A stretch of 64,000 bases of DNA from an uncultured Planctomycetales bacterium (GTDB taxonomy: Bacteria; Omnitrophota; Gorgyraeia; Zapsychrales; Fredricksoniimonadaceae): NCBI GenBank assembly GCA_964572155.1, contig CAZNDZ010000001.1, forward strand, positions 1,146,786 to 1,210,785, read 5' to 3'. Below, piece after piece: positions 1-64,000 of this stretch; positions within the stretch are counted from its first letter, which is position 1, and every line of letters begins with the position of its first letter. The translations under genes were made by a program, and so were the position numbers. The notes below the pieces were generated by a model. It ran no database searches. It was not told the origin of the DNA and saw only the letters and a list, made by a program, of their open reading frames with translations.

Positions 1-139
1 AATGAAAAATATTATATTACTTATATTGGCTCAAGTCAGGTTTTATGGACCTTAGCCTATATTATTTTTATTTATGTTTATTACCCAATCTTAACCTCAC
101 CACGCCCTGATGGCAAATTAGGCTAGTCCTAAACAAAAT

Positions 140-168
140 TTGTCATAAATGGCTTTGTGGTATATACT
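140..168 (+). promoter_or_regulatory. sigma70-like promoter: -35 TTGTCA (140-145), 17-bp spacer, -10 TATACT (163-168). The predicted TSS falls at about 175, coinciding with the ATG.
   Basis: Hexamers and spacing read directly from the sequence. No Shine-Dalgarno between the -10 and the ATG at 175, which suggests a leaderless transcript. Confidence 0.35.
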
Positions 169-174
169 TTCCAC

Positions 175-2238
175 ATGAACCACGCAGTTTTACTTAAGAA
201 GAATCTTTTAAGGTTCAGTGTTTTTTTTGTCTTGCTTGGTAGCGCTACCCAGCCCAGCTTTGCTCTAACTACTCCAGAGCGAACAGCACAAATCACCCAA
301 GAATTTGCCACAACCATCAAACGATTATCTGACCGTTCAACGGGTATTGCCCCCAGCCATTATGGTCATCCTGGCTATGAATCTTTGTCGTTTTTATATG
401 ATATCACCGTCAATGCCATGATCCTTAAAGTCGCAGGCCAACAAAAATCTGCTGAAAAAATCATGGATTATTTTGCCTCACGCCTAGAAATTCCCGTTGA
501 TGTTGTCATGCGTAAACAGGATTCAAATAAGATTTATGGTATTTTGAAAGTCTTTAAAACAGAAAATAAGGCGGTTGGTTTTGTTAATTCTATTAATTTG
601 GGTTCAGGTCATGATGAGGGTCGTGGTGAGTTGGAATTTTTAACCACCCCTGGGCCTGTGTCATTTATGATCATGGCTTTTCTTCAAATAAATAAGGAAA
701 AGTATCAGGCGGTTGCTGAAAAATTGGGCTTAACCATGTTGGCCATGCAACGTGACGATGGGGCTATCTTCGACGGGGATCGCTTTACACAAAAAGTTCA
801 TACGGAGCCTCACGTGGATGCAGCCAATGCCTTTTATCAATTATACGAGGTCACCAAAGATCCGAAATGGAAAGATGCGGCAGATAGGGCGGCACAATGG
901 TTTAAGGCCAATGTATTTATTCCTAAGAATAAACAGATTTATCAAGGTATTTGGGAGAATGGGCCCAATGACATTTTTGCAACGGATGTCTACTCTTGGA
1001 CGATGGCAGGAAGATTTGGTGATTTCTTCACCATTGAAGAGCTTGAAGGCATTACAGAGACGATGTTAAGTAAATGTTTGTCTCGTGTTAATGTCGAATT
1101 GCCAGGGGGAATTCGCAAATCAATCATCATGACAGATTTTGCGGACTCTCAAGATTATCGCATTAAGAGCCAACGTAATGGTTTTCATCCCATGGGCTCC
1201 CCGGAGTGGAGTGGGGGTGTTATTTTAGCGTTACAAAAAAATGCGGTTAGATTCTGGGAGAATGGTTATCAAGGCAAAGCAAGGTTTTATAAAGCCATGG
1301 CCGAACTCCTTGAACGAGAGGTCTTAAAATCTGGTTATTACGTTAAGAAAATGTTGATGTTTCCCTACGCAACAGGCCAAGGCATTGAAGTGGGCCACGG
1401 TTGGAAAACGCCCTACTTTTATGTCAAAAGCCTCAAAACCCCTGTGCGTGGTGGTAGTTTGGTTGGAGGTTGGCCAATCTTTCCACTCAATGGATTTAAT
1501 CCATTTATTCTTAACGATAAGTATATGTTGACCTACCAAACCATTGATCTATCAGAAATGTACGAGACAAAAGCCAGTCGTTATATAGATCAGATTGTGT
1601 CAAAACATACGTTTAAAGAAGACGTTGTCACTAAAATAAAAATTGATAAACGAGATCAGATTGTAGAACCAGGGCAATTTAACAAAGTTGCGTGGAAAGC
1701 ATTTAATAAACGTAACTTTAAAGAGGCCATCCATTGGGCTGGGCGAGTTATTGATGATCCTAAGTGGGTTGAATTAGCTCGTCGAGAAGAAAAATTAAAA
1801 GCCAAGGAGTTAGGTGGTATCGTAGATTATCCGTGGGGTAAGACGTATAAAAATAACGATCATCCTTTGCACGCTGAGATTTGGAAATATCCGCTGCTCA
1901 ATGAAGTCGGGGCAGCCATGTGGTTATTGGCTGCAAGTTATTATGAGATGGGCAATATGGACAAGGCTAAGTTCTGGCTTAAGCGCATTGTATTAGAGGT
2001 GCCTCATCATCAGATTGCTGACGTTGTGATTAATCCTGAAACAGGGAAAAGGGATTTGATCGATGGATATTGGAATGCGGTCATCTCGTGGGTTTATAAT
2101 CCTGCTGGTTCAACACGGGATACTAAGATGGGTAAGCTGGTTAAAGAATTAGGGTTTAAGGTCAAAGCCCCTGAATCGGTGGTGCTTCAAAACACAGGGC
2201 AACTTGTGCAATTACCTACCAAAACCAATGTGCCTTAG
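175..2238 (+). CDS. Hypothetical secreted protein of about 687 aa with an N-terminal signal peptide (MNHAVLLKKNLLRFSVFFVLLGSATQPSFA) and no family I can recognise. The ORF track starts at GTG 157, but that lies inside the putative promoter.
   Basis: Long uninterrupted ORF. Canonical n/h/c signal-peptide regions follow the ATG at 175. No catalytic motif identified. Confidence 0.6.
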   Translation: MNHAVLLKKNLLRFSVFFVLLGSATQPSFALTTPERTAQITQEFATTIKRLSDRSTGIAPSHYGHPGYESLSFLYDITVNAMILKVAGQQKSAEKIMDYFASRLEIPVDVVMRKQDSNKIYGILKVFKTENKAVGFVNSINLGSGHDEGRGELEFLTTPGPVSFMIMAFLQINKEKYQAVAEKLGLTMLAMQRDDGAIFDGDRFTQKVHTEPHVDAANAFYQLYEVTKDPKWKDAADRAAQWFKANVFIPKNKQIYQGIWENGPNDIFATDVYSWTMAGRFGDFFTIEELEGITETMLSKCLSRVNVELPGGIRKSIIMTDFADSQDYRIKSQRNGFHPMGSPEWSGGVILALQKNAVRFWENGYQGKARFYKAMAELLEREVLKSGYYVKKMLMFPYATGQGIEVGHGWKTPYFYVKSLKTPVRGGSLVGGWPIFPLNGFNPFILNDKYMLTYQTIDLSEMYETKASRYIDQIVSKHTFKEDVVTKIKIDKRDQIVEPGQFNKVAWKAFNKRNFKEAIHWAGRVIDDPKWVELARREEKLKAKELGGIVDYPWGKTYKNNDHPLHAEIWKYPLLNEVGAAMWLLAASYYEMGNMDKAKFWLKRIVLEVPHHQIADVVINPETGKRDLIDGYWNAVISWVYNPAGSTRDTKMGKLVKELGFKVKAPESVVLQNTGQLVQLPTKTNVP

Positions 2239-3142
2239 ATTCTTTGGCCGCGTCAAGCTTTCCTAAGAACCGCACTTCTCGAGCAATTGTAAATCCAAAT
2301 TTATCTTGAACAATTTGTATCATTTTTGAATGCAGATGATAGACATCGTTTGCTGTGCCATTCGTATCCTTGACGATGATATTGGCATGTTTATCAAAGA
2401 TATAAGCGCCACCGACGCGTAAATCTTTACCACCGGCCTGTTCTAAGAACCAGCCTGTGGCTTGACGCTTTTCTGCTTTTGAGGTCGGTTCAATATTACG
2501 AAAGAAACTGCCAGCACAAGGATGTGTGTTTAGATTAGGATGCTTGTCGCTACGTTTTTTTAAAATATCAGCTCGCTCTAAACTTAATGTGAGGGGATCA
2601 CCCGCTTTTAACGTAAAGGTTACTTGGGCGATGATGTCATGTGTATCTTTTAGACGAGAATGACGGTAGGCAAAGCCAAAATAATCAGGGCCTACTTCCT
2701 TGATATTACCATCAGCATCGATGATAAGGGCACTCTTTAAGATGTCGCCTACTTGTTTACCCCAAGCACCTGCATTCCCTAAAACAGCACCACCAACCGT
2801 ACCAGGAATACCAGACGTGAAAGTTAATCCATCTAAACCTTCATCGACGCTAAAAATAGCAGCATGATCTAAATAAGTGGAACCAGAAATGATGAGATCG
2901 TTCTGATTGCGGGTGATTAAGGGTGTTTGAGATACATAACGGATAACAACAGCATCAATGCCATTATCAGCAGCCACAATATTAGATCCGCCACCGATTA
3001 AAATGTAAGGCGTCTTGGTTTGAAGTAGCTCTTTGATGGTATTTTGTAATGAGGCAACCGTGTCGCATTCGATTAAATAGCGGCAGGGGCCGCCTAGTTT
3101 AAACGTAGTAAAATCTGAGAGTAATGCGTTAGGAATCCGCAT
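2216..3142 (-). CDS. murB: UDP-N-acetylenolpyruvoylglucosamine reductase
   Basis: FAD-binding N-terminus (LGGPCRYL, GGGSNIV) and the GNAGAWG motif, with MurB-like length and layout. Confidence 0.85.
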   Translation of the reverse strand: MRIPNALLSDFTTFKLGGPCRYLIECDTVASLQNTIKELLQTKTPYILIGGGSNIVAADNGIDAVVIRYVSQTPLITRNQNDLIISGSTYLDHAAIFSVDEGLDGLTFTSGIPGTVGGAVLGNAGAWGKQVGDILKSALIIDADGNIKEVGPDYFGFAYRHSRLKDTHDIIAQVTFTLKAGDPLTLSLERADILKKRSDKHPNLNTHPCAGSFFRNIEPTSKAEKRQATGWFLEQAGGKDLRVGGAYIFDKHANIIVKDTNGTANDVYHLHSKMIQIVQDKFGFTIAREVRFLGKLDAAKESKAHWFW

Positions 3143-3464
3143 AACCGTTATCTTTTAAATATTTATTAAATGCAGCCATGCCATTATTAACAGAGAGGGC
3201 ATGTATGCCTCGAGATTGCAGGATTTCTGCGAGATAATGACTACGCCCGCCTTTGGCACAAACCAGCAAGTAGGAATTCTCCTTGGTGAATTGATCAATT
3301 TTTTCTTGGAGTTGAGACAAGGGCACAAAGTCGATATTTTTTGTTAATGGTGCAAAAGCCTGCGTCTCTTCGGGTTCACGAATATCTACAGCTTTAAACT
3401 CTGTGAATTTTTTAGGATCAAGCGAATGAATGTCGAGGTCAATGTTGGTCATAGGGTCACACAA
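3129..3464 (-). CDS. Single-domain rhodanese-like sulfurtransferase
   Basis: Active-site loop CAKGGRS (Cys-X2-G-X-R) of the rhodanese fold, about 110 aa. Confidence 0.65.
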   Translation of the reverse strand: MCDPMTNIDLDIHSLDPKKFTEFKAVDIREPEETQAFAPLTKNIDFVPLSQLQEKIDQFTKENSYLLVCAKGGRSHYLAEILQSRGIHALSVNNGMAAFNKYLKDNGYADS

Positions 3465-3888
3465 TCACGGGGGTTTGCTCGCCATAAATCCAACGGGCGG
3501 AGCCATCGGTTAATATTTCTTTTTTCCAAATGACTAAACGTTTCTTTACATTTTCAATGATGTATTGGCAGGCTTCAAAACATTGTGCACGATGTGATGA
3601 CCAAACACCAATCCATATGGCACTTTGACCTGCATGCACTTGCCCATAACGTTGCACACAAACAGCTTGAGCAACCGGAAACTTTAATAAAACCTCTTCA
3701 GTGATTTTATTGCCTTCGATCTTACATAAAGGAATATCAGCAATGTACAAAAGTGCCTCAACATCAGATCGTGATTTTTGATCTGCCCGAACCATGCCTT
3801 CAAAACTCACCAAAGCCCCGTAAGCATTATTGGCGTAGGTGTCTTTGAGCAAGGGGATATTGATGGGTTGTTCTTGAAGGATAAACAT
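3457..3888 (-). CDS. moaE: Molybdopterin synthase catalytic subunit
   Basis: GALVSFEGMVR and IWIGVWSSHRAQCFEACQYIIENVKKRLVIWKKE align with the MoaE motifs GAVVTFTGKVRN and VGVTSAHRSSAFEAGQFIMDYLKTRAPFWKRE. Confidence 0.75.
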   Translation of the reverse strand: MFILQEQPINIPLLKDTYANNAYGALVSFEGMVRADQKSRSDVEALLYIADIPLCKIEGNKITEEVLLKFPVAQAVCVQRYGQVHAGQSAIWIGVWSSHRAQCFEACQYIIENVKKRLVIWKKEILTDGSARWIYGEQTPVIV

Positions 3889-4142
3889 TAGAAGGTGATT
3901 TTCACAACCCCCGAAAGGATTTTACATTGGCAGCTTAGACGATGATTACGATCCATGGCTAGCTCTGTTTCTTCGCGGTTAAGTTCATTTAAACAATCTG
4001 CACCTTCGAGGATTTCAATTTGACACGTCCCACAAACCCCAGAGTTGCACGAGAAGGGAATGCCTGCGGCTTCACAGACTTCGGCAATCGGTGCGCCATC
4101 TTCAATGTCATGTTCTGTTTGATCGATATGTAATTTAGCCAT
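3888..4142 (-). CDS. 2Fe-2S ferredoxin, 84 aa. The real start is MAKLHID at 4142, not the longer ORF beginning at 4277.
   Basis: Cys ligand pattern CNSGVCGTC...C...C. The upstream extension of the ORF overlaps ispH in another frame. Confidence 0.7.
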   Translation of the reverse strand: MAKLHIDQTEHDIEDGAPIAEVCEAAGIPFSCNSGVCGTCQIEILEGADCLNELNREETELAMDRNHRLSCQCKILSGVVKITF

Positions 4143-4143
4143 A

Positions 4144-5070
4144 TTATTCTTTAAATTGCAGTACAGGAAAGACGATGTTTTTTTCAGGATTATCAAATTC
4201 ATGCACGTTGGCATCAGGGTATTCTGAGAGAATCTCGTCGATGATCTCATCAACCAAATACCGCGGCACAGAGGCACCCGAACTTAAACCAATCTTTGTT
4301 TTGCCTTTGAGAAAACCCAAATTCAATTGCTTGGCATTATCAATGATATGGCTTTCAACGCCGCATTGCTCACCGGTCTCACGCAAGCGATTGCTGTTGG
4401 AAGAATGGGGTGAACCGCAGATGATGATGACATCGCAAAAAGAAGCTAATTCTTTAACGGCGTCTTGTCGATTTTGAGTGGCATAGCAAATATCTGAACG
4501 CAAGGGTGCTGTTAATTTGGGGAACTTGGCTTTTAATTTTTCGATAATGCCCTTGGTTTCATCAACCGATAGGGTTGTTTGGGTGATATAGGCGACATTT
4601 TTTTTAGGATCTAATTTTAATTTCTCAACGTCTTTTTCATTTTCAACAATATGTAATAAATCAGGGCGAACATAGCCAGATGTGCCGATTAGTTCTTGAT
4701 GACCCAAATGTCCGATTAAGACCGTATCAATGTCTTGCCCAGAAAATTTTACCGCTTCTTTATGAACCTTGGTAACTAAAGGACATGTAGCATCAACAAA
4801 TTTGAGTTTACGTTCGCGAGCTTTGGGGATGATTTCAGGGGGCACGCCATGTGCTGAGAAAATAATACGGCTGCCAATGGGGACTTCATCGAGATTCTCA
4901 ACAAAGACGACACCACGTTTTTTCATATCCTCGACAACAGCGGTGTTGTGCACGATGTCATGATAGACATATAAGGGCGTGCCGTAGGTATTTAAGGCAA
5001 GCTCTACAATGTCGATCGCACTGGCAACGCCAGCACAAAATCCTTGGGTTTTAGCGAGGTATATATCCAT
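4144..5070 (-). CDS. ispH: 4-hydroxy-3-methylbut-2-enyl diphosphate reductase
   Basis: IspH/LytB N-terminus MDIYLAKTQGFCAGV, conserved Cys and His (HNTAVVE, SAHGV) motifs, 308 aa. Confidence 0.9.
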   Translation of the reverse strand: MDIYLAKTQGFCAGVASAIDIVELALNTYGTPLYVYHDIVHNTAVVEDMKKRGVVFVENLDEVPIGSRIIFSAHGVPPEIIPKARERKLKFVDATCPLVTKVHKEAVKFSGQDIDTVLIGHLGHQELIGTSGYVRPDLLHIVENEKDVEKLKLDPKKNVAYITQTTLSVDETKGIIEKLKAKFPKLTAPLRSDICYATQNRQDAVKELASFCDVIIICGSPHSSNSNRLRETGEQCGVESHIIDNAKQLNLGFLKGKTKIGLSSGASVPRYLVDEIIDEILSEYPDANVHEFDNPEKNIVFPVLQFKE

Positions 5071-5150
5071 TATGTATTTGATTAATACGGGTTTATTTCC
5101 TATAATGTGGCTTCAATTATAACACTTTTAAAATTAGAGTAAAACACTTT
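5071..5150. promoter_or_regulatory. Divergent ispH/ispG intergenic promoter region, AT-rich and containing TATAAT at about 5101-5106.
   Basis: An 80-bp spacer between divergently oriented genes. The -10-like hexamer was read directly. Confidence 0.3.
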
Positions 5151-6365
5151 ATGCATCCAATAACCCGTCGAAAAACGCCCACAGTGACAATCGGCAACTT
5201 GAAGTTGGGCAGTGATTGCCCCATACGCATCCAGTCCATGACCGATACGCCAACGGCTGATGTCGAGGCCACCTATGCCCAAACCATGGCATTGATCGAG
5301 GCTGGTTCTGAATTAGTCCGATGGACGGTAAACGATCATGAGGCGGCCAAAGGTGCGGTTGAGGTGATCAAGCGCTTGCGCGCCAAAGGCATACAAACAC
5401 CCATCATTGGTGATTTTCATTTTAATGGTCATTTGATTCTAGCTAAAAATCCTGAAGCTGCAGCCTTGCTTGATAAATACCGTATTAACCCAGGTAATGT
5501 GGGTAAGGGAAAATTACACGACGATAATTTTGCGCAAATTGTTAACATTGCAATTGCCAATAAAAAAGCTATCCGTATTGGGGTTAATTGGGGATCGCTC
5601 GACCCTGAGCTGTTAACTGCATGCATGGATGCCAATGCAAAATTATCCACGCCTAAAGATTTTAGTTTTGTTACGCAAGAAGCCATGGTGCAAAGCGCGC
5701 TTCAAAGTGCTGCCTATGCCATGAAACTCGGGCAACCCAAAGAAAAGATTGTTCTAAGTGTTAAAATGTCGGTGTTGCAAGACATGGTGGCCGTTTATGA
5801 ACGTTTGGCCAAAGAATGTGATTATGCCCTACACTTAGGCTTGACTGAGGCGGGTGCAGATATCAAAGGCGCTGTTTCATCCGCTGCGGCATTATCGATT
5901 TTGATGCAGCAAGGCATTGGCGATACCATCCGTGTTTCTTTAACACCACAACCTAATGTTACGCGCGCGAAAGAAGTTGAAGTATGTAAAGAGATCTTGC
6001 AAGCCATGGGCTTTCGCTATTTTGCACCGTCGGTCACCAGTTGCCCAGGATGTGGCCGCACCAGCAGCAATTATTTTCAATACCTAGCTCAAGATATCAA
6101 TGCCCACATCAAATTAAAAATGCCGTTGTGGAAAAATAAATATAAGGGTGTCGAACAAATGAAGATTGCGGTCATGGGCTGTGTGGTTAATGGCCCAGGC
6201 GAAAGCCGTCATGCCGATATCGGTATCAGCTTACCAGGGGCCTCGGAACAACCCATTGCACCGGTTTATGTTGATGGCAAAGAGTTTAAGATTTTACGAG
6301 GTGAGAATATAAAGCAGGAGTTTATTGATATTTTAGAAAGTTATATCAATACAAGATATAAATAA
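5151..6365 (+). CDS. ispG: 4-hydroxy-3-methylbut-2-en-1-yl diphosphate synthase
   Basis: GcpE-family TIM-barrel N-terminus (TVTIGNLKLGSD.PIRIQSMT) and C-terminal 4Fe-4S cysteines (CPGCGRT...GCVVNGPGE). Confidence 0.9.
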   Translation: MHPITRRKTPTVTIGNLKLGSDCPIRIQSMTDTPTADVEATYAQTMALIEAGSELVRWTVNDHEAAKGAVEVIKRLRAKGIQTPIIGDFHFNGHLILAKNPEAAALLDKYRINPGNVGKGKLHDDNFAQIVNIAIANKKAIRIGVNWGSLDPELLTACMDANAKLSTPKDFSFVTQEAMVQSALQSAAYAMKLGQPKEKIVLSVKMSVLQDMVAVYERLAKECDYALHLGLTEAGADIKGAVSSAAALSILMQQGIGDTIRVSLTPQPNVTRAKEVEVCKEILQAMGFRYFAPSVTSCPGCGRTSSNYFQYLAQDINAHIKLKMPLWKNKYKGVEQMKIAVMGCVVNGPGESRHADIGISLPGASEQPIAPVYVDGKEFKILRGENIKQEFIDILESYINTRYK

Positions 6366-6385
6366 GATTTGAAAGAGGAAGCATG

Positions 6386-6829
6386 TTAACCAAGAAATTT
6401 TATTGCATCAATAATTTCTTGATTGTGACCTTCAGGTTTGACCTTCTCAAAGATCTTTGCAATCTTACCATTTGTATCGATGATAAATGTCGTGCGTGCA
6501 ACGCCCATGTATTTTTTGCCGTACATGGATTTTTCAACCCAAACTCCATAAGCTTGTGAAATGCTTTTATCTTCATCGGGGATGAGGGTGAAGGGTAATT
6601 GGAATTTGGTGATGAATTTGTCATGGGATTTTTGGCTGTCAGGGGAGACGCCAAAGATGACGGTGTTAAGTTTGGTGATATCTTTGTAACTATCGCGCAA
6701 ACCACAGGCTTCGACGGTGCAGCCAGGGGTGTCGTCTTTAGGATAAAAATAGAGGACAATGTTTTTGCCCTTGTTTTCTTTGAGCCCTGCAAATGCGGGT
6801 GCTTTGTCGCCAACGTTTAAATTACTCAT
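6386..6829 (-). CDS. bcp: Peroxiredoxin of the Bcp type (thiol peroxidase)
   Basis: FYPKDDTPGCTVEAC peroxidatic-Cys motif, 147 aa. Confidence 0.8.
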   Translation of the reverse strand: MSNLNVGDKAPAFAGLKENKGKNIVLYFYPKDDTPGCTVEACGLRDSYKDITKLNTVIFGVSPDSQKSHDKFITKFQLPFTLIPDEDKSISQAYGVWVEKSMYGKKYMGVARTTFIIDTNGKIAKIFEKVKPEGHNQEIIDAIKFLG

Positions 6830-7286
6830 ATTTTGTCCACGCTTTCGTTTTACTGCTGTAGATTTCTTTCACACGACGTTCGGCAGGCAAGCCATCTTCT
6901 AACGGCCATGCGGTTGCTTCTAATTTATTGCCGTCGATGTCATAAAAATATAAAGACCAACTTTTGGGGCGTTTCTTAGCATATTCAATTGTGACCCCGT
7001 GCTTTTCTAAATGTTCGATCATGGGGACAAAGTCATCAGAATGGATGCGAAAGGAAAAATGATTCGCGCCTAAACCTTCGTGAGCAAAGGGATGGTTGTT
7101 GGTCAAATCTTTGGCTTGAATGATGCCAATGAGCGACGGGCCGCAATCTAAGAAATATTCAATCCCTGCCTTGGATGGTTCGCGTTGGGTAATGTTTAAG
7201 CCCAACACGTTTGTATAGAAGGCCACGGTTTTATCTAAATCACGCACGTTAAAAGCAACGTGATCAATGCCTGCAATCTTAATCAT
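6822..7286 (-). CDS. VOC / glyoxalase I-fold family protein
   Basis: HVAFNVRDLDKTVAFYTNVLGL N-terminal motif of the glyoxalase/bleomycin-resistance fold. Confidence 0.6.
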   Translation of the reverse strand: MIKIAGIDHVAFNVRDLDKTVAFYTNVLGLNITQREPSKAGIEYFLDCGPSLIGIIQAKDLTNNHPFAHEGLGANHFSFRIHSDDFVPMIEHLEKHGVTIEYAKKRPKSWSLYFYDIDGNKLEATAWPLEDGLPAERRVKEIYSSKTKAWTKYE

Positions 7287-8089
7287 ATTTTATTCCTTCC
7301 AGAAATTTTACCTTTCGTAAAAACCAAATGCTCGCTGTAACCAGCAGCTTTAGCTAACTCAACGGCTTCTTTAAAATTCTTACCGACATCTTGCGGGGTA
7401 TGTGAGTCAGAACCAAATGTTAAAGGTACACCAGCTTCACAATAAATTTTTAAATAAGCAGGGCAAGGGTACATTTCTTTAATGGGTTTACGCAAACCAG
7501 AAGTATTGATCTCAACTGCAACACCAGTTTCTTTAAAAACCTTGGCAGTCGCTTTAACCTCGTCGGTCATATCGACCGTGGGGCGATATCCAAATTTCTT
7601 AGGTAAATCACTATGGCCAATGATATGAAACATGCCCGTTTGCGCGCTTTGACGCAAGAGCTTAAAATAGTCATGCCAAATTTGATTGACGTCTTGTGTT
7701 TTCCAACGTTCTATCGTCGCTGGATCATCAACCGCCCAGCCGTTGACATAATGCACGGACCCAATGATGTAATCGTAAGGGTAAGCATCAATGATGGCTT
7801 TGGTTTTATCTTCAAATCCAGGGATAAAATCAGCTTCCAAGGCATATTTAATGATGATCTTATCAGCATATTTCGCCTTCACCTCATCAATCAAGCGATG
7901 ATATAAGGGAAGCTGGCGATAATCCATGGTAACGCCTTGCAAACGCTCGTGCACCATGGGTGCATGATCTGAAAAGCCCATTTCTGTAAGGCCAATCGAT
8001 ATGGCATGTTGAACATATTCTTCTAAACTACCAACGGCATGCCCGCAAAGAGCGGTGTGCATGTGATAATCAATTTTGGGAATTTGCAT
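7283..8089 (-). CDS. PHP-family histidinol-phosphate phosphatase (HisK type)
   Basis: N-terminal metal-binding motif YHMHTALCGHA, further conserved His/Asp residues and 268 aa are typical of HisK/PHP phosphoesterases. Confidence 0.6.
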   Translation of the reverse strand: MQIPKIDYHMHTALCGHAVGSLEEYVQHAISIGLTEMGFSDHAPMVHERLQGVTMDYRQLPLYHRLIDEVKAKYADKIIIKYALEADFIPGFEDKTKAIIDAYPYDYIIGSVHYVNGWAVDDPATIERWKTQDVNQIWHDYFKLLRQSAQTGMFHIIGHSDLPKKFGYRPTVDMTDEVKATAKVFKETGVAVEINTSGLRKPIKEMYPCPAYLKIYCEAGVPLTFGSDSHTPQDVGKNFKEAVELAKAAGYSEHLVFTKGKISGRNKI

Positions 8090-8165
8090 GTTGGGATTAT
8101 AACACCCAGCTTGTTTTAATCAAGGGGGTGTGTTAATATTGCTATCTATTAAAAACGGAGAAAAC

Positions 8166-8705
8166 ATGGAAAATTCATATAAGAAGATCATTTTAGATAT
8201 AGGCGAAGACCCCACTCGCGAAGGTTTACTCAAAACCCCTGCGCGTGCTGCCAAGGCAATGGAATTTATGACCCAAGGTTATAAGAAGAACTTGGATGAC
8301 ATTGTCAACGGAGCTATTTTTAAATCCAATAATGATGAGATGGTCATTGTTAAGGACATTGAACTATATTCATTGTGCGAACATCATTTATTACCATTTT
8401 TTGGTCGTGCTCATGTGGGGTATATCCCAAAGGGTAAGATCATTGGTTTATCAAAAATAGCGCGCATTGTGGATATGTATGCGCGTCGCTTGCAAGTCCA
8501 AGAAAATTTAACGCGTGAAATCGCTGTCAGTTTACAACAAGTCACAGGGGCTTTAGGTGTGGCTGTTGTTATCGAAGCCAAGCATTTGTGTATGATGATG
8601 CGTGGTGTTGAAAAACAAAACTCCATGATGAAAACTTCCTGCCTTTTAGGTGCTTTTCGTAACGAAGATTCAACCCGCAAGGAATTCTTAAGTTTAATCC
8701 AATGA
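8166..8705 (+). CDS. folE: GTP cyclohydrolase I. Start chosen at MENSYKK, with GGAG 8 nt upstream.
   Basis: [12 protein letters not shown], the CEHHLLPF zinc site and the GRAHVGYIP motif. Confidence 0.9.
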
Positions 8706-9424
8706 GCAAAGGTAAACACACAGCGTTGGTTACAGGCGCCGCCAAACGTTTAGGCCAACAGATGGCCTTGCATTTGGCTGATCAGGGATATAATATCGCC
8801 CTTCACTATAATAGCTCAAAACCTGAGGCTATGAAAACTGCTCAAGCCATTTATAAAAAGGGTGTGCGTTGTGAACTTTTTGCAGCGGATTTAAATGATA
8901 CCTCCCAAGTGAAAGCATTATTACCAGCGGTGTATAAAGCTTTTGGTAATTTATCGGTGTTAATCAATAGTGCGTCTGTGTTTATCCCCAATGAATTTGG
9001 TGATGAAGATTTGACGCTTTTTAATAAGCATTGGCAGATTAATTATCAAGCGCCTTACATTTTATCTTGCGCGTTTAAGCGACTTGTTAAAAAAGGTCAT
9101 ATCATCAATTTGATTGATACCAATGTGGCTAAATATCATAGTAAGTATGCAGATTACTTAACTACGAAGAAAGCCTTGGCTGAATTTACCAAGATGTCCG
9201 CTGTCGCATGGGGCCCACATATCAAGGTCAATGGCATTTCTCCAGGAATGATCTTAGCTCTAGTTAATAATCAAAAAGATGACAGGAAAGTACGGGCTAA
9301 TAAAATCCCACTTCAAGATGTGGGCAATCCCGATTATATTTTACGTGCGTTGGACTATTTATTAGGAAATGATTATGTCACAGGTCAAATCATCGCTGTT
9401 GATGGCGGGGAGAGTTTAGTATAA
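8702..9424 (+). CDS. Short-chain dehydrogenase resembling pteridine reductase (PTR1/FolM-like)
   Basis: Nucleotide-binding signature VTGAAKRLG, as in PTR1. SDR catalytic Y...K ([10 protein letters not shown]). The gene is overlapped on both sides by folE and folB. Confidence 0.6.
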
Positions 9425-9774
9425 TGGCAACTATTCGTATTGTGGATTTAAAAGTCAGAGGCATTATAGGTACGCATCCTTGGGAGCGTCTGAATCAACA
9501 GGAAGTCGTGGTCAATGTCATCCTTGATTATGATGCATCTAAAGCTGCAACATCAGATAATCTTAAAGATGCCTTGGATTATGAGCGCATTGGCAATCAG
9601 ATCATCAAGACGGTGGAAGGTACTAAGTACCATTTATTAGAAAAACTGGCAGCAAAGCTCTTAAAAGATATTTTAGCGGATAAGCGGGTGATTTGTGCTA
9701 CGGTTAAGATCGATAAGCCCCATGCCATGGCTCAAGCTAAACATATCGCCTATGAGCTTTCTGGTAAAAATTAA
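9424..9774 (+). CDS. folB: Dihydroneopterin aldolase
   Basis: 116 aa, N-terminal IRIVDLKVRGIIG and a E...K..L pattern typical of FolB. Pterin context with folE. Confidence 0.7.
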   Translation: MATIRIVDLKVRGIIGTHPWERLNQQEVVVNVILDYDASKAATSDNLKDALDYERIGNQIIKTVEGTKYHLLEKLAAKLLKDILADKRVICATVKIDKPHAMAQAKHIAYELSGKN

Positions 9775-9818
9775 GAATTTATCCTTGCAGCATACAAAAG
9801 AATTGTTAACATACGCTT

Positions 9819-10559
9819 ATGCAATTTAAAGATCAAGTAGCACTAATTACAGGTTCAACACGCGGCATTGGTCGCGCCATTGCTCAAGCCTTTGCGGATC
9901 AAGGTGCTTTGGTCATTATCATTGGCCGAGATGATGCTCAAGCCAAGGCTGTGGCCGCAGAAATCAAGGCTAAAGGCGGTTTAGCCGATGGTTTTGGCTG
10001 TGATGTCACCGACTTTAATAAAGCCCAAGAAACTATCAATAAAATTCTTGACATTCATAAGCGCATTGATATATTAGTCAACAACGCAGGGATTACGCGT
10101 GATAATTTGCTCTTAAGGATTAACGAAGCCGATTTTGATGATGTGATTCGCATCAACTTAAAAGGCGTTTTTAACGTGACCAAGGCGGTTGTAAAGCCTA
10201 TGGTTAAGGCACGTAAGGGTAAGATTATCAGTATCGCGTCGGTCATTGGAATCACAGGAAATGCAGGGCAAGCAAATTATGCCGCGAGCAAAGCTGGTAT
10301 TATAGGTTTTTCTAAATCCGTGGCAAAAGAGCTAGCATCCAGAGGGATCACCGCGAATGTGGTGGCCCCAGGTTATATTCAAACCGATATGACCGATCAA
10401 TTATCCGATGCTGTTAAAGCCCAAGTCCTCGAGCATATTCCTTTGAATTGTTTCGGTACAGCAGCAGATGTAGCCCAAGTTTGTATATTCTTAGCGTCAA
10501 GTGCTGCCGATTATGTAACCGGTCAGACAATTGTTGTAGACGGTGGATTAGCAATTTAA
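9819..10559 (+). CDS. fabG: 3-oxoacyl-ACP reductase
   Basis: ITGSTRGIG Rossmann motif, NNAGI, YAASKAG catalytic motif. Sits immediately upstream of acpP and fabF. Confidence 0.85.
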   Translation: MQFKDQVALITGSTRGIGRAIAQAFADQGALVIIIGRDDAQAKAVAAEIKAKGGLADGFGCDVTDFNKAQETINKILDIHKRIDILVNNAGITRDNLLLRINEADFDDVIRINLKGVFNVTKAVVKPMVKARKGKIISIASVIGITGNAGQANYAASKAGIIGFSKSVAKELASRGITANVVAPGYIQTDMTDQLSDAVKAQVLEHIPLNCFGTAADVAQVCIFLASSAADYVTGQTIVVDGGLAI

Positions 10560-10577
10560 TTAACCAGGAGGCATTCA

Positions 10578-10814
10578 ATGGCAGTAGAAGAGAAAATCAA
10601 AGCAATTATCGCAGAACAACTCGGTGTAAAGCCTGAGGAAGTAACACCTAAAGCATCTTTCGTAGATGATTTAGGGGCAGATTCCTTGGATACCGTCGAG
10701 CTAATCATGGCGTTAGAAGAAGAATTCAGCATCGAAATTCCTGACGAAGAAGCAGAAAAGATGAAGACAGTTGGGGATGCGATCAAGTATATTGAAGAAA
10801 AAGCCAACGCGTAA
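10578..10814 (+). CDS. acpP: Acyl carrier protein
   Basis: [20 protein letters not shown] phosphopantetheine-attachment motif, 78 aa, AGGAGG Shine-Dalgarno. Confidence 0.95.
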
Positions 10815-10836
10815 TCATTGACGTTTTAGTTATATC

Positions 10837-10877
10837 TTGCCCCCGCTGTTTCTAAAAAAGAAACATCGCGGGGGCAA
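10837..10877 (+). terminator. GC-rich hairpin between acpP and fabF (TTGCCCCCGC ... GCGGGGGCAA) without a good U-tract. Probably a partial terminator or an mRNA processing site.
   Basis: Inverted repeat read directly from the sequence. A weak T-run follows. Confidence 0.3.
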
Positions 10878-10895
10878 AACTTTAATAGGGGTTCT

Positions 10896-12149
10896 TTGCT
10901 TATGGCAACACGACGCGTAGTTATCACAGGGATGGGGGTTGTATCTCCTGTCGGTATTGGGGTAGAGAATTTTTGGAAGGCCTTGTTAGCCGGCCAAAGT
11001 GGCATTCGTGCCGTCACGCATTTTGATGCCAAGGATTTTGATTCGCGGATCAATGGCGATATTCTTAATTATGACCCGTTACAATATTTTAATTCTAAAG
11101 ATGCGCGTAATTTATCACACTTTATCCAATTTGCTGTCGTCGCTGCTAATGAAGCCATTGCTCACGCGAAGTTAGATGTGCAAGCGGCAGATCCTTCTAA
11201 AGTTGGTGTTGTCATTGGTTCTGGTATTGGTAGCATTGTCTCCGCAGAAGAAGAATATGATAAGTTGATCACCAAGGGCCCAAGCCGCATATCACCATTT
11301 TTCATCACCCGTATGATTATTAATGAAGCCGCAGGTCAAGTGTCGATCAATTCAGGGGCAACAGGTCCTTGTTTTGCGATTGCAACCGCCTGTGCGACGG
11401 CCAATAATTGTATCGGGGAGGCCATGCGCATGATCCAGCATGGTGAAATCGATGTGGCGATCGCCGGTGGTACCGAAAGTGCAACATCAAAATTAGGTTT
11501 AGGTGGTTTTTGTTCACTCAAAGCTTTATCAAAGCAACATAATGATAACCCTACAAAAGCAAGCCGTCCGTTTGATTTAAACCGCGATGGTTTTGTCATG
11601 GGCGAAGGTGCAGGGGTTATGATTTTAGAAAGTTTAGAGAAAGCCCAAGCTCGCGGGGCAAATATTTTAGCGGAATTGGTTGGTTATGGCCGTACCGCAG
11701 ATGCATATCACATCACCGCACCTCATTCAGAAGGTTTAGGAGCGATTCGTGCGATGGAGTTAGCCATCAAAGATGCGGGTTTAAAACCCACAGACGTGAA
11801 TTACATCAATGCGCATGGTACGTCGACAAAGTTGAATGATCAAATTGAAACATTGGCGATTAAAAAAGTTTTTGGCGATCATGCCAAGAAGGTTCCTATT
11901 TCATCGACCAAATCGATGACAGGGCATTTATTAGGTGCGGCAGGTGCGGTTGAATTAGCAGCCTGTGTTATGTCCATTCGTGATAATCGTGTGCACCCAA
12001 CCATTAATTATGAAACCCCTGATCCTTTATGTGATTTGGATTATGTCCCTAACGCTGCGCGCAATGTCGCGGTGGATGTGGCTTTATCAAACTCCTTAGG
12101 ATTTGGCGGTCACAATGCCACCTTGGTGGTTAAACGTTATCGAGGATAA
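10896..12149 (+). CDS. fabF: 3-oxoacyl-ACP synthase II
   Basis: VVITGMGVVSP N-terminus, active-site region GPCFAIATACAT, His-His (NAHGTST) and GHLLGAAG motifs. Confidence 0.9.
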   Translation: MLMATRRVVITGMGVVSPVGIGVENFWKALLAGQSGIRAVTHFDAKDFDSRINGDILNYDPLQYFNSKDARNLSHFIQFAVVAANEAIAHAKLDVQAADPSKVGVVIGSGIGSIVSAEEEYDKLITKGPSRISPFFITRMIINEAAGQVSINSGATGPCFAIATACATANNCIGEAMRMIQHGEIDVAIAGGTESATSKLGLGGFCSLKALSKQHNDNPTKASRPFDLNRDGFVMGEGAGVMILESLEKAQARGANILAELVGYGRTADAYHITAPHSEGLGAIRAMELAIKDAGLKPTDVNYINAHGTSTKLNDQIETLAIKKVFGDHAKKVPISSTKSMTGHLLGAAGAVELAACVMSIRDNRVHPTINYETPDPLCDLDYVPNAARNVAVDVALSNSLGFGGHNATLVVKRYRG

Positions 12150-12151
12150 AT

Positions 12152-13207
12152 ATGAAGTCTTATAAGATTGCGATCATCGCGGGCGACGGTACAGGCCCTG
12201 AAGTTGTACGTGAAGGTTTGAAGGTTTTAGATGCGGCAGGTTCCAAGTTTGGTTTTAAAATCGAACAAACCCCATTTGATTTTGGCGGCGAACGTTATTT
12301 GAAAACCGGCAAGACCTTAGATGATGCTGATATTGCTAATTTAAAGAAGTATCAAGCGATTTTCTTAGGCGCTATTGGTCATCCTGATGTTAAGCCCGGA
12401 ATTTTAGAAACAGGCATTTTATTAAAGTTGCGCTTTGCCTTGGATCAATACATCAATTTGCGTCCTGTAAAATTATATGATGCGCGCTATTGTCCACTCA
12501 AAGATAAAACGCCGGCAGATATTGATTTTGTCGTCGTGCGCGAGAATTCCGAAGGTCTTTATAAAGGCATGGGTGAGTTCCAAAATAAAGATACCAAGGA
12601 TGAAGTCGCCATTCAAATTTCTTATAATACCCGCAAAGGTGTAGAACGTTGTTTGCGTTATGCGTTTGAATATACCCGCAAACGCAACAAGGGGATGAAA
12701 TTAACCTTGTGCGGTAAGACTAATGTTTTGACGTATGCATGGGATTTGTGGCAACGCACGTTTAATGAAATTTCAAAAGAGTATCCCGACGTAAAAACAG
12801 ATTATAATAACGTCGATGCGACCACCATGTGGTTTGTTAAAAATCCTGAATGGTTTGATGTGATTGTGACGGATAATATGTTTGGGGACATCATCACCGA
12901 TTTAGGTGCAATGATCCAAGGTGGTATGGGTATTGCCGCCGGTGGTAACATTAATCCTAATGGCGTCTCAATGTTTGAGCCTATTGGAGGTAGCGCACCA
13001 AAATATACAGGTAAGAATGTCATCAACCCATTGGCTGCCATTTGTGCCGCGGGCATGATGATGGAACATTTAGGTGAAGAAAAAGCAGCTCGAGCAATAG
13101 AAACAGCCGTAATCAATTTTGTAACAACAAAAGTGAAATCACTCAATGCCGGTCAAATGGGGTACTCCACAACAGAAATCGGCGACATGATAGCAAAGGC
13201 AATATAA
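12152..13207 (+). CDS. 3-isopropylmalate / isocitrate dehydrogenase family enzyme. It is LeuB-like, but the exact substrate is uncertain.
   Basis: IAIIAGDGTGPEV N-terminus and DNMFGDIITD...GGSAPK motifs of beta-decarboxylating dehydrogenases. Confidence 0.55.
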   Translation: MKSYKIAIIAGDGTGPEVVREGLKVLDAAGSKFGFKIEQTPFDFGGERYLKTGKTLDDADIANLKKYQAIFLGAIGHPDVKPGILETGILLKLRFALDQYINLRPVKLYDARYCPLKDKTPADIDFVVVRENSEGLYKGMGEFQNKDTKDEVAIQISYNTRKGVERCLRYAFEYTRKRNKGMKLTLCGKTNVLTYAWDLWQRTFNEISKEYPDVKTDYNNVDATTMWFVKNPEWFDVIVTDNMFGDIITDLGAMIQGGMGIAAGGNINPNGVSMFEPIGGSAPKYTGKNVINPLAAICAAGMMMEHLGEEKAARAIETAVINFVTTKVKSLNAGQMGYSTTEIGDMIAKAI

Positions 13208-13208
13208 G

Positions 13209-14186
13209 ATGAAAAAATACAATGTGGCAATTTTAGGGATACGTGGTGCGGTTGGGCAATGCATGTATCAAATTGTTAAGGCACGCAAATTTCCTGTAAA
13301 TAAATTGGTATTGATCTCACCCAGCGGTGCTGACGGTGAAATGGATGGCATTAAGTTTGTGCCATTAACCAAGGATGTCTTTAATGGCATCGACATTGTA
13401 TTGTCTTCTCCAGGAGCAGAAATTTCTAAAGTTTGGGCGCCAATCGCAGCCAAGGCGGGTGCTGTTGTGATTGATAACACCTCACAATTTCGTATGGATC
13501 CAGATGTGCCGCTGGTTGTTCCAGAAGTTAATCCTGAAGACATTAAAAATCAACGCGGCATCATCGCGAATCCTAATTGCTCGACGATACAAATGCTTGT
13601 TGCCTTAAAGCCATTGCATGATTATGGCAAGATCAAACGCATCGTTGTCTCAACCTACCAAGCTGTATCAGGGGCAGGGGCTGAGGCTGTGGATGAATTG
13701 CGCGCGCAAAATAGCGGCAATAAAGATGTGAAGAAATTCCAATATCAGATCGCACACAATTTAATCCCTCAAATTGACGTTTTTACGGACAATCATTACA
13801 CCAAAGAAGAAATGAAGATGGTGAATGAAACCAAGAAGATTTTGCATGACGACAACATTCAAGTCAGCGCCACATGCGTGCGCGTGCCGGTGTTTAATAG
13901 TCATAGTGAATCGATCAATATTGAAACAGCTAAGAAAATTTCCCGTGCGAAAGCTATTGAATTATTAACCAAGGCGCCCGGAGTAAAAATAGTTGATGAT
14001 ATCAAGTCATCGACATACCCATTGCCTATCAATGCCGACGGCAAAGACGACACCTTTGTTGGCCGCATCCGCGAAGATATTTCCATTCCAAATGGACTTA
14101 ATCTTTGGGTTGTTGCTGATAATTTACGCAAAGGTGCCGCTTTAAACGCTGTCCAAATCGCTGAAAAGTTAATTGGCAAAAAGTAA
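13209..14186 (+). CDS. asd: Aspartate-semialdehyde dehydrogenase
   Basis: VAILGIRGAVGQ N-terminus and active-site region NPNCSTIQ, 325 aa. Confidence 0.85.
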   Translation: MKKYNVAILGIRGAVGQCMYQIVKARKFPVNKLVLISPSGADGEMDGIKFVPLTKDVFNGIDIVLSSPGAEISKVWAPIAAKAGAVVIDNTSQFRMDPDVPLVVPEVNPEDIKNQRGIIANPNCSTIQMLVALKPLHDYGKIKRIVVSTYQAVSGAGAEAVDELRAQNSGNKDVKKFQYQIAHNLIPQIDVFTDNHYTKEEMKMVNETKKILHDDNIQVSATCVRVPVFNSHSESINIETAKKISRAKAIELLTKAPGVKIVDDIKSSTYPLPINADGKDDTFVGRIREDISIPNGLNLWVVADNLRKGAALNAVQIAEKLIGKK

Positions 14187-14922
14187 TTTTAAGCTCACCA
14201 TAGAATATGACGGTACTGATTTTGCTGGATGGCAAATTCAGAAGAATGGTGAACGCACGGTCCAAGCTGAAATTAAAAAAGCTTGTGACAGTATTTTTAA
14301 GGCAGATGTCACCGTCATTGCTTCAGGCAGAACAGATAGTGGTGTGCACGCTGAAGGTCAGGTTGTTCATTTTCATGTGCAAACACGCATGAAGCCGGCT
14401 GAGATTCAAAAAGCATTAAATAGCTGTTTGCCCAAAGACATTGCGGTCCTCGACGTAAAAAATGTTCCCGACAGCTTTCACGCGCAATATGATGCTAAAG
14501 AGAAAACATATCGTTACATTGTCTTAAACAGCAAGCAACGCAGTGCCTTTTTACGTAATCACGTGTATCATTTTACGTATCCTTTAAACTTAGCCCAGAT
14601 GCGTAAAGCCGCCAAAGTGCTGGTGGGGCGACATGATTTTAAGTCTTTTCAAGCCCATGATCCATTAAGGGCAGATAAAGATACAATTAGGACTATTAAG
14701 AAGTTGCTGATTAAAAAAGATGGTGATTTTGTAACAATAGACATTACCGCAAATGGTTTTCTCTATAAGATGGTGCGCAATATTGTTGGCACTTTATTGG
14801 CTGTTGGAACAGCGCAAATTCCGGTTGAGAAAATGGCGTTAATACTAAAAGGAAAGGATCGTTCTGCGGCAGCGGCCACAGCCCCAAGTCATGGCTTGTG
14901 TCTAATGCGTGTAAAATATTAA
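14173..14922 (+). CDS. truA: tRNA pseudouridine(38-40) synthase. Probable TTG start, with a 14-nt overlap of asd.
   Basis: IEYDGTDFAGWQ and RTDSGVHAEGQVVHF (catalytic Asp) motifs. Confidence 0.8.
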   Translation: MAKSNFKLTIEYDGTDFAGWQIQKNGERTVQAEIKKACDSIFKADVTVIASGRTDSGVHAEGQVVHFHVQTRMKPAEIQKALNSCLPKDIAVLDVKNVPDSFHAQYDAKEKTYRYIVLNSKQRSAFLRNHVYHFTYPLNLAQMRKAAKVLVGRHDFKSFQAHDPLRADKDTIRTIKKLLIKKDGDFVTIDITANGFLYKMVRNIVGTLLAVGTAQIPVEKMALILKGKDRSAAAATAPSHGLCLMRVKY

Positions 14923-14928
14923 AAATTA

Positions 14929-14956
14929 TTGACAATTACTCTAAAACGAGTATACT
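14929..14956 (+). promoter_or_regulatory. sigma70-like promoter for rplM-rpsI: TTGACA (14929-14934), 16-bp spacer, TATACT (14951-14956).
   Basis: Consensus -35 and near-consensus -10 read directly from the sequence. Confidence 0.45.
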
Positions 14957-14991
14957 TTAGAATCTTCAAATAAAACACTAGGATTATGTAT

Positions 14992-15423
14992 ATGAAAACT
15001 TATTTGCCCAAAGTTGCTGAACTTAAAACAGAATGTTATTTGATCGACGCTACAGACAAGGTCTTAGGCCGTGTTGCAGCGAAAGCCGCGCATATTTTAC
15101 GTGGTAAACACAAACGCATTTACACACCATTTCTAGATACGGGCGACACCGTTGTTATCATCAACGCTGAAAAAGTCCGTGTCACAGGTAAGAAATTGAC
15201 AGATAAAATCCACAGCCGTTTTACCGGTTACCCAGGTGGTAAACGTGAAGTGGCATTAGGGGATATGTTACGTAAGAGCCCAGCAAAAGTTATGGAATTA
15301 GCCGTCACCCGTATGTTACCAAGTGGCGCATTAGCTTATAAGCAAGGCAGTAAATTACGCGTGTATGCCGGTGAATCTCATCCTCATGCCGCTCAAAAAC
15401 CAACAGTTTTAGAAATTAAATAA
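14992..15423 (+). CDS. rplM: 50S ribosomal protein L13. Start chosen at MKTYLP, because AGGA at 14980-14983 lies 8 nt upstream. The ATG at 14986 is only 2 nt from that SD.
   Basis: MKTYLPKVAELKTECYLIDA matches the L13 N-terminus MKTF.AKP..V.R.WYV.DA. Confidence 0.9.
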   Translation: MKTYLPKVAELKTECYLIDATDKVLGRVAAKAAHILRGKHKRIYTPFLDTGDTVVIINAEKVRVTGKKLTDKIHSRFTGYPGGKREVALGDMLRKSPAKVMELAVTRMLPSGALAYKQGSKLRVYAGESHPHAAQKPTVLEIK

Positions 15424-15441
15424 CTAAATTAGGAGTCTTAG

Positions 15442-15837
15442 ATGGTTGAAGTAGTCAAATATGCAGGTACAGGTCGTCGTAAATCTTCCGTGGCGCGTGT
15501 TGTATTAAGCCCAGGGGAAGGTAAAATTTCTGTTAATAAACGTGAATTCGCGGATTATTTTCCACGCGAAACCGACCGACTATTAATCATGGTTCCTTTG
15601 AAATTAACTAATTTAGAAAATAAATTTGATATAGCCGTTCGTGTGACCGGTGGTGGTTCAACGGGTCAAGCCGGTGCTTTTAAAATGGGTTTATCCCGCG
15701 CCATCTTGGCATGCGATCCTAACACCAAGCCAGTGTTAAAGAAAGCTAGCTGCTTAACTAGAGATGACAGAATGAAAGAAAGAAAGAAACCTGGTCAGAA
15801 GGGGGCGCGTCGTAAGTTCCAATGGGTTAAGCGTTAA
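15442..15837 (+). CDS. rpsI: 30S ribosomal protein S9
   Basis: GTGRRKSSVARV N-terminus and basic C-terminus (RRKFQWVKR). AGGAG SD. Conserved rplM-rpsI gene order. Confidence 0.95.
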   Translation: MVEVVKYAGTGRRKSSVARVVLSPGEGKISVNKREFADYFPRETDRLLIMVPLKLTNLENKFDIAVRVTGGGSTGQAGAFKMGLSRAILACDPNTKPVLKKASCLTRDDRMKERKKPGQKGARRKFQWVKR

Positions 15838-15862
15838 ACCTAAAAAATATAGAATAATAAAT

Positions 15863-15910
15863 AAGCCTATCTCCCTTCACAAATGCGTTGACGAGATAGG
15901 CTTTTTTATT
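15863..15910 (+). terminator. Rho-independent terminator after rpsI: stem AAGCCTATCTC / GAGATAGGCTT followed by TTTTTTATTT.
   Basis: 11-bp perfect inverted repeat plus a T-tract, read directly. Confidence 0.6.
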
Positions 15911-15945
15911 TATTATAAATCTTTCATTTACGTCGGGAAAAACAT

Positions 15946-16974
15946 ATGCAAAATCAAAAAATTCGAGTTGGTATCGTCGGAGTTAGTGGGTATACAGGTA
16001 AGGAAGTTTTATCGATCCTTTTATCGCATCCCCATGTCCGTATTACGTATGTGGCGGCCCATAGCACGGTTGGCGCTATCAGTGACATCTACCCAGAATT
16101 CCTCAATCGCACGACATTGGTTTGTGAAAAGTTTGCGTTAGATAAAGCGGTTAAGAAGTGTGATGTGGTTTTTTTAGCGTTGCCGCATACAGAGTCCATG
16201 TTGGTGGCAGGCAAGTTGTTGGCAAAGGGCGTCAAGGTCATTGACTTAAGTGCCGATTATCGACTCAAAGATCCAATTGTTTATGCCACGTGGTATGGCC
16301 ATAAACATCGTGATGTTAAAAATATTTCAAAAGCCATTTATGGTTTGCCAGAGCTTTATCGTACCAAAATCAAGAAATCTAATTTCATTGCAAATCCAGG
16401 TTGTTATCCAACAGCGGCGATCCTTGGTTTAGCGCCGTTGGTTGCGACACGTAAAGATATTTTGTCCATTATCATTGACGCTAAATCAGGTGTGTCGGGT
16501 GCTGGCCGCAAAGCGTCAGTAGGTTTATTGCACGCTGAGGTTGGAGAAAATTTTAAAGCATATAAAGTTTTAAGTCATCAACATAATCCCGAGATTGAAC
16601 AAACATTGTCTGCATTATCTGGCAAGGCAGTTCAAACGCATTTCGTGGCGCACTTATTGCCCATTCACCGAGGGATTCTAGACACTATCTATGTTCAGGT
16701 AAAGAACACAACGGACATTAATAAAGTTTATGATTTATATAAAAAGTTTTATAAAGCCGAACCATTTGTGCGATTGCACCCGCTAGGCAACCAGCCCGAA
16801 GTTAAAAATGTCGCGCATACTAATTTCTGCGACATAGGGATTGCCGTATCAGCAGATAAAAAGATGATCGTAATCACCTCGGCCATTGATAATTTAGTTA
16901 AAGGGGCGGCGGGACAAGCGGTTCAAAATATGAATATCATGTCAGATTTTAATGAGATTGAGGGGTTGATATGA
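15946..16974 (+). CDS. argC: N-acetyl-gamma-glutamyl-phosphate reductase
   Basis: IRVGIVGVSGYTG N-terminus and active-site PGCYPTA, 342 aa. Confidence 0.9.
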   Translation: MQNQKIRVGIVGVSGYTGKEVLSILLSHPHVRITYVAAHSTVGAISDIYPEFLNRTTLVCEKFALDKAVKKCDVVFLALPHTESMLVAGKLLAKGVKVIDLSADYRLKDPIVYATWYGHKHRDVKNISKAIYGLPELYRTKIKKSNFIANPGCYPTAAILGLAPLVATRKDILSIIIDAKSGVSGAGRKASVGLLHAEVGENFKAYKVLSHQHNPEIEQTLSALSGKAVQTHFVAHLLPIHRGILDTIYVQVKNTTDINKVYDLYKKFYKAEPFVRLHPLGNQPEVKNVAHTNFCDIGIAVSADKKMIVITSAIDNLVKGAAGQAVQNMNIMSDFNEIEGLI

Positions 16975-18113
16975 AAATTGTCAACGGCGGTGTTTGCGCT
17001 CCAAAAGGTTTTCAAGCCAATGGTATGTCTGCGGGGATCAAGCGTTCTGGCAAGCCTGATCTAGGGCTTATCATTAGCGAAGTGCCAGCGGTAACCGCAG
17101 GTGTGTTTACCATTAATTCGATCAAAGCTGCGCCACTTCTGGTAAGCATGAAACATATTAAGTCAGGTATTTCTCGTGCTGTTTTGGTTAATTCCGGCAA
17201 TGCCAATTGTTATACAGGTGCTTTTGGTTTGAAGTATGCAGAAGAGTCAACAGTGTTGATTGGAAATCTGCTGGGTGTAAAACCACAAGATGTCTTAGTG
17301 ACATCGACGGGCATCATTGGTAAACAATTGCCATACAATAAAATTGTTGAGTCAGCAGCGAACTTGGTTAAGGGTTTGGTTAGCAATGGTGGCAAGAAAT
17401 TTGCCACGGCCATCATGACCACCGACTTAAAGCTTAAAGAAATCGCTGTTCAAATCACCTTAGGTGGTAAGACGGTAACTATCGGCGGTTGTGCTAAGGG
17501 TTCAGGCATGATTGAGCCCAATATGGCCACCATGTTAGGTTTTATCACGACGGACGTTGCCATTAGTTTGTCGTTATTAAAAGCAGCATTACAAGATGCG
17601 AATACCAAATCATTTAATAGCATCACGGTCGACGGTTGCATGAGTACCAATGACATGGTAACGATTCAAGCCAATGGTTTGGCTAATAATAAAAAAATCA
17701 CGACCAAGGGTACTGATTATCAAAAGTTTGTCGATGCTTTGATTGTTGTATCGCGTGATTTGGCTAAGAAGATTGTTTTAGACGGAGAAGGAGCGACTAA
17801 GTTTATTACGATCAATGTTGTGGGTAGCGCAAATGAGCCTCAGGCACAAAAGATTGCGAAAGCCATCGCCAACTCTGCGCTGGTTAAGACCGCGGCTTTT
17901 GGTAGCAATCCTAATTGGGGGCGTGTTGGTGCGGCGGTAGGCAGCCTTGGGATCAAGGGGATTAATGAAGAAACCATGAAGATTTCTTTTAGCCCATTTG
18001 ATAAGAAAGATATTGCGATCAATGTGGAATTACGTTTAGGTAAAGCCAAAGCCACCGTCTATACCTGCGATTTTTCCTACGACTACGTTAAAATCAATGG
18101 GGAGTATAATTAG
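16971..18113 (+). CDS. argJ: Bifunctional ornithine acetyltransferase / N-acetylglutamate synthase
   Basis: Autoproteolytic cleavage motif ATMLGFITTD, 380 aa, ATGA overlap with argC. Confidence 0.9.
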   Translation: MKIVNGGVCAPKGFQANGMSAGIKRSGKPDLGLIISEVPAVTAGVFTINSIKAAPLLVSMKHIKSGISRAVLVNSGNANCYTGAFGLKYAEESTVLIGNLLGVKPQDVLVTSTGIIGKQLPYNKIVESAANLVKGLVSNGGKKFATAIMTTDLKLKEIAVQITLGGKTVTIGGCAKGSGMIEPNMATMLGFITTDVAISLSLLKAALQDANTKSFNSITVDGCMSTNDMVTIQANGLANNKKITTKGTDYQKFVDALIVVSRDLAKKIVLDGEGATKFITINVVGSANEPQAQKIAKAIANSALVKTAAFGSNPNWGRVGAAVGSLGIKGINEETMKISFSPFDKKDIAINVELRLGKAKATVYTCDFSYDYVKINGEYN

Positions 18114-18967
18114 TGGAAACATTTGTTAAAAAAGCTTCTGTCTTAATTGAAGCGATTCCATATATCCATGAATTTCGTCGTAAAATTTTCGTCATTAAAT
18201 ATGGCGGCAGTATTTTAGACGATGACAAAATCCGTCATCAAGTTTTACAAGACATTGTGTTTTTAAGCTATGTCGGCATTCGTGTCATCATCGTTCATGG
18301 CGGCGGGCCACACATTAGTGCGCGCATGAAGGAACAGGGATTAAAGTCGGAGTTTGTTGATGGCATCCGCGTGACGGACAAAGCAACGCTTAAAATTGTT
18401 GGTGAAGAATTAGAAAAGCTCAATGAGCGTATTGTAACAGAGATCAAGAAATACAAGGGTGATGTGACGGGCTTAAAGGGACAAGAAAATATTATTTTTG
18501 TTAAAAAGAAAAAAGCCGTCAAAGATTTAGGTTACGTGGGAACAATCACGTCGGTTAATATGAAAGATTTAACAGAGCATTTAGAAAAAGGACACATCAC
18601 CGTTGTCTCACCCATGGGCGTCACGCTTGAAAAAGAATCACATAATGTGAATGCTGATGAAGTGGCCTCGGCGATTGCCAATTCCATGAAGGCAGAAAAA
18701 TTGGTTTTATTGACGGATGTGCCTGGGGTCATGCGCGACTTAAAAGATCCCGATACTTTGTTTTCTACGCTCACACTTAAAGAAGTCGATGAATTAATCA
18801 AAAGTGGAGTTATTGCCGGTGGCATGATTCCAAAAGTAAGTAGTTGCGTTGAGGCGTTAAAAGGTGGTGGCGTTCATAAGACTCACATTGTTGATGCGCG
18901 TTTGCCACATGCTTTATTACTGGAATTTTTTACGGATCAGGGTGTTGGGACACAGATCATCAAATGA
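18113..18967 (+). CDS. argB: Acetylglutamate kinase (GTG start)
   Basis: VIKYGGS and VHGGGP amino-acid-kinase motifs, 284 aa. Confidence 0.9.
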   Translation: METFVKKASVLIEAIPYIHEFRRKIFVIKYGGSILDDDKIRHQVLQDIVFLSYVGIRVIIVHGGGPHISARMKEQGLKSEFVDGIRVTDKATLKIVGEELEKLNERIVTEIKKYKGDVTGLKGQENIIFVKKKKAVKDLGYVGTITSVNMKDLTEHLEKGHITVVSPMGVTLEKESHNVNADEVASAIANSMKAEKLVLLTDVPGVMRDLKDPDTLFSTLTLKEVDELIKSGVIAGGMIPKVSSCVEALKGGGVHKTHIVDARLPHALLLEFFTDQGVGTQIIK

Positions 18968-20154
18968 CCATGAAAGAAATTTTAGAATCCTACAACGATC
19001 ATATTTTACTGACTTATACGCGTCAGCCCATTGTTTTTGTTAAAGGCAAGGGTTCGATATTGACGGATATGACGGGCAAAAAATATTTAGATTTTTTCCC
19101 AGGCTGGGGCGTGAGCAATTTAGGTCATTGCCATCCCAAGGTCATGGGCGCGGTGCGTGAACAAATTGGGAAGTTGATTCATATCCCGAATAATTTTTAT
19201 AATCCGCATCAAGCAAAGTTGGCGAAAGAACTAAATCGTATTGCATTTGCATCCAAAGTGTTTTTTTGCAATAGCGGTGCCGAAGCCAATGAAGCGGCGA
19301 TCAAATTTGTGCGTGCATGGGGACAGACTAAGAAGTTTGAAATCATCACCACCGTAAATGCTTTTCATGGTCGCACCATGGGAGCTTTGACCGCAACGCC
19401 TCAAGAAAAATATCAAAAGCCTTTTGTGCCATTGCTAGAAGGTTTTAAGCATGTGCCGTTTAATGATATTGATGCGCTTGAGAAGGCGATCACCCCGGCC
19501 ACAGCGGCGATCATGATTGAACTTGTGCAAGGTGAAGGCGGGATTAATGTGGCTACCAAAGAATATGTCCAAGCCATACGTAAGATCTGTGATGCAAAAA
19601 AGATTTTGTTTGTCGTTGATGAAGTGCAAACAGGCATGGCCCGTACAGGTAAGATGTTTGGATATGAAAATTATGGCATTACACCAGATATCATGACCTT
19701 AGCCAAAGCCTTGGGTGGCGGTTTACCCATTGGGGCGATGTTGGTTAAGAAAGATTTGGCTGATGTTTTTAAACCAGGGATGCATGGGTCAACCTTTGCG
19801 GGTAGTCCACTCGTTACTAAAGTTGCTTTAGGTGTTATCAAAGCAATTGGTGAAGATAAGATTTTATCAAATGTTAAAACCCAAGGTGCGTATTTGACCC
19901 AAAAGCTTGAGGGTTTAAAAACGAAACATCAAATCATCAAAGAAGTTCGTGGCTTAGGTTTGATGATTGGCGTCGAGTTAACCCAAGAGGGTGCGCAGAT
20001 TTTTAAGGAATGTTTAAATCGAGGACTCATTATTAACTGCACCCAAGGCAATGTGCTGCGCATCATGCCAGCTTTGAATGTCACCAAGCGGCAAATTGAT
20101 AAAGCCATCTTTATCTTGGACAAAGCCATGGAAACCGTAGGGAAAACATCATGA
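18964..20154 (+). CDS. argD: Acetylornithine aminotransferase
   Basis: Class-III aminotransferase motifs (FFCNSGAEANEAA, DEVQTGMARTG, LAKALGGG). Confidence 0.85.
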   Translation: MTMKEILESYNDHILLTYTRQPIVFVKGKGSILTDMTGKKYLDFFPGWGVSNLGHCHPKVMGAVREQIGKLIHIPNNFYNPHQAKLAKELNRIAFASKVFFCNSGAEANEAAIKFVRAWGQTKKFEIITTVNAFHGRTMGALTATPQEKYQKPFVPLLEGFKHVPFNDIDALEKAITPATAAIMIELVQGEGGINVATKEYVQAIRKICDAKKILFVVDEVQTGMARTGKMFGYENYGITPDIMTLAKALGGGLPIGAMLVKKDLADVFKPGMHGSTFAGSPLVTKVALGVIKAIGEDKILSNVKTQGAYLTQKLEGLKTKHQIIKEVRGLGLMIGVELTQEGAQIFKECLNRGLIINCTQGNVLRIMPALNVTKRQIDKAIFILDKAMETVGKTS

Positions 20155-21065
20155 AAAAAGATTTTATCAGCATGCTCGAATATACCCCAGCTGAAGTTCT
20201 AAAGCTGGTCGCTGTTGCCGATCAATTAAAGCGTCAAAAGGGCAAGATCCGCGCTGACCTTAAGGGTAAAAGTGTGGCTATGATTTTTCAAAAGCCGTCG
20301 AATCGTACCCGTGTATCATTTTCGGTGGGCGTACACGAGTTAGGTGGTCATAGTTTATATTTAGGCCCAGATGAAATTAGTTTAGGAAAACGTGAGACAA
20401 CGCATGATGTGGCAAAGACCTTATCGCGTTATGTTCAATGCATTGTGGCGCGCGTTTTTGATCATAAAGATATTGTTGATTTAGCCAAGCACGCTGATGT
20501 GCCTGTGATCAATGCCTTGTGCGATTTGTATCATCCTTGCCAAGCATTGGCAGATATTCAAACTATCAAGGAACACTTTGGTAAATTTAAAGGTTTAACA
20601 TTGGCCTATGTTGGCGACGGGAATAATGTGTTTCACTCATTAGCCATTGCTTGTGCCAAGGTTGGTATCAATGTGCGTTTTGCAGGGCCTAAGGGTTATG
20701 ATCCTAACCCCGCCATTTTAAAACAAGTGGAAGTGATCGCTAAAGCCAATGGTGCAACCGTTACATGTGGGCGTGATGCGAAGGCTGCGGTTAAGGGTGC
20801 GCATATCATTTATTCCGACGTGTGGGTAAGTATGGGGCAAGAAAAAGAAACAGCGCGTCGCATTAAAGAGTTTAAGGGTTATCAAATCAATGAAGCCTTG
20901 GTTTCTCTTGCAGCAAAAAATTATATTTTCATGCACTGTTTACCAGCGCATCGTGGTTTAGAAGTAACGGAAGGTGTGATTGACGGCAAACATTCTGTGA
21001 TCTTTGATCAAGCGGAAAATCGTTTGCATGCACAAAAAGCTGTCATGCTTAATTTGATTGGTTAA
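20151..21065 (+). CDS. argF: Ornithine carbamoyltransferase
   Basis: STRTR carbamoyl-phosphate motif (SNRTRVSF), HPCQ and HCLP motifs. Confidence 0.9.
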   Translation: MKKDFISMLEYTPAEVLKLVAVADQLKRQKGKIRADLKGKSVAMIFQKPSNRTRVSFSVGVHELGGHSLYLGPDEISLGKRETTHDVAKTLSRYVQCIVARVFDHKDIVDLAKHADVPVINALCDLYHPCQALADIQTIKEHFGKFKGLTLAYVGDGNNVFHSLAIACAKVGINVRFAGPKGYDPNPAILKQVEVIAKANGATVTCGRDAKAAVKGAHIIYSDVWVSMGQEKETARRIKEFKGYQINEALVSLAAKNYIFMHCLPAHRGLEVTEGVIDGKHSVIFDQAENRLHAQKAVMLNLIG

Positions 21066-21085
21066 TTAACGATAGTGAGGACAAA

Positions 21086-22249
21086 ATGAAAAAAGTTGTA
21101 TTAGCTTACTCAGGTGGTTTGGACACATCATGTTTGATCCGTTGGTATAAAGATAAAGGTTATGACGTCGTCGCGTTCATGGCCGACGTTGGTCAAGGCA
21201 GTGATTTTAAATTGATTGAAAAACGAGCGCTGGCAACCGGTGCGTCTAAAGTTTACATCATGGATTTGAAAGAAGAATTCGTGAAAGATTATGTTTTTCC
21301 TGCTATCAAGGCCAATGCAGTTTATGAAGGAAAATATTTTTTAGCGACGGCTTTATCTCGTCCGTTGATTGCCAAGCATCAAGTCGCTGTGGCTAAAAAA
21401 GAAAAAGCCAATGCGATTGCGCATGGGTGTACAGGTAAGGGTAATGATCAAGTGCGTTTTGAAGTGACGGCGAAAATCTTAGCACCGCACTTAGAGTTAC
21501 TCGCACCATTACGCACATGGGAATTTAAAACCCGTGAACAAGAAATTGATTATGCCTTAAAGCATAAAATCCCCATCGATGTGAGCAAAAAGAGCCCATA
21601 CTCGACGGATATTAATTTATATGGTCGTTCCATTGAATGCGGTGTGTTGGAAGATCCTTGGGTTGAGCCACCTGAAGAAATTTATGCCATGACCAAAGAT
21701 CCCATGAAATGTCCTAACAAACCTGAGTATGTTGAAATTGAATTTGCTAAAGGCATTCCGGTTAAAGTTAATGGCAAGGCCTATAAGCCTGTTGAGTTAT
21801 TGATTAAGCTCAATGAAATTGGCGGGCGTAACGGGGTTGGTCGTGTTGATATGGTCGAGAATCGTTTGGTTGGGATTAAATCGCGTGAGATTTATGAAAA
21901 CCCAGCAGGTACGCTGCTTATGAGCGCACACAAAGAACTCGAAGCCATGGTTTTAGATCGTGAGACATTGCACTATAAAGAATTGATTTCTCCTCGGTAT
22001 GCGGAGCTTACCTATTACGGATTGTGGGAAACACCACTCAAGCAACAATTAGATGCGTATATCAACAAAACACAAGAACGCGTCAGTGGTGTTGTGCGTT
22101 TGAAATTGTATAAAGGTAATTCTTCCGTCGTGGGACGCAAGTCACCTTTCTCACGTTATAAGGAAGAATTAGCAACTTATGGGGATAAGGATATCTTTGA
22201 TCCAAAATTATCCGAAGGTTTTATTCGCATCTGGGGCATGCCTTACTAA
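21086..22249 (+). CDS. argG: Argininosuccinate synthase
   Basis: AYSGGLDTS PP-loop and GCTGKGNDQVRFE motif. Confidence 0.95.
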   Translation: MKKVVLAYSGGLDTSCLIRWYKDKGYDVVAFMADVGQGSDFKLIEKRALATGASKVYIMDLKEEFVKDYVFPAIKANAVYEGKYFLATALSRPLIAKHQVAVAKKEKANAIAHGCTGKGNDQVRFEVTAKILAPHLELLAPLRTWEFKTREQEIDYALKHKIPIDVSKKSPYSTDINLYGRSIECGVLEDPWVEPPEEIYAMTKDPMKCPNKPEYVEIEFAKGIPVKVNGKAYKPVELLIKLNEIGGRNGVGRVDMVENRLVGIKSREIYENPAGTLLMSAHKELEAMVLDRETLHYKELISPRYAELTYYGLWETPLKQQLDAYINKTQERVSGVVRLKLYKGNSSVVGRKSPFSRYKEELATYGDKDIFDPKLSEGFIRIWGMPY

Positions 22250-22260
22250 AAGGGGAGCAC

Positions 22261-23637
22261 ATGGCTAAATTATGGGGTGCACGATTTTCTGGTGGTAGTG
22301 ATAAGCTAGCGGATTTATTTACCTTTAGCATTAGCTACGATTATCGCCTTGCACAATATGATTGTGTGGGTTCGATTGCTCATGCCTTGATGTTGGGCAA
22401 GCAGGGCATTATCACCAAAGCAGAAGCACAAAAAATCGTTGCGGGTTTAACCAAGATATTGAATCAAATTAAAGCAGGTAAGTTTAAATTTGATCCCAAA
22501 GCCGAGGATGTGCATACCAATATTCAGCAAGCGCTTAAGAAATTGATTGGCGCGCCGGCGGATAAATTGCATACCGCACGTTCTCGCAATGATCAAGTGG
22601 TGCTTGATGTGAAATTATATTGCATCGATCATATTGATCAAATGGTTAGCGCGATTACACATTTACAAAAAGCTATTCTTGGGTTTGCCACACGTAATGG
22701 GGATGTCATCATCCCTGCATATACGCATTTGCAAGGTGCTCAAGTGGTTTTGTTGGCGCATCATATGTTGGCTTATATTGAAATGCTCGAACGTGATAAA
22801 ACACGTTTGCAAGATGCGTTCATGCGTTTTAATACATTGCCGCTAGGAAGTTGCGCCTTATCTGGCACGTCGCTAAAGATAGACCGTTTAAGCGTTGCTA
22901 AAACCCTCGGGTTTGCCAGCGTTGCTAATAATAGCATGGATGTGGTGAGCTCTCGTGATTTTATTGCCGAGATCATATTCGATTGCGCTCAAAATGCCGT
23001 GCATTTATCTCGCATCAGCGAGGATTTAATCCTTTGGGCGACCAAAGAATTTGATTTTGTCGATATTGACATGTCCATGTGCACGGGCTCGTCGATCATG
23101 CCGCACAAGAAAAACCCTGACGTATTAGAGTTGTTGCGCGGTAGCAGTGCAAAATTGATAGCGAATTCAAATGCAATTTTGACCTTACAAAAAGGCTTAT
23201 CGTTAACATATAACCGTGATCTGCAATTAGATAAACCGCCATTGTTTGAGAGTGTTGAAACCACGGAAAATGCTTTGGCCGTATTAGCCAAGTTATTTTC
23301 GACGTTAAAAATGAAAAAACAAAATGTGGCCGCGCGTGTTGATGATGAAAGTTTCTTTAGTGTGGATGTGATGGATTATTTGATCAAAAAAGGCGTGTCA
23401 TACCGCGATGCCCATGACATTTTAGGTCGCATGGTGAAAGATTGTTTAGATAAAGGACAAAAGATCAGTGATCTTTCTAGTAAGGCGTTAAAAGCTTATT
23501 CACCACACTTTAGCGATGATGTAAAAAAACTTTTCAATGCCAAAATGTCTGTTACAATTAAATCTTCTTTGGGTTCAACAAATCCAAAATTAGTTGCTGT
23601 GCAAATAGCACAATGGAGTAAGAAATTACATGCATGA
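22261..23637 (+). CDS. argH: Argininosuccinate lyase
   Basis: LWGARF N-terminus, fumarate-lyase signature GSSIMPHKKNPD. Confidence 0.95.
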   Translation: MAKLWGARFSGGSDKLADLFTFSISYDYRLAQYDCVGSIAHALMLGKQGIITKAEAQKIVAGLTKILNQIKAGKFKFDPKAEDVHTNIQQALKKLIGAPADKLHTARSRNDQVVLDVKLYCIDHIDQMVSAITHLQKAILGFATRNGDVIIPAYTHLQGAQVVLLAHHMLAYIEMLERDKTRLQDAFMRFNTLPLGSCALSGTSLKIDRLSVAKTLGFASVANNSMDVVSSRDFIAEIIFDCAQNAVHLSRISEDLILWATKEFDFVDIDMSMCTGSSIMPHKKNPDVLELLRGSSAKLIANSNAILTLQKGLSLTYNRDLQLDKPPLFESVETTENALAVLAKLFSTLKMKKQNVAARVDDESFFSVDVMDYLIKKGVSYRDAHDILGRMVKDCLDKGQKISDLSSKALKAYSPHFSDDVKKLFNAKMSVTIKSSLGSTNPKLVAVQIAQWSKKLHA

Positions 23638-24886
23638 TTTTAATTTTAAGAACAATGAATTGTTCTGTGAGAATGTAAAAGTATCGACGATCGCATCCAA
23701 AGTTGGGACGCCGTTCTATCTATATAGCTACAAGACCATCGCAGATCATTTCACCAAAATTCAAAAAGCCTTTGCACCGCTTAACCCAATCATTTGTTTT
23801 GCCATGAAAGCCAATGGTAATTTGGCGATCATCAAAAGTTTGGTTGATTTAGGGGCGGGGATTGACATTGTTTCAAAGGGTGAGCTTGAAAAAGCATTAA
23901 TGGTTGGGGCAGATCCAAAGAAAATTGTTTTTGCCTCTGTTGGTAAAACCGATGATGAGATTTCATTTGCGTTAAAGACAGGCATTCTATTCTTTAATGT
24001 GGAGTCAAAACCAGAGCTTGAACGCATTAATGCCGTTGCTAAGAAATTAAACAAACGTGCCCAAGTGGCGTTGCGCATTAATCCCGATGTCCCAGCACCA
24101 ACACATGAATATATCACGACGGGATCCTTAAAGAAAAAGTTTGGTATTGATTTGCGCACTACAAAAGCCATTTTCAAAGATCGTAAAACCTATCCATTTA
24201 TCGATATCAGTGGCGTGCACATTCACATTGGTTCTCAGATTACCGAAGGTGCACCGTTTGTCAATGCGATTAAGAAAGTCATTAAATTTATAGAGGAATT
24301 AAAAAGCGAGGGTGTAAAGCTTGAATATTTAGATATCGGTGGTGGGCTTGGTATCATCTACAAAGATGAAAAACCACAAAGTGCAGCAGATTATGCGGCC
24401 AAGGTTGTGCCGCTGTTAGCTAAGACGGGTTTAAAAATTATCATGGAGCCTGGGCGATTTATTGTTGGTAATGCCGGTATTTTTGTGACCAAGGTTTTAT
24501 ATGTGAAGGACAATGGTGTCAAGCGTTTCGTCATCGTAGACGGTGGTATGAATGATTTGATTCGTCCGATGTTGTATGATGCGTATCATGAAATTGTTCC
24601 TGTTAAGAATGTAAAAGCACCAAAGGTTAAAGTTGATGTGGTAGGACCAATCTGTGAGAGTGGCGACTTTTTTGCGCATGACCGCATGTTACCTAAAGTC
24701 GGCGCCAATGACTTGCTTGCTGTCATGAGTGCGGGTGCTTATGGGTATGTCATGGCCAGCAACTATAATGTGCGTGGTCGTGTTCCAGAAATCATGGTTA
24801 AGGGTAATAAATTTGAAACCACAAAAGATCGTGAAACATTTAAAGATTTGATAAAGGGTGAAAGAATCCCATCTTTCTTAAAATAA
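23630..24886 (+). CDS. lysA: Diaminopimelate decarboxylase
   Basis: PLP Lys motif (FAMKAN), HIHIGSQ, and EPGRFIVGNAG Orn/DAP-decarboxylase motifs. Confidence 0.9.
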   Translation: MHDFNFKNNELFCENVKVSTIASKVGTPFYLYSYKTIADHFTKIQKAFAPLNPIICFAMKANGNLAIIKSLVDLGAGIDIVSKGELEKALMVGADPKKIVFASVGKTDDEISFALKTGILFFNVESKPELERINAVAKKLNKRAQVALRINPDVPAPTHEYITTGSLKKKFGIDLRTTKAIFKDRKTYPFIDISGVHIHIGSQITEGAPFVNAIKKVIKFIEELKSEGVKLEYLDIGGGLGIIYKDEKPQSAADYAAKVVPLLAKTGLKIIMEPGRFIVGNAGIFVTKVLYVKDNGVKRFVIVDGGMNDLIRPMLYDAYHEIVPVKNVKAPKVKVDVVGPICESGDFFAHDRMLPKVGANDLLAVMSAGAYGYVMASNYNVRGRVPEIMVKGNKFETTKDRETFKDLIKGERIPSFLK

Positions 24887-24887
24887 T

Positions 24888-25733
24888 ATGAAAGTTCCTT
24901 TTGTAAAAATGGTTGGTGCGGGCAATGATTTTATCGTCATTGAGCCAAACCCAAAATTAGATTATGTGGCCTTCACCAAACAGGTATGCGCCCGTAATTT
25001 TGGTATTGGGGCTGACGGCGTTTTGGTTTTAGATAAAAGCAAATCCAGCGATTATCGTATGCGCATCATCAATGCTGATGGCTCAGAGGCGGAGATGTGC
25101 GGCAATGGCGCACGTTGCATGGCCGCTTACATTGTGGCTCATCATGCACCAAAAAAGAAATTCTTTGGCATGGAAACCTTGGCCGGTGAAATCTTAGCTG
25201 AAGCGAAAGGCGAAGAAGCCTGCGTGCGTCTGTCTAACCCTAAAGATTATCAACCTAATATTGATATCAAGGTTGATGGCAAGGTCATGACGGTGCACTA
25301 TATTGATACCGGTGTACCGCACGTGATTGTCTTTGTTGAAGGGTTGCAAGAAGTTAATGTTAATGCGTTAGGTCGTGTCATTCGCAATCACCAACGTTTT
25401 GCCCCTCGTGGGACAAATGTTAACTTTGTCGAAGCAGCCTCGAAGGCAGGCGGTAAAGGCCAGAATGCCATGGTCACCGTGCGTACCTATGAGCGTGGTG
25501 TTGAAGCGGAAACATTGGCATGTGGTACAGGTTCTGTGGCTGCAGCTTTGGTTTCATTTATGCAATTGAATCCCACGGTCAAAGAAAAAAAAGGTGCGGC
25601 TATTAAAGTTTTAACGTCGAGCAAAGAAGTTTTAGAAGTGGCATTTGACTTGCATAAAGATGGCAAGATCGATAATGTTTGGTTATACGGCACAGCAAAA
25701 ACAATCGCCGAGGGCGAGTATTACTATCATTAG
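24888..25733 (+). CDS. dapF: Diaminopimelate epimerase
   Basis: MVGAGNDFIVIE N-terminus, catalytic Cys motifs (CGNGARC and ACGTGSVA). Confidence 0.9.
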   Translation: MKVPFVKMVGAGNDFIVIEPNPKLDYVAFTKQVCARNFGIGADGVLVLDKSKSSDYRMRIINADGSEAEMCGNGARCMAAYIVAHHAPKKKFFGMETLAGEILAEAKGEEACVRLSNPKDYQPNIDIKVDGKVMTVHYIDTGVPHVIVFVEGLQEVNVNALGRVIRNHQRFAPRGTNVNFVEAASKAGGKGQNAMVTVRTYERGVEAETLACGTGSVAAALVSFMQLNPTVKEKKGAAIKVLTSSKEVLEVAFDLHKDGKIDNVWLYGTAKTIAEGEYYYH

Positions 25734-25745
25734 GAGAGCGTATAA

Positions 25746-26630
25746 ATGTTCAAAGGTTCAATCGTTGCGTTAGTCACACCGTTTAAAGGCGATCACATTG
25801 ATGAGGCAGCCTATAAAAAATTAGTAGAGTTTCAAATCAAAGAAGGGACCAGTGGCATTGTTCCTTGTGGTACAACGGGTGAATCGCCAACGCTAAGTGC
25901 CGATGAGCATGCACAGGTTGTCAAGGTTTGTATCGACGCTGTAAAAGGACGTATCCCTGTTATTGCTGGAACAGGTTCTAATTCAACTGCTGAAGCTGTT
26001 GCTTACACAAAGCATGCTGCCAAAGCAGGCGCAGATGCCGTCTTGGTTGTCACGCCTTACTATAATAAGCCAACAAATAAAGGCATATATCTGCATTATA
26101 AAGCTATTGCAGAATCTGCTAAGATTCCCATCATTTTATATAATATTGCTGGTCGAACAGCACGTAATATAGAACCAGACTTGATTGCAAAATTAGCCCA
26201 TGATTTTAAAAACATCGTTGGTGTTAAAGAGGCGTCGGGTTCTTTAGAGCAAATGTTGCGCATCAAAGAACTTTGTCCAAAGAACTTTGACTTAATGTCT
26301 GGCGACGATGCCTTAACGTTGCCTATCTTGGCTATTGGTGGTACAGGTGTTATTTCTGTGGCAGCCAATATTGTGCCGCGAGATATCGCCAATTTAATCA
26401 CAGCTTTTGAAAGTGGTGATTTAGCTAAAGCACAAGCCATCAATATGAAATTAATGCCACTCATTCGCGCCTTATTTATTGAGACAAATCCTATTCCTGT
26501 CAAAACAGCGACATCTCTGATGGGTTATGGCAGTGCTGATTTGCGTCTACCGATGTGTGCGATCGAAGACACAAATTTGGATAAGCTAAAGAGCGCGTTG
26601 AAACAATATGGGATTAAATTAAAAGGATAA
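25746..26630 (+). CDS. dapA: 4-hydroxy-tetrahydrodipicolinate synthase
   Basis: VALVTPF, GIVPCGTTGESPTLS, and YNIAGRT motifs. 294 aa. Confidence 0.9.
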   Translation: MFKGSIVALVTPFKGDHIDEAAYKKLVEFQIKEGTSGIVPCGTTGESPTLSADEHAQVVKVCIDAVKGRIPVIAGTGSNSTAEAVAYTKHAAKAGADAVLVVTPYYNKPTNKGIYLHYKAIAESAKIPIILYNIAGRTARNIEPDLIAKLAHDFKNIVGVKEASGSLEQMLRIKELCPKNFDLMSGDDALTLPILAIGGTGVISVAANIVPRDIANLITAFESGDLAKAQAINMKLMPLIRALFIETNPIPVKTATSLMGYGSADLRLPMCAIEDTNLDKLKSALKQYGIKLKG

Positions 26631-26633
26631 GAC

Positions 26634-27353
26634 ATGATTAAATTAGCTGTTTCAGGTTGTCAGGGACGCATGGGTCAACGCATCACCGCATTGGCTTTAG
26701 CGGATAAGGCGTTTAAAATTTCAGCGTTATTAGAAAATAAAAATCGTCCTGATGTTCCATTGCTCAGCAACCAAATCCCTGTCAATTTTGATCCTAATGC
26801 TTTAAAGGGAAGTAAGGTCTTAATTGAATTTACGTCGCCTGAAGCAACCATGGAGCATTTAAAGATTTGCCAAAAATATGGCGTTAATATGGTCATTGGC
26901 ACAACAGGTTTAACTAAGCCACAAATTGCCCATATTAAAAAGGCGTCATCAAAGATTGCCATCGTTTTTTCGTCGAACATGTCAGTTGGAGTTAACTTGG
27001 TTTTTGGCTTAATCAAAAGAGCTGCAGAGATCACTGGTAAGAATTACACCATGAATTTAACAGAAACGCATCACGTACATAAAAAAGATGCGCCGTCGGG
27101 TACAGCTAAGACCATGGCGGAAGTTGCCGAACAATATTCTAAAACCAAAGTTAAAAATATTGAGTCTTTAAGAGAAGGTGAAGTTATTGGAGATCACACG
27201 ATTACTTTTGAAAGTGGTGTTGATTTAATTTCCATTCATCATCATGCAAAGACGCGGGATATCTTTGCTGAAGGTTCACTCGTGGCTGCTAAGTTTTTAG
27301 GTAACAAGAAAAAAGGTTTGTATAACATGCAAGATGTATTAGGCATTAAATAA
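26634..27353 (+). CDS. dapB: 4-hydroxy-tetrahydrodipicolinate reductase
   Basis: KLAVSGCQGRMGQ N-terminus and the E.HH..K.D.PSGTA motif (ETHHVHKKDAPSGTA). Confidence 0.9.
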   Translation: MIKLAVSGCQGRMGQRITALALADKAFKISALLENKNRPDVPLLSNQIPVNFDPNALKGSKVLIEFTSPEATMEHLKICQKYGVNMVIGTTGLTKPQIAHIKKASSKIAIVFSSNMSVGVNLVFGLIKRAAEITGKNYTMNLTETHHVHKKDAPSGTAKTMAEVAEQYSKTKVKNIESLREGEVIGDHTITFESGVDLISIHHHAKTRDIFAEGSLVAAKFLGNKKKGLYNMQDVLGIK

Positions 27354-27364
27354 CAGGAGTTTAC

Positions 27365-28543
27365 ATGAGCGCTGAGACAGCATTTAAAATTGAATTTTCT
27401 GATCGTTTAAAATCATTGCCACCATATTTGTTCGTCGAGATTGATAAAGCCAAGCGTGCTGCGATGGCTCAAGGCCGTGATGTTATTAATTTAGGTGTGG
27501 GTGATCCAGATCAACGCACCCATCAGCCGATCATTGATGCGTTAAACAAAGCTTCTCAAGATGTGAACAATCATCATTATCCCTTTGATGCTGGCGTGCC
27601 TCAACTCCGAACTGAAATCGCCAAATGGTTTAAAGGACGTTTTGGTGTTGAGCTTGATCCAATGACAGAATTGTATCCGTTAATTGGTTCTAAAGAAGGT
27701 ATTGCTCATTTGCCTTTGGGTATCATTAATCCAGGCGATAAAGTCGTTTTGACTGAGCCTGCCTACCCAGCATACCAAGCAGCCGTCACCTTTGCCGGCG
27801 GGAAGATACAGTATTTGCCTTTAAAAGCAGGCAATGGTTTCTTACCACGCATTGAAGATATCGAAGCGCTTAAAGATGTCAAAGCCATCTTTGTTTGCTA
27901 TCCAAATAATCCAACAGCAGCGATTGCCGATAAGAAATTTTATCAAGAGTTGGTCAACGTTTGTAAGGCCAAAGGCATTATCATCGTCTCTGACCTTGCT
28001 TATTCTGAAGTTTATTATGATGGGATTAAGCCTCCAAGTATTTTAGAAATTGAAGGGGCGAAAGATATTGCCATTGAATTTCATTCATTTTCAAAAACAT
28101 ATTTTATGACAGGTTGGCGTTTAGGTTGGGCTTGTGGTAATCCAACACTTGTTGCAGCGCTCGCTAAAGTTAAATCCAATTGTGATTCCGGTGTTTTTAA
28201 TGCCATCCAATATGCAGGGATTGCGGCATTGAATATGGATCCCCGTGATATTGAAGATATGCGCGCCGAATATCAAATGCGTCGTGACGCGTTGATCAAT
28301 GGATTACGTGGCATTGGCTGGAAGATCGATCCTCCCAAAGCAGCCTTTTATGTTTGGGCTAAAATACCATCGAAGTTTGCTGATTCCATGGAATGCTGCA
28401 AGGCATTTTTAGATCAAGCGGATATCGTGGTGACCCCAGGGGTTGGTTTTGGTAAAGCGGGTGAAGGTTATGTGCGCATGGCACTGACATTGCCAGTTGA
28501 CCGTATCAACCAAGCCGTAAGCCGATTAGCCAAGATCTTGTAG
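27365..28543 (+). CDS. dapL: LL-diaminopimelate aminotransferase (class I/II aminotransferase). Assigned as DapL from its position in the dapA-dapB-(dapL)-dapF-lysA set.
   Basis: PLP-Lys motif SFSKTYFMTGWRLGW, LPPYLF N-terminus, 392 aa, in a lysine operon with no dapD/dapC/dapE. Confidence 0.6.
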   Translation: MSAETAFKIEFSDRLKSLPPYLFVEIDKAKRAAMAQGRDVINLGVGDPDQRTHQPIIDALNKASQDVNNHHYPFDAGVPQLRTEIAKWFKGRFGVELDPMTELYPLIGSKEGIAHLPLGIINPGDKVVLTEPAYPAYQAAVTFAGGKIQYLPLKAGNGFLPRIEDIEALKDVKAIFVCYPNNPTAAIADKKFYQELVNVCKAKGIIIVSDLAYSEVYYDGIKPPSILEIEGAKDIAIEFHSFSKTYFMTGWRLGWACGNPTLVAALAKVKSNCDSGVFNAIQYAGIAALNMDPRDIEDMRAEYQMRRDALINGLRGIGWKIDPPKAAFYVWAKIPSKFADSMECCKAFLDQADIVVTPGVGFGKAGEGYVRMALTLPVDRINQAVSRLAKIL

Positions 28544-28548
28544 GACAT

Positions 28549-28968
28549 ATGCCCATTGCTTATTTAAGCTTAGGTTCTAATTTAGGTGATCGCAGTGATT
28601 ATATTCAACGTGCCTTGCTTCTCTTAGGAGAGCAAGGCATTGTTGTTAAAACGTCCTCCATCATTGAAACAGAACCGGTGGGTGGGCCTAAACAAGGCCA
28701 ATATTTAAATGCCGTAGTCAAATATGAAACTACATTATCGGTCGAAGAACTATTTTTGCTTACTTCAAATATTGAGAAACAATTAGGTCGAATCCGCAAG
28801 TTAAAGAATGGCCCGCGCGTCATTGATATTGATATTTTATTGTATGAAGATGTAAAATTAATCACCAAAGATTTAATCGTACCGCATCCGCGCATGTTTG
28901 AACGAGATTTTGTCATGCGCCCACTTAAACAAATAGAGCCAGCATTATGCGCGTCATTCGCAATATAA
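28549..28968 (+). CDS. folK: Hydroxymethyldihydropterin pyrophosphokinase (HPPK)
   Basis: AYLSLGSNLGDR N-terminus, ETEPVGGP, IDIDILLY motifs. 139 aa. Confidence 0.9.
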   Translation: MPIAYLSLGSNLGDRSDYIQRALLLLGEQGIVVKTSSIIETEPVGGPKQGQYLNAVVKYETTLSVEELFLLTSNIEKQLGRIRKLKNGPRVIDIDILLYEDVKLITKDLIVPHPRMFERDFVMRPLKQIEPALCASFAI

Positions 28969-29816
28969 AAACATTGCAAACCACACTTGCAAAACTTAGG
29001 GCCGAAGGCAAATCAATTAGCTTTGTTCCGACGATGGGGTATTTTCATGAGGGGCATTTGTCTTTAATGCGCCAGGCGAAAAAGCAGCATGATATTTGTG
29101 TGGTGAGCGTTTATGTAAACCCTAAACAATTTGGTCCCAAGGAAGATTTAAGCCGTTATCCTCGTGACTTTAAGCGAGACTCGTCGCTGATGGTAAAAGA
29201 AAATGTTGACATTTGTTTTTTTGCGTCTGATAATGACATTTATCCGAATGGTTATTTGACATACATCGATGTAAACAAAATTTCTGATGTGCTTTGCGGC
29301 GCTTATCGTCCCAATCATTTTCAAGGCGTAGCCACCATTGTAGCAAAATTATTGAATATGGTCGGACCCAGCACCATGTATTTGGGGGCCAAAGATGCCC
29401 AACAAGTGGTTGTTTTAAAGCGCATGGTTGTGGATTTAAACTTTCCGGTTAAGGTGGTTGTTGGAGCAACAATCAGGGAAGCCGATGGTTTGGCATTAAG
29501 TAGCCGCAATGTTTTTTTAAGTTCTTTAGAACGTGCGCAAGCCGTGGTTATAAGCAAAGCCTTGTTTGCTGCTAAAGAGAGCATTGCAAAGGGAGAGCGC
29601 AAAGCCAAGAACGTTATCGCCATCATGCAACACATGATCAGTAAAGCATCATTGGCTAAGATTCAATACATCGCATGTGTGGATGCGCAACAATTAACCC
29701 CTTTAAGAACGTTGCAAGGGGATGTGTTATTCGCAGTAGCTGTATATTTTGGTAAAACCCGTTTGATTGATAATGTTGTTGTAAAAATTAATGGCTCAAA
29801 AAAAATCAAAAATTAG
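28947..29816 (+). CDS. panC: Pantoate-beta-alanine ligase
   Basis: PTMGYFHEGHLSLM HIGH-type motif, 289 aa. Confidence 0.9.
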   Translation: MRVIRNIKTLQTTLAKLRAEGKSISFVPTMGYFHEGHLSLMRQAKKQHDICVVSVYVNPKQFGPKEDLSRYPRDFKRDSSLMVKENVDICFFASDNDIYPNGYLTYIDVNKISDVLCGAYRPNHFQGVATIVAKLLNMVGPSTMYLGAKDAQQVVVLKRMVVDLNFPVKVVVGATIREADGLALSSRNVFLSSLERAQAVVISKALFAAKESIAKGERKAKNVIAIMQHMISKASLAKIQYIACVDAQQLTPLRTLQGDVLFAVAVYFGKTRLIDNVVVKINGSKKIKN

Positions 29817-30618
29817 GGTTGGCATACTAGGATGTGGGGCCATTGGTTCTCGCATCGCACGCAGCATCAAAACAGAGTGTGATCAATACGCTACGGTCAC
29901 AGCTTTGTTTGACATTAACCCTGTCAAAGCAGAAAATCTTGCCCGGCATCTTCCTCACAAAAATATCATTAAACTTAAGTACAAAGAACTCTTAGATAGT
30001 TGCGACATCATTGTCGAAGCTGTAAATGCGCCAGATACGTATCAGCTTGTAAAGCAAGCATTGATGGCTAAAAAAGATGTTTTGGTGATGAGTGTTGGTA
30101 AATTTATCGATAGTGATGCTATCATCAAGTTAGCTCACAAACATGGCAGTCTTTTATTAATACCGTCGGGAGCGATTGCTGGTATTGATGCCATCAAGGC
30201 GGCAGCGCTAGGAAAAATTCATCAAATTGTTTTAACCACACGTAAGCCTATCTATGGTTTTGCCGACAATGCCTATGTACAGGCCCGTCGGATAAATTTG
30301 TCACAAATAAAAAAAGAAACAATTTTATTTGACGGGAACGTCAAAGAGGCTGTACATTGTTTTCCACAGAACATTAACGTGGCGGCGACGATCGCGTTGG
30401 CATCTGGTTGTAAAGATAAGTTAAGGATTCGCATTAGCACGTCGCCAGAGTATAAAGTTAATTCTCATGAAATTGAAGTGGTGGGTGAATTTGGAAGGTT
30501 AACAACAAAAACAGAAAATGTTGTTTGTCCAGATAATCCTAAAACAAGTTATCTGGCGGTATTATCCGCTATCGTTACGTTAAAGCAGTATTTTCAGGGT
30601 GTGAAAATCGGCACCTAA
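29791..30618 (+). CDS. nadX: L-aspartate dehydrogenase-like protein (NadX family)
   Basis: VGILGCGAIG Rossmann N-terminus, PSGAIAGIDA and HEIEVVGEFG motifs, as in Thermotoga-type aspartate dehydrogenase. 275 aa. Confidence 0.55.
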   Translation: MAQKKSKIRVGILGCGAIGSRIARSIKTECDQYATVTALFDINPVKAENLARHLPHKNIIKLKYKELLDSCDIIVEAVNAPDTYQLVKQALMAKKDVLVMSVGKFIDSDAIIKLAHKHGSLLLIPSGAIAGIDAIKAAALGKIHQIVLTTRKPIYGFADNAYVQARRINLSQIKKETILFDGNVKEAVHCFPQNINVAATIALASGCKDKLRIRISTSPEYKVNSHEIEVVGEFGRLTTKTENVVCPDNPKTSYLAVLSAIVTLKQYFQGVKIGT

Positions 30619-30640
30619 CAACCAAGAAAGGGGTGGTAGT

Positions 30641-30940
30641 ATGGCTTCAAAAAAAGTCGCTAAAGTTGGGGTAAAGAAAGAAAAAGGTTATCTTTATTTC
30701 GTAGACAAACAAGGTGACATCTCTGCTGCTAAGATGGCTCGTGGGGATAAAAAAGGTGGATCTCCTAAAAAAGTCGCTAAAGTTGGTATCAAACGTGAAG
30801 AAGGTTACTTATACTTCATCGATAAACAAGGCGATATCTCTGCCGCTAAGATGGTTCGCGGTGGCACCAAGAAAAAAGCTAAATCTGCTGCTAAAAAGCC
30901 AGCTAAAAAAGCTGCAAAGAAAACAGCAAAACGTAAATAA
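30641..30940 (+). CDS. Small lysine-rich protein of 99 aa: two tandem 32-aa repeats (KKVAKVG.K.E.GYLYF.DKQGDISAAKM.RG) plus a KKAAKK histone-H1/Hc1-like tail.
   Basis: Good SD (AAGGGGTGG). Strong terminator immediately downstream. The repeat copies differ mostly at synonymous sites. Confidence 0.65.
   Translation: MASKKVAKVGVKKEKGYLYFVDKQGDISAAKMARGDKKGGSPKKVAKVGIKREEGYLYFIDKQGDISAAKMVRGGTKKKAKSAAKKPAKKAAKKTAKRK
30650..30862 (+). repeat. Intragenic tandem duplication: a 96-bp unit at 30650-30745 and again at 30767-30862, about 80% nt identity, separated by a 21-bp linker.
   Basis: Direct comparison of the two DNA segments and their translations. Confidence 0.7.
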
Positions 30941-30958
30941 GTCTACGTTTTTATTGTT

Positions 30959-30999
30959 CAACAACCCCTGTATTTTACTATACAGGGGTTGTTTTTTTT
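30959..30999 (+). terminator. Strong rho-independent terminator: 13-bp perfect stem AACAACCCCTGTA / TACAGGGGTTGTT, 8-nt loop, T8 tract.
   Basis: Read directly. A TATAAT at 31003-31008 follows and may be the uvrA -10. Confidence 0.8.
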
Positions 31000-31016
31000 G
31001 TATATAATAGCGCCTT

Positions 31017-33815
31017 ATGAATCAGTCCGATGCTATCATTATCCGTGGCGCCAAAGAACATAATTTAAAGAACATTGACCTAACGATCCCACGCAATCAA
31101 TTTGTGGTCGTCACAGGTTTAAGTGGTTCTGGAAAATCCTCCTTAGCGTTTGATACCATTTATGCAGAAGGTCAGCGCCGTTATGTCGAGAGTTTGTCAG
31201 CATATGCGCGGCAATTTTTGGATCAAATGCAAAAGCCGCATGTTGAACATATCGAGGGCTTGTCTCCAACCATATCGATTGAACAAAAGACAGTTAGCCG
31301 TAATCCACGTTCTACCGTTGCCACTCAAACAGAAATTTATGACTATCTGCGTTTGTTATTCGCGCGTGTAGGTATTCCGCATTGCTACCAATGTGGCAAA
31401 CGCATTGAACAGCAAAGCGCTCAAGAAATCGTTGGTCATATCTTGGCGTTGCCAGAAGGCAGCAAGATCAATATTTTAGCCCCAATGGTGCGTGGGCGTA
31501 AGGGTGAGTACCGCGACATCGGCGCCCAAGTGACTAAGGCGGGTTTTGCACGTTTGCGTGTTGATGGCAAGATGTTTGAAGCCTCTGACGATATCAAGCT
31601 TGATAAATTCAAAGTCCATCACATTGAAGCGGTGGTTGATCGCTTGAGCATTCGCCAAGATATTAAGAAACGTTTATTTGATTCTGTTGAGACTGCCCTT
31701 AAAATTGGCGAAGGCATTTTGATGGTGGATTTTAATGGGAGTGCGCCAGATAAAACATTTAGTGAAAAATATGCCTGTGTTGATTGTGGCACATCCTTAA
31801 GTGAAATTGAACCACGCATATTTTCATTTAATTCGCCTTATGGAGCTTGCCCTCAATGCAATGGCCTTGGCACCATGATGGAGATTGATCCTGCCGCGAT
31901 TGTGCCAGATGATACTAAGCCTTGGACGACGGCGATTGTGCCTTGGAAAAAGGGGCAAGGCGGTTACATGATTTACTACCGCGCGGTATTGCGTGAAATT
32001 GCCGGCCGTTTTCGCATTGATTCCAAGTTGCCATTTAAAGATTTAGATAAAAAATTTAAACATGTCGTCTTGCATGGGTCAGAAGACATTGAAGTTTGGG
32101 GTCGTCCTTTCGAAGGGGTTGTAAAATATTTAGAACGTTTATTTAGAGAAACGGACAGTGATTGGTTAAAAGAAGAAATTTCTACCTATATGTCCGAATC
32201 AGCATGTTCATTATGTGCGGGTAAACGTTTAAAGAAAGAATCTTTAGCTATTACTGTGGGAGATCAAAACCTTGCCGATGTGGTGGAGCTTTCTATTAAA
32301 GAATGTAAGCATTTCTTTAACGAGCTTACCTTAAGTAAAGACAAAAAGAAAATTAGCGAAGAGATTTTGAAAGAAATCAATCGACGCTTAGATTTTTGTA
32401 TCAATGTAGGTTTGGAATATTTAACGCTTGATCGTCGTAGTTCAACCTTGTCCGGCGGCGAGGCTGAACGTATCCGTTTGGCAACTCAAGTAGGTTCAGG
32501 GTTAGTTGGCGTTATCTATGTTTTAGATGAGCCAAGTATTGGTTTGCATCAACGTGATAATGATCGATTATTGTCAACCTTACATGCCTTGAGAGATCTA
32601 GGCAACACCTTGATCGTTGTTGAACATGACGAAGACACCATCCGGCGTGCAGATTATGTCATTGATCTAGGCCCTGGGGCTGGTGAAGGTGGTGGCGAGG
32701 TCTTATATGCAGGTGATGTCAAAGGCATCCTCAAATGCAAGAAATCCCTAACGGGGCAATATTTAAGTGGCGAATATAAAATACCTGTCCCTGCAAAGAG
32801 ACGTGCAGCCATTAAAGATCAATATATAAAAATTATAGGCGCTAGCGAACACAACTTAAAAAATATAGATGTGCAAATTCCTCTAGGAACGTTTACCTGC
32901 ATTACTGGCGTATCTGGGTCGGGTAAATCAACCTTGGTTGAAGACATTTTATTTAAAGCCCTATCGAATAAAGTCATGGGGACCAAGGCAAAAGCAGGTG
33001 CTCATAAAAAGATCACAGGTACGGAGCATATTGATAAAGTCATTGTCGTCGACCAATCACCGATCGGTCGTACGCCACGCTCTAATCCAGCAACGTATAC
33101 AGGGGTGTTTTCTGATATCCGTGATATCTTTGCACAATTACCTCAGTCAAAAATGCGTGGGTATAAGCCAGGTCGTTTTAGTTTTAATGTCAAGGGTGGA
33201 CGTTGTGAGGCGTGCGGTGGTGATGGGATTAAGAAGATTGAAATGCATTTCTTACCTGACGTGTACGTGGAATGTGAAATTTGCCATGGTAAACGTTTTA
33301 CGGATCAAACTTTGGAAGTTGAATTTAAAGGCAAGAACATCGCCCAAATTTTAGACCTGAGTGTAGAGGAAGCCTTAGGTGTTTTTGATAGTGTGCCACG
33401 CATAAAGAATGTGTTACAAACATTACACGAAGTTGGTTTAGGTTATATTTGCTTAGGCCAAAGCGCGACAACCTTGTCGGGTGGTGAAGCGCAGCGAGTT
33501 AAATTAGCAAGTGAGCTTTGTAAACCAGCCACAGGAAAAACATTTTATATTTTGGATGAACCCACAACGGGCTTACATTTTGCCGACGTTGATAAATTGT
33601 TGCAAGTGATGCAACGCCTCGTTGATCGAGGCAATACCGTTTTGGTCATTGAACATAATTTGGACATTGTTAAATCAGCAGACTACATCATTGATTTAGG
33701 GCCTGACGGTGGTGACAAGGGCGGACAATTGATTGCCAGCGGTACGCCAGAAGCCATCATGCAGGTGACACATTCTCATACAGGAAAATACTTAAAGAGA
33801 TTTTTAGAAAAATGA
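31017..33815 (+). CDS. uvrA: Excinuclease ABC subunit A
   Basis: Two ABC modules ([18 protein letters not shown]), zinc-finger cysteines, LSGGE signatures, 932 aa. Confidence 0.95.
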
Positions 33816-36253
33816 AAATAAAAATATTCTTAACGGCATTGTTTTGTTCGTTTTCATTAATAGTCTTTGCACAAAGTGATCCAGATGAATTAATCACGAC
33901 GGCACAAAGAGCATTTGATGATGGCTTTCATGATGTGGCTATTAAATATTTAGAGGAATTTGTACCAGCTTATCCTCAAAATCCCAAAATATCTCAAGCG
34001 AAGGTATTGCTTGGGCAATGTTACTTTTTAAAAGGTAATTATGCAAAAGCCATGGAAATGTTCGAACAATTAGCAAATCAAAAAGAAAATAAAGACATGG
34101 TTTTGTTTTGGACGGCAGAGACGCAATTAAAATTATCGAACTTTCCAAGAGCTCAAGAGCTTTACCAAGATTTGCTTAAAAGTTTTACTAACTCTGTTTA
34201 TGTTCCTCAGGCTTTGTATTCTTTAGGTTGGTCGTATTTTGATCAAAAGCAGTATGCCAGCGCTAAAACCATGTTCGCTAAATTAACAGCCCAATTTCCT
34301 AAGCATCAATTAAGCGAAGATGCTTTGGCAAAATCTGCGGAATGCGATTACAACTTAGGCAATTTTGCAGATGCCATTAAGGCGCTCGAAAATTACCAAC
34401 AAAGCTATCCAACTAGTTCACGCTTAGGGTCAATCCGATTAAATATCGCTGATGCTTATTATTACATGGATGATTATGCGCATGCCATGGATTATTATGA
34501 TCAATCAGCAAAAACAGTTACGAGTGATCCTGCAACGGTGCATGCTGCCAACGTCGGTAAAATCTGGTGTGCCCTAAAACGTAAAATGTATGAACAAGCT
34601 CAAAAGTATATTAAAGAAGCATCTGATTTTGCAAAATCTAAAAATTTAAGCACTGAAAACATTTTGTTAGCTTCTGGGCAAATGTATTTTGAAAAAGGGG
34701 AGATGGATCAAGCGGTTAATGCGTATAGTGATTTGATCCGTGCTTACCCCACAGGTGATTATAGGTTAGAGGCATATTTAGGGCGAGCCAATGCGCTCTA
34801 TGAAGATAAAAAATACAATAAGGCTCAAGTAGATTTTCAATTTGTTATCGATCATCATCAAGAAGCGGACGTAGATTTGGTCGATAAAGCCAATTTTGGT
34901 TTGGGGTGGGTTTTGGTAAAAGCGGGCGATGTAACGGCAGGTATTCGCTGTTTTCAATCGGTGTATGAACGCACCAACAACGATATGATAAAAAATAATG
35001 CCTTAATTCAAATGGCAGATGCATATCAAGAGGGCGGTCGATTTAATGATGCCATTGGCATTTATGAGAAGATCAATAAAACAGGCTCAGCCAATGGTTT
35101 GGAAGATTATATTCAATACCGTCTAGGGGTTGCATTATTAAAAGCTGAAAAATTTGAATTGGCTCAATCGGGTTTTGACACCTTGGTCAATAAATATCCT
35201 AATAGCCGATACTTAGAAGACGTAAATTACTACCTCGGTGTGATTCAATTTAAAAGTAATAATTGGAACAAAGCTGCGCAGTACATGGATGCATTCCTCA
35301 AGGCCTTAACACATCCAAGTGAGTTTGCACCAGAAGCTAATTATATCTTAGCGTTAGCATATTTAAATTTAAAGCAAAGTGATGAAGCATTAAAAATATT
35401 TCAAAAAATTCTGCGCTTATATCCCGACGATGAGGATGTGGCTAAAAATTCTGATATTGGTATTGCCAAGTGTCAATTTGAATTAGGGCAGATTAAAGAC
35501 GCTATTAAGCGATTTAAATTGATCATTTTTAAGTACCCCAAATCAGATGTAGAGCAGGAAGCTTTATTATGGTTAGCACAAGATGCTATGAAAAATTTTC
35601 AATACGCGCAAGCCATTGATTATTACCATACTTTGCTTGATCGCAATCTTGATCCATCTCATCAGGACCAGATTAATTATGAGTTGGGTCAAGCCTATGA
35701 AGTTCAAGGCGCATTAGATGAGGCATTAGCGCAATATAAATCAGTAAGTGATAAGGATGAAGTTTTAGCATCGAAAGTAAAACTAGCCATTGCAGGCATA
35801 TTATCTAAAGAGTTTGATCCACAAAAAGCTATTACAGCGTATGCGAACATTGCTAGCACCAGCCCTGATTATGCGCGTGATGCTTATTTAAAGATGGCGC
35901 AATTATATCGCAATGCACAAAATTATGAGCAAGAGATAACGGTTTATGAAAAAGCGTTGAAATGCGATCAGGGTAAATCTGTAGTAACCAATGTAGAGCT
36001 TTTATTTAGTTTAGGGGATGCCTATGAATCATTAGACCGCATCGAAGAAGCCGTAGATTATTATTTAAAAATTCCAACCCAATATCATGATCAGACCACA
36101 TGGGTGGTTAAGGCTTATTTACGGGTTGCAAAAATTTTTGAAGATCGCAAGGATTGGGAAGGGGCTCGTGTAACATATCAGAAAATTGTGCAGTTAAAAG
36201 TTGATGAATCAAAATTTGCTTTAGAACGATTAGATTTGTTAAAAAAGAAATGA
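33812..36253 (+). CDS. Large secreted or lipoprotein-like tetratricopeptide-repeat protein of 813 aa. Signal peptide [20 protein letters not shown].
   Basis: Many TPR-like 34-aa A/Y/L-rich repeats across the protein. ATGA overlap with the uvrA stop. Confidence 0.6.
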
Positions 36254-36260
36254 GGTAAAA

Positions 36261-36938
36261 ATGAATGTAGTCATGATGAACGCGGGCCAGATTTTGTTTA
36301 AAGGTGGCCCCATGATGTGGCCGATCCTGTTCTTATCTATCCTTGCAACAGCGATCGCAATTAATCGCATTATGTTTTTAAGTCGTGAGGAAAAAACTTT
36401 CACGCAGCAGCACAAGCTACTGTTGGAATCTTTACGAAAAGGAAATTTAAAAGATACGCTTAAGATGTGTGAGGCCAATGAAGGCGTCGTCGCAAGCCTG
36501 ATAAAATCAGGGATAATACGCTCTGGATCTTCGACAGAGTTGATTCGTTTAGCGATGGATGAAGTTTGGGATCATCAGAAAATGCGTTTTAATAGTTTCA
36601 TGTCGATCTTAGGCATGATTGTTAATGTGGCGCCACTTCTAGGTTTGCTTGGGACGGTGAATGCCATGACGGTGGTTTTTCATGCGTCGGTGATCCGATC
36701 CAATGTTTTAAATCCTGTGACGGCAGGGGAATTGGCAACGGGTATTTGGCAAGCATTGTTGACAACCACCGCAGGTCTTGTGGTTGGAATATTCGGTTAT
36801 GTCATGTATACATTTTGTGTGGCGCGCATCAACGTTTATACAACATGGGTTAATCACTTGATGGTTGAGACAGTCTATGTATTGGCTTCACTTAAAGAAT
36901 TAAAAGCATCTGCAGGTCAGGGAGAGTATGAAGGTTAA
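36261..36938 (+). CDS. MotA/TolQ/ExbB-family proton-channel protein
   Basis: GGPMMWPILFLSILATAIAINR N-terminus, three TM segments and the LGLLGTV motif typical of ExbB/TolQ. Confidence 0.75.
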   Translation: MNVVMMNAGQILFKGGPMMWPILFLSILATAIAINRIMFLSREEKTFTQQHKLLLESLRKGNLKDTLKMCEANEGVVASLIKSGIIRSGSSTELIRLAMDEVWDHQKMRFNSFMSILGMIVNVAPLLGLLGTVNAMTVVFHASVIRSNVLNPVTAGELATGIWQALLTTTAGLVVGIFGYVMYTFCVARINVYTTWVNHLMVETVYVLASLKELKASAGQGEYEG

Positions 36939-37323
36939 TACATTACAAGCTCCTACAACAGTATTTTCGCCCATTCTGATCATTGCCTTTATAAATTTTG
37001 TGATCTTGATGTTGGCTTTTGTTGTGTTCTATTCATTCTTTGCGACGCCAGCTGGTATTGAAATCCAAATGCCGACAGTAGCTGCACGTACAGCTTCAAT
37101 AGGAGGTACGTTAACAATACGCATTAATGCTGAGAACGTATTATTCTTAAATGACAAGGTTGTGACGCTAAGCGATCTAAGAAAAAGTTTATTGAAACTA
37201 AGTACACCGAATCAAACATTGTATGTTCAAGTAGACAGTCGAGCATCCATGGCGCGTGTTGCTGATGTCTGGGAGATGTGCAAAGGTTTAGGTGTGGCAC
37301 AAGTAAAAGTGAGTACTTTCTAA
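36928..37323 (+). CDS. ExbD/TolR-family biopolymer transport protein
   Basis: Single N-terminal TM segment then a periplasmic domain with ExbD-like layout (PTVFSPILIIAFINFVILMLAF; TLYVQVDSRASMARVADVWEMC). 131 aa, overlaps exbB. Confidence 0.7.
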   Translation: MKVNTLQAPTTVFSPILIIAFINFVILMLAFVVFYSFFATPAGIEIQMPTVAARTASIGGTLTIRINAENVLFLNDKVVTLSDLRKSLLKLSTPNQTLYVQVDSRASMARVADVWEMCKGLGVAQVKVSTF

Positions 37324-37568
37324 TGTTAAGCATTGGTAAAACAACCCTCATTGCTCTAGCACTGCACATCATCGTATTTTCATTCATTTGGATTGGTTTT
37401 CCTATCATTCGTGTTAAAGACAATGTGGTGTTTTATTACAGCCAAATGTCATTGCAGGATCCAACAGATGATATTATTTTTAATGATCATATGCCAATCA
37501 AGGCTGGCGGGTCGTCGGATAGTCAGGTTTGGAAGCAATTAAGAATGTTAGATAAGCCTAAGAGGTAG
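37323..37568 (+). CDS. Small membrane-anchored protein of 81 aa with a His-containing TM helix (LIALALHIIVFSFIW), reminiscent of the TonB/TolA signal anchor but lacking the C-terminal domain.
   Basis: TAATG overlap with the exbD stop. Hydrophobic N-terminus. Confidence 0.4.
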   Translation: MLSIGKTTLIALALHIIVFSFIWIGFPIIRVKDNVVFYYSQMSLQDPTDDIIFNDHMPIKAGGSSDSQVWKQLRMLDKPKR

Positions 37569-37570
37569 TC

Positions 37571-37795
37571 ATGTTTATTTGGGATTTTACAGCACTGTTT
37601 GCCGTTTGGGGATTTTTATTTCTAACCATTGTTTTGTTGATGTGGGTGTTCTATACTTTAAGGAGAGCCAAACCACTGGCTGTGTTTAAAGATGTAGAAA
37701 ATTTTAGGCACTGTGTTTATTGCGGTTATGTTTACTTAGATTACTTCAAAGCGGATGTGTGTCGATGTCCAAGATGTTTCAGTTATCATGATTAA
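37571..37795 (+). CDS. Small membrane protein of 74 aa with a C-terminal C4 zinc ribbon (CVYCG...CRCPRC)
   Basis: N-terminal TM segment. Two CxxC pairs 15 aa apart. Tight spacing in the operon. Confidence 0.4.
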   Translation: MFIWDFTALFAVWGFLFLTIVLLMWVFYTLRRAKPLAVFKDVENFRHCVYCGYVYLDYFKADVCRCPRCFSYHD

Positions 37796-37803
37796 AGGTG
37801 ACC

Positions 37804-38127
37804 ATGAGATTAAAAAGATTGCATAATGATTCAGGGATGGTTTTAGTAACGGTTGTTATGATCGTTTTTGTCATGTCATTATTGCTCACGGCCATTTTAA
37901 GTCAAAACTTGAGTCAAGCATCTGTAACGCAAGCACAAATCGATGAAATTAAAGCGAAACAATTGGCCATTGGGGCATTTTGGAAAGCCCAAGCAGATAT
38001 GACCAATGTTGCTGGTAACCCGACAGCTGTGGCAGCAGAGAATCTAGATGGTAAAACCTTTACTGTGGCAGTTGATCCTCGTCCAGCAAGTTCTGCGGCA
38101 GCTTATACAGTCACCGTTTCATATTAA
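37804..38127 (+). CDS. PilX-like minor pilin / pilus assembly protein with an N-terminal hydrophobic segment (GMVLVTVVMIVFVMSLLLTAIL)
   Basis: AAAGGTG SD before the ATG at 37804. N-terminal domain resembles PilX_N. 108 aa. Confidence 0.45.
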   Translation: MRLKRLHNDSGMVLVTVVMIVFVMSLLLTAILSQNLSQASVTQAQIDEIKAKQLAIGAFWKAQADMTNVAGNPTAVAAENLDGKTFTVAVDPRPASSAAAYTVTVSY

Positions 38128-38189
38128 TATATATAAGATAGTTCAAATGAAGATTGACATTTGCCCTCAGTGGAGGTGTAATATTTCCA

Positions 38190-39722
38190 ATGGCAAGTGG
38201 CAAGCGTATAGGATTCTATTTATCAGAGTCCAAATTCTATTTTGTTGAATCTTCCGATAATAACCTATTGCGGGTTATTGCTTCTTTGCCATTTCTTTCC
38301 GCAGAACAAAATTCTTCAGAAGATGTTCGTTTGATTGCTTCAATTCAAAAAACAATGCGCGAGCAAAACATCAATCAAAATGATGTGCGTTTTGCCATTC
38401 CTCAATCAGAAGTCATCATCCGTTCATTCTTAATCCCTGTGATGAAGCCAAGTGAGCTTAACGCGGTGGTCGATTATGAATTAAGAAAGCATATCCCATT
38501 TGATTTAAAGGAGTTTACGTATACATTTAATACCATAAACGTCGTCGATAATAAGGTAAAGAAGTTAAGGGTTTTGGTGTCTGCTGCCAGACAATTGTTA
38601 TTGGAGCGGCATGAGCAGATTTTAAATCAGGCAAAATTAAATGTCATTGTGAGCGAACCAGCCCCATTTGGTTTGGTCAGGGTATTGTTTGCTAAGAAAG
38701 TTATTAGTCCTTCAGCGCGTTTTGCGCTTGTTCATATAGGGCAAACGGTGGGTCGTATTTTATTTGTGCATGAAGGCATGGTTTTGTTTATCCGTGAATT
38801 TCAACTCAATCAAGGTGACATTCAGACCGATGCCCAACAAGAAGAAAATTTATTCAAGGCCCGTTTTGTCAACGAAATCCAAAACTCATTAGACTTCTTT
38901 ACCCGTGCCCATGAGCAAATGGCTGTGCAACAAATCATTATTTTAAGACAAGGTGATGAGAGGCCCTATGAGCAATGGTTGCAAGATGAAGTTACAATTC
39001 CTAAGAAAGTCGTTGATGTCACCGCATTGATTGGAACTCAGAATCCCGAAGACACGTCAGGTATTTTATACGCTTTTGGGGCATCATTAGCAGATCCAAG
39101 ATCGCCAACTATTTTTAATTTATCGCGTAAAGCTATTAAGAAAGCACCTGCGGTTAGTTTGTTGCCGGATGTTGATTTTAAAGAATATATGACCGCGATC
39201 AAGACAGCGGTTGTTGCGGTTGTTCTGTTGGCTTTGTTGTATTTCTTGTTTGCTTATAAAACATCTGAGTTACAAAAGACAAAAGATAGTTTAAGTTTAC
39301 AACAAGGTAATATGGCTGATCTTGCCACGGAAGATATTCAAAAGAAAGTCGATAAAAATAAAACGCGGTTAAAACAATATCGATCTATCGTAATAAAAAA
39401 TAAGGTCACTGATATCTTTGTAGATATAGGCAAGAGTATTCCTAAGGGTTTGTGGTTGACAAATTTGAATATTCGAAGCTTGGTGACCTCTGTCAAAGAG
39501 GGTGATGTATTAATTGCAAAAAGTGGATGGGAAGTTGCGTTTAATGCGATTGTTTATAACAAAGATCCGAATCAAGAAATACGCATTGTGAATACATTCA
39601 TGAGCAAGTTAAAGAAAGATAAACGCTTGGCGGAATTCTTTAAGAATGTCAGTTTGGTGAGCATGTTTCAACAAGAAATTAATGGTCATAAGGTTGTCTT
39701 AATCAATGTGAAGTGTAATTAA
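38190..39722 (+). CDS. Type IV filament assembly protein: a PilM-like actin-fold cytoplasmic domain fused via one TM helix (AVVAVVLLALLYFLFAY) to a PilN-like periplasmic domain. The architecture is GspL-like.
   Basis: Domain order read from the translation: about 330 aa cytoplasmic, then a TM, then about 150 aa of coiled-coil and periplasmic sequence. Alternative TTG start at 38154. Confidence 0.55.
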   Translation: MASGKRIGFYLSESKFYFVESSDNNLLRVIASLPFLSAEQNSSEDVRLIASIQKTMREQNINQNDVRFAIPQSEVIIRSFLIPVMKPSELNAVVDYELRKHIPFDLKEFTYTFNTINVVDNKVKKLRVLVSAARQLLLERHEQILNQAKLNVIVSEPAPFGLVRVLFAKKVISPSARFALVHIGQTVGRILFVHEGMVLFIREFQLNQGDIQTDAQQEENLFKARFVNEIQNSLDFFTRAHEQMAVQQIIILRQGDERPYEQWLQDEVTIPKKVVDVTALIGTQNPEDTSGILYAFGASLADPRSPTIFNLSRKAIKKAPAVSLLPDVDFKEYMTAIKTAVVAVVLLALLYFLFAYKTSELQKTKDSLSLQQGNMADLATEDIQKKVDKNKTRLKQYRSIVIKNKVTDIFVDIGKSIPKGLWLTNLNIRSLVTSVKEGDVLIAKSGWEVAFNAIVYNKDPNQEIRIVNTFMSKLKKDKRLAEFFKNVSLVSMFQQEINGHKVVLINVKCN

Positions 39723-39724
39723 CC

Positions 39725-40333
39725 ATGTTTGATCTTGAAAAACTAAAGAATTTTGATTATCAAAATATTGACTATAAAAAGTTATTAGAAACGCTTTTGA
39801 CCAAAAAAGATTTATTTGCATCGGTCATTATCGGTGGCGTTGCGCTTGTTTTACTCATAGGTTTGGCCAAGAATTTTTTTAGTCAAACAGCATCCATTAA
39901 TTCAGAAATTTCTTTGTTAAAAACAAAAATCGACGTGATTGCTGATTATGAGTCGAGCCATAAGCAGATCACAAAATTCCTAAAATCTGTTCCGTCGCCG
40001 TTAGACGAGGATTTGTTTTCTACAACTATTGCCGATATGGCTGCGACGAATAATGTGACGATTGTGTCATTTGTGCCGGGTGTAAAAAAAGAAGAAGAGC
40101 TTTCTAATACAATTTCAGCTGCGTTTGAGATTGAGGTTTTGAATTATCAGTCGTTGTTAATGTTTTTAAGTGCCCTTGAGAAAGCGCCACTGGCATTGAG
40201 GGTTGATAATTGTGTTGTAACAAATGCATCAACTCGAAACAGCATGATGGATGATATTAAAAAGAATCAAGACAAAGACCAGCAAACAATTTCAGTTCAT
40301 TTAGATTTAAGTTCTGTTGAGTTGAAAAAATGA
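39725..40333 (+). CDS. pilO: PilO/GspM-like inner-membrane assembly protein
   Basis: Short cytoplasmic N-terminus, one TM (VIIGGVALVLLIGL), then a coiled coil and C-terminal domain. Position after the PilM/N fusion. 202 aa. Confidence 0.5.
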   Translation: MFDLEKLKNFDYQNIDYKKLLETLLTKKDLFASVIIGGVALVLLIGLAKNFFSQTASINSEISLLKTKIDVIADYESSHKQITKFLKSVPSPLDEDLFSTTIADMAATNNVTIVSFVPGVKKEEELSNTISAAFEIEVLNYQSLLMFLSALEKAPLALRVDNCVVTNASTRNSMMDDIKKNQDKDQQTISVHLDLSSVELKK

Positions 40334-40767
40334 TAAAGATATTCTTATATAGCATTTTGTTCTCTACGCTTCTTTTGAGTGGTCGTGTTCAGGCAGAAGA
40401 GGATCGTGCCGTTGATACGCCCTTGGAAGATGATGTGGTTGATTTTCTAAAACTCGAAAATCCATTCTTGTCGCAATTACCTAAACAACAAATAATTAAA
40501 ACACCTGTTGAACAACCGAAACAAACAGATAATAATGTAAATAAGTTATTTAATGGAATACCACCCATTGAGCAAACCCCTGTGCTTTTACCAAACTTTG
40601 ATATTCAAGGTGTGGTATATGGGGTTAAAGATCCACAGGTCATTATCAATGACCAATCGTATGGGCTAAATGAATATGTGTTGGGCGCTCAAATTAAATC
40701 AATTAGTAAAAAAGGCATAACATTCTTATTTGGTGGGAGGGACTTTAGTGTTGCATTGGACAATTAA
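40330..40767 (+). CDS. pilP: PilP-like periplasmic protein with a signal peptide
   Basis: Signal peptide, low-complexity linker, C-terminal beta-domain (IQGVVYGVKDPQVIINDQSYGLNEYVLGAQIKSI). Lies upstream of the secretin. Confidence 0.5.
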   Translation: MIKIFLYSILFSTLLLSGRVQAEEDRAVDTPLEDDVVDFLKLENPFLSQLPKQQIIKTPVEQPKQTDNNVNKLFNGIPPIEQTPVLLPNFDIQGVVYGVKDPQVIINDQSYGLNEYVLGAQIKSISKKGITFLFGGRDFSVALDN

Positions 40768-42271
40768 GATAACGGTGCTGTTTTTATTAATTTTTCTTAT
40801 CCCTAATCAGTTTATTCTGGCAAGTTACGACTTGGCGGATAGCCATTTTATCAATCCTAAATTTTCTAAAAAGATTTCACTCGATTTTAAGAATGCCCCC
40901 TTGACGGAAGTGCTGAAAGTGTTTTCAAAACAAGCAGGCATGAACTTTGTTGCAAAAGTTGATATAAGCGCGATGCGTGTCACGATGTACCTAGACAATG
41001 TGCCTGTTGAAGAAGCGTTGGAGTATGTTTTGAGTTCTAATGATTTACAGTCAGAAGTGTTGACCGATGATAATACTTTTGCTGTTTCAAAGAAAAAAGA
41101 TACAAGTGCCCGAATGGTAACAAAAGTATTTAATCTAAAGCATGCTTCAGTGACCACATCTGCACTAAAAAATACGTTTTCATCATCTTCGTCATCGTCT
41201 TCTTCGTCTTCCTCATCATCTTCATCTGGTTCATCAGATGCTTTTAGTGTTGCATCGTTGGGGGGGATAGTTGATGCGGTTAAGATGGTGCTTACAAAAA
41301 ATGGCAGTTTAGTTGAAGATTCTAGAACTAATAGTTTGGTGATTACGGATTTAGAGAGTCAAATGCCTCTTATAGAAGAGACAATTAATAAGTTGGATGT
41401 TGTTGTTGCCCAAATTCTCATAGACGTAGATATGTTAGATATTTCAAAAGCAACATCAGACTTAATGGGCGCGAAGTGGGGAGATACAATATTTAATTTT
41501 CAAGGTGCGGCTAAGAACTCCGTCTTGCCTTTTAATGAATCAGCAATTTTAAAAAATGGTAAAGCAGATTTAACCTCGACATCTATTGGAACATTAAGCG
41601 ATAATTCAGGGGATAGTCCATATTCTGCAGGTAAGGTTGATTTTACAGGTATGAATGTGATTATGAATTTCTTAAGAACACGTACGGACACCAAGAACCT
41701 CGCTCGTCCAAGAATTCTAACATTGAATAATCAAATGGCTCAAATTCAAGTTTCTGCAAATGAAGCTGTTGGTACTAAAACCAATAATTTCTCAAGTACA
41801 AGTACAACGTCGAGCGTTGAAGCAGAACGTACGCAAACTGGTGTTTTTCTAACGGTGACGCCACAAGCAGATCTAGAAACACGAGAGATATTAATGGCAG
41901 TATATCCAAAAGTCATTCAGTCTCGAACTGGTGCGACGTTTGGTTCAACAACATATAAAGATGCTGAAGAGCGTGGTACAAAATCATTCTTGCGCGTCAA
42001 AGATGGAGAAACAATCATTTTAGGTGGCTTGCTACGTAACGATGATTCAAACACCATTACCAAAGTTCCTTTCTTAGGTGATATTCCTTTTCTAGGAAAT
42101 GCTTTTAAACATAAAAATCTTCAAGGAACAAAACGAGAACTAATTATTTTCTTAACCCCACATATCTTAGATGATTATCGCAGTTATCAAGATCAAATCA
42201 AGATGCATACGCCTCAGTTCCGTTGGGATGAAGTCAACAAAGCCATCGCTGAGATAGAAAAAGAAAACTAA
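40730..42271 (+). CDS. pilQ: Secretin of the PilQ/GspD family. The start is a TTG or GTG codon between 40730 and 40751. Contains a 16-residue poly-Ser tract.
   Basis: C-terminal secretin motifs (ETIILGGLL, VPFLGDIPFLGNAFK, LIIFLTPHIL). Secretin_N-like repeats. 513 aa. Confidence 0.85.
   Translation: MVGGTLVLHWTIKITVLFLLIFLIPNQFILASYDLADSHFINPKFSKKISLDFKNAPLTEVLKVFSKQAGMNFVAKVDISAMRVTMYLDNVPVEEALEYVLSSNDLQSEVLTDDNTFAVSKKKDTSARMVTKVFNLKHASVTTSALKNTFSSSSSSSSSSSSSSSSGSSDAFSVASLGGIVDAVKMVLTKNGSLVEDSRTNSLVITDLESQMPLIEETINKLDVVVAQILIDVDMLDISKATSDLMGAKWGDTIFNFQGAAKNSVLPFNESAILKNGKADLTSTSIGTLSDNSGDSPYSAGKVDFTGMNVIMNFLRTRTDTKNLARPRILTLNNQMAQIQVSANEAVGTKTNNFSSTSTTSSVEAERTQTGVFLTVTPQADLETREILMAVYPKVIQSRTGATFGSTTYKDAEERGTKSFLRVKDGETIILGGLLRNDDSNTITKVPFLGDIPFLGNAFKHKNLQGTKRELIIFLTPHILDDYRSYQDQIKMHTPQFRWDEVNKAIAEIEKEN
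41180..41236 (+). repeat. Serine tract ((TCN)16 GGT TCA TCA) inside the secretin gene.
   Basis: Read directly. Encodes S16-G-SS. Confidence 0.9.
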
Positions 42272-42277
42272 TATTTT

Positions 42278-44008
42278 ATGGCCCGCGCCCGCTTAGGTGA
42301 AATATTAATCAAGCAAGGCTTGGTTACCGAGAAGCAGCTGCAAGAAGCGATCAATGCCCAGAAAATTCAAAAAGCGCGCATTGGTGATGTTTTGCTTAAG
42401 TTAGGCATGATCAAAGAAGAGGATTTGGCAGCGGCGCTCGGTGCTCAGTTGTTAATCCCGTATGTCACCTATATGTCAGGTCTACTTAAGCCCAAGCAGG
42501 GCCAAGGCCTTGAAACTATCATTCCCCACGAGTTTGCTCAAAAAAACATTATCTTACCACTATCACGCAATGGTAATTCTTTAACATGTGCCGTATATGA
42601 TCCATTGGATTACTTGCTCCTTGATAACTTAAAGATTTTAACCAATTGTGAATTAAATCTAGTTATTGCCACTCGCAGCGATTTAGTGAAAGCCATCAAA
42701 GAGTTTTATTTGTTTGATGGTGGTTCTGAGAATAAAGGTGGGTTGTTAGATAAGGCTGTTGAGAGTTCATATGATTTTGATGCAGGAAATCCAGCGCCGA
42801 TAACATCAACATCGTCGGGAGATACTGAGCTTAGCATTGACAGCCTTGTTGCTAAAGCCGAAGAAGCGCCTGTTATTAAGCTAGTTGATTTGATCATTCG
42901 ACAAGCCATCGATGAGAAAGCCAGTGATATTCACATTGAGCCCTTCAAGGATAAAATTGAAATTCGATATCGTATCGACGGTGTTTTATATCAAATCCCA
43001 CCACCGGCAAATCATTTGCATTTACCCATAGTGTCGCGTATCAAAATTCTATCTAAAATGGATATTGCAGAGAAGCGTTTGCCTCAAGATGGTGCTATTT
43101 CAGCAAGACTGGAAGATCGTACGGTAGATTTGCGTGTGTCTACATTGCCCACGGTGTGGGGTGAAAAAGTTGTTTTGCGTATTTTGGATAAAGGTGCAAC
43201 AAAACTAGAACTTAGCCAATTAGGTTTTGATCAAAAACAATTGGGTTTAATTCGCAAAGCCTTGGAGTCTTCTTATGGTTTAGTTTTTGTCACGGGACCA
43301 ACAGGTAGCGGTAAATCAACCACCTTGTATTCAACGCTCAATGAAGTGCTTGACCCAACGAAGAATATCATGACAGCTGAAGATCCTGTTGAATTTAAAA
43401 TCGAAGGAATTAATCAAGTTGGGGTACGCAATGAAATTGGCTTAACCTTTGCAACCGCTCTTAAAGCATTTTTACGTCAAGATCCCGACATCATCATGGT
43501 CGGGGAAGTCCGTGATATTGAGACCGCGCAAATTTGTGTGCGTGCCGCTTTAACAGGTCACTTGGTTCTAAGTACATTACACACCAATGATGCGCCTTCG
43601 GCTGTAACCCGTTTGGTTGACATTGGTGTTCCTTATTATTTATTAACTCCTTCTTTGTTGCTCGTTATTGCGCAACGCTTGGCACGGAAATTATGTTCTA
43701 AATGCAAAGAACCCTACGAAGCTGCCGGCCAAATGGTTGGTGAATACAAGATCAAGGCGGATTTGATTTACAAAGCCAAGGGTTGTGAAGAATGTAATCA
43801 TAGTGGTTATAAGGGGCGTGTTGTTATTTCAGAAGTTATGTCATTAAATGATGAGATTAGGCGTTTAATGGCTCAAAGCGGCGCATATAGTGACATTCGA
43901 GATGCGGCTAGAAAGAACGGCATGGACACTTTATTTGAATCTGGGATGAAAAAAGTTGAAGAAGGTGTAACAAGTCTGGATGAAGTCTTAGGCATTGTTG
44001 CAGATTAG
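42278..44008 (+). CDS. pilB: Type IV filament assembly ATPase (PilB/GspE family)
   Basis: Walker A GPTGSGKSTT, Asp box, His box, tetra-Cys zinc motif (CSKC...CEEC), N-terminal GspE_N-like domain. 576 aa. Confidence 0.9.
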   Translation: MARARLGEILIKQGLVTEKQLQEAINAQKIQKARIGDVLLKLGMIKEEDLAAALGAQLLIPYVTYMSGLLKPKQGQGLETIIPHEFAQKNIILPLSRNGNSLTCAVYDPLDYLLLDNLKILTNCELNLVIATRSDLVKAIKEFYLFDGGSENKGGLLDKAVESSYDFDAGNPAPITSTSSGDTELSIDSLVAKAEEAPVIKLVDLIIRQAIDEKASDIHIEPFKDKIEIRYRIDGVLYQIPPPANHLHLPIVSRIKILSKMDIAEKRLPQDGAISARLEDRTVDLRVSTLPTVWGEKVVLRILDKGATKLELSQLGFDQKQLGLIRKALESSYGLVFVTGPTGSGKSTTLYSTLNEVLDPTKNIMTAEDPVEFKIEGINQVGVRNEIGLTFATALKAFLRQDPDIIMVGEVRDIETAQICVRAALTGHLVLSTLHTNDAPSAVTRLVDIGVPYYLLTPSLLLVIAQRLARKLCSKCKEPYEAAGQMVGEYKIKADLIYKAKGCEECNHSGYKGRVVISEVMSLNDEIRRLMAQSGAYSDIRDAARKNGMDTLFESGMKKVEEGVTSLDEVLGIVAD

Positions 44009-44020
44009 GGGTAAGGCTTT

Positions 44021-45244
44021 ATGCCAATGTTTTCATATGTAGCTAAAGATTCTAGTGGTAAGACCAAGAAAGACATGGTGGAATCTTTAAATGAGCAAAC
44101 CCTCATTGACCGATTGCAAAATGATGGGTATTTTATCATTTCAATTGCACCCGCGATTCAAAAAGAAGCACCAAAATCTGACCAACCAAAAGTTCAAGTA
44201 AGAAAATTCTCGCACAATAACGTTACACTAGAAGATCAGCTTGTTTTTGCCAGACAATTGGCAACCATGTTGGATTCAGGTGTTACGTTGATGCGTTCAT
44301 TAACGGTTATTGTGGATCAGGTGGAAAGTAAGAAGCTTTACGAGATCATCACGGATTTACGGAATAACGTTGAGCAAGGTAAAACGTTAAGTAGTTCTGT
44401 CGCTAAATATCCAAAAGTATTCTCTCAATTTTGGGTTAGTTTGATTGAAGTTGGGGAAGCGTCCGGTACCATGCCGATGGTTTTAGAGAAATTAACACAA
44501 TATACTGAACAGCAAGCCGCATTTAGATCAACCATTGTTTCTGCGCTTGTCTATCCTGGGGTTCTTTTTGTGATTTGTATGGGGGCGATCGTCTTTTTCG
44601 CATTATTTGTGGCGCCACGATTTGAAACAATTTTTACAACCATGCACGTTGAGCTTCCAGGATTAACGGTAGTTTTATTATTTGTTTTTAAGTTTGTAAA
44701 ATCAAATTTTCTCTTAATTATCGGAGCTTTTGTAGGGGCCTACTATTTTATAAAACAGTATTTAAGTACTCATTTGGGTAAGTTAACGTTTGAGCGGATC
44801 ATGTTTAATATGCCTGCTGTCGGTAAGATTTATAAGTTAATCATCGTTGAACGTTTTGCTGCACAAATGGCGATTCTCGTTGATAGTGGGGTACCTATCC
44901 TGTATGCCTTAGAGATCACGGAAAAATTAGTTGAGAATATCACCTGTTCTGTAATCGTGGCTCAAATTCGTGAGGCTGTGCGTGAAGGTAAGCTGTTGGC
45001 TGACCCAATGCAAGAAAGTGGGTTTTTCCCATCTATGGCGGTGCAAATGATCAAAGTAGGGGAAGAAACAGGTCAGCTTGGAAAAATGCTCAAACATGTG
45101 GCTGAATTCTATGAGCGTACAGTCCAAGAGTTTATGAAACGCATTGGTACAATCATTGAGCCAGTCATGCTTGTTTTTATGGGTGGAATCATTGGGACCA
45201 TTGTTTTGGCTATGTTCTTGCCAATGTTTAGTTTAACAGGCTAG
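44021..45244 (+). CDS. pilC: Inner-membrane platform protein (PilC/GspF family)
   Basis: Duplicated GspF domain with three TM segments, 407 aa, follows the ATPase. Confidence 0.85.
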   Translation: MPMFSYVAKDSSGKTKKDMVESLNEQTLIDRLQNDGYFIISIAPAIQKEAPKSDQPKVQVRKFSHNNVTLEDQLVFARQLATMLDSGVTLMRSLTVIVDQVESKKLYEIITDLRNNVEQGKTLSSSVAKYPKVFSQFWVSLIEVGEASGTMPMVLEKLTQYTEQQAAFRSTIVSALVYPGVLFVICMGAIVFFALFVAPRFETIFTTMHVELPGLTVVLLFVFKFVKSNFLLIIGAFVGAYYFIKQYLSTHLGKLTFERIMFNMPAVGKIYKLIIVERFAAQMAILVDSGVPILYALEITEKLVENITCSVIVAQIREAVREGKLLADPMQESGFFPSMAVQMIKVGEETGQLGKMLKHVAEFYERTVQEFMKRIGTIIEPVMLVFMGGIIGTIVLAMFLPMFSLTG

Positions 45245-45456
45245 GGCCAAAGCCCAGCGTAGCCAAAAGTAAAACATTACTGGCGAAGCTGGGTTGCAGA
45301 GGGGCAAAAAATATGTTATATTCGTTGCATAGTAGAAGTAATGATGATATAAAAACATTGTATAAAGGTAAACTATCCGCAAGGGTGGGGCACAAAGCTA
45401 TAGGGCCTGTTGATATAGGACAGGCAGCCAGTTACCAATGGAAAGCTGTAATGTGC

Positions 45457-45498
45457 ATCCATGCTGCGGAAAATAAATAACGCGGGATGGATTTTTTT
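45457..45498 (+). terminator. Terminator-like hairpin (12-bp stem with one mismatch and one G-U, 12-nt loop) followed by T7. It sits inside the 300-nt pilC-pilin spacer, about 50 nt before the pilin ATG.
   Basis: ATCCATGCTGCG ... CGCGGGATGGAT TTTTTTT, read directly. Confidence 0.4.
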
Positions 45499-45545
45499 AT
45501 TTTAAAACACATTTATTCATAACATAACAAAAAAAGGAGAGTTAC

Positions 45546-45992
45546 ATGAAATTAAGTAATAAACGCAATCAAGGGTTTACACTCATAGAAATCATCATCG
45601 TTATTGTCATCTTAGGTATCTTAGCAGCTATTGCCTTGCCAAAATTGACAGAAAACATTGACCGTGGTCGCGCAGCAGAAGCCTTCTCAATCGGTTCCTC
45701 TGTAGCTAAAGCATTTGATCGTTGTTTATCTGTTGAAACAGGTGGTGCAACGCCAAGTTCAACAAATGTGGGTAATTGTAATTCATTTGCTAAAATTAAT
45801 ATGGCAACACCTCCAGCCACTAATTTCACGTATTCTTTAGCTAGCTCTGGTACAACCTTGACATTCGGTGCTGTTGGCGCTTTCACTGGTGCTGCAGCAG
45901 CGGATTCAATCACATTTACATTCGTGGGTGATACAGGTGTTACAACAAGAACCTGCGGTACAGCAGGTAAGTTTGACAAAATGTGTAAATAG
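45546..45992 (+). CDS. pilA: Major type IV pilin / pseudopilin with a class III signal peptide (MKLSNKRNQG|FTLIEIIIVIVILGILAA)
   Basis: Prepilin peptidase site G|FTLIE with Glu+5, hydrophobic N-terminal helix, Ser/Thr/Gly-rich C-terminus. AGGAG SD. Confidence 0.85.
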   Translation: MKLSNKRNQGFTLIEIIIVIVILGILAAIALPKLTENIDRGRAAEAFSIGSSVAKAFDRCLSVETGGATPSSTNVGNCNSFAKINMATPPATNFTYSLASSGTTLTFGAVGAFTGAAAADSITFTFVGDTGVTTRTCGTAGKFDKMCK

Positions 45993-46020
45993 TTGAGTAC
46001 TGTTTCTTTCTTAGTGTGGT

Positions 46021-46055
46021 ACACGGGGCGAGTTTAACTCGCCTCGTGTTGTTTA
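46021..46055 (+). terminator. Hairpin downstream of the major pilin gene (12-bp stem ACACGGGGCGAG / CTCGCCTCGTGT, 5-nt loop) with a weak T-tract. Probably a partial terminator.
   Basis: Read directly. Confidence 0.4.
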
Positions 46056-46079
46056 GAGTGCAATAATCGAGGAGTATGT

Positions 46080-46505
46080 ATGTCTAAAAAGGGTTTTACG
46101 ATCATTGAAGTCATTATCGTTGTTGTCATGTTGGGCATCTTGGCCGCTGTTGCTATACCAAAAATCCTTGCCCCTAATGAAATAGTGATTTCATCTGAAG
46201 GGCAACATACGCTAACTGTTTTGTTAAGTGCTCAAAAAAGATATAAGTTAGAGAATAGTGCGTACACCACAACATTAGACAACCTTGATGTTTCCATAAC
46301 ACCAAAGTATTTTGACACGGTCACGGCATTAGATGGTTCGAGTGCAAAGACAGAAGTGGCGTCGCTTGCACGGATAAGTAATTTGGTATACACGCTGTCT
46401 ATTGGTGCGGAAGGTGCCAATGCAGGGATTATCTATTGTTCTGGTGCGGGTTGTACCTCTATTAAATGTACTAAAGGTGCGGGGAGCAATCAATGCAATC
46501 TATAA
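46080..46505 (+). CDS. Pilin-like protein 2 (MSKKG|FTIIEVIIVVVMLGILAAVAIPKI)
   Basis: Prepilin N-terminal motif and GAGGAG SD. 141 aa. Confidence 0.8.
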   Translation: MSKKGFTIIEVIIVVVMLGILAAVAIPKILAPNEIVISSEGQHTLTVLLSAQKRYKLENSAYTTTLDNLDVSITPKYFDTVTALDGSSAKTEVASLARISNLVYTLSIGAEGANAGIIYCSGAGCTSIKCTKGAGSNQCNL

Positions 46506-46918
46506 AAGCTTTTACAATGATTGAGCTGATCATGGTGGTTGTCATTATAGGTATGATGGCGCTGTTTGCTGTGCCAAATTATAATAAGTCTGTTGGTAAA
46601 ACATACGAGAAAGCGGGATCCAATAATCTATTAATCATGTATTCGGCGCAGAAGATTAAAAAGATTGGCGGGGAAAATTATCAGGCATGTAACAGTACAA
46701 GTACCTGTAATACGAATTTAAATTTGAGTCTTATCGCAAACGGTGTTGATTATTCCTGCACCACAACGGGTGGAGGAACGCCAACGGGCTTTTATTGTTA
46801 TGGGAATCGCTCGGATAATTCATTTAAGTTAAAAATAACAGAAACAGGTGGCACACCATGTTGTTGTACGGCAAATACGTGTCCATCAATCACCACAACT
46901 TGTGCAAGTTGTCCGTAG
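46493..46918 (+). CDS. Pilin-like protein 3 with a cysteine-rich C-terminus (MQSIKA|FTMIELIMVVVIIGMMALFAVP)
   Basis: Prepilin motif with Glu+5. 9 Cys in the last 90 aa, including CCC. 141 aa. Confidence 0.7.
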   Translation: MQSIKAFTMIELIMVVVIIGMMALFAVPNYNKSVGKTYEKAGSNNLLIMYSAQKIKKIGGENYQACNSTSTCNTNLNLSLIANGVDYSCTTTGGGTPTGFYCYGNRSDNSFKLKITETGGTPCCCTANTCPSITTTCASCP

Positions 46919-46925
46919 AAAAAAT

Positions 46926-47288
46926 ATGAACTTAAAGATGAACAATGCTGGTTTTTCTTTAGTTGAAGTCATCGTTGCTTCTGTTATTTTTTCTATTGCT
47001 GTTGTTGGTATTTATGCTTCTTTGTCCTCCGTTAAAGAGCAGTCACAAAATATTAGTGAAGTTGCTTTAGGTGCAGCGCTTTGTGCTCAACAATTTCTTG
47101 AGAGTAAGCGTGCGGCGGTTGATATGCGAGATTGGGGTTCAGGAGGCCAATTGGCCGTTACAGGAAGTGCTCAGAATGCCGCTGATTGCACTCAAACAAC
47201 CGGTGCTACAGCAACCACATATCATTTAACATATCTTATTACGGATGCAGGTAATGCAAGGAAAGCTACGGTTACAGTGACATGGTAA
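46926..47288 (+). CDS. Pilin-like protein 4 (MNLKMNNAG|FSLVEVIVASVIFSIAVVG). Start chosen at 46926, not the ORF-track start at 46848.
   Basis: Prepilin cleavage motif G|FSLVE. The upstream extension overlaps the preceding gene. Confidence 0.7.
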   Translation: MNLKMNNAGFSLVEVIVASVIFSIAVVGIYASLSSVKEQSQNISEVALGAALCAQQFLESKRAAVDMRDWGSGGQLAVTGSAQNAADCTQTTGATATTYHLTYLITDAGNARKATVTVTW

Positions 47289-47872
47289 AAAGTCCAAAAA
47301 TCCATAATGCCAAGGGTATAACGTTAAGTGAGTTGTTGATTTCCGCTGTAATTGTGGGGATTGTGATGTTGGGCGTTGTATCTGCTGATTTTGCCATTCA
47401 GAAATTTTATCGCGACTCTTCATCTGGAGCGGTCTCAGGATTTAATGCGATTGCAATGCTTAATAATATTTCGAACACTGCCTATAGAGCGACAGGGAGT
47501 TTTACAAATTCTTCAGGTATATCAGATCCAGGGATTCTGGTTGATACCAGCATTGCAACAGCCAATGGCGCGAGTGGTGTTGGCGCTAAGACATTTTGTA
47601 TTCGAACGACGGACAATCCTCCATGGCAATGCTATTATAGGGATGATGATGGGTATTTATATTACTGTTCAAAGAATTCAGCGACTATATGCACATTATC
47701 AGATACCAAGGTAAGACTTGAACGATTAACGAGTATGTCCGCATCATTTGTAAGTAATACTAATGTTGGAAGTCAAAGTTGTATCTTTACTATTTCTCTC
47801 ACTGTTCCTGACACAGATTCCACTACTAAAACATATACCGCTAAAATATCACCTCCAAACCATCGGCTATGA
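47282..47872 (+). CDS. Pilin-like protein 5 (MVKSPKIHNAKG|ITLSELLISAVIVGIVMLGVV), a larger minor (pseudo)pilin
   Basis: Prepilin-type N-terminus with Glu+5. 196 aa. Confidence 0.65.
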   Translation: MVKSPKIHNAKGITLSELLISAVIVGIVMLGVVSADFAIQKFYRDSSSGAVSGFNAIAMLNNISNTAYRATGSFTNSSGISDPGILVDTSIATANGASGVGAKTFCIRTTDNPPWQCYYRDDDGYLYYCSKNSATICTLSDTKVRLERLTSMSASFVSNTNVGSQSCIFTISLTVPDTDSTTKTYTAKISPPNHRL

Positions 47873-49278
47873 CAAGTTTTTTTCTGGCATTGTTGATGTT
47901 CTTATCTTTTGTTCTAAATATTTACATGCTTAAAGATGGCCACAATTGGGGGGATGATTTTGCCCAGTACATCATCAATGGTTTTAATTTCATTCAATTA
48001 AAGCCATACATGAGTGGTGTCATGTTGGATCAATCATTAATTTCGTTCCCAGGTTTTAGCCTAATGTTAGCGCCATTCTTAAAAATATGGGGATTAAATT
48101 TTTTGATCCTTAAATGTTTGATGGTGGTGTTTTGGTATGTTGCTGTTTTGGCGATCTATAAAATTTTAAGAGATATGACAAACAAAGATTATGCGTTTTT
48201 GATCGCTGCATTATTATCGTTGTCTTCATTCTTTTTTATCTTTAAGCAGAATATATTGTCGGATGTGCCGTTTTTTTGTCTTGTCTGCATTGCGCTTTAT
48301 CTATTTGAGAAGCATAAATGTTGGAATCTGTTTTTAGTTATTGTATCTTTAGCATTTTGGACGAGACCAGTTGGGTGTTTGCTCTTTTTTGCAGGAGCTA
48401 TTGCCTTGATACAAAGAAAATCTTGGGGGCGGGCGTTTGCAGTACTTGCACTTTTTTTAATTAATTGCGTTGCAATATTGATGGTGATGGGGGTTTCGAA
48501 GGATTATGCCAGTTTAATCCATTTTAATCCTGCGTCGATATTTTATGATGTTAAACATGGGGCAGAAGTATTGTTTTGCGCTTTGTTCATGTTGATTTTA
48601 CCTGCACAAACAGATTTGTCCTTGATGATTGTGATCGGTTTTATCAAAATCATTAAAATCTTATCGGTCTTTATTTTGGCAGGCATTGTTCTCAACGTAT
48701 TATTAAATATATTGGCTAGGCGTTTAACATTTTTAGAATGTTTTGCTTGTTTGTATTTAGTTGTATTCATATATTTTGCATCGCATAGCCAAACGCCACC
48801 AGATGCATTCGCTCGGTTTATGTTGCCTTTACTACCTATTGTGTTCATTCAAATGTATTCTGTGTATAAGTTGAGCATATGGGGACGTCTAAGATTTAAC
48901 CTGTGTTTCATTTTGATTTGGATTTGTTTGATTGTGAATGTTTACAATATCTATTTTAATAGAAACTTTAATGATTCTGTTCTAACAAGAGGCAATGTTG
49001 AAATGATAGAGTGGGTGAAGAATAATGTTAGTATTGATGAGCATTTTATGTTCCGTCGACCAAGGTTTTTAGCTTTAATGACAGGAAGGGTTGGCGCTGC
49101 GCCTCTAGCTTCTTCTCAACAACGAGGCAATTTCGATGAAAGAATTGCGACATTAGGTATCAAATATATTATTCTATTTAAGGAAACAAGTGTGTATCTA
49201 TTGAATCAATTGAAGGATGATGCTCATTTTGAAGTTGTTTGGGAAAATTCAACGTTTAAGGTATTTAAGGTTATTTAA
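47869..49278 (+). CDS. Polytopic membrane glycosyltransferase, GT-C fold (ArnT/PMT-like), 469 aa
   Basis: At least 10 predicted TM helices. Acidic first-loop motif HNWGDDFAQY, as in the DE/DD motif of GT39/GT83 enzymes. Soluble C-terminal domain. Confidence 0.5.
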   Translation: MTSFFLALLMFLSFVLNIYMLKDGHNWGDDFAQYIINGFNFIQLKPYMSGVMLDQSLISFPGFSLMLAPFLKIWGLNFLILKCLMVVFWYVAVLAIYKILRDMTNKDYAFLIAALLSLSSFFFIFKQNILSDVPFFCLVCIALYLFEKHKCWNLFLVIVSLAFWTRPVGCLLFFAGAIALIQRKSWGRAFAVLALFLINCVAILMVMGVSKDYASLIHFNPASIFYDVKHGAEVLFCALFMLILPAQTDLSLMIVIGFIKIIKILSVFILAGIVLNVLLNILARRLTFLECFACLYLVVFIYFASHSQTPPDAFARFMLPLLPIVFIQMYSVYKLSIWGRLRFNLCFILIWICLIVNVYNIYFNRNFNDSVLTRGNVEMIEWVKNNVSIDEHFMFRRPRFLALMTGRVGAAPLASSQQRGNFDERIATLGIKYIILFKETSVYLLNQLKDDAHFEVVWENSTFKVFKVI

Positions 49279-50957
49279 TGCGCGTCAAATGCATCTTATT
49301 TATTTTGCTTTTAGTCACCATCACATATACAAATTCACTTTTCAATGATTTTGTTGGTGATGACAGCGTCCTTTTTGTCTCAAATACTTTTTATAAGTCT
49401 TGGGACAATCTGCATCGATTATTTGAGAGGGGTTATGCATTTGATAGTAGTAAGGTGGATATCAAGTCACAGACAGATTTTGGGAGTGGGAGCGTTGCTT
49501 ATAGACCGGTCGATAATCTAACATACTTTATTGATTATTGGTTATGGGGGATGAAGCCTTTCGGGTTTCATCTTACGAACCTATTGTTGCATTTGTGCAA
49601 CGTTGTACTTGTTTTTTTATTGCTACTACGGCTAGGGGTTTCAACATATGTTGGTTGTTTTGTCGCGCTTTTATTTGGATTACATCCCGTTTTATCTGAA
49701 GCTGTTTGTGCCATTGGATATCGCGCTGATTTATTAGCCGCATTCTTTGTGCTTTTGTCGTTTTATACGTGGATTATCTATACTCAACATCAACGAATGT
49801 TGATGTATTCTTTGTCTCTTTTATTCTTTTTCCTTGCAGTCTTTTCCAAAGAATCAGCCATTGTTTTGCCAGTTTTTATTCTTGCTTATGAAGGCATTGC
49901 GGGCCGTAGATCATGGGTTAGGCAAAGTTTTTTTTGGTTGATTATGATGTTTTATTTGTATGTTTATTTATTTGTTTTTCCGTCTCCGGAACTTCATGTA
50001 AAACGATTATTAGGGCAAGATATTCTTGAACATGTCCATGTGATGTTAAAGATTTTTGTAACGTATATTCAAATGCTTTTATGTCCGTGGCAAACACATC
50101 CCATACCATCGTTATATATCCCTACATTACATAAGAATTTGGCAGAAACTTTACAGATTATATTTCTGATGATCGGGCTAATGAGTATTGTTTTGTTTTT
50201 TAAGAAGCGTAATAAGATTATTTTTCTAATGTTTCTATGGTTTTTGGTTTTTTATATTCCTATTTCTAATCTTGTTTCTATCCCAAGTCCGATAGCTTTA
50301 AGATTTATGTATTTACCGTCTATTGGTTTTATTTGTGCTGTAGCAATATTGTTGCATCAGAGCATTGGCATGATCTCAAAGAGATTCCTAAATTTTTTTA
50401 TTATGTTTATTTTAATCATATGTATGTTTTCTACGATATTGTTGAACACCATTTGGAAATCTTTGCCTGATGTTATGTTAACGTGGTCAAAATATTACAC
50501 TGATTCCTGGAAGGCTGATTTAATGATGGGTCGTTTATATCATAAGAATAAAGACTACAAGAAAGCGCTTGAGTATTATTTTCAGTCTATCCTTAAGGAG
50601 GCAAGAGTGCAAGATGTGAGGATTGATTATTATACAGCTTTAAGCCTTCTTGAATTAGGGCAAAAAGATAGGGCCCAACGTCATTTGGAATTTGTAATAC
50701 ATGCTTGGCCAACTTTCTCAAGAGCTTCTTATGTTTTGGGGGGATTACACAGAGAAAGAAAAGATTTTGAGAAAGCTATAAAATACTATGTTATCGCCGC
50801 TTCGTATGACCCCAAAAGTGTTGGGTATTATGTGCCTTTGATAGATATGTACACTCAGCTGGGAGAGAAGGAAAATATTACGGAACTATTGAATATTGCG
50901 AAAGATTTTCTCACACCTGAAGAATTCCATTCATTAGAAAACAGAAGTTTGTTATAA
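49278..50957 (+). CDS. Polytopic GT-C-like glycosyltransferase with C-terminal TPR repeats (TMTC/PMT_2-TPR architecture), 559 aa
   Basis: First-loop FVGDDSVLF motif, many TM helices, C-terminal TPR units (YKKALEYYFQSI..., FEKAIKYYVIAASYDP). Paralogous to 52788-54260. Confidence 0.5.
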   Translation: MRVKCILFILLLVTITYTNSLFNDFVGDDSVLFVSNTFYKSWDNLHRLFERGYAFDSSKVDIKSQTDFGSGSVAYRPVDNLTYFIDYWLWGMKPFGFHLTNLLLHLCNVVLVFLLLLRLGVSTYVGCFVALLFGLHPVLSEAVCAIGYRADLLAAFFVLLSFYTWIIYTQHQRMLMYSLSLLFFFLAVFSKESAIVLPVFILAYEGIAGRRSWVRQSFFWLIMMFYLYVYLFVFPSPELHVKRLLGQDILEHVHVMLKIFVTYIQMLLCPWQTHPIPSLYIPTLHKNLAETLQIIFLMIGLMSIVLFFKKRNKIIFLMFLWFLVFYIPISNLVSIPSPIALRFMYLPSIGFICAVAILLHQSIGMISKRFLNFFIMFILIICMFSTILLNTIWKSLPDVMLTWSKYYTDSWKADLMMGRLYHKNKDYKKALEYYFQSILKEARVQDVRIDYYTALSLLELGQKDRAQRHLEFVIHAWPTFSRASYVLGGLHRERKDFEKAIKYYVIAASYDPKSVGYYVPLIDMYTQLGEKENITELLNIAKDFLTPEEFHSLENRSLL

Positions 50958-50999
50958 GCATTGAATCTTAGAAGTTAAATCAGTTCTTGGTCAGATTAT

Positions 51000-52787
51000 A
51001 TGTCATATAATAACGACATGATGCAGAAAAAAGATCCTTTTATAACTGTCTTATGGGGTATTTATTTTGTCTATGCGTTTTTATTGTTTTATCACCCCGT
51101 TGAAACAGAAGATGTTTGGTGGCATTTAGCTACGGGTAAATGGATTCTTACGTGTGGACAGATTCCTGCTTTTGATCCATTTCCTTATGGGTCAGAAAAA
51201 ACGCCATGGATATGTCTACATTGGTTAGGAAGTTCTTTCTTATACTTTATTTATAGTATTGGTGATTTATTTGCTTTAAAAGTATTTCGGTCTGTTTTTC
51301 TAGTCTTGGTTTTAATTATTCTTTATTGGAAAACTAAATCTAGGATGCCCATAGGATTGCTTTTTATATTAATGATATTTATAGCCTTTGCTTTAGATAG
51401 TCGTGGATTATTAAGACCAGATATTTTTAACCATTTATTTATTACAATATATTTGATCATTTTCTTTGAGTATTTTCATGATTTGAGATCTAAGCGTTTA
51501 GTGCTTATTCCTTTCCTTGGGTTGCTTTGGTTTAACATACATATGGGAGCTTATATTTATGGCCTTGGTATCATTTGTGCGTTTCTTTTTGTGGCCATTA
51601 TAGAAAGGTCAATTCAGAAAGTTAGAGCATTGATTTGGGTTCTTTTGTTTTCTCTTTTAGCCTTCTTAATTAATCCATATGGCTTAGATGGTCTGCTATA
51701 TCCAGTTAAAGTTTTCTTAATCCCAGAATTCTTTGATTTTTACGCTAAAACTAGCACAACAGGTGAATCTAGGTCTTCCATTGAGTTATTATTTAGTCTG
51801 GAGACCGCATATTATATCCCACTGGCCATCACAAGTATTTGGGCTATCTGGCACTCAAAAAATAAGCAGTTTGCTTTATCAATTTTGTTTTTATTGGGAC
51901 TTTTTGCGTTTATTTCCATGAAGAGGAATTGTGTGTTCTTTGCACTGATGAGTTTCTGTGTAATCTTTTATGGTTTGAGGGATTTTGATGTGTTTGAGCG
52001 GCTCTCTAAAAACAAATATTATAAGATTATTACTAAGGGTATTCTTTGTGCTGTGTTAATTTTTTTATGTTTATCAATATTTAATATTTTTCGCTTAGCT
52101 GGAATTTATGAACAAAAGAAAATTTCTTATTTAACTATTGATGCTAATTTATACCTTGAGAAAGCTATGCTTCAGTTGAAAAGAGCAAATGTATATGGTG
52201 GTGTTTATACGAATGATATAATTGGTAATAAAGTAATCTGGTCAGGTTATCCACATCTAAAGCCATTTTATGATGGGAGGCAATTAGATAATCAGAGATT
52301 TAGAGATTATGTGTCATTGAACTTAAATACGAAGGAGTCTTGGGAAAGAATACAGCAGAAATATGGTTTTAACATAGCAATAATTACTTCTGCAGACATG
52401 GTATTTGATTATTTAAAAACAAGAGAAGATTGGCAGTTAATTGCTTTGTCGGGATACATTTTAATTTATGTGAAGAAGGGAGTTTTTAACTTGCCACAAG
52501 AATTTGATCAATATGAAGAAAAGTTAAATAAAGAAGTGTTTTCTAATAATGAGAGAGATAAGTTGAAGGCCTTGCTTTCTGGTCCGAGGGAAGCAAGATG
52601 GTATGAAAAGTTTGTCATGCAAGATTTTGTGATGATAGACACATATTCAGAAGCGATTGTCTTGTTTAAGCTTTCTTTAAAAGACGCGGGATTAAAGCGT
52701 TTATTGGCAACATTGGAATTTAATAAAGATTATTTGACTGTTCAAAGAGTTAAAGAAGCATTGAAGAGAATGTCCATATTAATATAA
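51000..52787 (+). CDS. Polytopic membrane glycosyltransferase-like protein (GT-C fold), 595 aa
   Basis: Acidic first-loop ETEDVWWHLATGKW, at least 11 TM helices, large C-terminal soluble domain. Confidence 0.45.
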   Translation: MSYNNDMMQKKDPFITVLWGIYFVYAFLLFYHPVETEDVWWHLATGKWILTCGQIPAFDPFPYGSEKTPWICLHWLGSSFLYFIYSIGDLFALKVFRSVFLVLVLIILYWKTKSRMPIGLLFILMIFIAFALDSRGLLRPDIFNHLFITIYLIIFFEYFHDLRSKRLVLIPFLGLLWFNIHMGAYIYGLGIICAFLFVAIIERSIQKVRALIWVLLFSLLAFLINPYGLDGLLYPVKVFLIPEFFDFYAKTSTTGESRSSIELLFSLETAYYIPLAITSIWAIWHSKNKQFALSILFLLGLFAFISMKRNCVFFALMSFCVIFYGLRDFDVFERLSKNKYYKIITKGILCAVLIFLCLSIFNIFRLAGIYEQKKISYLTIDANLYLEKAMLQLKRANVYGGVYTNDIIGNKVIWSGYPHLKPFYDGRQLDNQRFRDYVSLNLNTKESWERIQQKYGFNIAIITSADMVFDYLKTREDWQLIALSGYILIYVKKGVFNLPQEFDQYEEKLNKEVFSNNERDKLKALLSGPREARWYEKFVMQDFVMIDTYSEAIVLFKLSLKDAGLKRLLATLEFNKDYLTVQRVKEALKRMSILI

Positions 52788-54260
52788 ATGCTGCTGAGTT
52801 TTCTTGATTCAGATCAATGGATACCCGTGAAATTTAACGATATTTTAAAATCCTATATTTTCGTAACTAGCCTAATCTTAGTAGTTTTCTTTGTCTATTA
52901 TCCTTGTTTGCAAGCTCAGTTTATTAATTTAGATGACCCCAATCATGTGATAAATAATCGCGGTGTTTATTTGCCTTTATTTGATTCTTTTGGTGTTATT
53001 TTTGGTCAGCTAGTTAATAAAGTTTATATTCCTTTAACAACCCTTTCTTTTAATTTAGAGCAACATTTCTTTGGGTTTAATCCATTTGTTTATCACTTTG
53101 ATAACATTTTATTACATATTCTAAATGCTATTTTGGTGTTGTTATTAGCAAAGCGTTTTGGGTTATCAACTTTAAGTAGTTTTCTTGTTGCACTATTATT
53201 TGCAATTAATCCAATGAAAGTTGAATCTGTGGCGTGGGTATCTGAACGTAAGGATTTATTGTATGCGTTCTTTTATATTTTGTCGTTAAATCTATATTTA
53301 TCATATTGTAAAAGTAGGTCATCATGGTTATTCATTGCTACATTATTGATGGGGATCTTAAGCATATTAGCTAAACCTATGGCAATAAGTTTACCGTTGA
53401 TATTATTGTTATTTGATTGGTATTTTGGTCGTTTAAATGAAAAAAATGTTTTACTTGAGAAGCTTCCGTTCTTTTTATATTGCATAATCATTGGTTGGAT
53501 TAGTTTTTATTTAAATAGTAGTCATTCAGTTCACAATATTTTTGAGTCGATTTTGATATGGATTTGGTGTTTTGATTTTTATTTATGGAAGTTTTTCTGG
53601 CCTTTTCAAGTTTATCCTTATTATCAACTGCCAGAACCTATTAGCATATTAAACTGGCCATATTTTCTATCATCATTTGGATTTCTATTGCTCTTATCTG
53701 CGTTGATTTATTGGCGAAATAACAAACATCTTATTTTTGGTTTTCTTTACTATTTATTCTCAATTTTTTTCTTAATTTCTTTTGAGAATTGGGGTTTTAG
53801 TGTGGTTTGTGATCGATACATGTATTTGCCTTGTTTGGGTTTTTGCTTGATGATAGGTGTGGCATTCTTTGAAAAAGTTCGGATTAAATCTTTATCCTTG
53901 ATTTTCATTGTTTTTTATTTATTTCTTTTAGGAATCAAAAGTTTTTATCAGTGTAGTATCTGGGAAAATTCGTCGACTTATTGGAATGAAATGTTGAAAC
54001 ATTATCCTGCAAGGTCTTATGTTCTACGCGGGGACGCCTACTTTGGGTACGGTCAAGATAGTAAAGCGTTAATGGATTATTCCAGTGCAATTCGATTCAA
54101 TCCTTTATATGCAGAAGCCTATTTTAAACGTGGATTTATTTATTTTAAGATAGGGGAGTATAAGAATGCTTTAAACGATTTTCAATATGCTGTTTCTTTG
54201 GGGTATAAAGACCCAGAGCTTTATATTGGTTTATCAAAAGTTAAAGAAATCTTGAAATGA
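52788..54260 (+). CDS. Polytopic GT-C-like glycosyltransferase with C-terminal TPR repeats, 490 aa
   Basis: First-loop NLDDPNHV, a conserved block (FNPFVYHFDNILLHILNAILVLLLAKRFGLS) shared with 49278-50957, C-terminal TPRs. Confidence 0.5.
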   Translation: MLLSFLDSDQWIPVKFNDILKSYIFVTSLILVVFFVYYPCLQAQFINLDDPNHVINNRGVYLPLFDSFGVIFGQLVNKVYIPLTTLSFNLEQHFFGFNPFVYHFDNILLHILNAILVLLLAKRFGLSTLSSFLVALLFAINPMKVESVAWVSERKDLLYAFFYILSLNLYLSYCKSRSSWLFIATLLMGILSILAKPMAISLPLILLLFDWYFGRLNEKNVLLEKLPFFLYCIIIGWISFYLNSSHSVHNIFESILIWIWCFDFYLWKFFWPFQVYPYYQLPEPISILNWPYFLSSFGFLLLLSALIYWRNNKHLIFGFLYYLFSIFFLISFENWGFSVVCDRYMYLPCLGFCLMIGVAFFEKVRIKSLSLIFIVFYLFLLGIKSFYQCSIWENSSTYWNEMLKHYPARSYVLRGDAYFGYGQDSKALMDYSSAIRFNPLYAEAYFKRGFIYFKIGEYKNALNDFQYAVSLGYKDPELYIGLSKVKEILK

Positions 54261-54324
54261 GCATCTTTATGGTTGAATGCTTGTTATATAAAAATTCTTT
54301 TGTTACGATATGTTTTTAATATTT

Positions 54325-54401
54325 GGGTCGGTAGCTCAGTTTGGTAGAGCGCGTCGTTCGCAATGACGAGGCCAAGGGTTCGATCCCCTTCCGATCCACC
54401 A
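54325..54401 (+). tRNA. tRNA-Ala, anticodon CGC, with encoded CCA
   Basis: Manual cloverleaf fold: acceptor GGGTCGG/CCGATCC with the G3:U70 Ala identity pair, D-arm GCTC/GAGC, anticodon stem CGTCG/TGACG, loop TTCGCAA, T-arm AAGGG-TTCGATC-CCCTT, discriminator A. Confidence 0.9.
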
Positions 54402-54478
54402 GCCTTCGTCAAAGGGCTTTCGCATTTGACTACGGCTGGCTGTGGGGGCAGCAACTTTTGATCTTCGATTAAAATAAT

Positions 54479-55213
54479 ATGCATAGATTCTATCTAGAAA
54501 ACGCCAATTTTGATAAGAGCACGATCCTTATTGCTGATAAGGATGAGTTGCATCATATGAAGCATGTTCTTCGCTTGAAGGTGGGGGATGCTGTTGCTAT
54601 TTTTAATGGGAAGGGTCAAGAAGCGCATGTTGTGATTGAGAAAATGGGGGATGTTGACATTGCGGCGAAGGTTGGGCAAGTCAAACAGTCGGATAATGCA
54701 TCGGGTGTTAGAATTATTTTAGCGTGCGCTGTCCCTAAGAAGGCAAAGTTTGAGTTTATCATTGAGAAATGTACGGAACTTGGCGTCCATGAAATAATAC
54801 CTTTACGAACAAAACGATCTGATGTAGTTTATGCGAAAGAGAAGTTGGGTCCCAAGCAAGAACGGTTCTTAAAAGTAGCGATCAATGCGGCAAAACAGTG
54901 TAAACGCACCGATATTCCCGTAATTGCCGCCATGACCGATTTAAAAGATGTTTTACTCAAACGAGATCGCAACACATTAGCCATTTTCCCTTGTTTGACC
55001 GATACGCAGCAACACATTCATGCGGTTTTAAAGTCACATCGTAACATAAAAAGTGTGTACATTTTTATCGGTCCGGAAGGTGACTTCACCCCCCAAGAAG
55101 TTCAAATGGCTGTGGAACAAGGTTGCATGCCTGTTTCACTAGGAAAAACAGTGCTCAAAGTCGACACAGCAGCCATAGCCACCGTGGCTTTTGTTCGGTT
55201 ATTAGCTGAATAA
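54479..55213 (+). CDS. rsmE: 16S rRNA (uracil1498-N3)-methyltransferase
   Basis: N-terminal PUA-like domain (HRFYLEN...HHMKHVLRLKVGD), C-terminal SPOUT motifs (IFIGPEGDFT). 244 aa. Confidence 0.75.
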   Translation: MHRFYLENANFDKSTILIADKDELHHMKHVLRLKVGDAVAIFNGKGQEAHVVIEKMGDVDIAAKVGQVKQSDNASGVRIILACAVPKKAKFEFIIEKCTELGVHEIIPLRTKRSDVVYAKEKLGPKQERFLKVAINAAKQCKRTDIPVIAAMTDLKDVLLKRDRNTLAIFPCLTDTQQHIHAVLKSHRNIKSVYIFIGPEGDFTPQEVQMAVEQGCMPVSLGKTVLKVDTAAIATVAFVRLLAE

Positions 55214-55231
55214 TACGAGCCTGTTAAGCGA

Positions 55232-55260
55232 TTGACAATAGATTCCCCCAAAGGTATAAT
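55232..55260 (+). promoter_or_regulatory. Perfect consensus sigma70 promoter for recA: TTGACA, 17 bp, TATAAT.
   Basis: Read directly. GGAGG SD at 55287-55291 and ATG at 55296. Confidence 0.6.
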
Positions 55261-55295
55261 CATCCACTCATATAATGTAAATAATTGGAGGCAAT

Positions 55296-56330
55296 ATGGC
55301 GCAAGAAAAGGCAGTTATCGAGAAGTCAAACCCAGAAAAAGAAAATCGCACAAAGGCGTTGGATCTTGCTTTATCCCAAATTGAAAAGCAATTTGGTAAA
55401 GGGTCCATCATGCGTTTAGATAGTAAGACGGTTGTTGAGATTCCTGTTATATCCACAGGATCCTTAAGTTTGGATTTGGCCTTAGGTGTTGGTGGTGTTC
55501 CAAAGGGGCGTGTCATTGAAATTTATGGTCCTGAATCTTCCGGTAAAACCACACTAACGTTGTCTATCATCAAGCAATTACAAATCAGTGGCGGTGTTGC
55601 TGCGTTTATCGACGCTGAACATGCCTTTGATTCTAAATATGCCCAAACCTTGGGTGTGAAGCTAGATGATTTATTGGTGTCTCAGCCAGATACCGGTGAA
55701 CAAGCTTTAGAAATCGCTGAAACCTTGGTGCGTTCTAATGCCGTTGATTTGATTGTCATTGACTCTGTGGCAGCGTTAACGCCGCGTGCTGAAATTGAAG
55801 GTGAAATGGGTGATTCACACATGGGTTTACAAGCCCGTTTGATGAGCCAAGCATTGCGTAAATTAACCGCCGCGATCAATAAGTCTAAGGCATGTGTGAT
55901 TTTCATCAACCAAGTGCGCATGAAGATCGGTGTTATGTTCGGCAACCCTGAAACAACGACGGGTGGACGCGCGTTGAAATTTTATGCATCGGTGCGCATT
56001 GATCTTCGTAAAGTTGAGTCAATCAAGTCTGGTGAAGATATCATTGCCAATCGGGTGAAGGCAAAAGTCGTTAAAAATAAAGTTGCGCCACCATTTAAAG
56101 AAGCGGAATTTGAAATTTACTTCGATGAAGGCATTTCAAAGGCGGCAGATATCTTAGACGTGGGTGTTGCACAAGAGGTTGTCGCTAAATCAGGTTCTTG
56201 GTTATCATTTGAAAATGAAAAGATTGGCCAAGGCCGCGAAGTTGCCCGTAAGTTTTTGAAGGAAAATCCTAAAGTGTTGGCAAAGATTGAAAAAGCCATC
56301 CTTGATAAGATGAAGGTTAAAAAGGTCTAA
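55296..56330 (+). CDS. recA: Recombinase A
   Basis: Walker [11 protein letters not shown]1/L2 loop regions, [13 protein letters not shown]. 344 aa. Confidence 0.97.
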
Positions 56331-56335
56331 TTACA

Positions 56336-56797
56336 ATGGCTTCTGACGTTAAGTCAGCGGCGCTGCGTTATTTAAAGATTAGGCCACGCAGTGTTTTTGA
56401 GTTACAACAAAAGCTTAAACTTAAAGGTTTTGATTTAAAAGAAATTGATGAGGTGCTAAAACACCTTCTCAATGTGAAATTACTAAACGACCGGGTTTTC
56501 GCTGACGCATGGATACGTTATCGATTAGCCCGGCCGTTTGGTTTTGGAAGGATTATTCGGGAGTTGCAGGAAAAGGGTGTCCCGTCGGAAATTATTGATC
56601 AAGCTGTTAGTAAAGCCCGTGATCAATATGCAGAAAGTGATGTGGTTTTAGAATTAGCGTTACGCAAAGCGGCGCGTTTAAGAGGCATAGATAAAGAAAA
56701 ACGTAAGAAACGCATTGTTGACTTTTTAATACGACGAGGTTTTAAAGTCGACGAAGCATTAAAGGCTATTCGAAAATTAGGGAATCAAACATGTTAA
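56336..56797 (+). CDS. recX: RecA regulator RecX
   Basis: 153 aa three-repeat helical protein directly after recA. RecX-like pattern (LLNDRVFADAWIRYRL, FGRIIRELQEKGV). Confidence 0.75.
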   Translation: MASDVKSAALRYLKIRPRSVFELQQKLKLKGFDLKEIDEVLKHLLNVKLLNDRVFADAWIRYRLARPFGFGRIIRELQEKGVPSEIIDQAVSKARDQYAESDVVLELALRKAARLRGIDKEKRKKRIVDFLIRRGFKVDEALKAIRKLGNQTC

Positions 56798-59319
56798 GTA
56801 CCAATGAAATTAGATCAAAATATTTAAACTTTTTTAAATCCAAAGGGCACACGATTGTCAAGAGTGATTCCGTTGTTCCTAAAGATGACCCAACGGTTTT
56901 ATTTACAACAGCGGGGATGCAGCAATTTAAACCCCAATTTCTAGGCCGTGATTTGACATATACGCGTGCTAGCACCTCACAAAAATGTTTGCGTACCGAT
57001 GATTTGGATGTGGTGGGGAAGACTAATTTTCACCACACTTTTTTTGAAATGTTGGGTAACTTCTCATTCGGTGATTACTTCAAGAAAGAAGCGATTGCTT
57101 GGGCATGGGAATTCTTTACCCAAGAAATGAAATTACCAGAAGAAAAACTATGGGTTTCTGTCTATCAAGATGACGATGAAGCATATAACATTTGGGTAAA
57201 CGATATCCGAATACCTAAGAATAAGATTGTTAAGTTTGGTGATAAGAGCAATTTTTGGCCATCGAATGCACGTTTAAATGGGCCTAATGGTCCATGCGGA
57301 CCATGTTCAGAAATCTTTTATGATTATGGTGTTAATCTTAATTGTCCAAATGGTGATAAATGTGATCCAGATTGTTCTTGTGGTCGTTTTGCGGAAGTCT
57401 GGAATTTAGTGTTCACACAATTTAACCGTAAAGATGGCGGTGTATTAGACCCATTGCCAGCAAAGAACATTGATACAGGCATGGGTTTGGAACGTTTAGC
57501 AGCCGTCGTACAGGGCAAGCGCAGTAATTATGAAAATGATGTATTCGTCCCCATCATCAATGAGATTAATAGTCGTATGCCAGGCATTAGTCAAAGAGAT
57601 GCGCGTGTTATTGCGGACCACATGCGCGCGATCATTTTTGGTATTTGCGATGGGGTTATTCCATCTAATGAAGGCCGTGGTTATGTCATGCGTAAGCTTA
57701 TTCTTATTTTAGCAGATATAGCCGCACGTATGCGTATGGACAAGCCTGTGATTTATACATTTGTTGATGTGGTCATTGCTCAAATGAAATACGCTTATCC
57801 TGAAATTGAAGGACGCGCAAAAGAAATCAGCCAAATCATTGAGCGTTTAGAAGAACAATATATAAAACTCAAGAATGAACGAATTCCTGAATTTAAGTCA
57901 AAGATTAATTCACAGAAAAGCGTTGAAGAATTATCAGAGATCTCATTCTTTTATAGAGATACGTATGGTTTGTCAGTTCCATCAATCATCGATGTGCTTG
58001 ATGAGGCATCCATTCCAGCTGATAAAATTAATGCCATAGAACATGGCATTGAGAAATTAATGAATGAGCAGCGTGAACGTTCTCGTGCTGGTAGTAAAAT
58101 GACGGGTGATGTATTTACGGATGCGGGCATTGATTTGAATGTGCCTAAGACTAAGTTTTTAGGCTATGAACAATTAGAAACCAAGGCAAAAATTCTAAAA
58201 GTCGTTCAAGATGGTATGAAGATTAAAGTGATTGTTGATCAGTCTCCATTTTATGCGCAGTCCGGCGGGCAAACAGGTGATGCGGGTGTTTTATTTAACG
58301 ATGGTGCGTCGGTGATGATTTTAGATACACAAAAGATCAATGACATTTATATTCACGATGGTGTGATTGAACGCGGGCAAATCAAAGAGGGTGATGTGGT
58401 TGAATTGCGTGTTGATGCTAAACGTCGTCAGGCAATTATGCGTAATCACAGTGCAACCCATTTATTGCAATCAGCCCTGCGTCAAACGTTAGGCGTTCAT
58501 GTAAAACAACAAGGTTCTTTAGTTGCGCCCGAGCGTTTACGTTTTGACTTTACACATCCCATGGGTGTGAAAAAAGAAGAGATGGCAAAGATCGAAGCCA
58601 TCGTCAATGATTATGTCAATCGCGGCAATGCCGTGAGTGTTGAAGTGTTGCCCATTGAAGAAGCGAAGAAAAAAGGCGCACTCGCATTTTTTGCCGAAAA
58701 ATATGGGGACACAGTGCGTGTTGTGACCATGGGCGACTACTCTACGGAATTTTGTGGTGGTACGCATGTCAAGAATACCAAGGACATTGAGTCGATTAAG
58801 ATTGTGAGCGAAGGTTCGGTTGCTCAAGGCATTCGTCGTCTAGAAGCTGTGACTGGCAAAGCGGCGGTTGATGAAGTATTGAATCAACAAAAAGTTCAAG
58901 AGGAACAAAACAAACAGGCTCAAGAAGTTAAAGACAATGAACGTAAACAACAACAAGCACGCATTGATGCAATTAAAAAATTAGACCCCATTAAAGAAAA
59001 TATTAAAGGTGTAGAGATTACATCTGTCATGGTTGATGATTTAGACATTGCGTCTCTTAGAAAAGTAAATGATATCATTAAACAAAAAGCGCCAAATGCT
59101 ATTGTTGTAACAGCCTCAACAACAGCAATTTCCGGAGTGATGGTTGTTTCAGCTAGTGGTGATGTGATTACTCGAGGGTTTAATGCCAAAGACATTATAG
59201 CTAAGATCATGCCAAAGATTGATGGAAAAGGTGGTGGTAAGCCAGAATTAGCTCAAGTAGGTACAAATAATCCCACTAAATTAAAAGAAGTATTTGAAAA
59301 TATTAAGGACTTTATTTAA
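56791..59319 (+). CDS. alaS: Alanine--tRNA ligase
   Basis: Class II catalytic core (FTTAGMQQFKP, FEMLGNFSFGDYFK), editing-domain HxxxH...CGGTH motifs (HSATHLL, FCGGTHV), C-terminal DHHA1 domain. 842 aa. Confidence 0.95.
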   Translation: MLSTNEIRSKYLNFFKSKGHTIVKSDSVVPKDDPTVLFTTAGMQQFKPQFLGRDLTYTRASTSQKCLRTDDLDVVGKTNFHHTFFEMLGNFSFGDYFKKEAIAWAWEFFTQEMKLPEEKLWVSVYQDDDEAYNIWVNDIRIPKNKIVKFGDKSNFWPSNARLNGPNGPCGPCSEIFYDYGVNLNCPNGDKCDPDCSCGRFAEVWNLVFTQFNRKDGGVLDPLPAKNIDTGMGLERLAAVVQGKRSNYENDVFVPIINEINSRMPGISQRDARVIADHMRAIIFGICDGVIPSNEGRGYVMRKLILILADIAARMRMDKPVIYTFVDVVIAQMKYAYPEIEGRAKEISQIIERLEEQYIKLKNERIPEFKSKINSQKSVEELSEISFFYRDTYGLSVPSIIDVLDEASIPADKINAIEHGIEKLMNEQRERSRAGSKMTGDVFTDAGIDLNVPKTKFLGYEQLETKAKILKVVQDGMKIKVIVDQSPFYAQSGGQTGDAGVLFNDGASVMILDTQKINDIYIHDGVIERGQIKEGDVVELRVDAKRRQAIMRNHSATHLLQSALRQTLGVHVKQQGSLVAPERLRFDFTHPMGVKKEEMAKIEAIVNDYVNRGNAVSVEVLPIEEAKKKGALAFFAEKYGDTVRVVTMGDYSTEFCGGTHVKNTKDIESIKIVSEGSVAQGIRRLEAVTGKAAVDEVLNQQKVQEEQNKQAQEVKDNERKQQQARIDAIKKLDPIKENIKGVEITSVMVDDLDIASLRKVNDIIKQKAPNAIVVTASTTAISGVMVVSASGDVITRGFNAKDIIAKIMPKIDGKGGGKPELAQVGTNNPTKLKEVFENIKDFI

Positions 59320-60545
59320 TGAAGCTTATCAAACAAACAGGTCAAAACATCGACAAGCTCTATAACCGTCATTTGAGCATGCGCCGTAAAGCTGTTGAGG
59401 AGAAAGTGCGCACGATCATTGATGATGTGCGTTTAAATGGCGACGATGCCTTGATCAAATATACCAAACGTTTTGATGGGGTGAAATTAACCACGCGCCA
59501 AATCAAGGTTGCTGAGAGTGAAATTTCTAGTGCCTTTGGCAGTATCACACCGGAGTTTGTTGGTCATTTAAAGACAATCATTAATAATGTGTCGAGCTAT
59601 TATAAGAAGCAAGTGCATAAGCCCTGCAAGATAAAAAATAGCGACGGAGTGATGCTTAAAGAAGAAATTAAGCCGCTTGATTCAGTTGGTATTTATATCC
59701 CGGCTGGAACAGCGCCATTGGTGTCATCGGTTTATATGACAGCGGTGCCTGCCATTATTGCTGGTGTTAAGCGTGTGGTCATCGTGACGCCACCCAATAA
59801 GTCGGGACAAGTAAATCCCTATATTTTAGCGGTAGCCAATTTATTGAAGGTCAATGAGATTTATAAATTAGGCGGGGCACAAGCGATTGCCGCTTTAGCG
59901 TTGGGCACCAAGACGGTTGCTAAAGTCGATAAGATTGTTGGGCCCGGTAATATGTTTGTGACAGAAGCCAAGCGTCAATTATTTGGATATGTGGATATTG
60001 ATATGTTGGCAGGTCCGACGGAATTGGTCGTCATTGCTAATCGTTATAGTAACCCTGAATTTGTCATTGCCGATTTAGAAGCACAAATGGAACACATCGG
60101 CGGCATGTCGATTCTATTATCAACATCCAAGCAGTTGATCAAGCAAGTCAAAGACAGGGTGGCGAATGGGTATTGCATTTTGTGCAAGAATACCGATGAA
60201 GCTGTGGATATTGCTAATCGCATCGCTCCCGAACATTTACAAATCATGACCAACAATGCTCACAGCGTTGCTAAGAATGTCCGTCATGCAGGGGCAATCT
60301 TTTTAGGGCCATATAGTCCAACAGCTTTGGGTGATTATGCGGCAGGTCCAAGCCATGTGTTGCCGACCATGGGCACGGCAAGGTTCTTTTCAGGTCTTTG
60401 TGTGTCGTCATTCCAAAAGTCTAATCACGTCATTGCTTATTCCAAAAAAGCATTAGAACGTATTCGGGAGCCTCTCGAGAAAGTGGCTCATTTAGAAGGT
60501 TTAGTTAAACACGCGGACTCCGTTAATGTGAGGTTCAAGTCATGA
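59319..60545 (+). CDS. hisD: Histidinol dehydrogenase
   Basis: HisD-family length (408 aa) and motifs (IYIPAGTAPL, AGPTELVVIA, GDYAAGPSHVLPT). Confidence 0.9.
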   Translation: MKLIKQTGQNIDKLYNRHLSMRRKAVEEKVRTIIDDVRLNGDDALIKYTKRFDGVKLTTRQIKVAESEISSAFGSITPEFVGHLKTIINNVSSYYKKQVHKPCKIKNSDGVMLKEEIKPLDSVGIYIPAGTAPLVSSVYMTAVPAIIAGVKRVVIVTPPNKSGQVNPYILAVANLLKVNEIYKLGGAQAIAALALGTKTVAKVDKIVGPGNMFVTEAKRQLFGYVDIDMLAGPTELVVIANRYSNPEFVIADLEAQMEHIGGMSILLSTSKQLIKQVKDRVANGYCILCKNTDEAVDIANRIAPEHLQIMTNNAHSVAKNVRHAGAIFLGPYSPTALGDYAAGPSHVLPTMGTARFFSGLCVSSFQKSNHVIAYSKKALERIREPLEKVAHLEGLVKHADSVNVRFKS

Positions 60546-61141
60546 GAACAGCATCAATCAGTCGCAAGTCCAATGAAACACAAATTGAAGGCACATTGAA
60601 TGTCGATGGCAGTGGCATTACAAAAATTAAGACCCCCATTGGTTTCTTAAGTCACATGCTAGAGTTATTTGCTTTTCATGGCCATTTTGATCTAGATTTA
60701 GCCGTTAGCGGTGATACGCATATTGATATTCATCACACCAATGAAGATATTGGCATAGCTTTAGGCAAAGCATTTAAGAAAGCTCTTGGTGAAGATAAGG
60801 CAGGGATCAAGCGTTTTGGTTCTGCTTTTGCGCCGATGGAAGCAACTGTTGGGCGATGTGTTATTGATATTTCTGGTCGTGGGTATTTCAAGTTAAATGG
60901 AAATGTTGCCGGTGCAACCGATGAAGACGGGTATAAGGCAGCTTATTTTGAACACTTCATGGAAAGTTTTGCGCATCAATTAGGCGCCACGCTTAGTTTA
61001 TCGATTGAAAATCCAAGCGATGATTTGCATACTAATTTGGAAACGATGTTTAAGTCATTGGGCTTAGCGTTAGACCAAGCCACAACCGTTGATCCACGTC
61101 GAGCGGGTAAAGTCCCGTCTACCAAAGGCATCATCGATTAA
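60542..61141 (+). CDS. hisB: Imidazoleglycerol-phosphate dehydratase, monofunctional with no phosphatase domain
   Basis: 199 aa with IGPD metal-binding His motifs (DTHIDIHHTNEDIGIALG, EHFMESFA.Q). Confidence 0.9.
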   Translation: MRTASISRKSNETQIEGTLNVDGSGITKIKTPIGFLSHMLELFAFHGHFDLDLAVSGDTHIDIHHTNEDIGIALGKAFKKALGEDKAGIKRFGSAFAPMEATVGRCVIDISGRGYFKLNGNVAGATDEDGYKAAYFEHFMESFAHQLGATLSLSIENPSDDLHTNLETMFKSLGLALDQATTVDPRRAGKVPSTKGIID

Positions 61142-61142
61142 T

Positions 61143-61742
61143 ATGATCGCAATCATTGACTATGGCATGGGGAATTTGCAGAGTGTGCAGAAGGCTTTTG
61201 AGAAAGTCGGTGCGGTCACGCAAATCACCAAGGTGCCTCAAGTCATTTTAAATGCCTCGCATGTGGTTCTGCCTGGGGTTGGTGCCATGGCACCGGCCAT
61301 GCAAAAACTACAAGAGTTAGGTTTAACTGATGCGATTAAGAAGGTTATTGCTGATGGCAAACCTTTCTTAGGGATTTGTTTGGGCTTTCAATTGATGTTT
61401 GATCGAAGCAGCGAAGGTGGTAACACGCAAGGCTTAAAAATATTTGCAGGGACCGTTGAAAAATTTACCGTAGGTAAAGTCCCGCATATGGGTTGGAATC
61501 AATTAAAGTTTCAACCAGCAGCGGGCAACATGTTTCAAGGTTTAAAAAATAATGACGATGTTTATTTTTGTCATTCCTATTATGTAAAGCCAGCAGATCC
61601 TAACATTGTCGCAGCCACAACTGATTATGGCCTTGAATATACATCAGCCATTGCTAAGGGTAAGACGTGGGGGGTGCAGTTTCACCCTGAAAAAAGTCAA
61701 GCTGTTGGTTTAACCATTTTAAAAAATTTTACGAAACTATGA
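61143..61742 (+). CDS. hisH: Imidazole glycerol phosphate synthase glutaminase subunit. Start at MIAIIDYGMGNL, not the ORF-track start at 61089.
   Basis: Class-I glutamine amidotransferase triad (GICLGFQ, HPEKS). The upstream extension overlaps hisB. Confidence 0.9.
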   Translation: MIAIIDYGMGNLQSVQKAFEKVGAVTQITKVPQVILNASHVVLPGVGAMAPAMQKLQELGLTDAIKKVIADGKPFLGICLGFQLMFDRSSEGGNTQGLKIFAGTVEKFTVGKVPHMGWNQLKFQPAAGNMFQGLKNNDDVYFCHSYYVKPADPNIVAATTDYGLEYTSAIAKGKTWGVQFHPEKSQAVGLTILKNFTKL

Positions 61743-62458
61743 TCTTAATCCCTGCCATTGATATCAAAGACGGTAAGGTTGTTCGCTTATTCCAAGGTAA
61801 GTTCTCCGACGTGACAGAGTATGGGGATGATCCTTTAACCATGGCATTGCAATGGCAAACCCTTGGGGCTAAGTGGTTGCATGTGGTTGATTTAGATGGT
61901 GCTAAAGATGGTGTTATGAAAAATAAAGATGTGATCTTTCGCATCGCCCAAACATTAAAGATCCCTGTTGAAGTTGGCGGCGGTATTCGCAATAAAGCAA
62001 TTGTTGATGAATTAATTAATGTTGGAAAAGTTTCTCGTGTCATCTTAGGCACCAAAGCCATCGAGCATGATGGTTTTTTAAGCGATTTGATACAAAATTA
62101 TAAAGAAAAAATTTGTGTCAGCTTAGACTGTTTTAATGGTTTGGTTGCAGCCAGAGGTTGGACAGAAACAAGCAGTGTGAAAGCAACGGATCTTGCTGCC
62201 CGTTTAGAAAAGATGGGCTTAGAGTGGATGGTCTATACCGACATCGCCCGCGACGGTGCCTTAACAGGACCCAATTTCGAACAATTAGAAACAATGGTTA
62301 AAGCTGTGACTAAAATCAATATCATTGCCTCCGGTGGGGTGTCGAATATTGATGATGTCTATCGTTTGTCACAAATGAAGGGCATCGCTGCGGCCATTAC
62401 AGGTAAGGCGATTTATGAAGGTAAATTAGATTTTTCAGCGGCGCTTAAAATATGTTAA
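61739..62458 (+). CDS. hisA: ProFAR isomerase
   Basis: [16 protein letters not shown]-terminus, (beta/alpha)8 phosphate-binding GG motifs. 239 aa. Confidence 0.9.
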
Positions 62459-63204
62459 ATCGACGTATTATTCCCTGTTTAGATGTCAAAGATGGCCGCG
62501 TGGTTAAAGGGGTTAACTTTGTCCAGTTGCGCGACGCGGGTGATCCGGTTGATTGCGCCAAGGCCTATGATGCCGCTGGTGCGGATGAATTAGTCTACTT
62601 AGATATTACGGCGTCGGTTGAAGCGCGCACAACATTTTTAGATGTCGTTAAGCGCACCGCTCAAGAAGTGTTTATGCCCTTAACCGTGGGTGGCGGGATT
62701 AGCAATGTGGTTGATATTCGCCAATTGCTCATGGCCGGCGCTGATAAGGTGTCACTTAATACGGCGGCCGTTAAAGAACCTGGGATTATTCGCGCTGGAG
62801 CTAATATGTTTGGTAGCCAATGCATCGTGGTTGCCATCGACGCTAAACGGGTGGGAAATCACTTTGAAGTTTTTACACATGGGGGTCGCAATCCCACGGG
62901 GAAAGATGTTATACTTTGGGCTAAACATGTTGTGGAATTAGGCGCGGGAGAGATCTTGCTAACCAGCATGGATGCTGATGGAACAAAGAATGGGTATGAC
63001 CTAGCACTAACCAAGGCGGTGTGTGATGCGGTCAATGTCCCTGTGATTGCCTCCGGTGGCGCAGGGAAGTTAGAACATTTTTATGATGTCTTTAACCAAA
63101 CAACCGCGGATGCTGCTTTAGCAGCGTCAGTGTTTCATTTTGGAGAAATACCAATACCTAATGTGAAAAAGTACTTAAAAGAAAAGCGAGTGGCCATACG
63201 ATGA
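62452..63204 (+). CDS. hisF: Imidazole glycerol phosphate synthase cyclase subunit
   Basis: [17 protein letters not shown]-terminus. DELV..DITAS and SGGAG motifs. Confidence 0.95.
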
Positions 63205-63566
63205 GCGACCCAAAATTAACAGAAATTGAAACGATACAAATCACCAAAGATAATCTAGACAAATTAAAATTTACCTCAGAAGGTTTGATACCTGCCATTG
63301 CCCAAGATATTAAAAATGGCGAAGTCTTAATGATGGCCTGGATGAATATTGATTCGCTCAAAGCCACCATCGAAACTGGCAAGGCTTCTTACTGGTCTAG
63401 ATCCCGTAAAAGTTTTTGGGTTAAAGGTGAAACGTCAGGTCACGTCCAACATGTAAAAGAAATTTATTATGATTGTGATTGTGATGTGTTGCTCATGAAG
63501 GTTGATCAAGTTGGTTCAGCGTGCCACACCATGAAGCGCAGCTGTTTTTATAGGAAATTATTATAA
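63201..63566 (+). CDS. hisI: Phosphoribosyl-AMP cyclohydrolase (HisI domain only, no HisE)
   Basis: 121 aa. Conserved WSRSR...GETSGH and CDCD metal-site motifs. Confidence 0.85.
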
Positions 63567-64000
63567 TGCATGTTTTGTCGTTCGAAGATTTTTTGAAGTA
63601 TTCTACCAAAGGCAATTTAATTCCCGTCTATCGCGAGATCTTGGGGGATTTAGAGACGCCCGTGTCCGCCTATTACAAATTGGCAGGAACATCTAAGTAT
63701 GCGTTTTTGCTTGAATCTGTTGAAGGTGGCGATAAATTTGCACGCTATTCATTTATTGCGCGTGATCCGCAATTGATTGTGCGTAGTCGTGGCCGAAACG
63801 CTGCGATTATTCGTTTTGAAAACGGCAAGAAAACAGTTGAAGACAAAGTCTTTGATGATTCACCCTTGTCTATATTGCGTGAACTGATGAAAGATATCAA
63901 AGCGGTTGATATTCCTCAATTGCCTAAATTTTTTGGCGGCATGGTGGGATACTTAAGCTATGATTGCGTGCGTTTTTTTGAAAAATTACCCAACACGGCT
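63566..64000 (+). CDS. trpE: Anthranilate synthase component I, 5' portion only, truncated by the window end
   Basis: The ATG at 63566 overlaps the hisI stop (TAATG). N-terminal TrpE-like sequence (LIPVYREILGDLETPVSAY, FLLESVEGG). Open to the window end. Confidence 0.7.
   Translation, partial: MHVLSFEDFLKYSTKGNLIPVYREILGDLETPVSAYYKLAGTSKYAFLLESVEGGDKFARYSFIARDPQLIVRSRGRNAAIIRFENGKKTVEDKVFDDSPLSILRELMKDIKAVDIPQLPKFFGGMVGYLSYDCVRFFEKLPNTA

Follow-up and report, generated by a model that had tools for sequence, protein, structure and literature searches.

The 64-kb window, by which we mean the whole stretch of DNA analyzed, contains the principal pilus locus (type IVa-like) of an uncultivated Omnitrophota bacterium, in which the pilin operon P1 to P5 runs on into four genes for GT-C-type membrane enzymes, GT1 to GT4. 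On balance, it is considered somewhat probable that GT1 to GT4 glycosylate pilins, the deduced acceptors, with sugars from presumed lipid-linked donors before polymerization. The features of the locus are collected in Table 1. The five pilin open reading frames and the four downstream genes were found where an earlier note on this DNA had put them, except that the start of P4 was corrected to the ATG at 46926 (120 aa) rather than the upstream GTG. The order of the assembly genes was identical in three related loci (L007, L040, and L041), and the locus lies within conserved housekeeping synteny (TPR-ExbBD-PilMNOQ-PilBC ... rsmE-recA). The tRNA gene described as abutting the block was identified as tRNA-Ala(CGC) by both ARAGORN and Rfam and forms the downstream boundary of the operon. 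It is followed by rsmE-recA, which also bounds the variable region in L029, L094, L127, and L130.

Table 1. Features of the pilus locus, with positions in the window
Feature	Position	Strand	Basis
PilM/N-like	38154-39722	+	Pfam PilM_2
PilO-like	39725-40333	+	
Small periplasmic protein	40330-40767	+	
Secretin with Ser16 linker	40730-42271	+	Pfam Secretin
PilB/MshE-type ATPase with MshEN domain	42278-44008	+	Pfam T2SSE+MshEN
PilC/GspF platform	44021-45244	+	Pfam T2SSF
Pilus assembly machinery as a whole	38154..45244	+	
c-di-GMP-I (GEMM-I) riboswitch aptamer, PilC-P1 gap	45357..45439	+	Rfam RF01051
Candidate expression platform (hairpin 45457-45492, then U7AUUUU)	45457..45504	+	Sequence and fold
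P1, 148 aa	45546..45992	+	N_methyl, 40 bits; GspG/PilA-type matches
G+C-rich 13-bp hairpin 3' of P1	46021..46049	+	Fold −29.9 kcal/mol, z −2.6
P2, pilin-like, 141 aa	46080..46505	+	N_methyl
P3, pilin-like, 141 aa	46493..46918	+	IV_pilin_GFxxxE, 22.3 bits (cut-off 16.3)
P4, minor pilin, GspI/PilV-like, 120 aa	46926..47288	+	N_methyl; sub-threshold GspI/XpsI-type matches
P5, minor pilin, 196 aa	47282..47872	+	N_methyl, 24.4 bits
GT1, PMT_2-type GT-C enzyme, 469 aa	47869..49278	+	PMT_2, 31 bits (cut-off 26.1)
GT2, GT-C membrane domain and C-terminal TPR, 559 aa	49278..50957	+	BLASTP to GT4; TPR matches
GT3, GT-C fold enzyme, 595 aa	51000..52787	+	AF2 model, Foldseek, hhalign
GT4, GT-C membrane domain and C-terminal TPR, 490 aa	52788..54260	+	
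tRNA-Ala(CGC)	54325-54401	+	ARAGORN and Rfam

All five small open reading frames carry a class-III prepilin leader and match N_methyl / IV_pilin_GFxxxE, and a relaxed prepilin regular expression run over the whole window returned P1 to P5 and nothing else. P1 is the probable major pilin; it has the leader MKLSNKRNQG / FTLIE and a strong ribosome-binding site, and in L005 and L007 the first or tandem pilins are homologous to it over the full length. Sub-threshold matches were obtained for P2 to Pilin_GH (24.6 bits; cut-off 28.9) and for P3, which has 10 Cys residues in its globular part, to Pfam N_methyl (18.6 bits; cut-off 21.2). The series of five pseudopilin-like genes is reminiscent of a GspG-H-I-J-type set, the best NCBIfam match of both P1 and P2 being GspG and P4 matching GspI/XpsI, and the families of the ATPase (T2SSE) and the platform protein (T2SSF) are shared ones. 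The apparatus could on these grounds be type II secretion-like, with the GT-C enzymes modifying secreted cargo or pseudopilins instead of a surface pilus. This was deemed unlikely, as there is a protein with a PilM_2 domain and one with a sub-threshold PilX_N-like match, GspC, GspL, GspM, and GspK were all undetected, and type IVa pili are reported to be encoded almost universally in Omnitrophota (PMC10066038). The distinction between secretion system and pilus leaves the glycosylation mechanism unchanged.

The P5 stop overlaps the GT1 start by 4 nt (ATGA), GT1 and GT2 overlap by 1 nt, GT2 and GT3 are separated by 42 nt, and GT3 and GT4 abut directly (0 nt). A co-transcriptional arrangement of the GT genes with the pilins is borne out by the junctions of 4, 1, and 0 nt, and terminator-like sites inside the block showed no excess over shuffled sequence. 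Upstream of P1, the riboswitch aptamer matched the full Rfam model (positions 1 to 87) at 59.3 bits, compared to a gathering score of 35. The element between the aptamer and P1 is a candidate intrinsic terminator from its hairpin-plus-U-run anatomy, with a fold-energy z-score of only −1.4. The hairpin 3' of P1 is likely a partial terminator or attenuator that sets the major pilin apart from the downstream genes. The G+C content of the block is 0.29 to 0.36 versus about 0.41, the deficit lying mainly in codon positions 1 and 2. The encoded proteins are 43 to 49% FILVMW, and the GC3 of 0.27 to 0.35 overlaps the neighbors' 0.26 to 0.45. The AT-richness is mostly membrane-protein amino acid composition. 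The AT-rich block beside a tRNA is real in both respects but, given the amino acid content and the housekeeping synteny, is not taken as a sign of a foreign island.

All four proteins are GT-C-type enzymes, and they fall into two pairs that represent at least three sequence families. The earlier label of four paralogs does not fit, since BLASTP detects only GT2/GT4 (27% identity over 323 aa, E 1e-26), and the GT1 family and GT3 are a remote pair related at the profile level only (hhalign 95.5%, E 1.6e-8). In the GT1 family, 37 of 43 members match PMT_2 and 13 of 43 match PMT; GT1 itself ends in a presumably periplasmic α/β domain and has the orthologs L5_482 and L5_479. GT2, whose match to PMT_2 is sub-threshold, has orthologs (L7_581, L7_542, and L5_571) at 35 to 38%, and the C-terminal TPR arrays previously noticed on two of the proteins were located on GT2 and GT4. 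GT3 gave no family match in Pfam or NCBIfam and belongs to a small family without a model, for which 33 homologs were found; its C terminus is an α/β domain plus a helical tail. The AF2 model of GT3 (pLDDT 87) retrieved only STT3, PglB, AglB, DPY19, and ALG12 in Foldseek (E ≤ 2e-4). Sequence profiles built for the membrane domains of GT2/GT4 and of GT3 matched no solved structure, and their assignment to GT-C is by predicted fold. No profile assigned GT1 to GT4 to O-antigen ligase (Wzy_C) or to transporters, in agreement with the GT-C reading.

The acidic loop-1 motifs pointed out earlier are present, with one Asp per motif conserved within its family. The GT1 family has invariant W27, D30, F31, and R316, while D29 is variable. 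GT2 carries D28-D29 in loop 1; D49 and D50 (GT4 numbering) are invariant in GT2/GT4, and the invariant residues of the GT4 family further include E146 and R343. The conserved residues of GT3 are D38xWWH42, R139-P140, N179xH181, R309, and D425xR427, D38 being kept in at least 90% of family members. Invariance or near-invariance of such residues in distant homologs is what catalysis would lead one to expect. The location in a pilus operon would also suit a noncatalytic role, in which the TPR-bearing proteins, perhaps all four, are pilus biogenesis factors retaining a GT-C-like fold and serve as chaperones of the secretin or the pilins or as scaffolds in the inner membrane, much like the TPR proteins PilF, PilW, and Tgl. 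Such a role is improbable, however, in view of the near-invariance of D49-D50/E146/R343 (GT4), D30/R316 (GT1), and D38 (GT3) across distant homologs. Moreover, the TPR matches are generic, and the genes, unlike core assembly factors, are absent from a third of orthologous pilus loci.

Linkage to the pilins was assessed in a sample of 18 independent loci from distinct lineages, seeded on PilC alone. GT-C genes occurred after or among the pilins in 11 to 12 of these, their number per locus ranging from 1 to at least 6. The remaining 6 to 7 orthologous pilus loci, including that of the closest PilC relative (L092), had no GT-C gene within 10 kb, and the pilus can therefore do without these enzymes. 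The 180 kb downstream of PilC in this sample held 26 GT-C genes, compared to none in 127 kb upstream and none in the rest of the window (flanking DNA, about 180 kb). L005 and L007 have orthologs of all four classes after the major pilin, differing in order and copy number, and the same holds for L029, L040, and L041 (PilB 67 to 69% and recA 75% identical). An Acyl_transf_3 membrane acyltransferase, from a family that we take to be associated with glycan O-acylation, is also present in two arrays. GT-C genes are genuinely but variably linked to the pilus locus, and the expectation that relatives keep these genes at the pilus locus held.

The number of GT-C genes at the site, 0 to at least 7 across related genomes, could also indicate that surface-glycan genes are simply tolerated in a variable stretch between the pilins and rsmE-recA. 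GT1 to GT4 would then be general envelope enzymes acting on lipid A/LPS, another surface glycopolymer, or many periplasmic or surface proteins. Lipids or glycans are often the substrates of ArnT-type and PMT_2 enzymes. In the wider GT4 family, a co-directional pilin cluster lies directly upstream in only 3 of 79 genome loci, leaving 76 without one; in L022, the pilins are 3.7 kb away on the opposite strand. The close GT4 homologs L009 and L010 are located elsewhere beside other genes, a 1525-aa Ig-domain protein in the case of L009. The closest GT3 homologs do not adjoin pilins, and one (L003) lies within a GT2/GT4/epimerase polysaccharide cluster. GT1 also matches an NCBIfam family for "cell surface glycopolymer formation" weakly (24 bits, below cut-off). 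These data are countered by the translational coupling of GT1 to the last pilin gene, the interleaving of pilin and GT-C genes in four lineages (L029, L095, L104, and L007), the strong enrichment of GT-C genes downstream of PilC over flanking DNA, and a TPR-bearing architecture like that of the proven pilin glycosyltransferase TfpW. A general envelope role is a possible explanation but a less likely one than pilin glycosylation.

For pilin glycosylation, the following sequence of events is proposed. Prepilins would enter the inner membrane, their globular domains facing the periplasm, and the presumed topology would place the active-site Asp of each GT-C enzyme in the first periplasmic loop. 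Sugars would pass from polyprenyl-phosphate carriers to pilin Ser/Thr or to already attached sugars before polymerization. GT2 and GT4 may recruit the protein to be modified through their periplasmic TPR domains, a role also proposed for that of TfpW, and GT1 and GT3, with a different periplasmic α/β domain, may add further or different residues in a putative stepwise action. Because the enzyme set varies between genomes, the glycan would be a surface trait that diversifies, with phages or host recognition as a plausible source of pressure. The riboswitch and terminator before P1 may bring pilin and GT expression under c-di-GMP, the direction of control being likewise a proposal. Two compositional arguments of the earlier note were not retained. 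The globular parts of the pilins are indeed rich in Ser/Thr (21 to 28% versus 10.6% in other window proteins), but related pilins without adjacent GT-C genes are equally so (0.202 at loci with GT-C genes and 0.197 at loci without, p 0.70), and the richness does not count as evidence of glycosylation. The Ser16 tract of the secretin is present as described but also occurs in orthologous loci without GT-C genes. The suggested "O-mannosyl-type" modification was also set aside, as the annotated window ORFs (60542-63566 excepted) yielded no donor-synthesis gene, no polyprenyl-phosphate sugar synthase, and no flippase.

Several known systems were compared. The O-oligosaccharyltransferases PglL/TfpO (PilO) act on type IV pilins in the periplasm, with tfpO directly downstream of pilA. 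They belong to the Wzy_C family, matched by none of GT1 to GT4, and transfer en bloc an oligosaccharide that has been preassembled on undecaprenyl pyrophosphate. The oligosaccharyltransferases STT3/PglB/AglB, which the GT3 model matches best in Foldseek (E 3e-6 to 2e-4; query-normalized TM-score 0.45 to 0.61; identity 9 to 13%), share with GT3 the GT-C fold and a C-terminal soluble domain, and AglB also modifies archaeal type IV pilins and archaellins; by profile comparison, however, GT3 is closer to the PMT_2-type GT1 family. As for the protein O-mannosyltransferases of the GT-C/PMT clan (PMT1/2/4, bacterial Pmt, and eukaryotic TMTC1-4), GT2, GT3, and GT4 fall below the Pfam PMT/PMT_2 threshold, and GT1 to GT4 show no DUF1736, no MIR domain, and no sequence-level match to a solved PMT. 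The GtrA/GtrB/GT-C systems combine extracytoplasmic GT-C enzymes with polyprenyl-phosphate monosaccharide donors, often in variable serotype-converting loci, but their acceptors are polysaccharides, and neither a GtrA-like flippase nor a GtrB-like synthase turned up at the locus or among the annotated window ORFs (again excepting 60542-63566).

The closest known system is TfpW, likened here to GT2 and GT4 by description rather than by sequence. TfpW is the pilin D-arabinofuranosyl transferase of Pseudomonas aeruginosa group IV strains (Pa5196 and PA7), with homologs in Azotobacter, Acinetobacter, Teredinibacter, and Kingella. It is a GT-C enzyme of about 11 transmembrane helices whose first periplasmic loop carries DDx and whose C terminus forms a large TPR domain in the periplasm; it is needed for pilin O-glycosylation, and its gene is immediately downstream of pilA. 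GT2 and GT4 have the same architecture and position next to pilins, whereas the annotated window ORFs yielded no genes for D-Araf precursors. The arrangement had been called undescribed, which does not hold for the principle, already known from TfpW. What is new is the multiplicity and variability, that is, multi-family, hypervariable arrays in Omnitrophota: where TfpW is a single enzyme, the four enzymes here represent at least three sequence families, and two of the four lack TPRs.

All four large membrane proteins encoded directly after the pilin genes (GT1-GT4) are of the GT-C type. The fold was assigned from Pfam PMT_2 for GT1, from Foldseek comparison of a predicted model for GT3, and from paralogy to GT4 for GT2. 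GT1 passed PMT_2 (PF13231; GT39/GT83-like) at 31.0 bits against a gathering threshold of 26.1, GT2 fell below this threshold (19.4 bits), and GT3 and GT4 gave no match. The GT1 family comprised 1620 representative clusters at E < 1e-3, and among 43 aligned members PMT_2 was found in 37 and PMT in 13. GT3 matched no Pfam or NCBIfam model and had 33 detectable homologs; its model (pLDDT 87) retrieved STT3, PglB, AglB, DPY19 and ALG12 at E ≤ 2e-4, with nothing else below E 0.1. In Pfam scans the membrane domains of GT3-family and GT2/GT4-family members lay outside every model, and PDB sequence searches with each protein and with family profiles, including a TPR-free GT2/GT4 profile, returned at most TPR matches where the membrane domains were concerned; fold comparison alone was informative. 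Topology was likewise deduced from the fold, since hydropathy-based TM segmentation with a positive-inside count produced overlapping segments and was discarded. None of GT1-GT4 matched Wzy_C (PF04932) at E ≤ 1 or any transporter family, and the proposal of the earlier note that the four are GT-C proteins rather than O-antigen ligases or transporters is thus upheld by the profile and fold searches.

The acidic motif noticed in the first loop of each protein corresponded to a conserved Asp in every family. W27, D30, F31 and R316 were invariant in 43 GT1-family sequences, D49-D50 of the GT2/GT4 family was invariant in 42 sequences, and D38 of the GT3 family was kept in at least 90% of 27 sequences. 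These acidic residues follow the first TM helix predicted in the models by 6-13 residues and, judging from the fold, would face the periplasm. TPR arrays, claimed for two of the four, were located C-terminal to the GT-C membrane domain in GT2 (residues ~412-545) and GT4 (~407-487), with none in GT1 or GT3. The description of these two as TMTC-like holds for this order of domains but not for the DUF1736 loop domain, which was absent from GT1-GT4 at E ≤ 1 and does not appear in the list of the 25 commonest families of 38 GT2/GT4-family members.

BLASTP and profile comparison replaced the proposed set of four paralogs by two pairs, GT2/GT4 and GT1/GT3. GT2 and GT4 are clear paralogs (27% identity over 323 aa, E 1e-26), and BLASTP detected no similarity of GT1 or GT3 to either of them. 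The GT3-family and GT1-family profiles were matched at 95.5% probability over 411 columns, which take in the region of the loop-1 Asp as well as the periplasmic alpha/beta domain at the C-terminus. The matches to the GT4-family profile were weak, at 56% probability for the GT1 family and at 81% over only 124 columns for the GT3 family.

The ORF map reproduced the reported layout of five co-directional pilin genes followed by four large ORFs, and the array does begin 4 nt inside the last pilin gene, through an ATGA overlap of P5 and GT1. GT1 shares one base with GT2, GT3 abuts GT4, and terminator-like sites within the block were no more frequent than in shuffled sequence. The start of P4 was placed at an ATG, in agreement with an independent gene call, rather than at a GTG further upstream.

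Coordinates of features in the window and in related loci of other genomes (L-numbers)
Locus	Feature	Position	Strand	Remark
Window	813-aa TPR protein and ExbB/ExbD pair	33812-37323	+	directly before pilus machinery
Window	Secretin gene	40730-42271
Window	Secretin Ser16 tract	41150-41200
Window	c-di-GMP-I riboswitch (RF01051)	45357-45439	+	PilC-P1 gap
Window	Hairpin + U7, terminator-like	45457-45504		~40 nt before P1
Window	P1	45546-45992
Window	P2	46080-46505
Window	P3	46493-46918
Window	P4	46926-47288
Window	P5	47282-47872
Window	GT1	47869-49278		469 aa
Window	GT2	49278-50957		559 aa
Window	GT3	51000-52787		595 aa
Window	GT4	52788-54260		490 aa
Window	tRNA-Ala(CGC)	54325-54401		3' of GT4
L005	c-di-GMP-I riboswitch	6355-6433	-
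L005	c-di-GMP-I riboswitch	8274-8352	-
L009	c-di-GMP-I riboswitch	200-291	-
L009	c-di-GMP-I riboswitch	11547-11638	+
L009	tRNA gene	1951-2024		adjoins GT4-family gene
L010	tRNA gene	9914-9986		ends 15 nt before GT4 homolog
L040	Unmatched array proteins	11890-19894	+
L041	Unmatched array protein	8436-9932
L005	Unmatched array protein	11528-13018
L007	Unmatched array protein	19614-20909
L110	Papain-family cysteine protease	4702-5442	+	directly after pilin cluster

A class III prepilin leader was present in each of P1-P5, with G or A at -1, a hydrophobic residue at +1, Glu at +5 and a hydrophobic helix, and a relaxed prepilin pattern run over the whole 64-kb window retrieved these five and no others. 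Pfam N_methyl was above threshold for P1, P2, P4 and P5; P3 fell below it (18.6 bits, cut-off 21.2) and exceeded the NCBIfam IV_pilin_GFxxxE cut-off (22.3 bits against 16.3). The globular part of P3 (107 residues) contains 10 Cys, including a CCC run, an unusually large number of disulfide candidates for a minor pilin. The Ser/Thr richness of the pilins was confirmed by measurement (21-28% Ser plus Thr in the globular parts against 10.6% in other window proteins), but its value as a sign of glycosylation was not, since the Ser/Thr content of related pilins was independent of adjacent GT-C genes (0.202 with and 0.197 without, p 0.70). Similarly, the Ser16 tract of the secretin is present, but it belongs to a linker common in orthologous secretins with or without GT-C genes. 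This linker is Ser/Gly-rich, occurs in most of the orthologs and varies in length between genomes.

Upstream of P1 are encoded a TPR protein, ExbB/ExbD, a PilX_N-like ORF, PilM/N, a PilO-like protein, the secretin, a PilB-type ATPase with an MshEN domain, and PilC. The order of the TPR protein and ExbB/ExbD directly before the pilus machinery recurs in locus L007 and points to a proton-motive-force transducer linked to the pilus locus. The downstream genes are rsmE, recA, recX, alaS and hisD, and the rest of the annotated window is housekeeping (MurB, IspG/H, arginine and lysine biosynthesis, UvrA). No gene for a polyprenyl-phosphate sugar synthase, a flippase or donor synthesis turned up among the window ORFs that were annotated. 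The closest relatives are Omnitrophota MAGs (PilB 67-69% and recA 75% identical).

The G+C content is 0.29-0.36 at 48-54 kb, with the deficit mainly at codon positions 1 and 2, and the GT1-GT4 proteins consist of 43-49% FILVMW. GC3 was 0.35, 0.34, 0.29 and 0.27 for GT1-GT4, overlapping the 0.26-0.45 of the neighbours, and this combination is poor evidence for foreign origin. Horizontal acquisition deduced from base composition was rejected, as GC3 does not set the block apart and the housekeeping genes on either side keep their synteny. The AT-rich block and the adjacent tRNA gene pointed out in the earlier note are both real, but the AT-richness does not carry the implication of foreign origin. 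tRNA genes also adjoin GT4-family genes in L009 and L010, an adjacency that may be a coincidence or an insertion hot spot.

The linkage of GT-C genes to filament loci was supported by gene-neighborhood comparison. In L005 and L007 the gene directly after the pilins encodes a GT4 ortholog (48-51% identity) and opens an array of 6-7 large membrane proteins. Homologs of all four classes occur in these arrays, in differing order and copy number, including those of GT1 (L5_482/479, 35-37%), GT2 (L7_581/542 and L5_571, 35-38%) and GT3 (L7_520b, 21%, E 8e-11), and the whole upstream gene order is common to L007 and the window. Against ascertainment bias, related loci were seeded by PilC only, giving 18 with at least 5 kb downstream, from lineages distinct at 90% PilC identity. 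GT-C family genes were found after or among the pilins in 11-12 of these 18, at one to at least six per locus, with 26 such genes in 180 kb downstream and none in 127 kb upstream of PilB or in the other ~55 kb of the window. They are interleaved with pilin genes in four loci (L029, L095, L104 and L007), two arrays also carry an Acyl_transf_3 gene, and the variable block is placed between the pilin cluster and rsmE-recA. It is on balance probable that these genes form a variable multi-enzyme GT-C cassette that glycosylates pilins in the periplasm. A non-catalytic role in assembly and a T2SS-type apparatus share the small probability left by this reading and the one that follows.

In a species-representative genome set lacking the source genome (best match 43%), a co-directional pilin cluster lay directly upstream in only 3 of 79 GT4-family loci, namely L029, L040 and L041, which are syntenic Omnitrophota pilus loci. 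In L022 the pilins are 3.7 kb away on the opposite strand, and two other close GT4 homologs are located elsewhere. Pilin linkage is therefore not a property of the GT4 family as a whole. No pilin gene adjoins the closest homologs of GT3, and 6-7 of the 18 PilC-seeded loci have no GT-C genes, including the closest PilC relative (L092). That the four act generally on envelope glycans and are simply housed at a variable site is a serious, if less probable, alternative; the site would then be a conserved variable surface-glycan locus of the phylum.

Inside the arrays of L005, L007, L040 and L041 are also proteins of 430-535 aa with 7-11 predicted TM helices that matched neither Pfam nor the GT1-GT4 family profiles; they may be further uncharacterized GT-C-like families. 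In L110 the pilin cluster is followed by a cysteine protease of ~246 aa (Peptidase_C1, 65 bits) that is absent from the window, and ORFs of the same size at that position in L100, L104, L106, L109, L111 and L114 are probably the same gene.

The c-di-GMP-I riboswitch in the 300-nt gap between PilC and P1 scored 59.3 bits (gathering threshold 35) over model positions 1-87 of 87. MshEN, carried by the pilus ATPase of the locus, is a c-di-GMP-binding module in MshE. A 13-bp G+C-rich hairpin 3' of P1 (z -2.6) is consistent with P1 as the abundant major pilin and with read-through to the minor pilins and GT genes. In L005 and L007 no riboswitch was found at the corresponding position upstream of the major pilin. 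The c-di-GMP-I riboswitch is common in these genomes and precedes other genes in L005 and L009, where those located lie before large secreted or Ig-domain proteins; one in L009 directly follows a GT4 homolog and precedes a 1525-aa Ig-domain protein.

Should the arrays glycosylate pilins, no known locus dedicated to pilin glycosylation would be more elaborate, and they would provide biochemical work with several new GT-C families whose protein substrate is defined. Array presence and content would then mark pilus surface diversity, with possible effects on phage evasion and host specificity, and the riboswitch would link expression of filament and modification to a second-messenger signal. A further proposal, which we regard as less likely than not, is that the Omnitrophota pilin glycan is built wholly in the periplasm by sequential, lineage-swapped, c-di-GMP-switched multi-GT-C cassettes. 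A TPR-guided protein O-glycosyltransferase would initiate the glycan, other GT-C enzymes would elongate or branch it, and O-acyltransferases would take part in some genomes. Exchange of cassettes between lineages would diversify the pilus surface, at least one GT-C family (GT3-type) would be new to domain databases, and c-di-GMP would act as the switch for the entire unit.

Almost all Omnitrophota, which are ultra-small and uncultivated, have type IVa pili, and these are thought to attach to host or prey cells (PMC10066038). A term search of that paper found the pili covered without mention of glycosyltransferases, glycosylation or c-di-GMP, and a second Omnitrophota paper yielded no passage tying pili to glycosyltransferases. 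The closest published parallel is TfpW of Pseudomonas aeruginosa group IV strains. This GT-C enzyme, whose gene lies immediately 3' of pilA, is predicted to have 11 TM helices; its first periplasmic loop contains a DDx motif, TPRs form a periplasmic domain at its C-terminus, and pilin arabinosylation depends on it (bioRxiv 10.1101/2020.04.19.049825). A YX6PFX7P motif is a further mark of TfpW. GT2 (GDDS) and GT4 (LDDP) share with this description the GT-C type, the loop-1 DDx and the C-terminal TPRs, and the co-oriented pilin directly upstream is shared as well, both at the P5/GT1 overlap and at the GT4 orthologs of L005 and L007. The Ogt that acts on cyanobacterial pilins belongs to GT41 and is cytoplasmic, and TfpO and PglL are Wzy_C-type, a family different from GT1-GT4. 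Were the sequential proposal true, the cassettes would give bacteria an equivalent of multi-step lumenal glycosylation that is devoted to a filament, unlike the one-enzyme systems of TfpW, TfpO and PglL.
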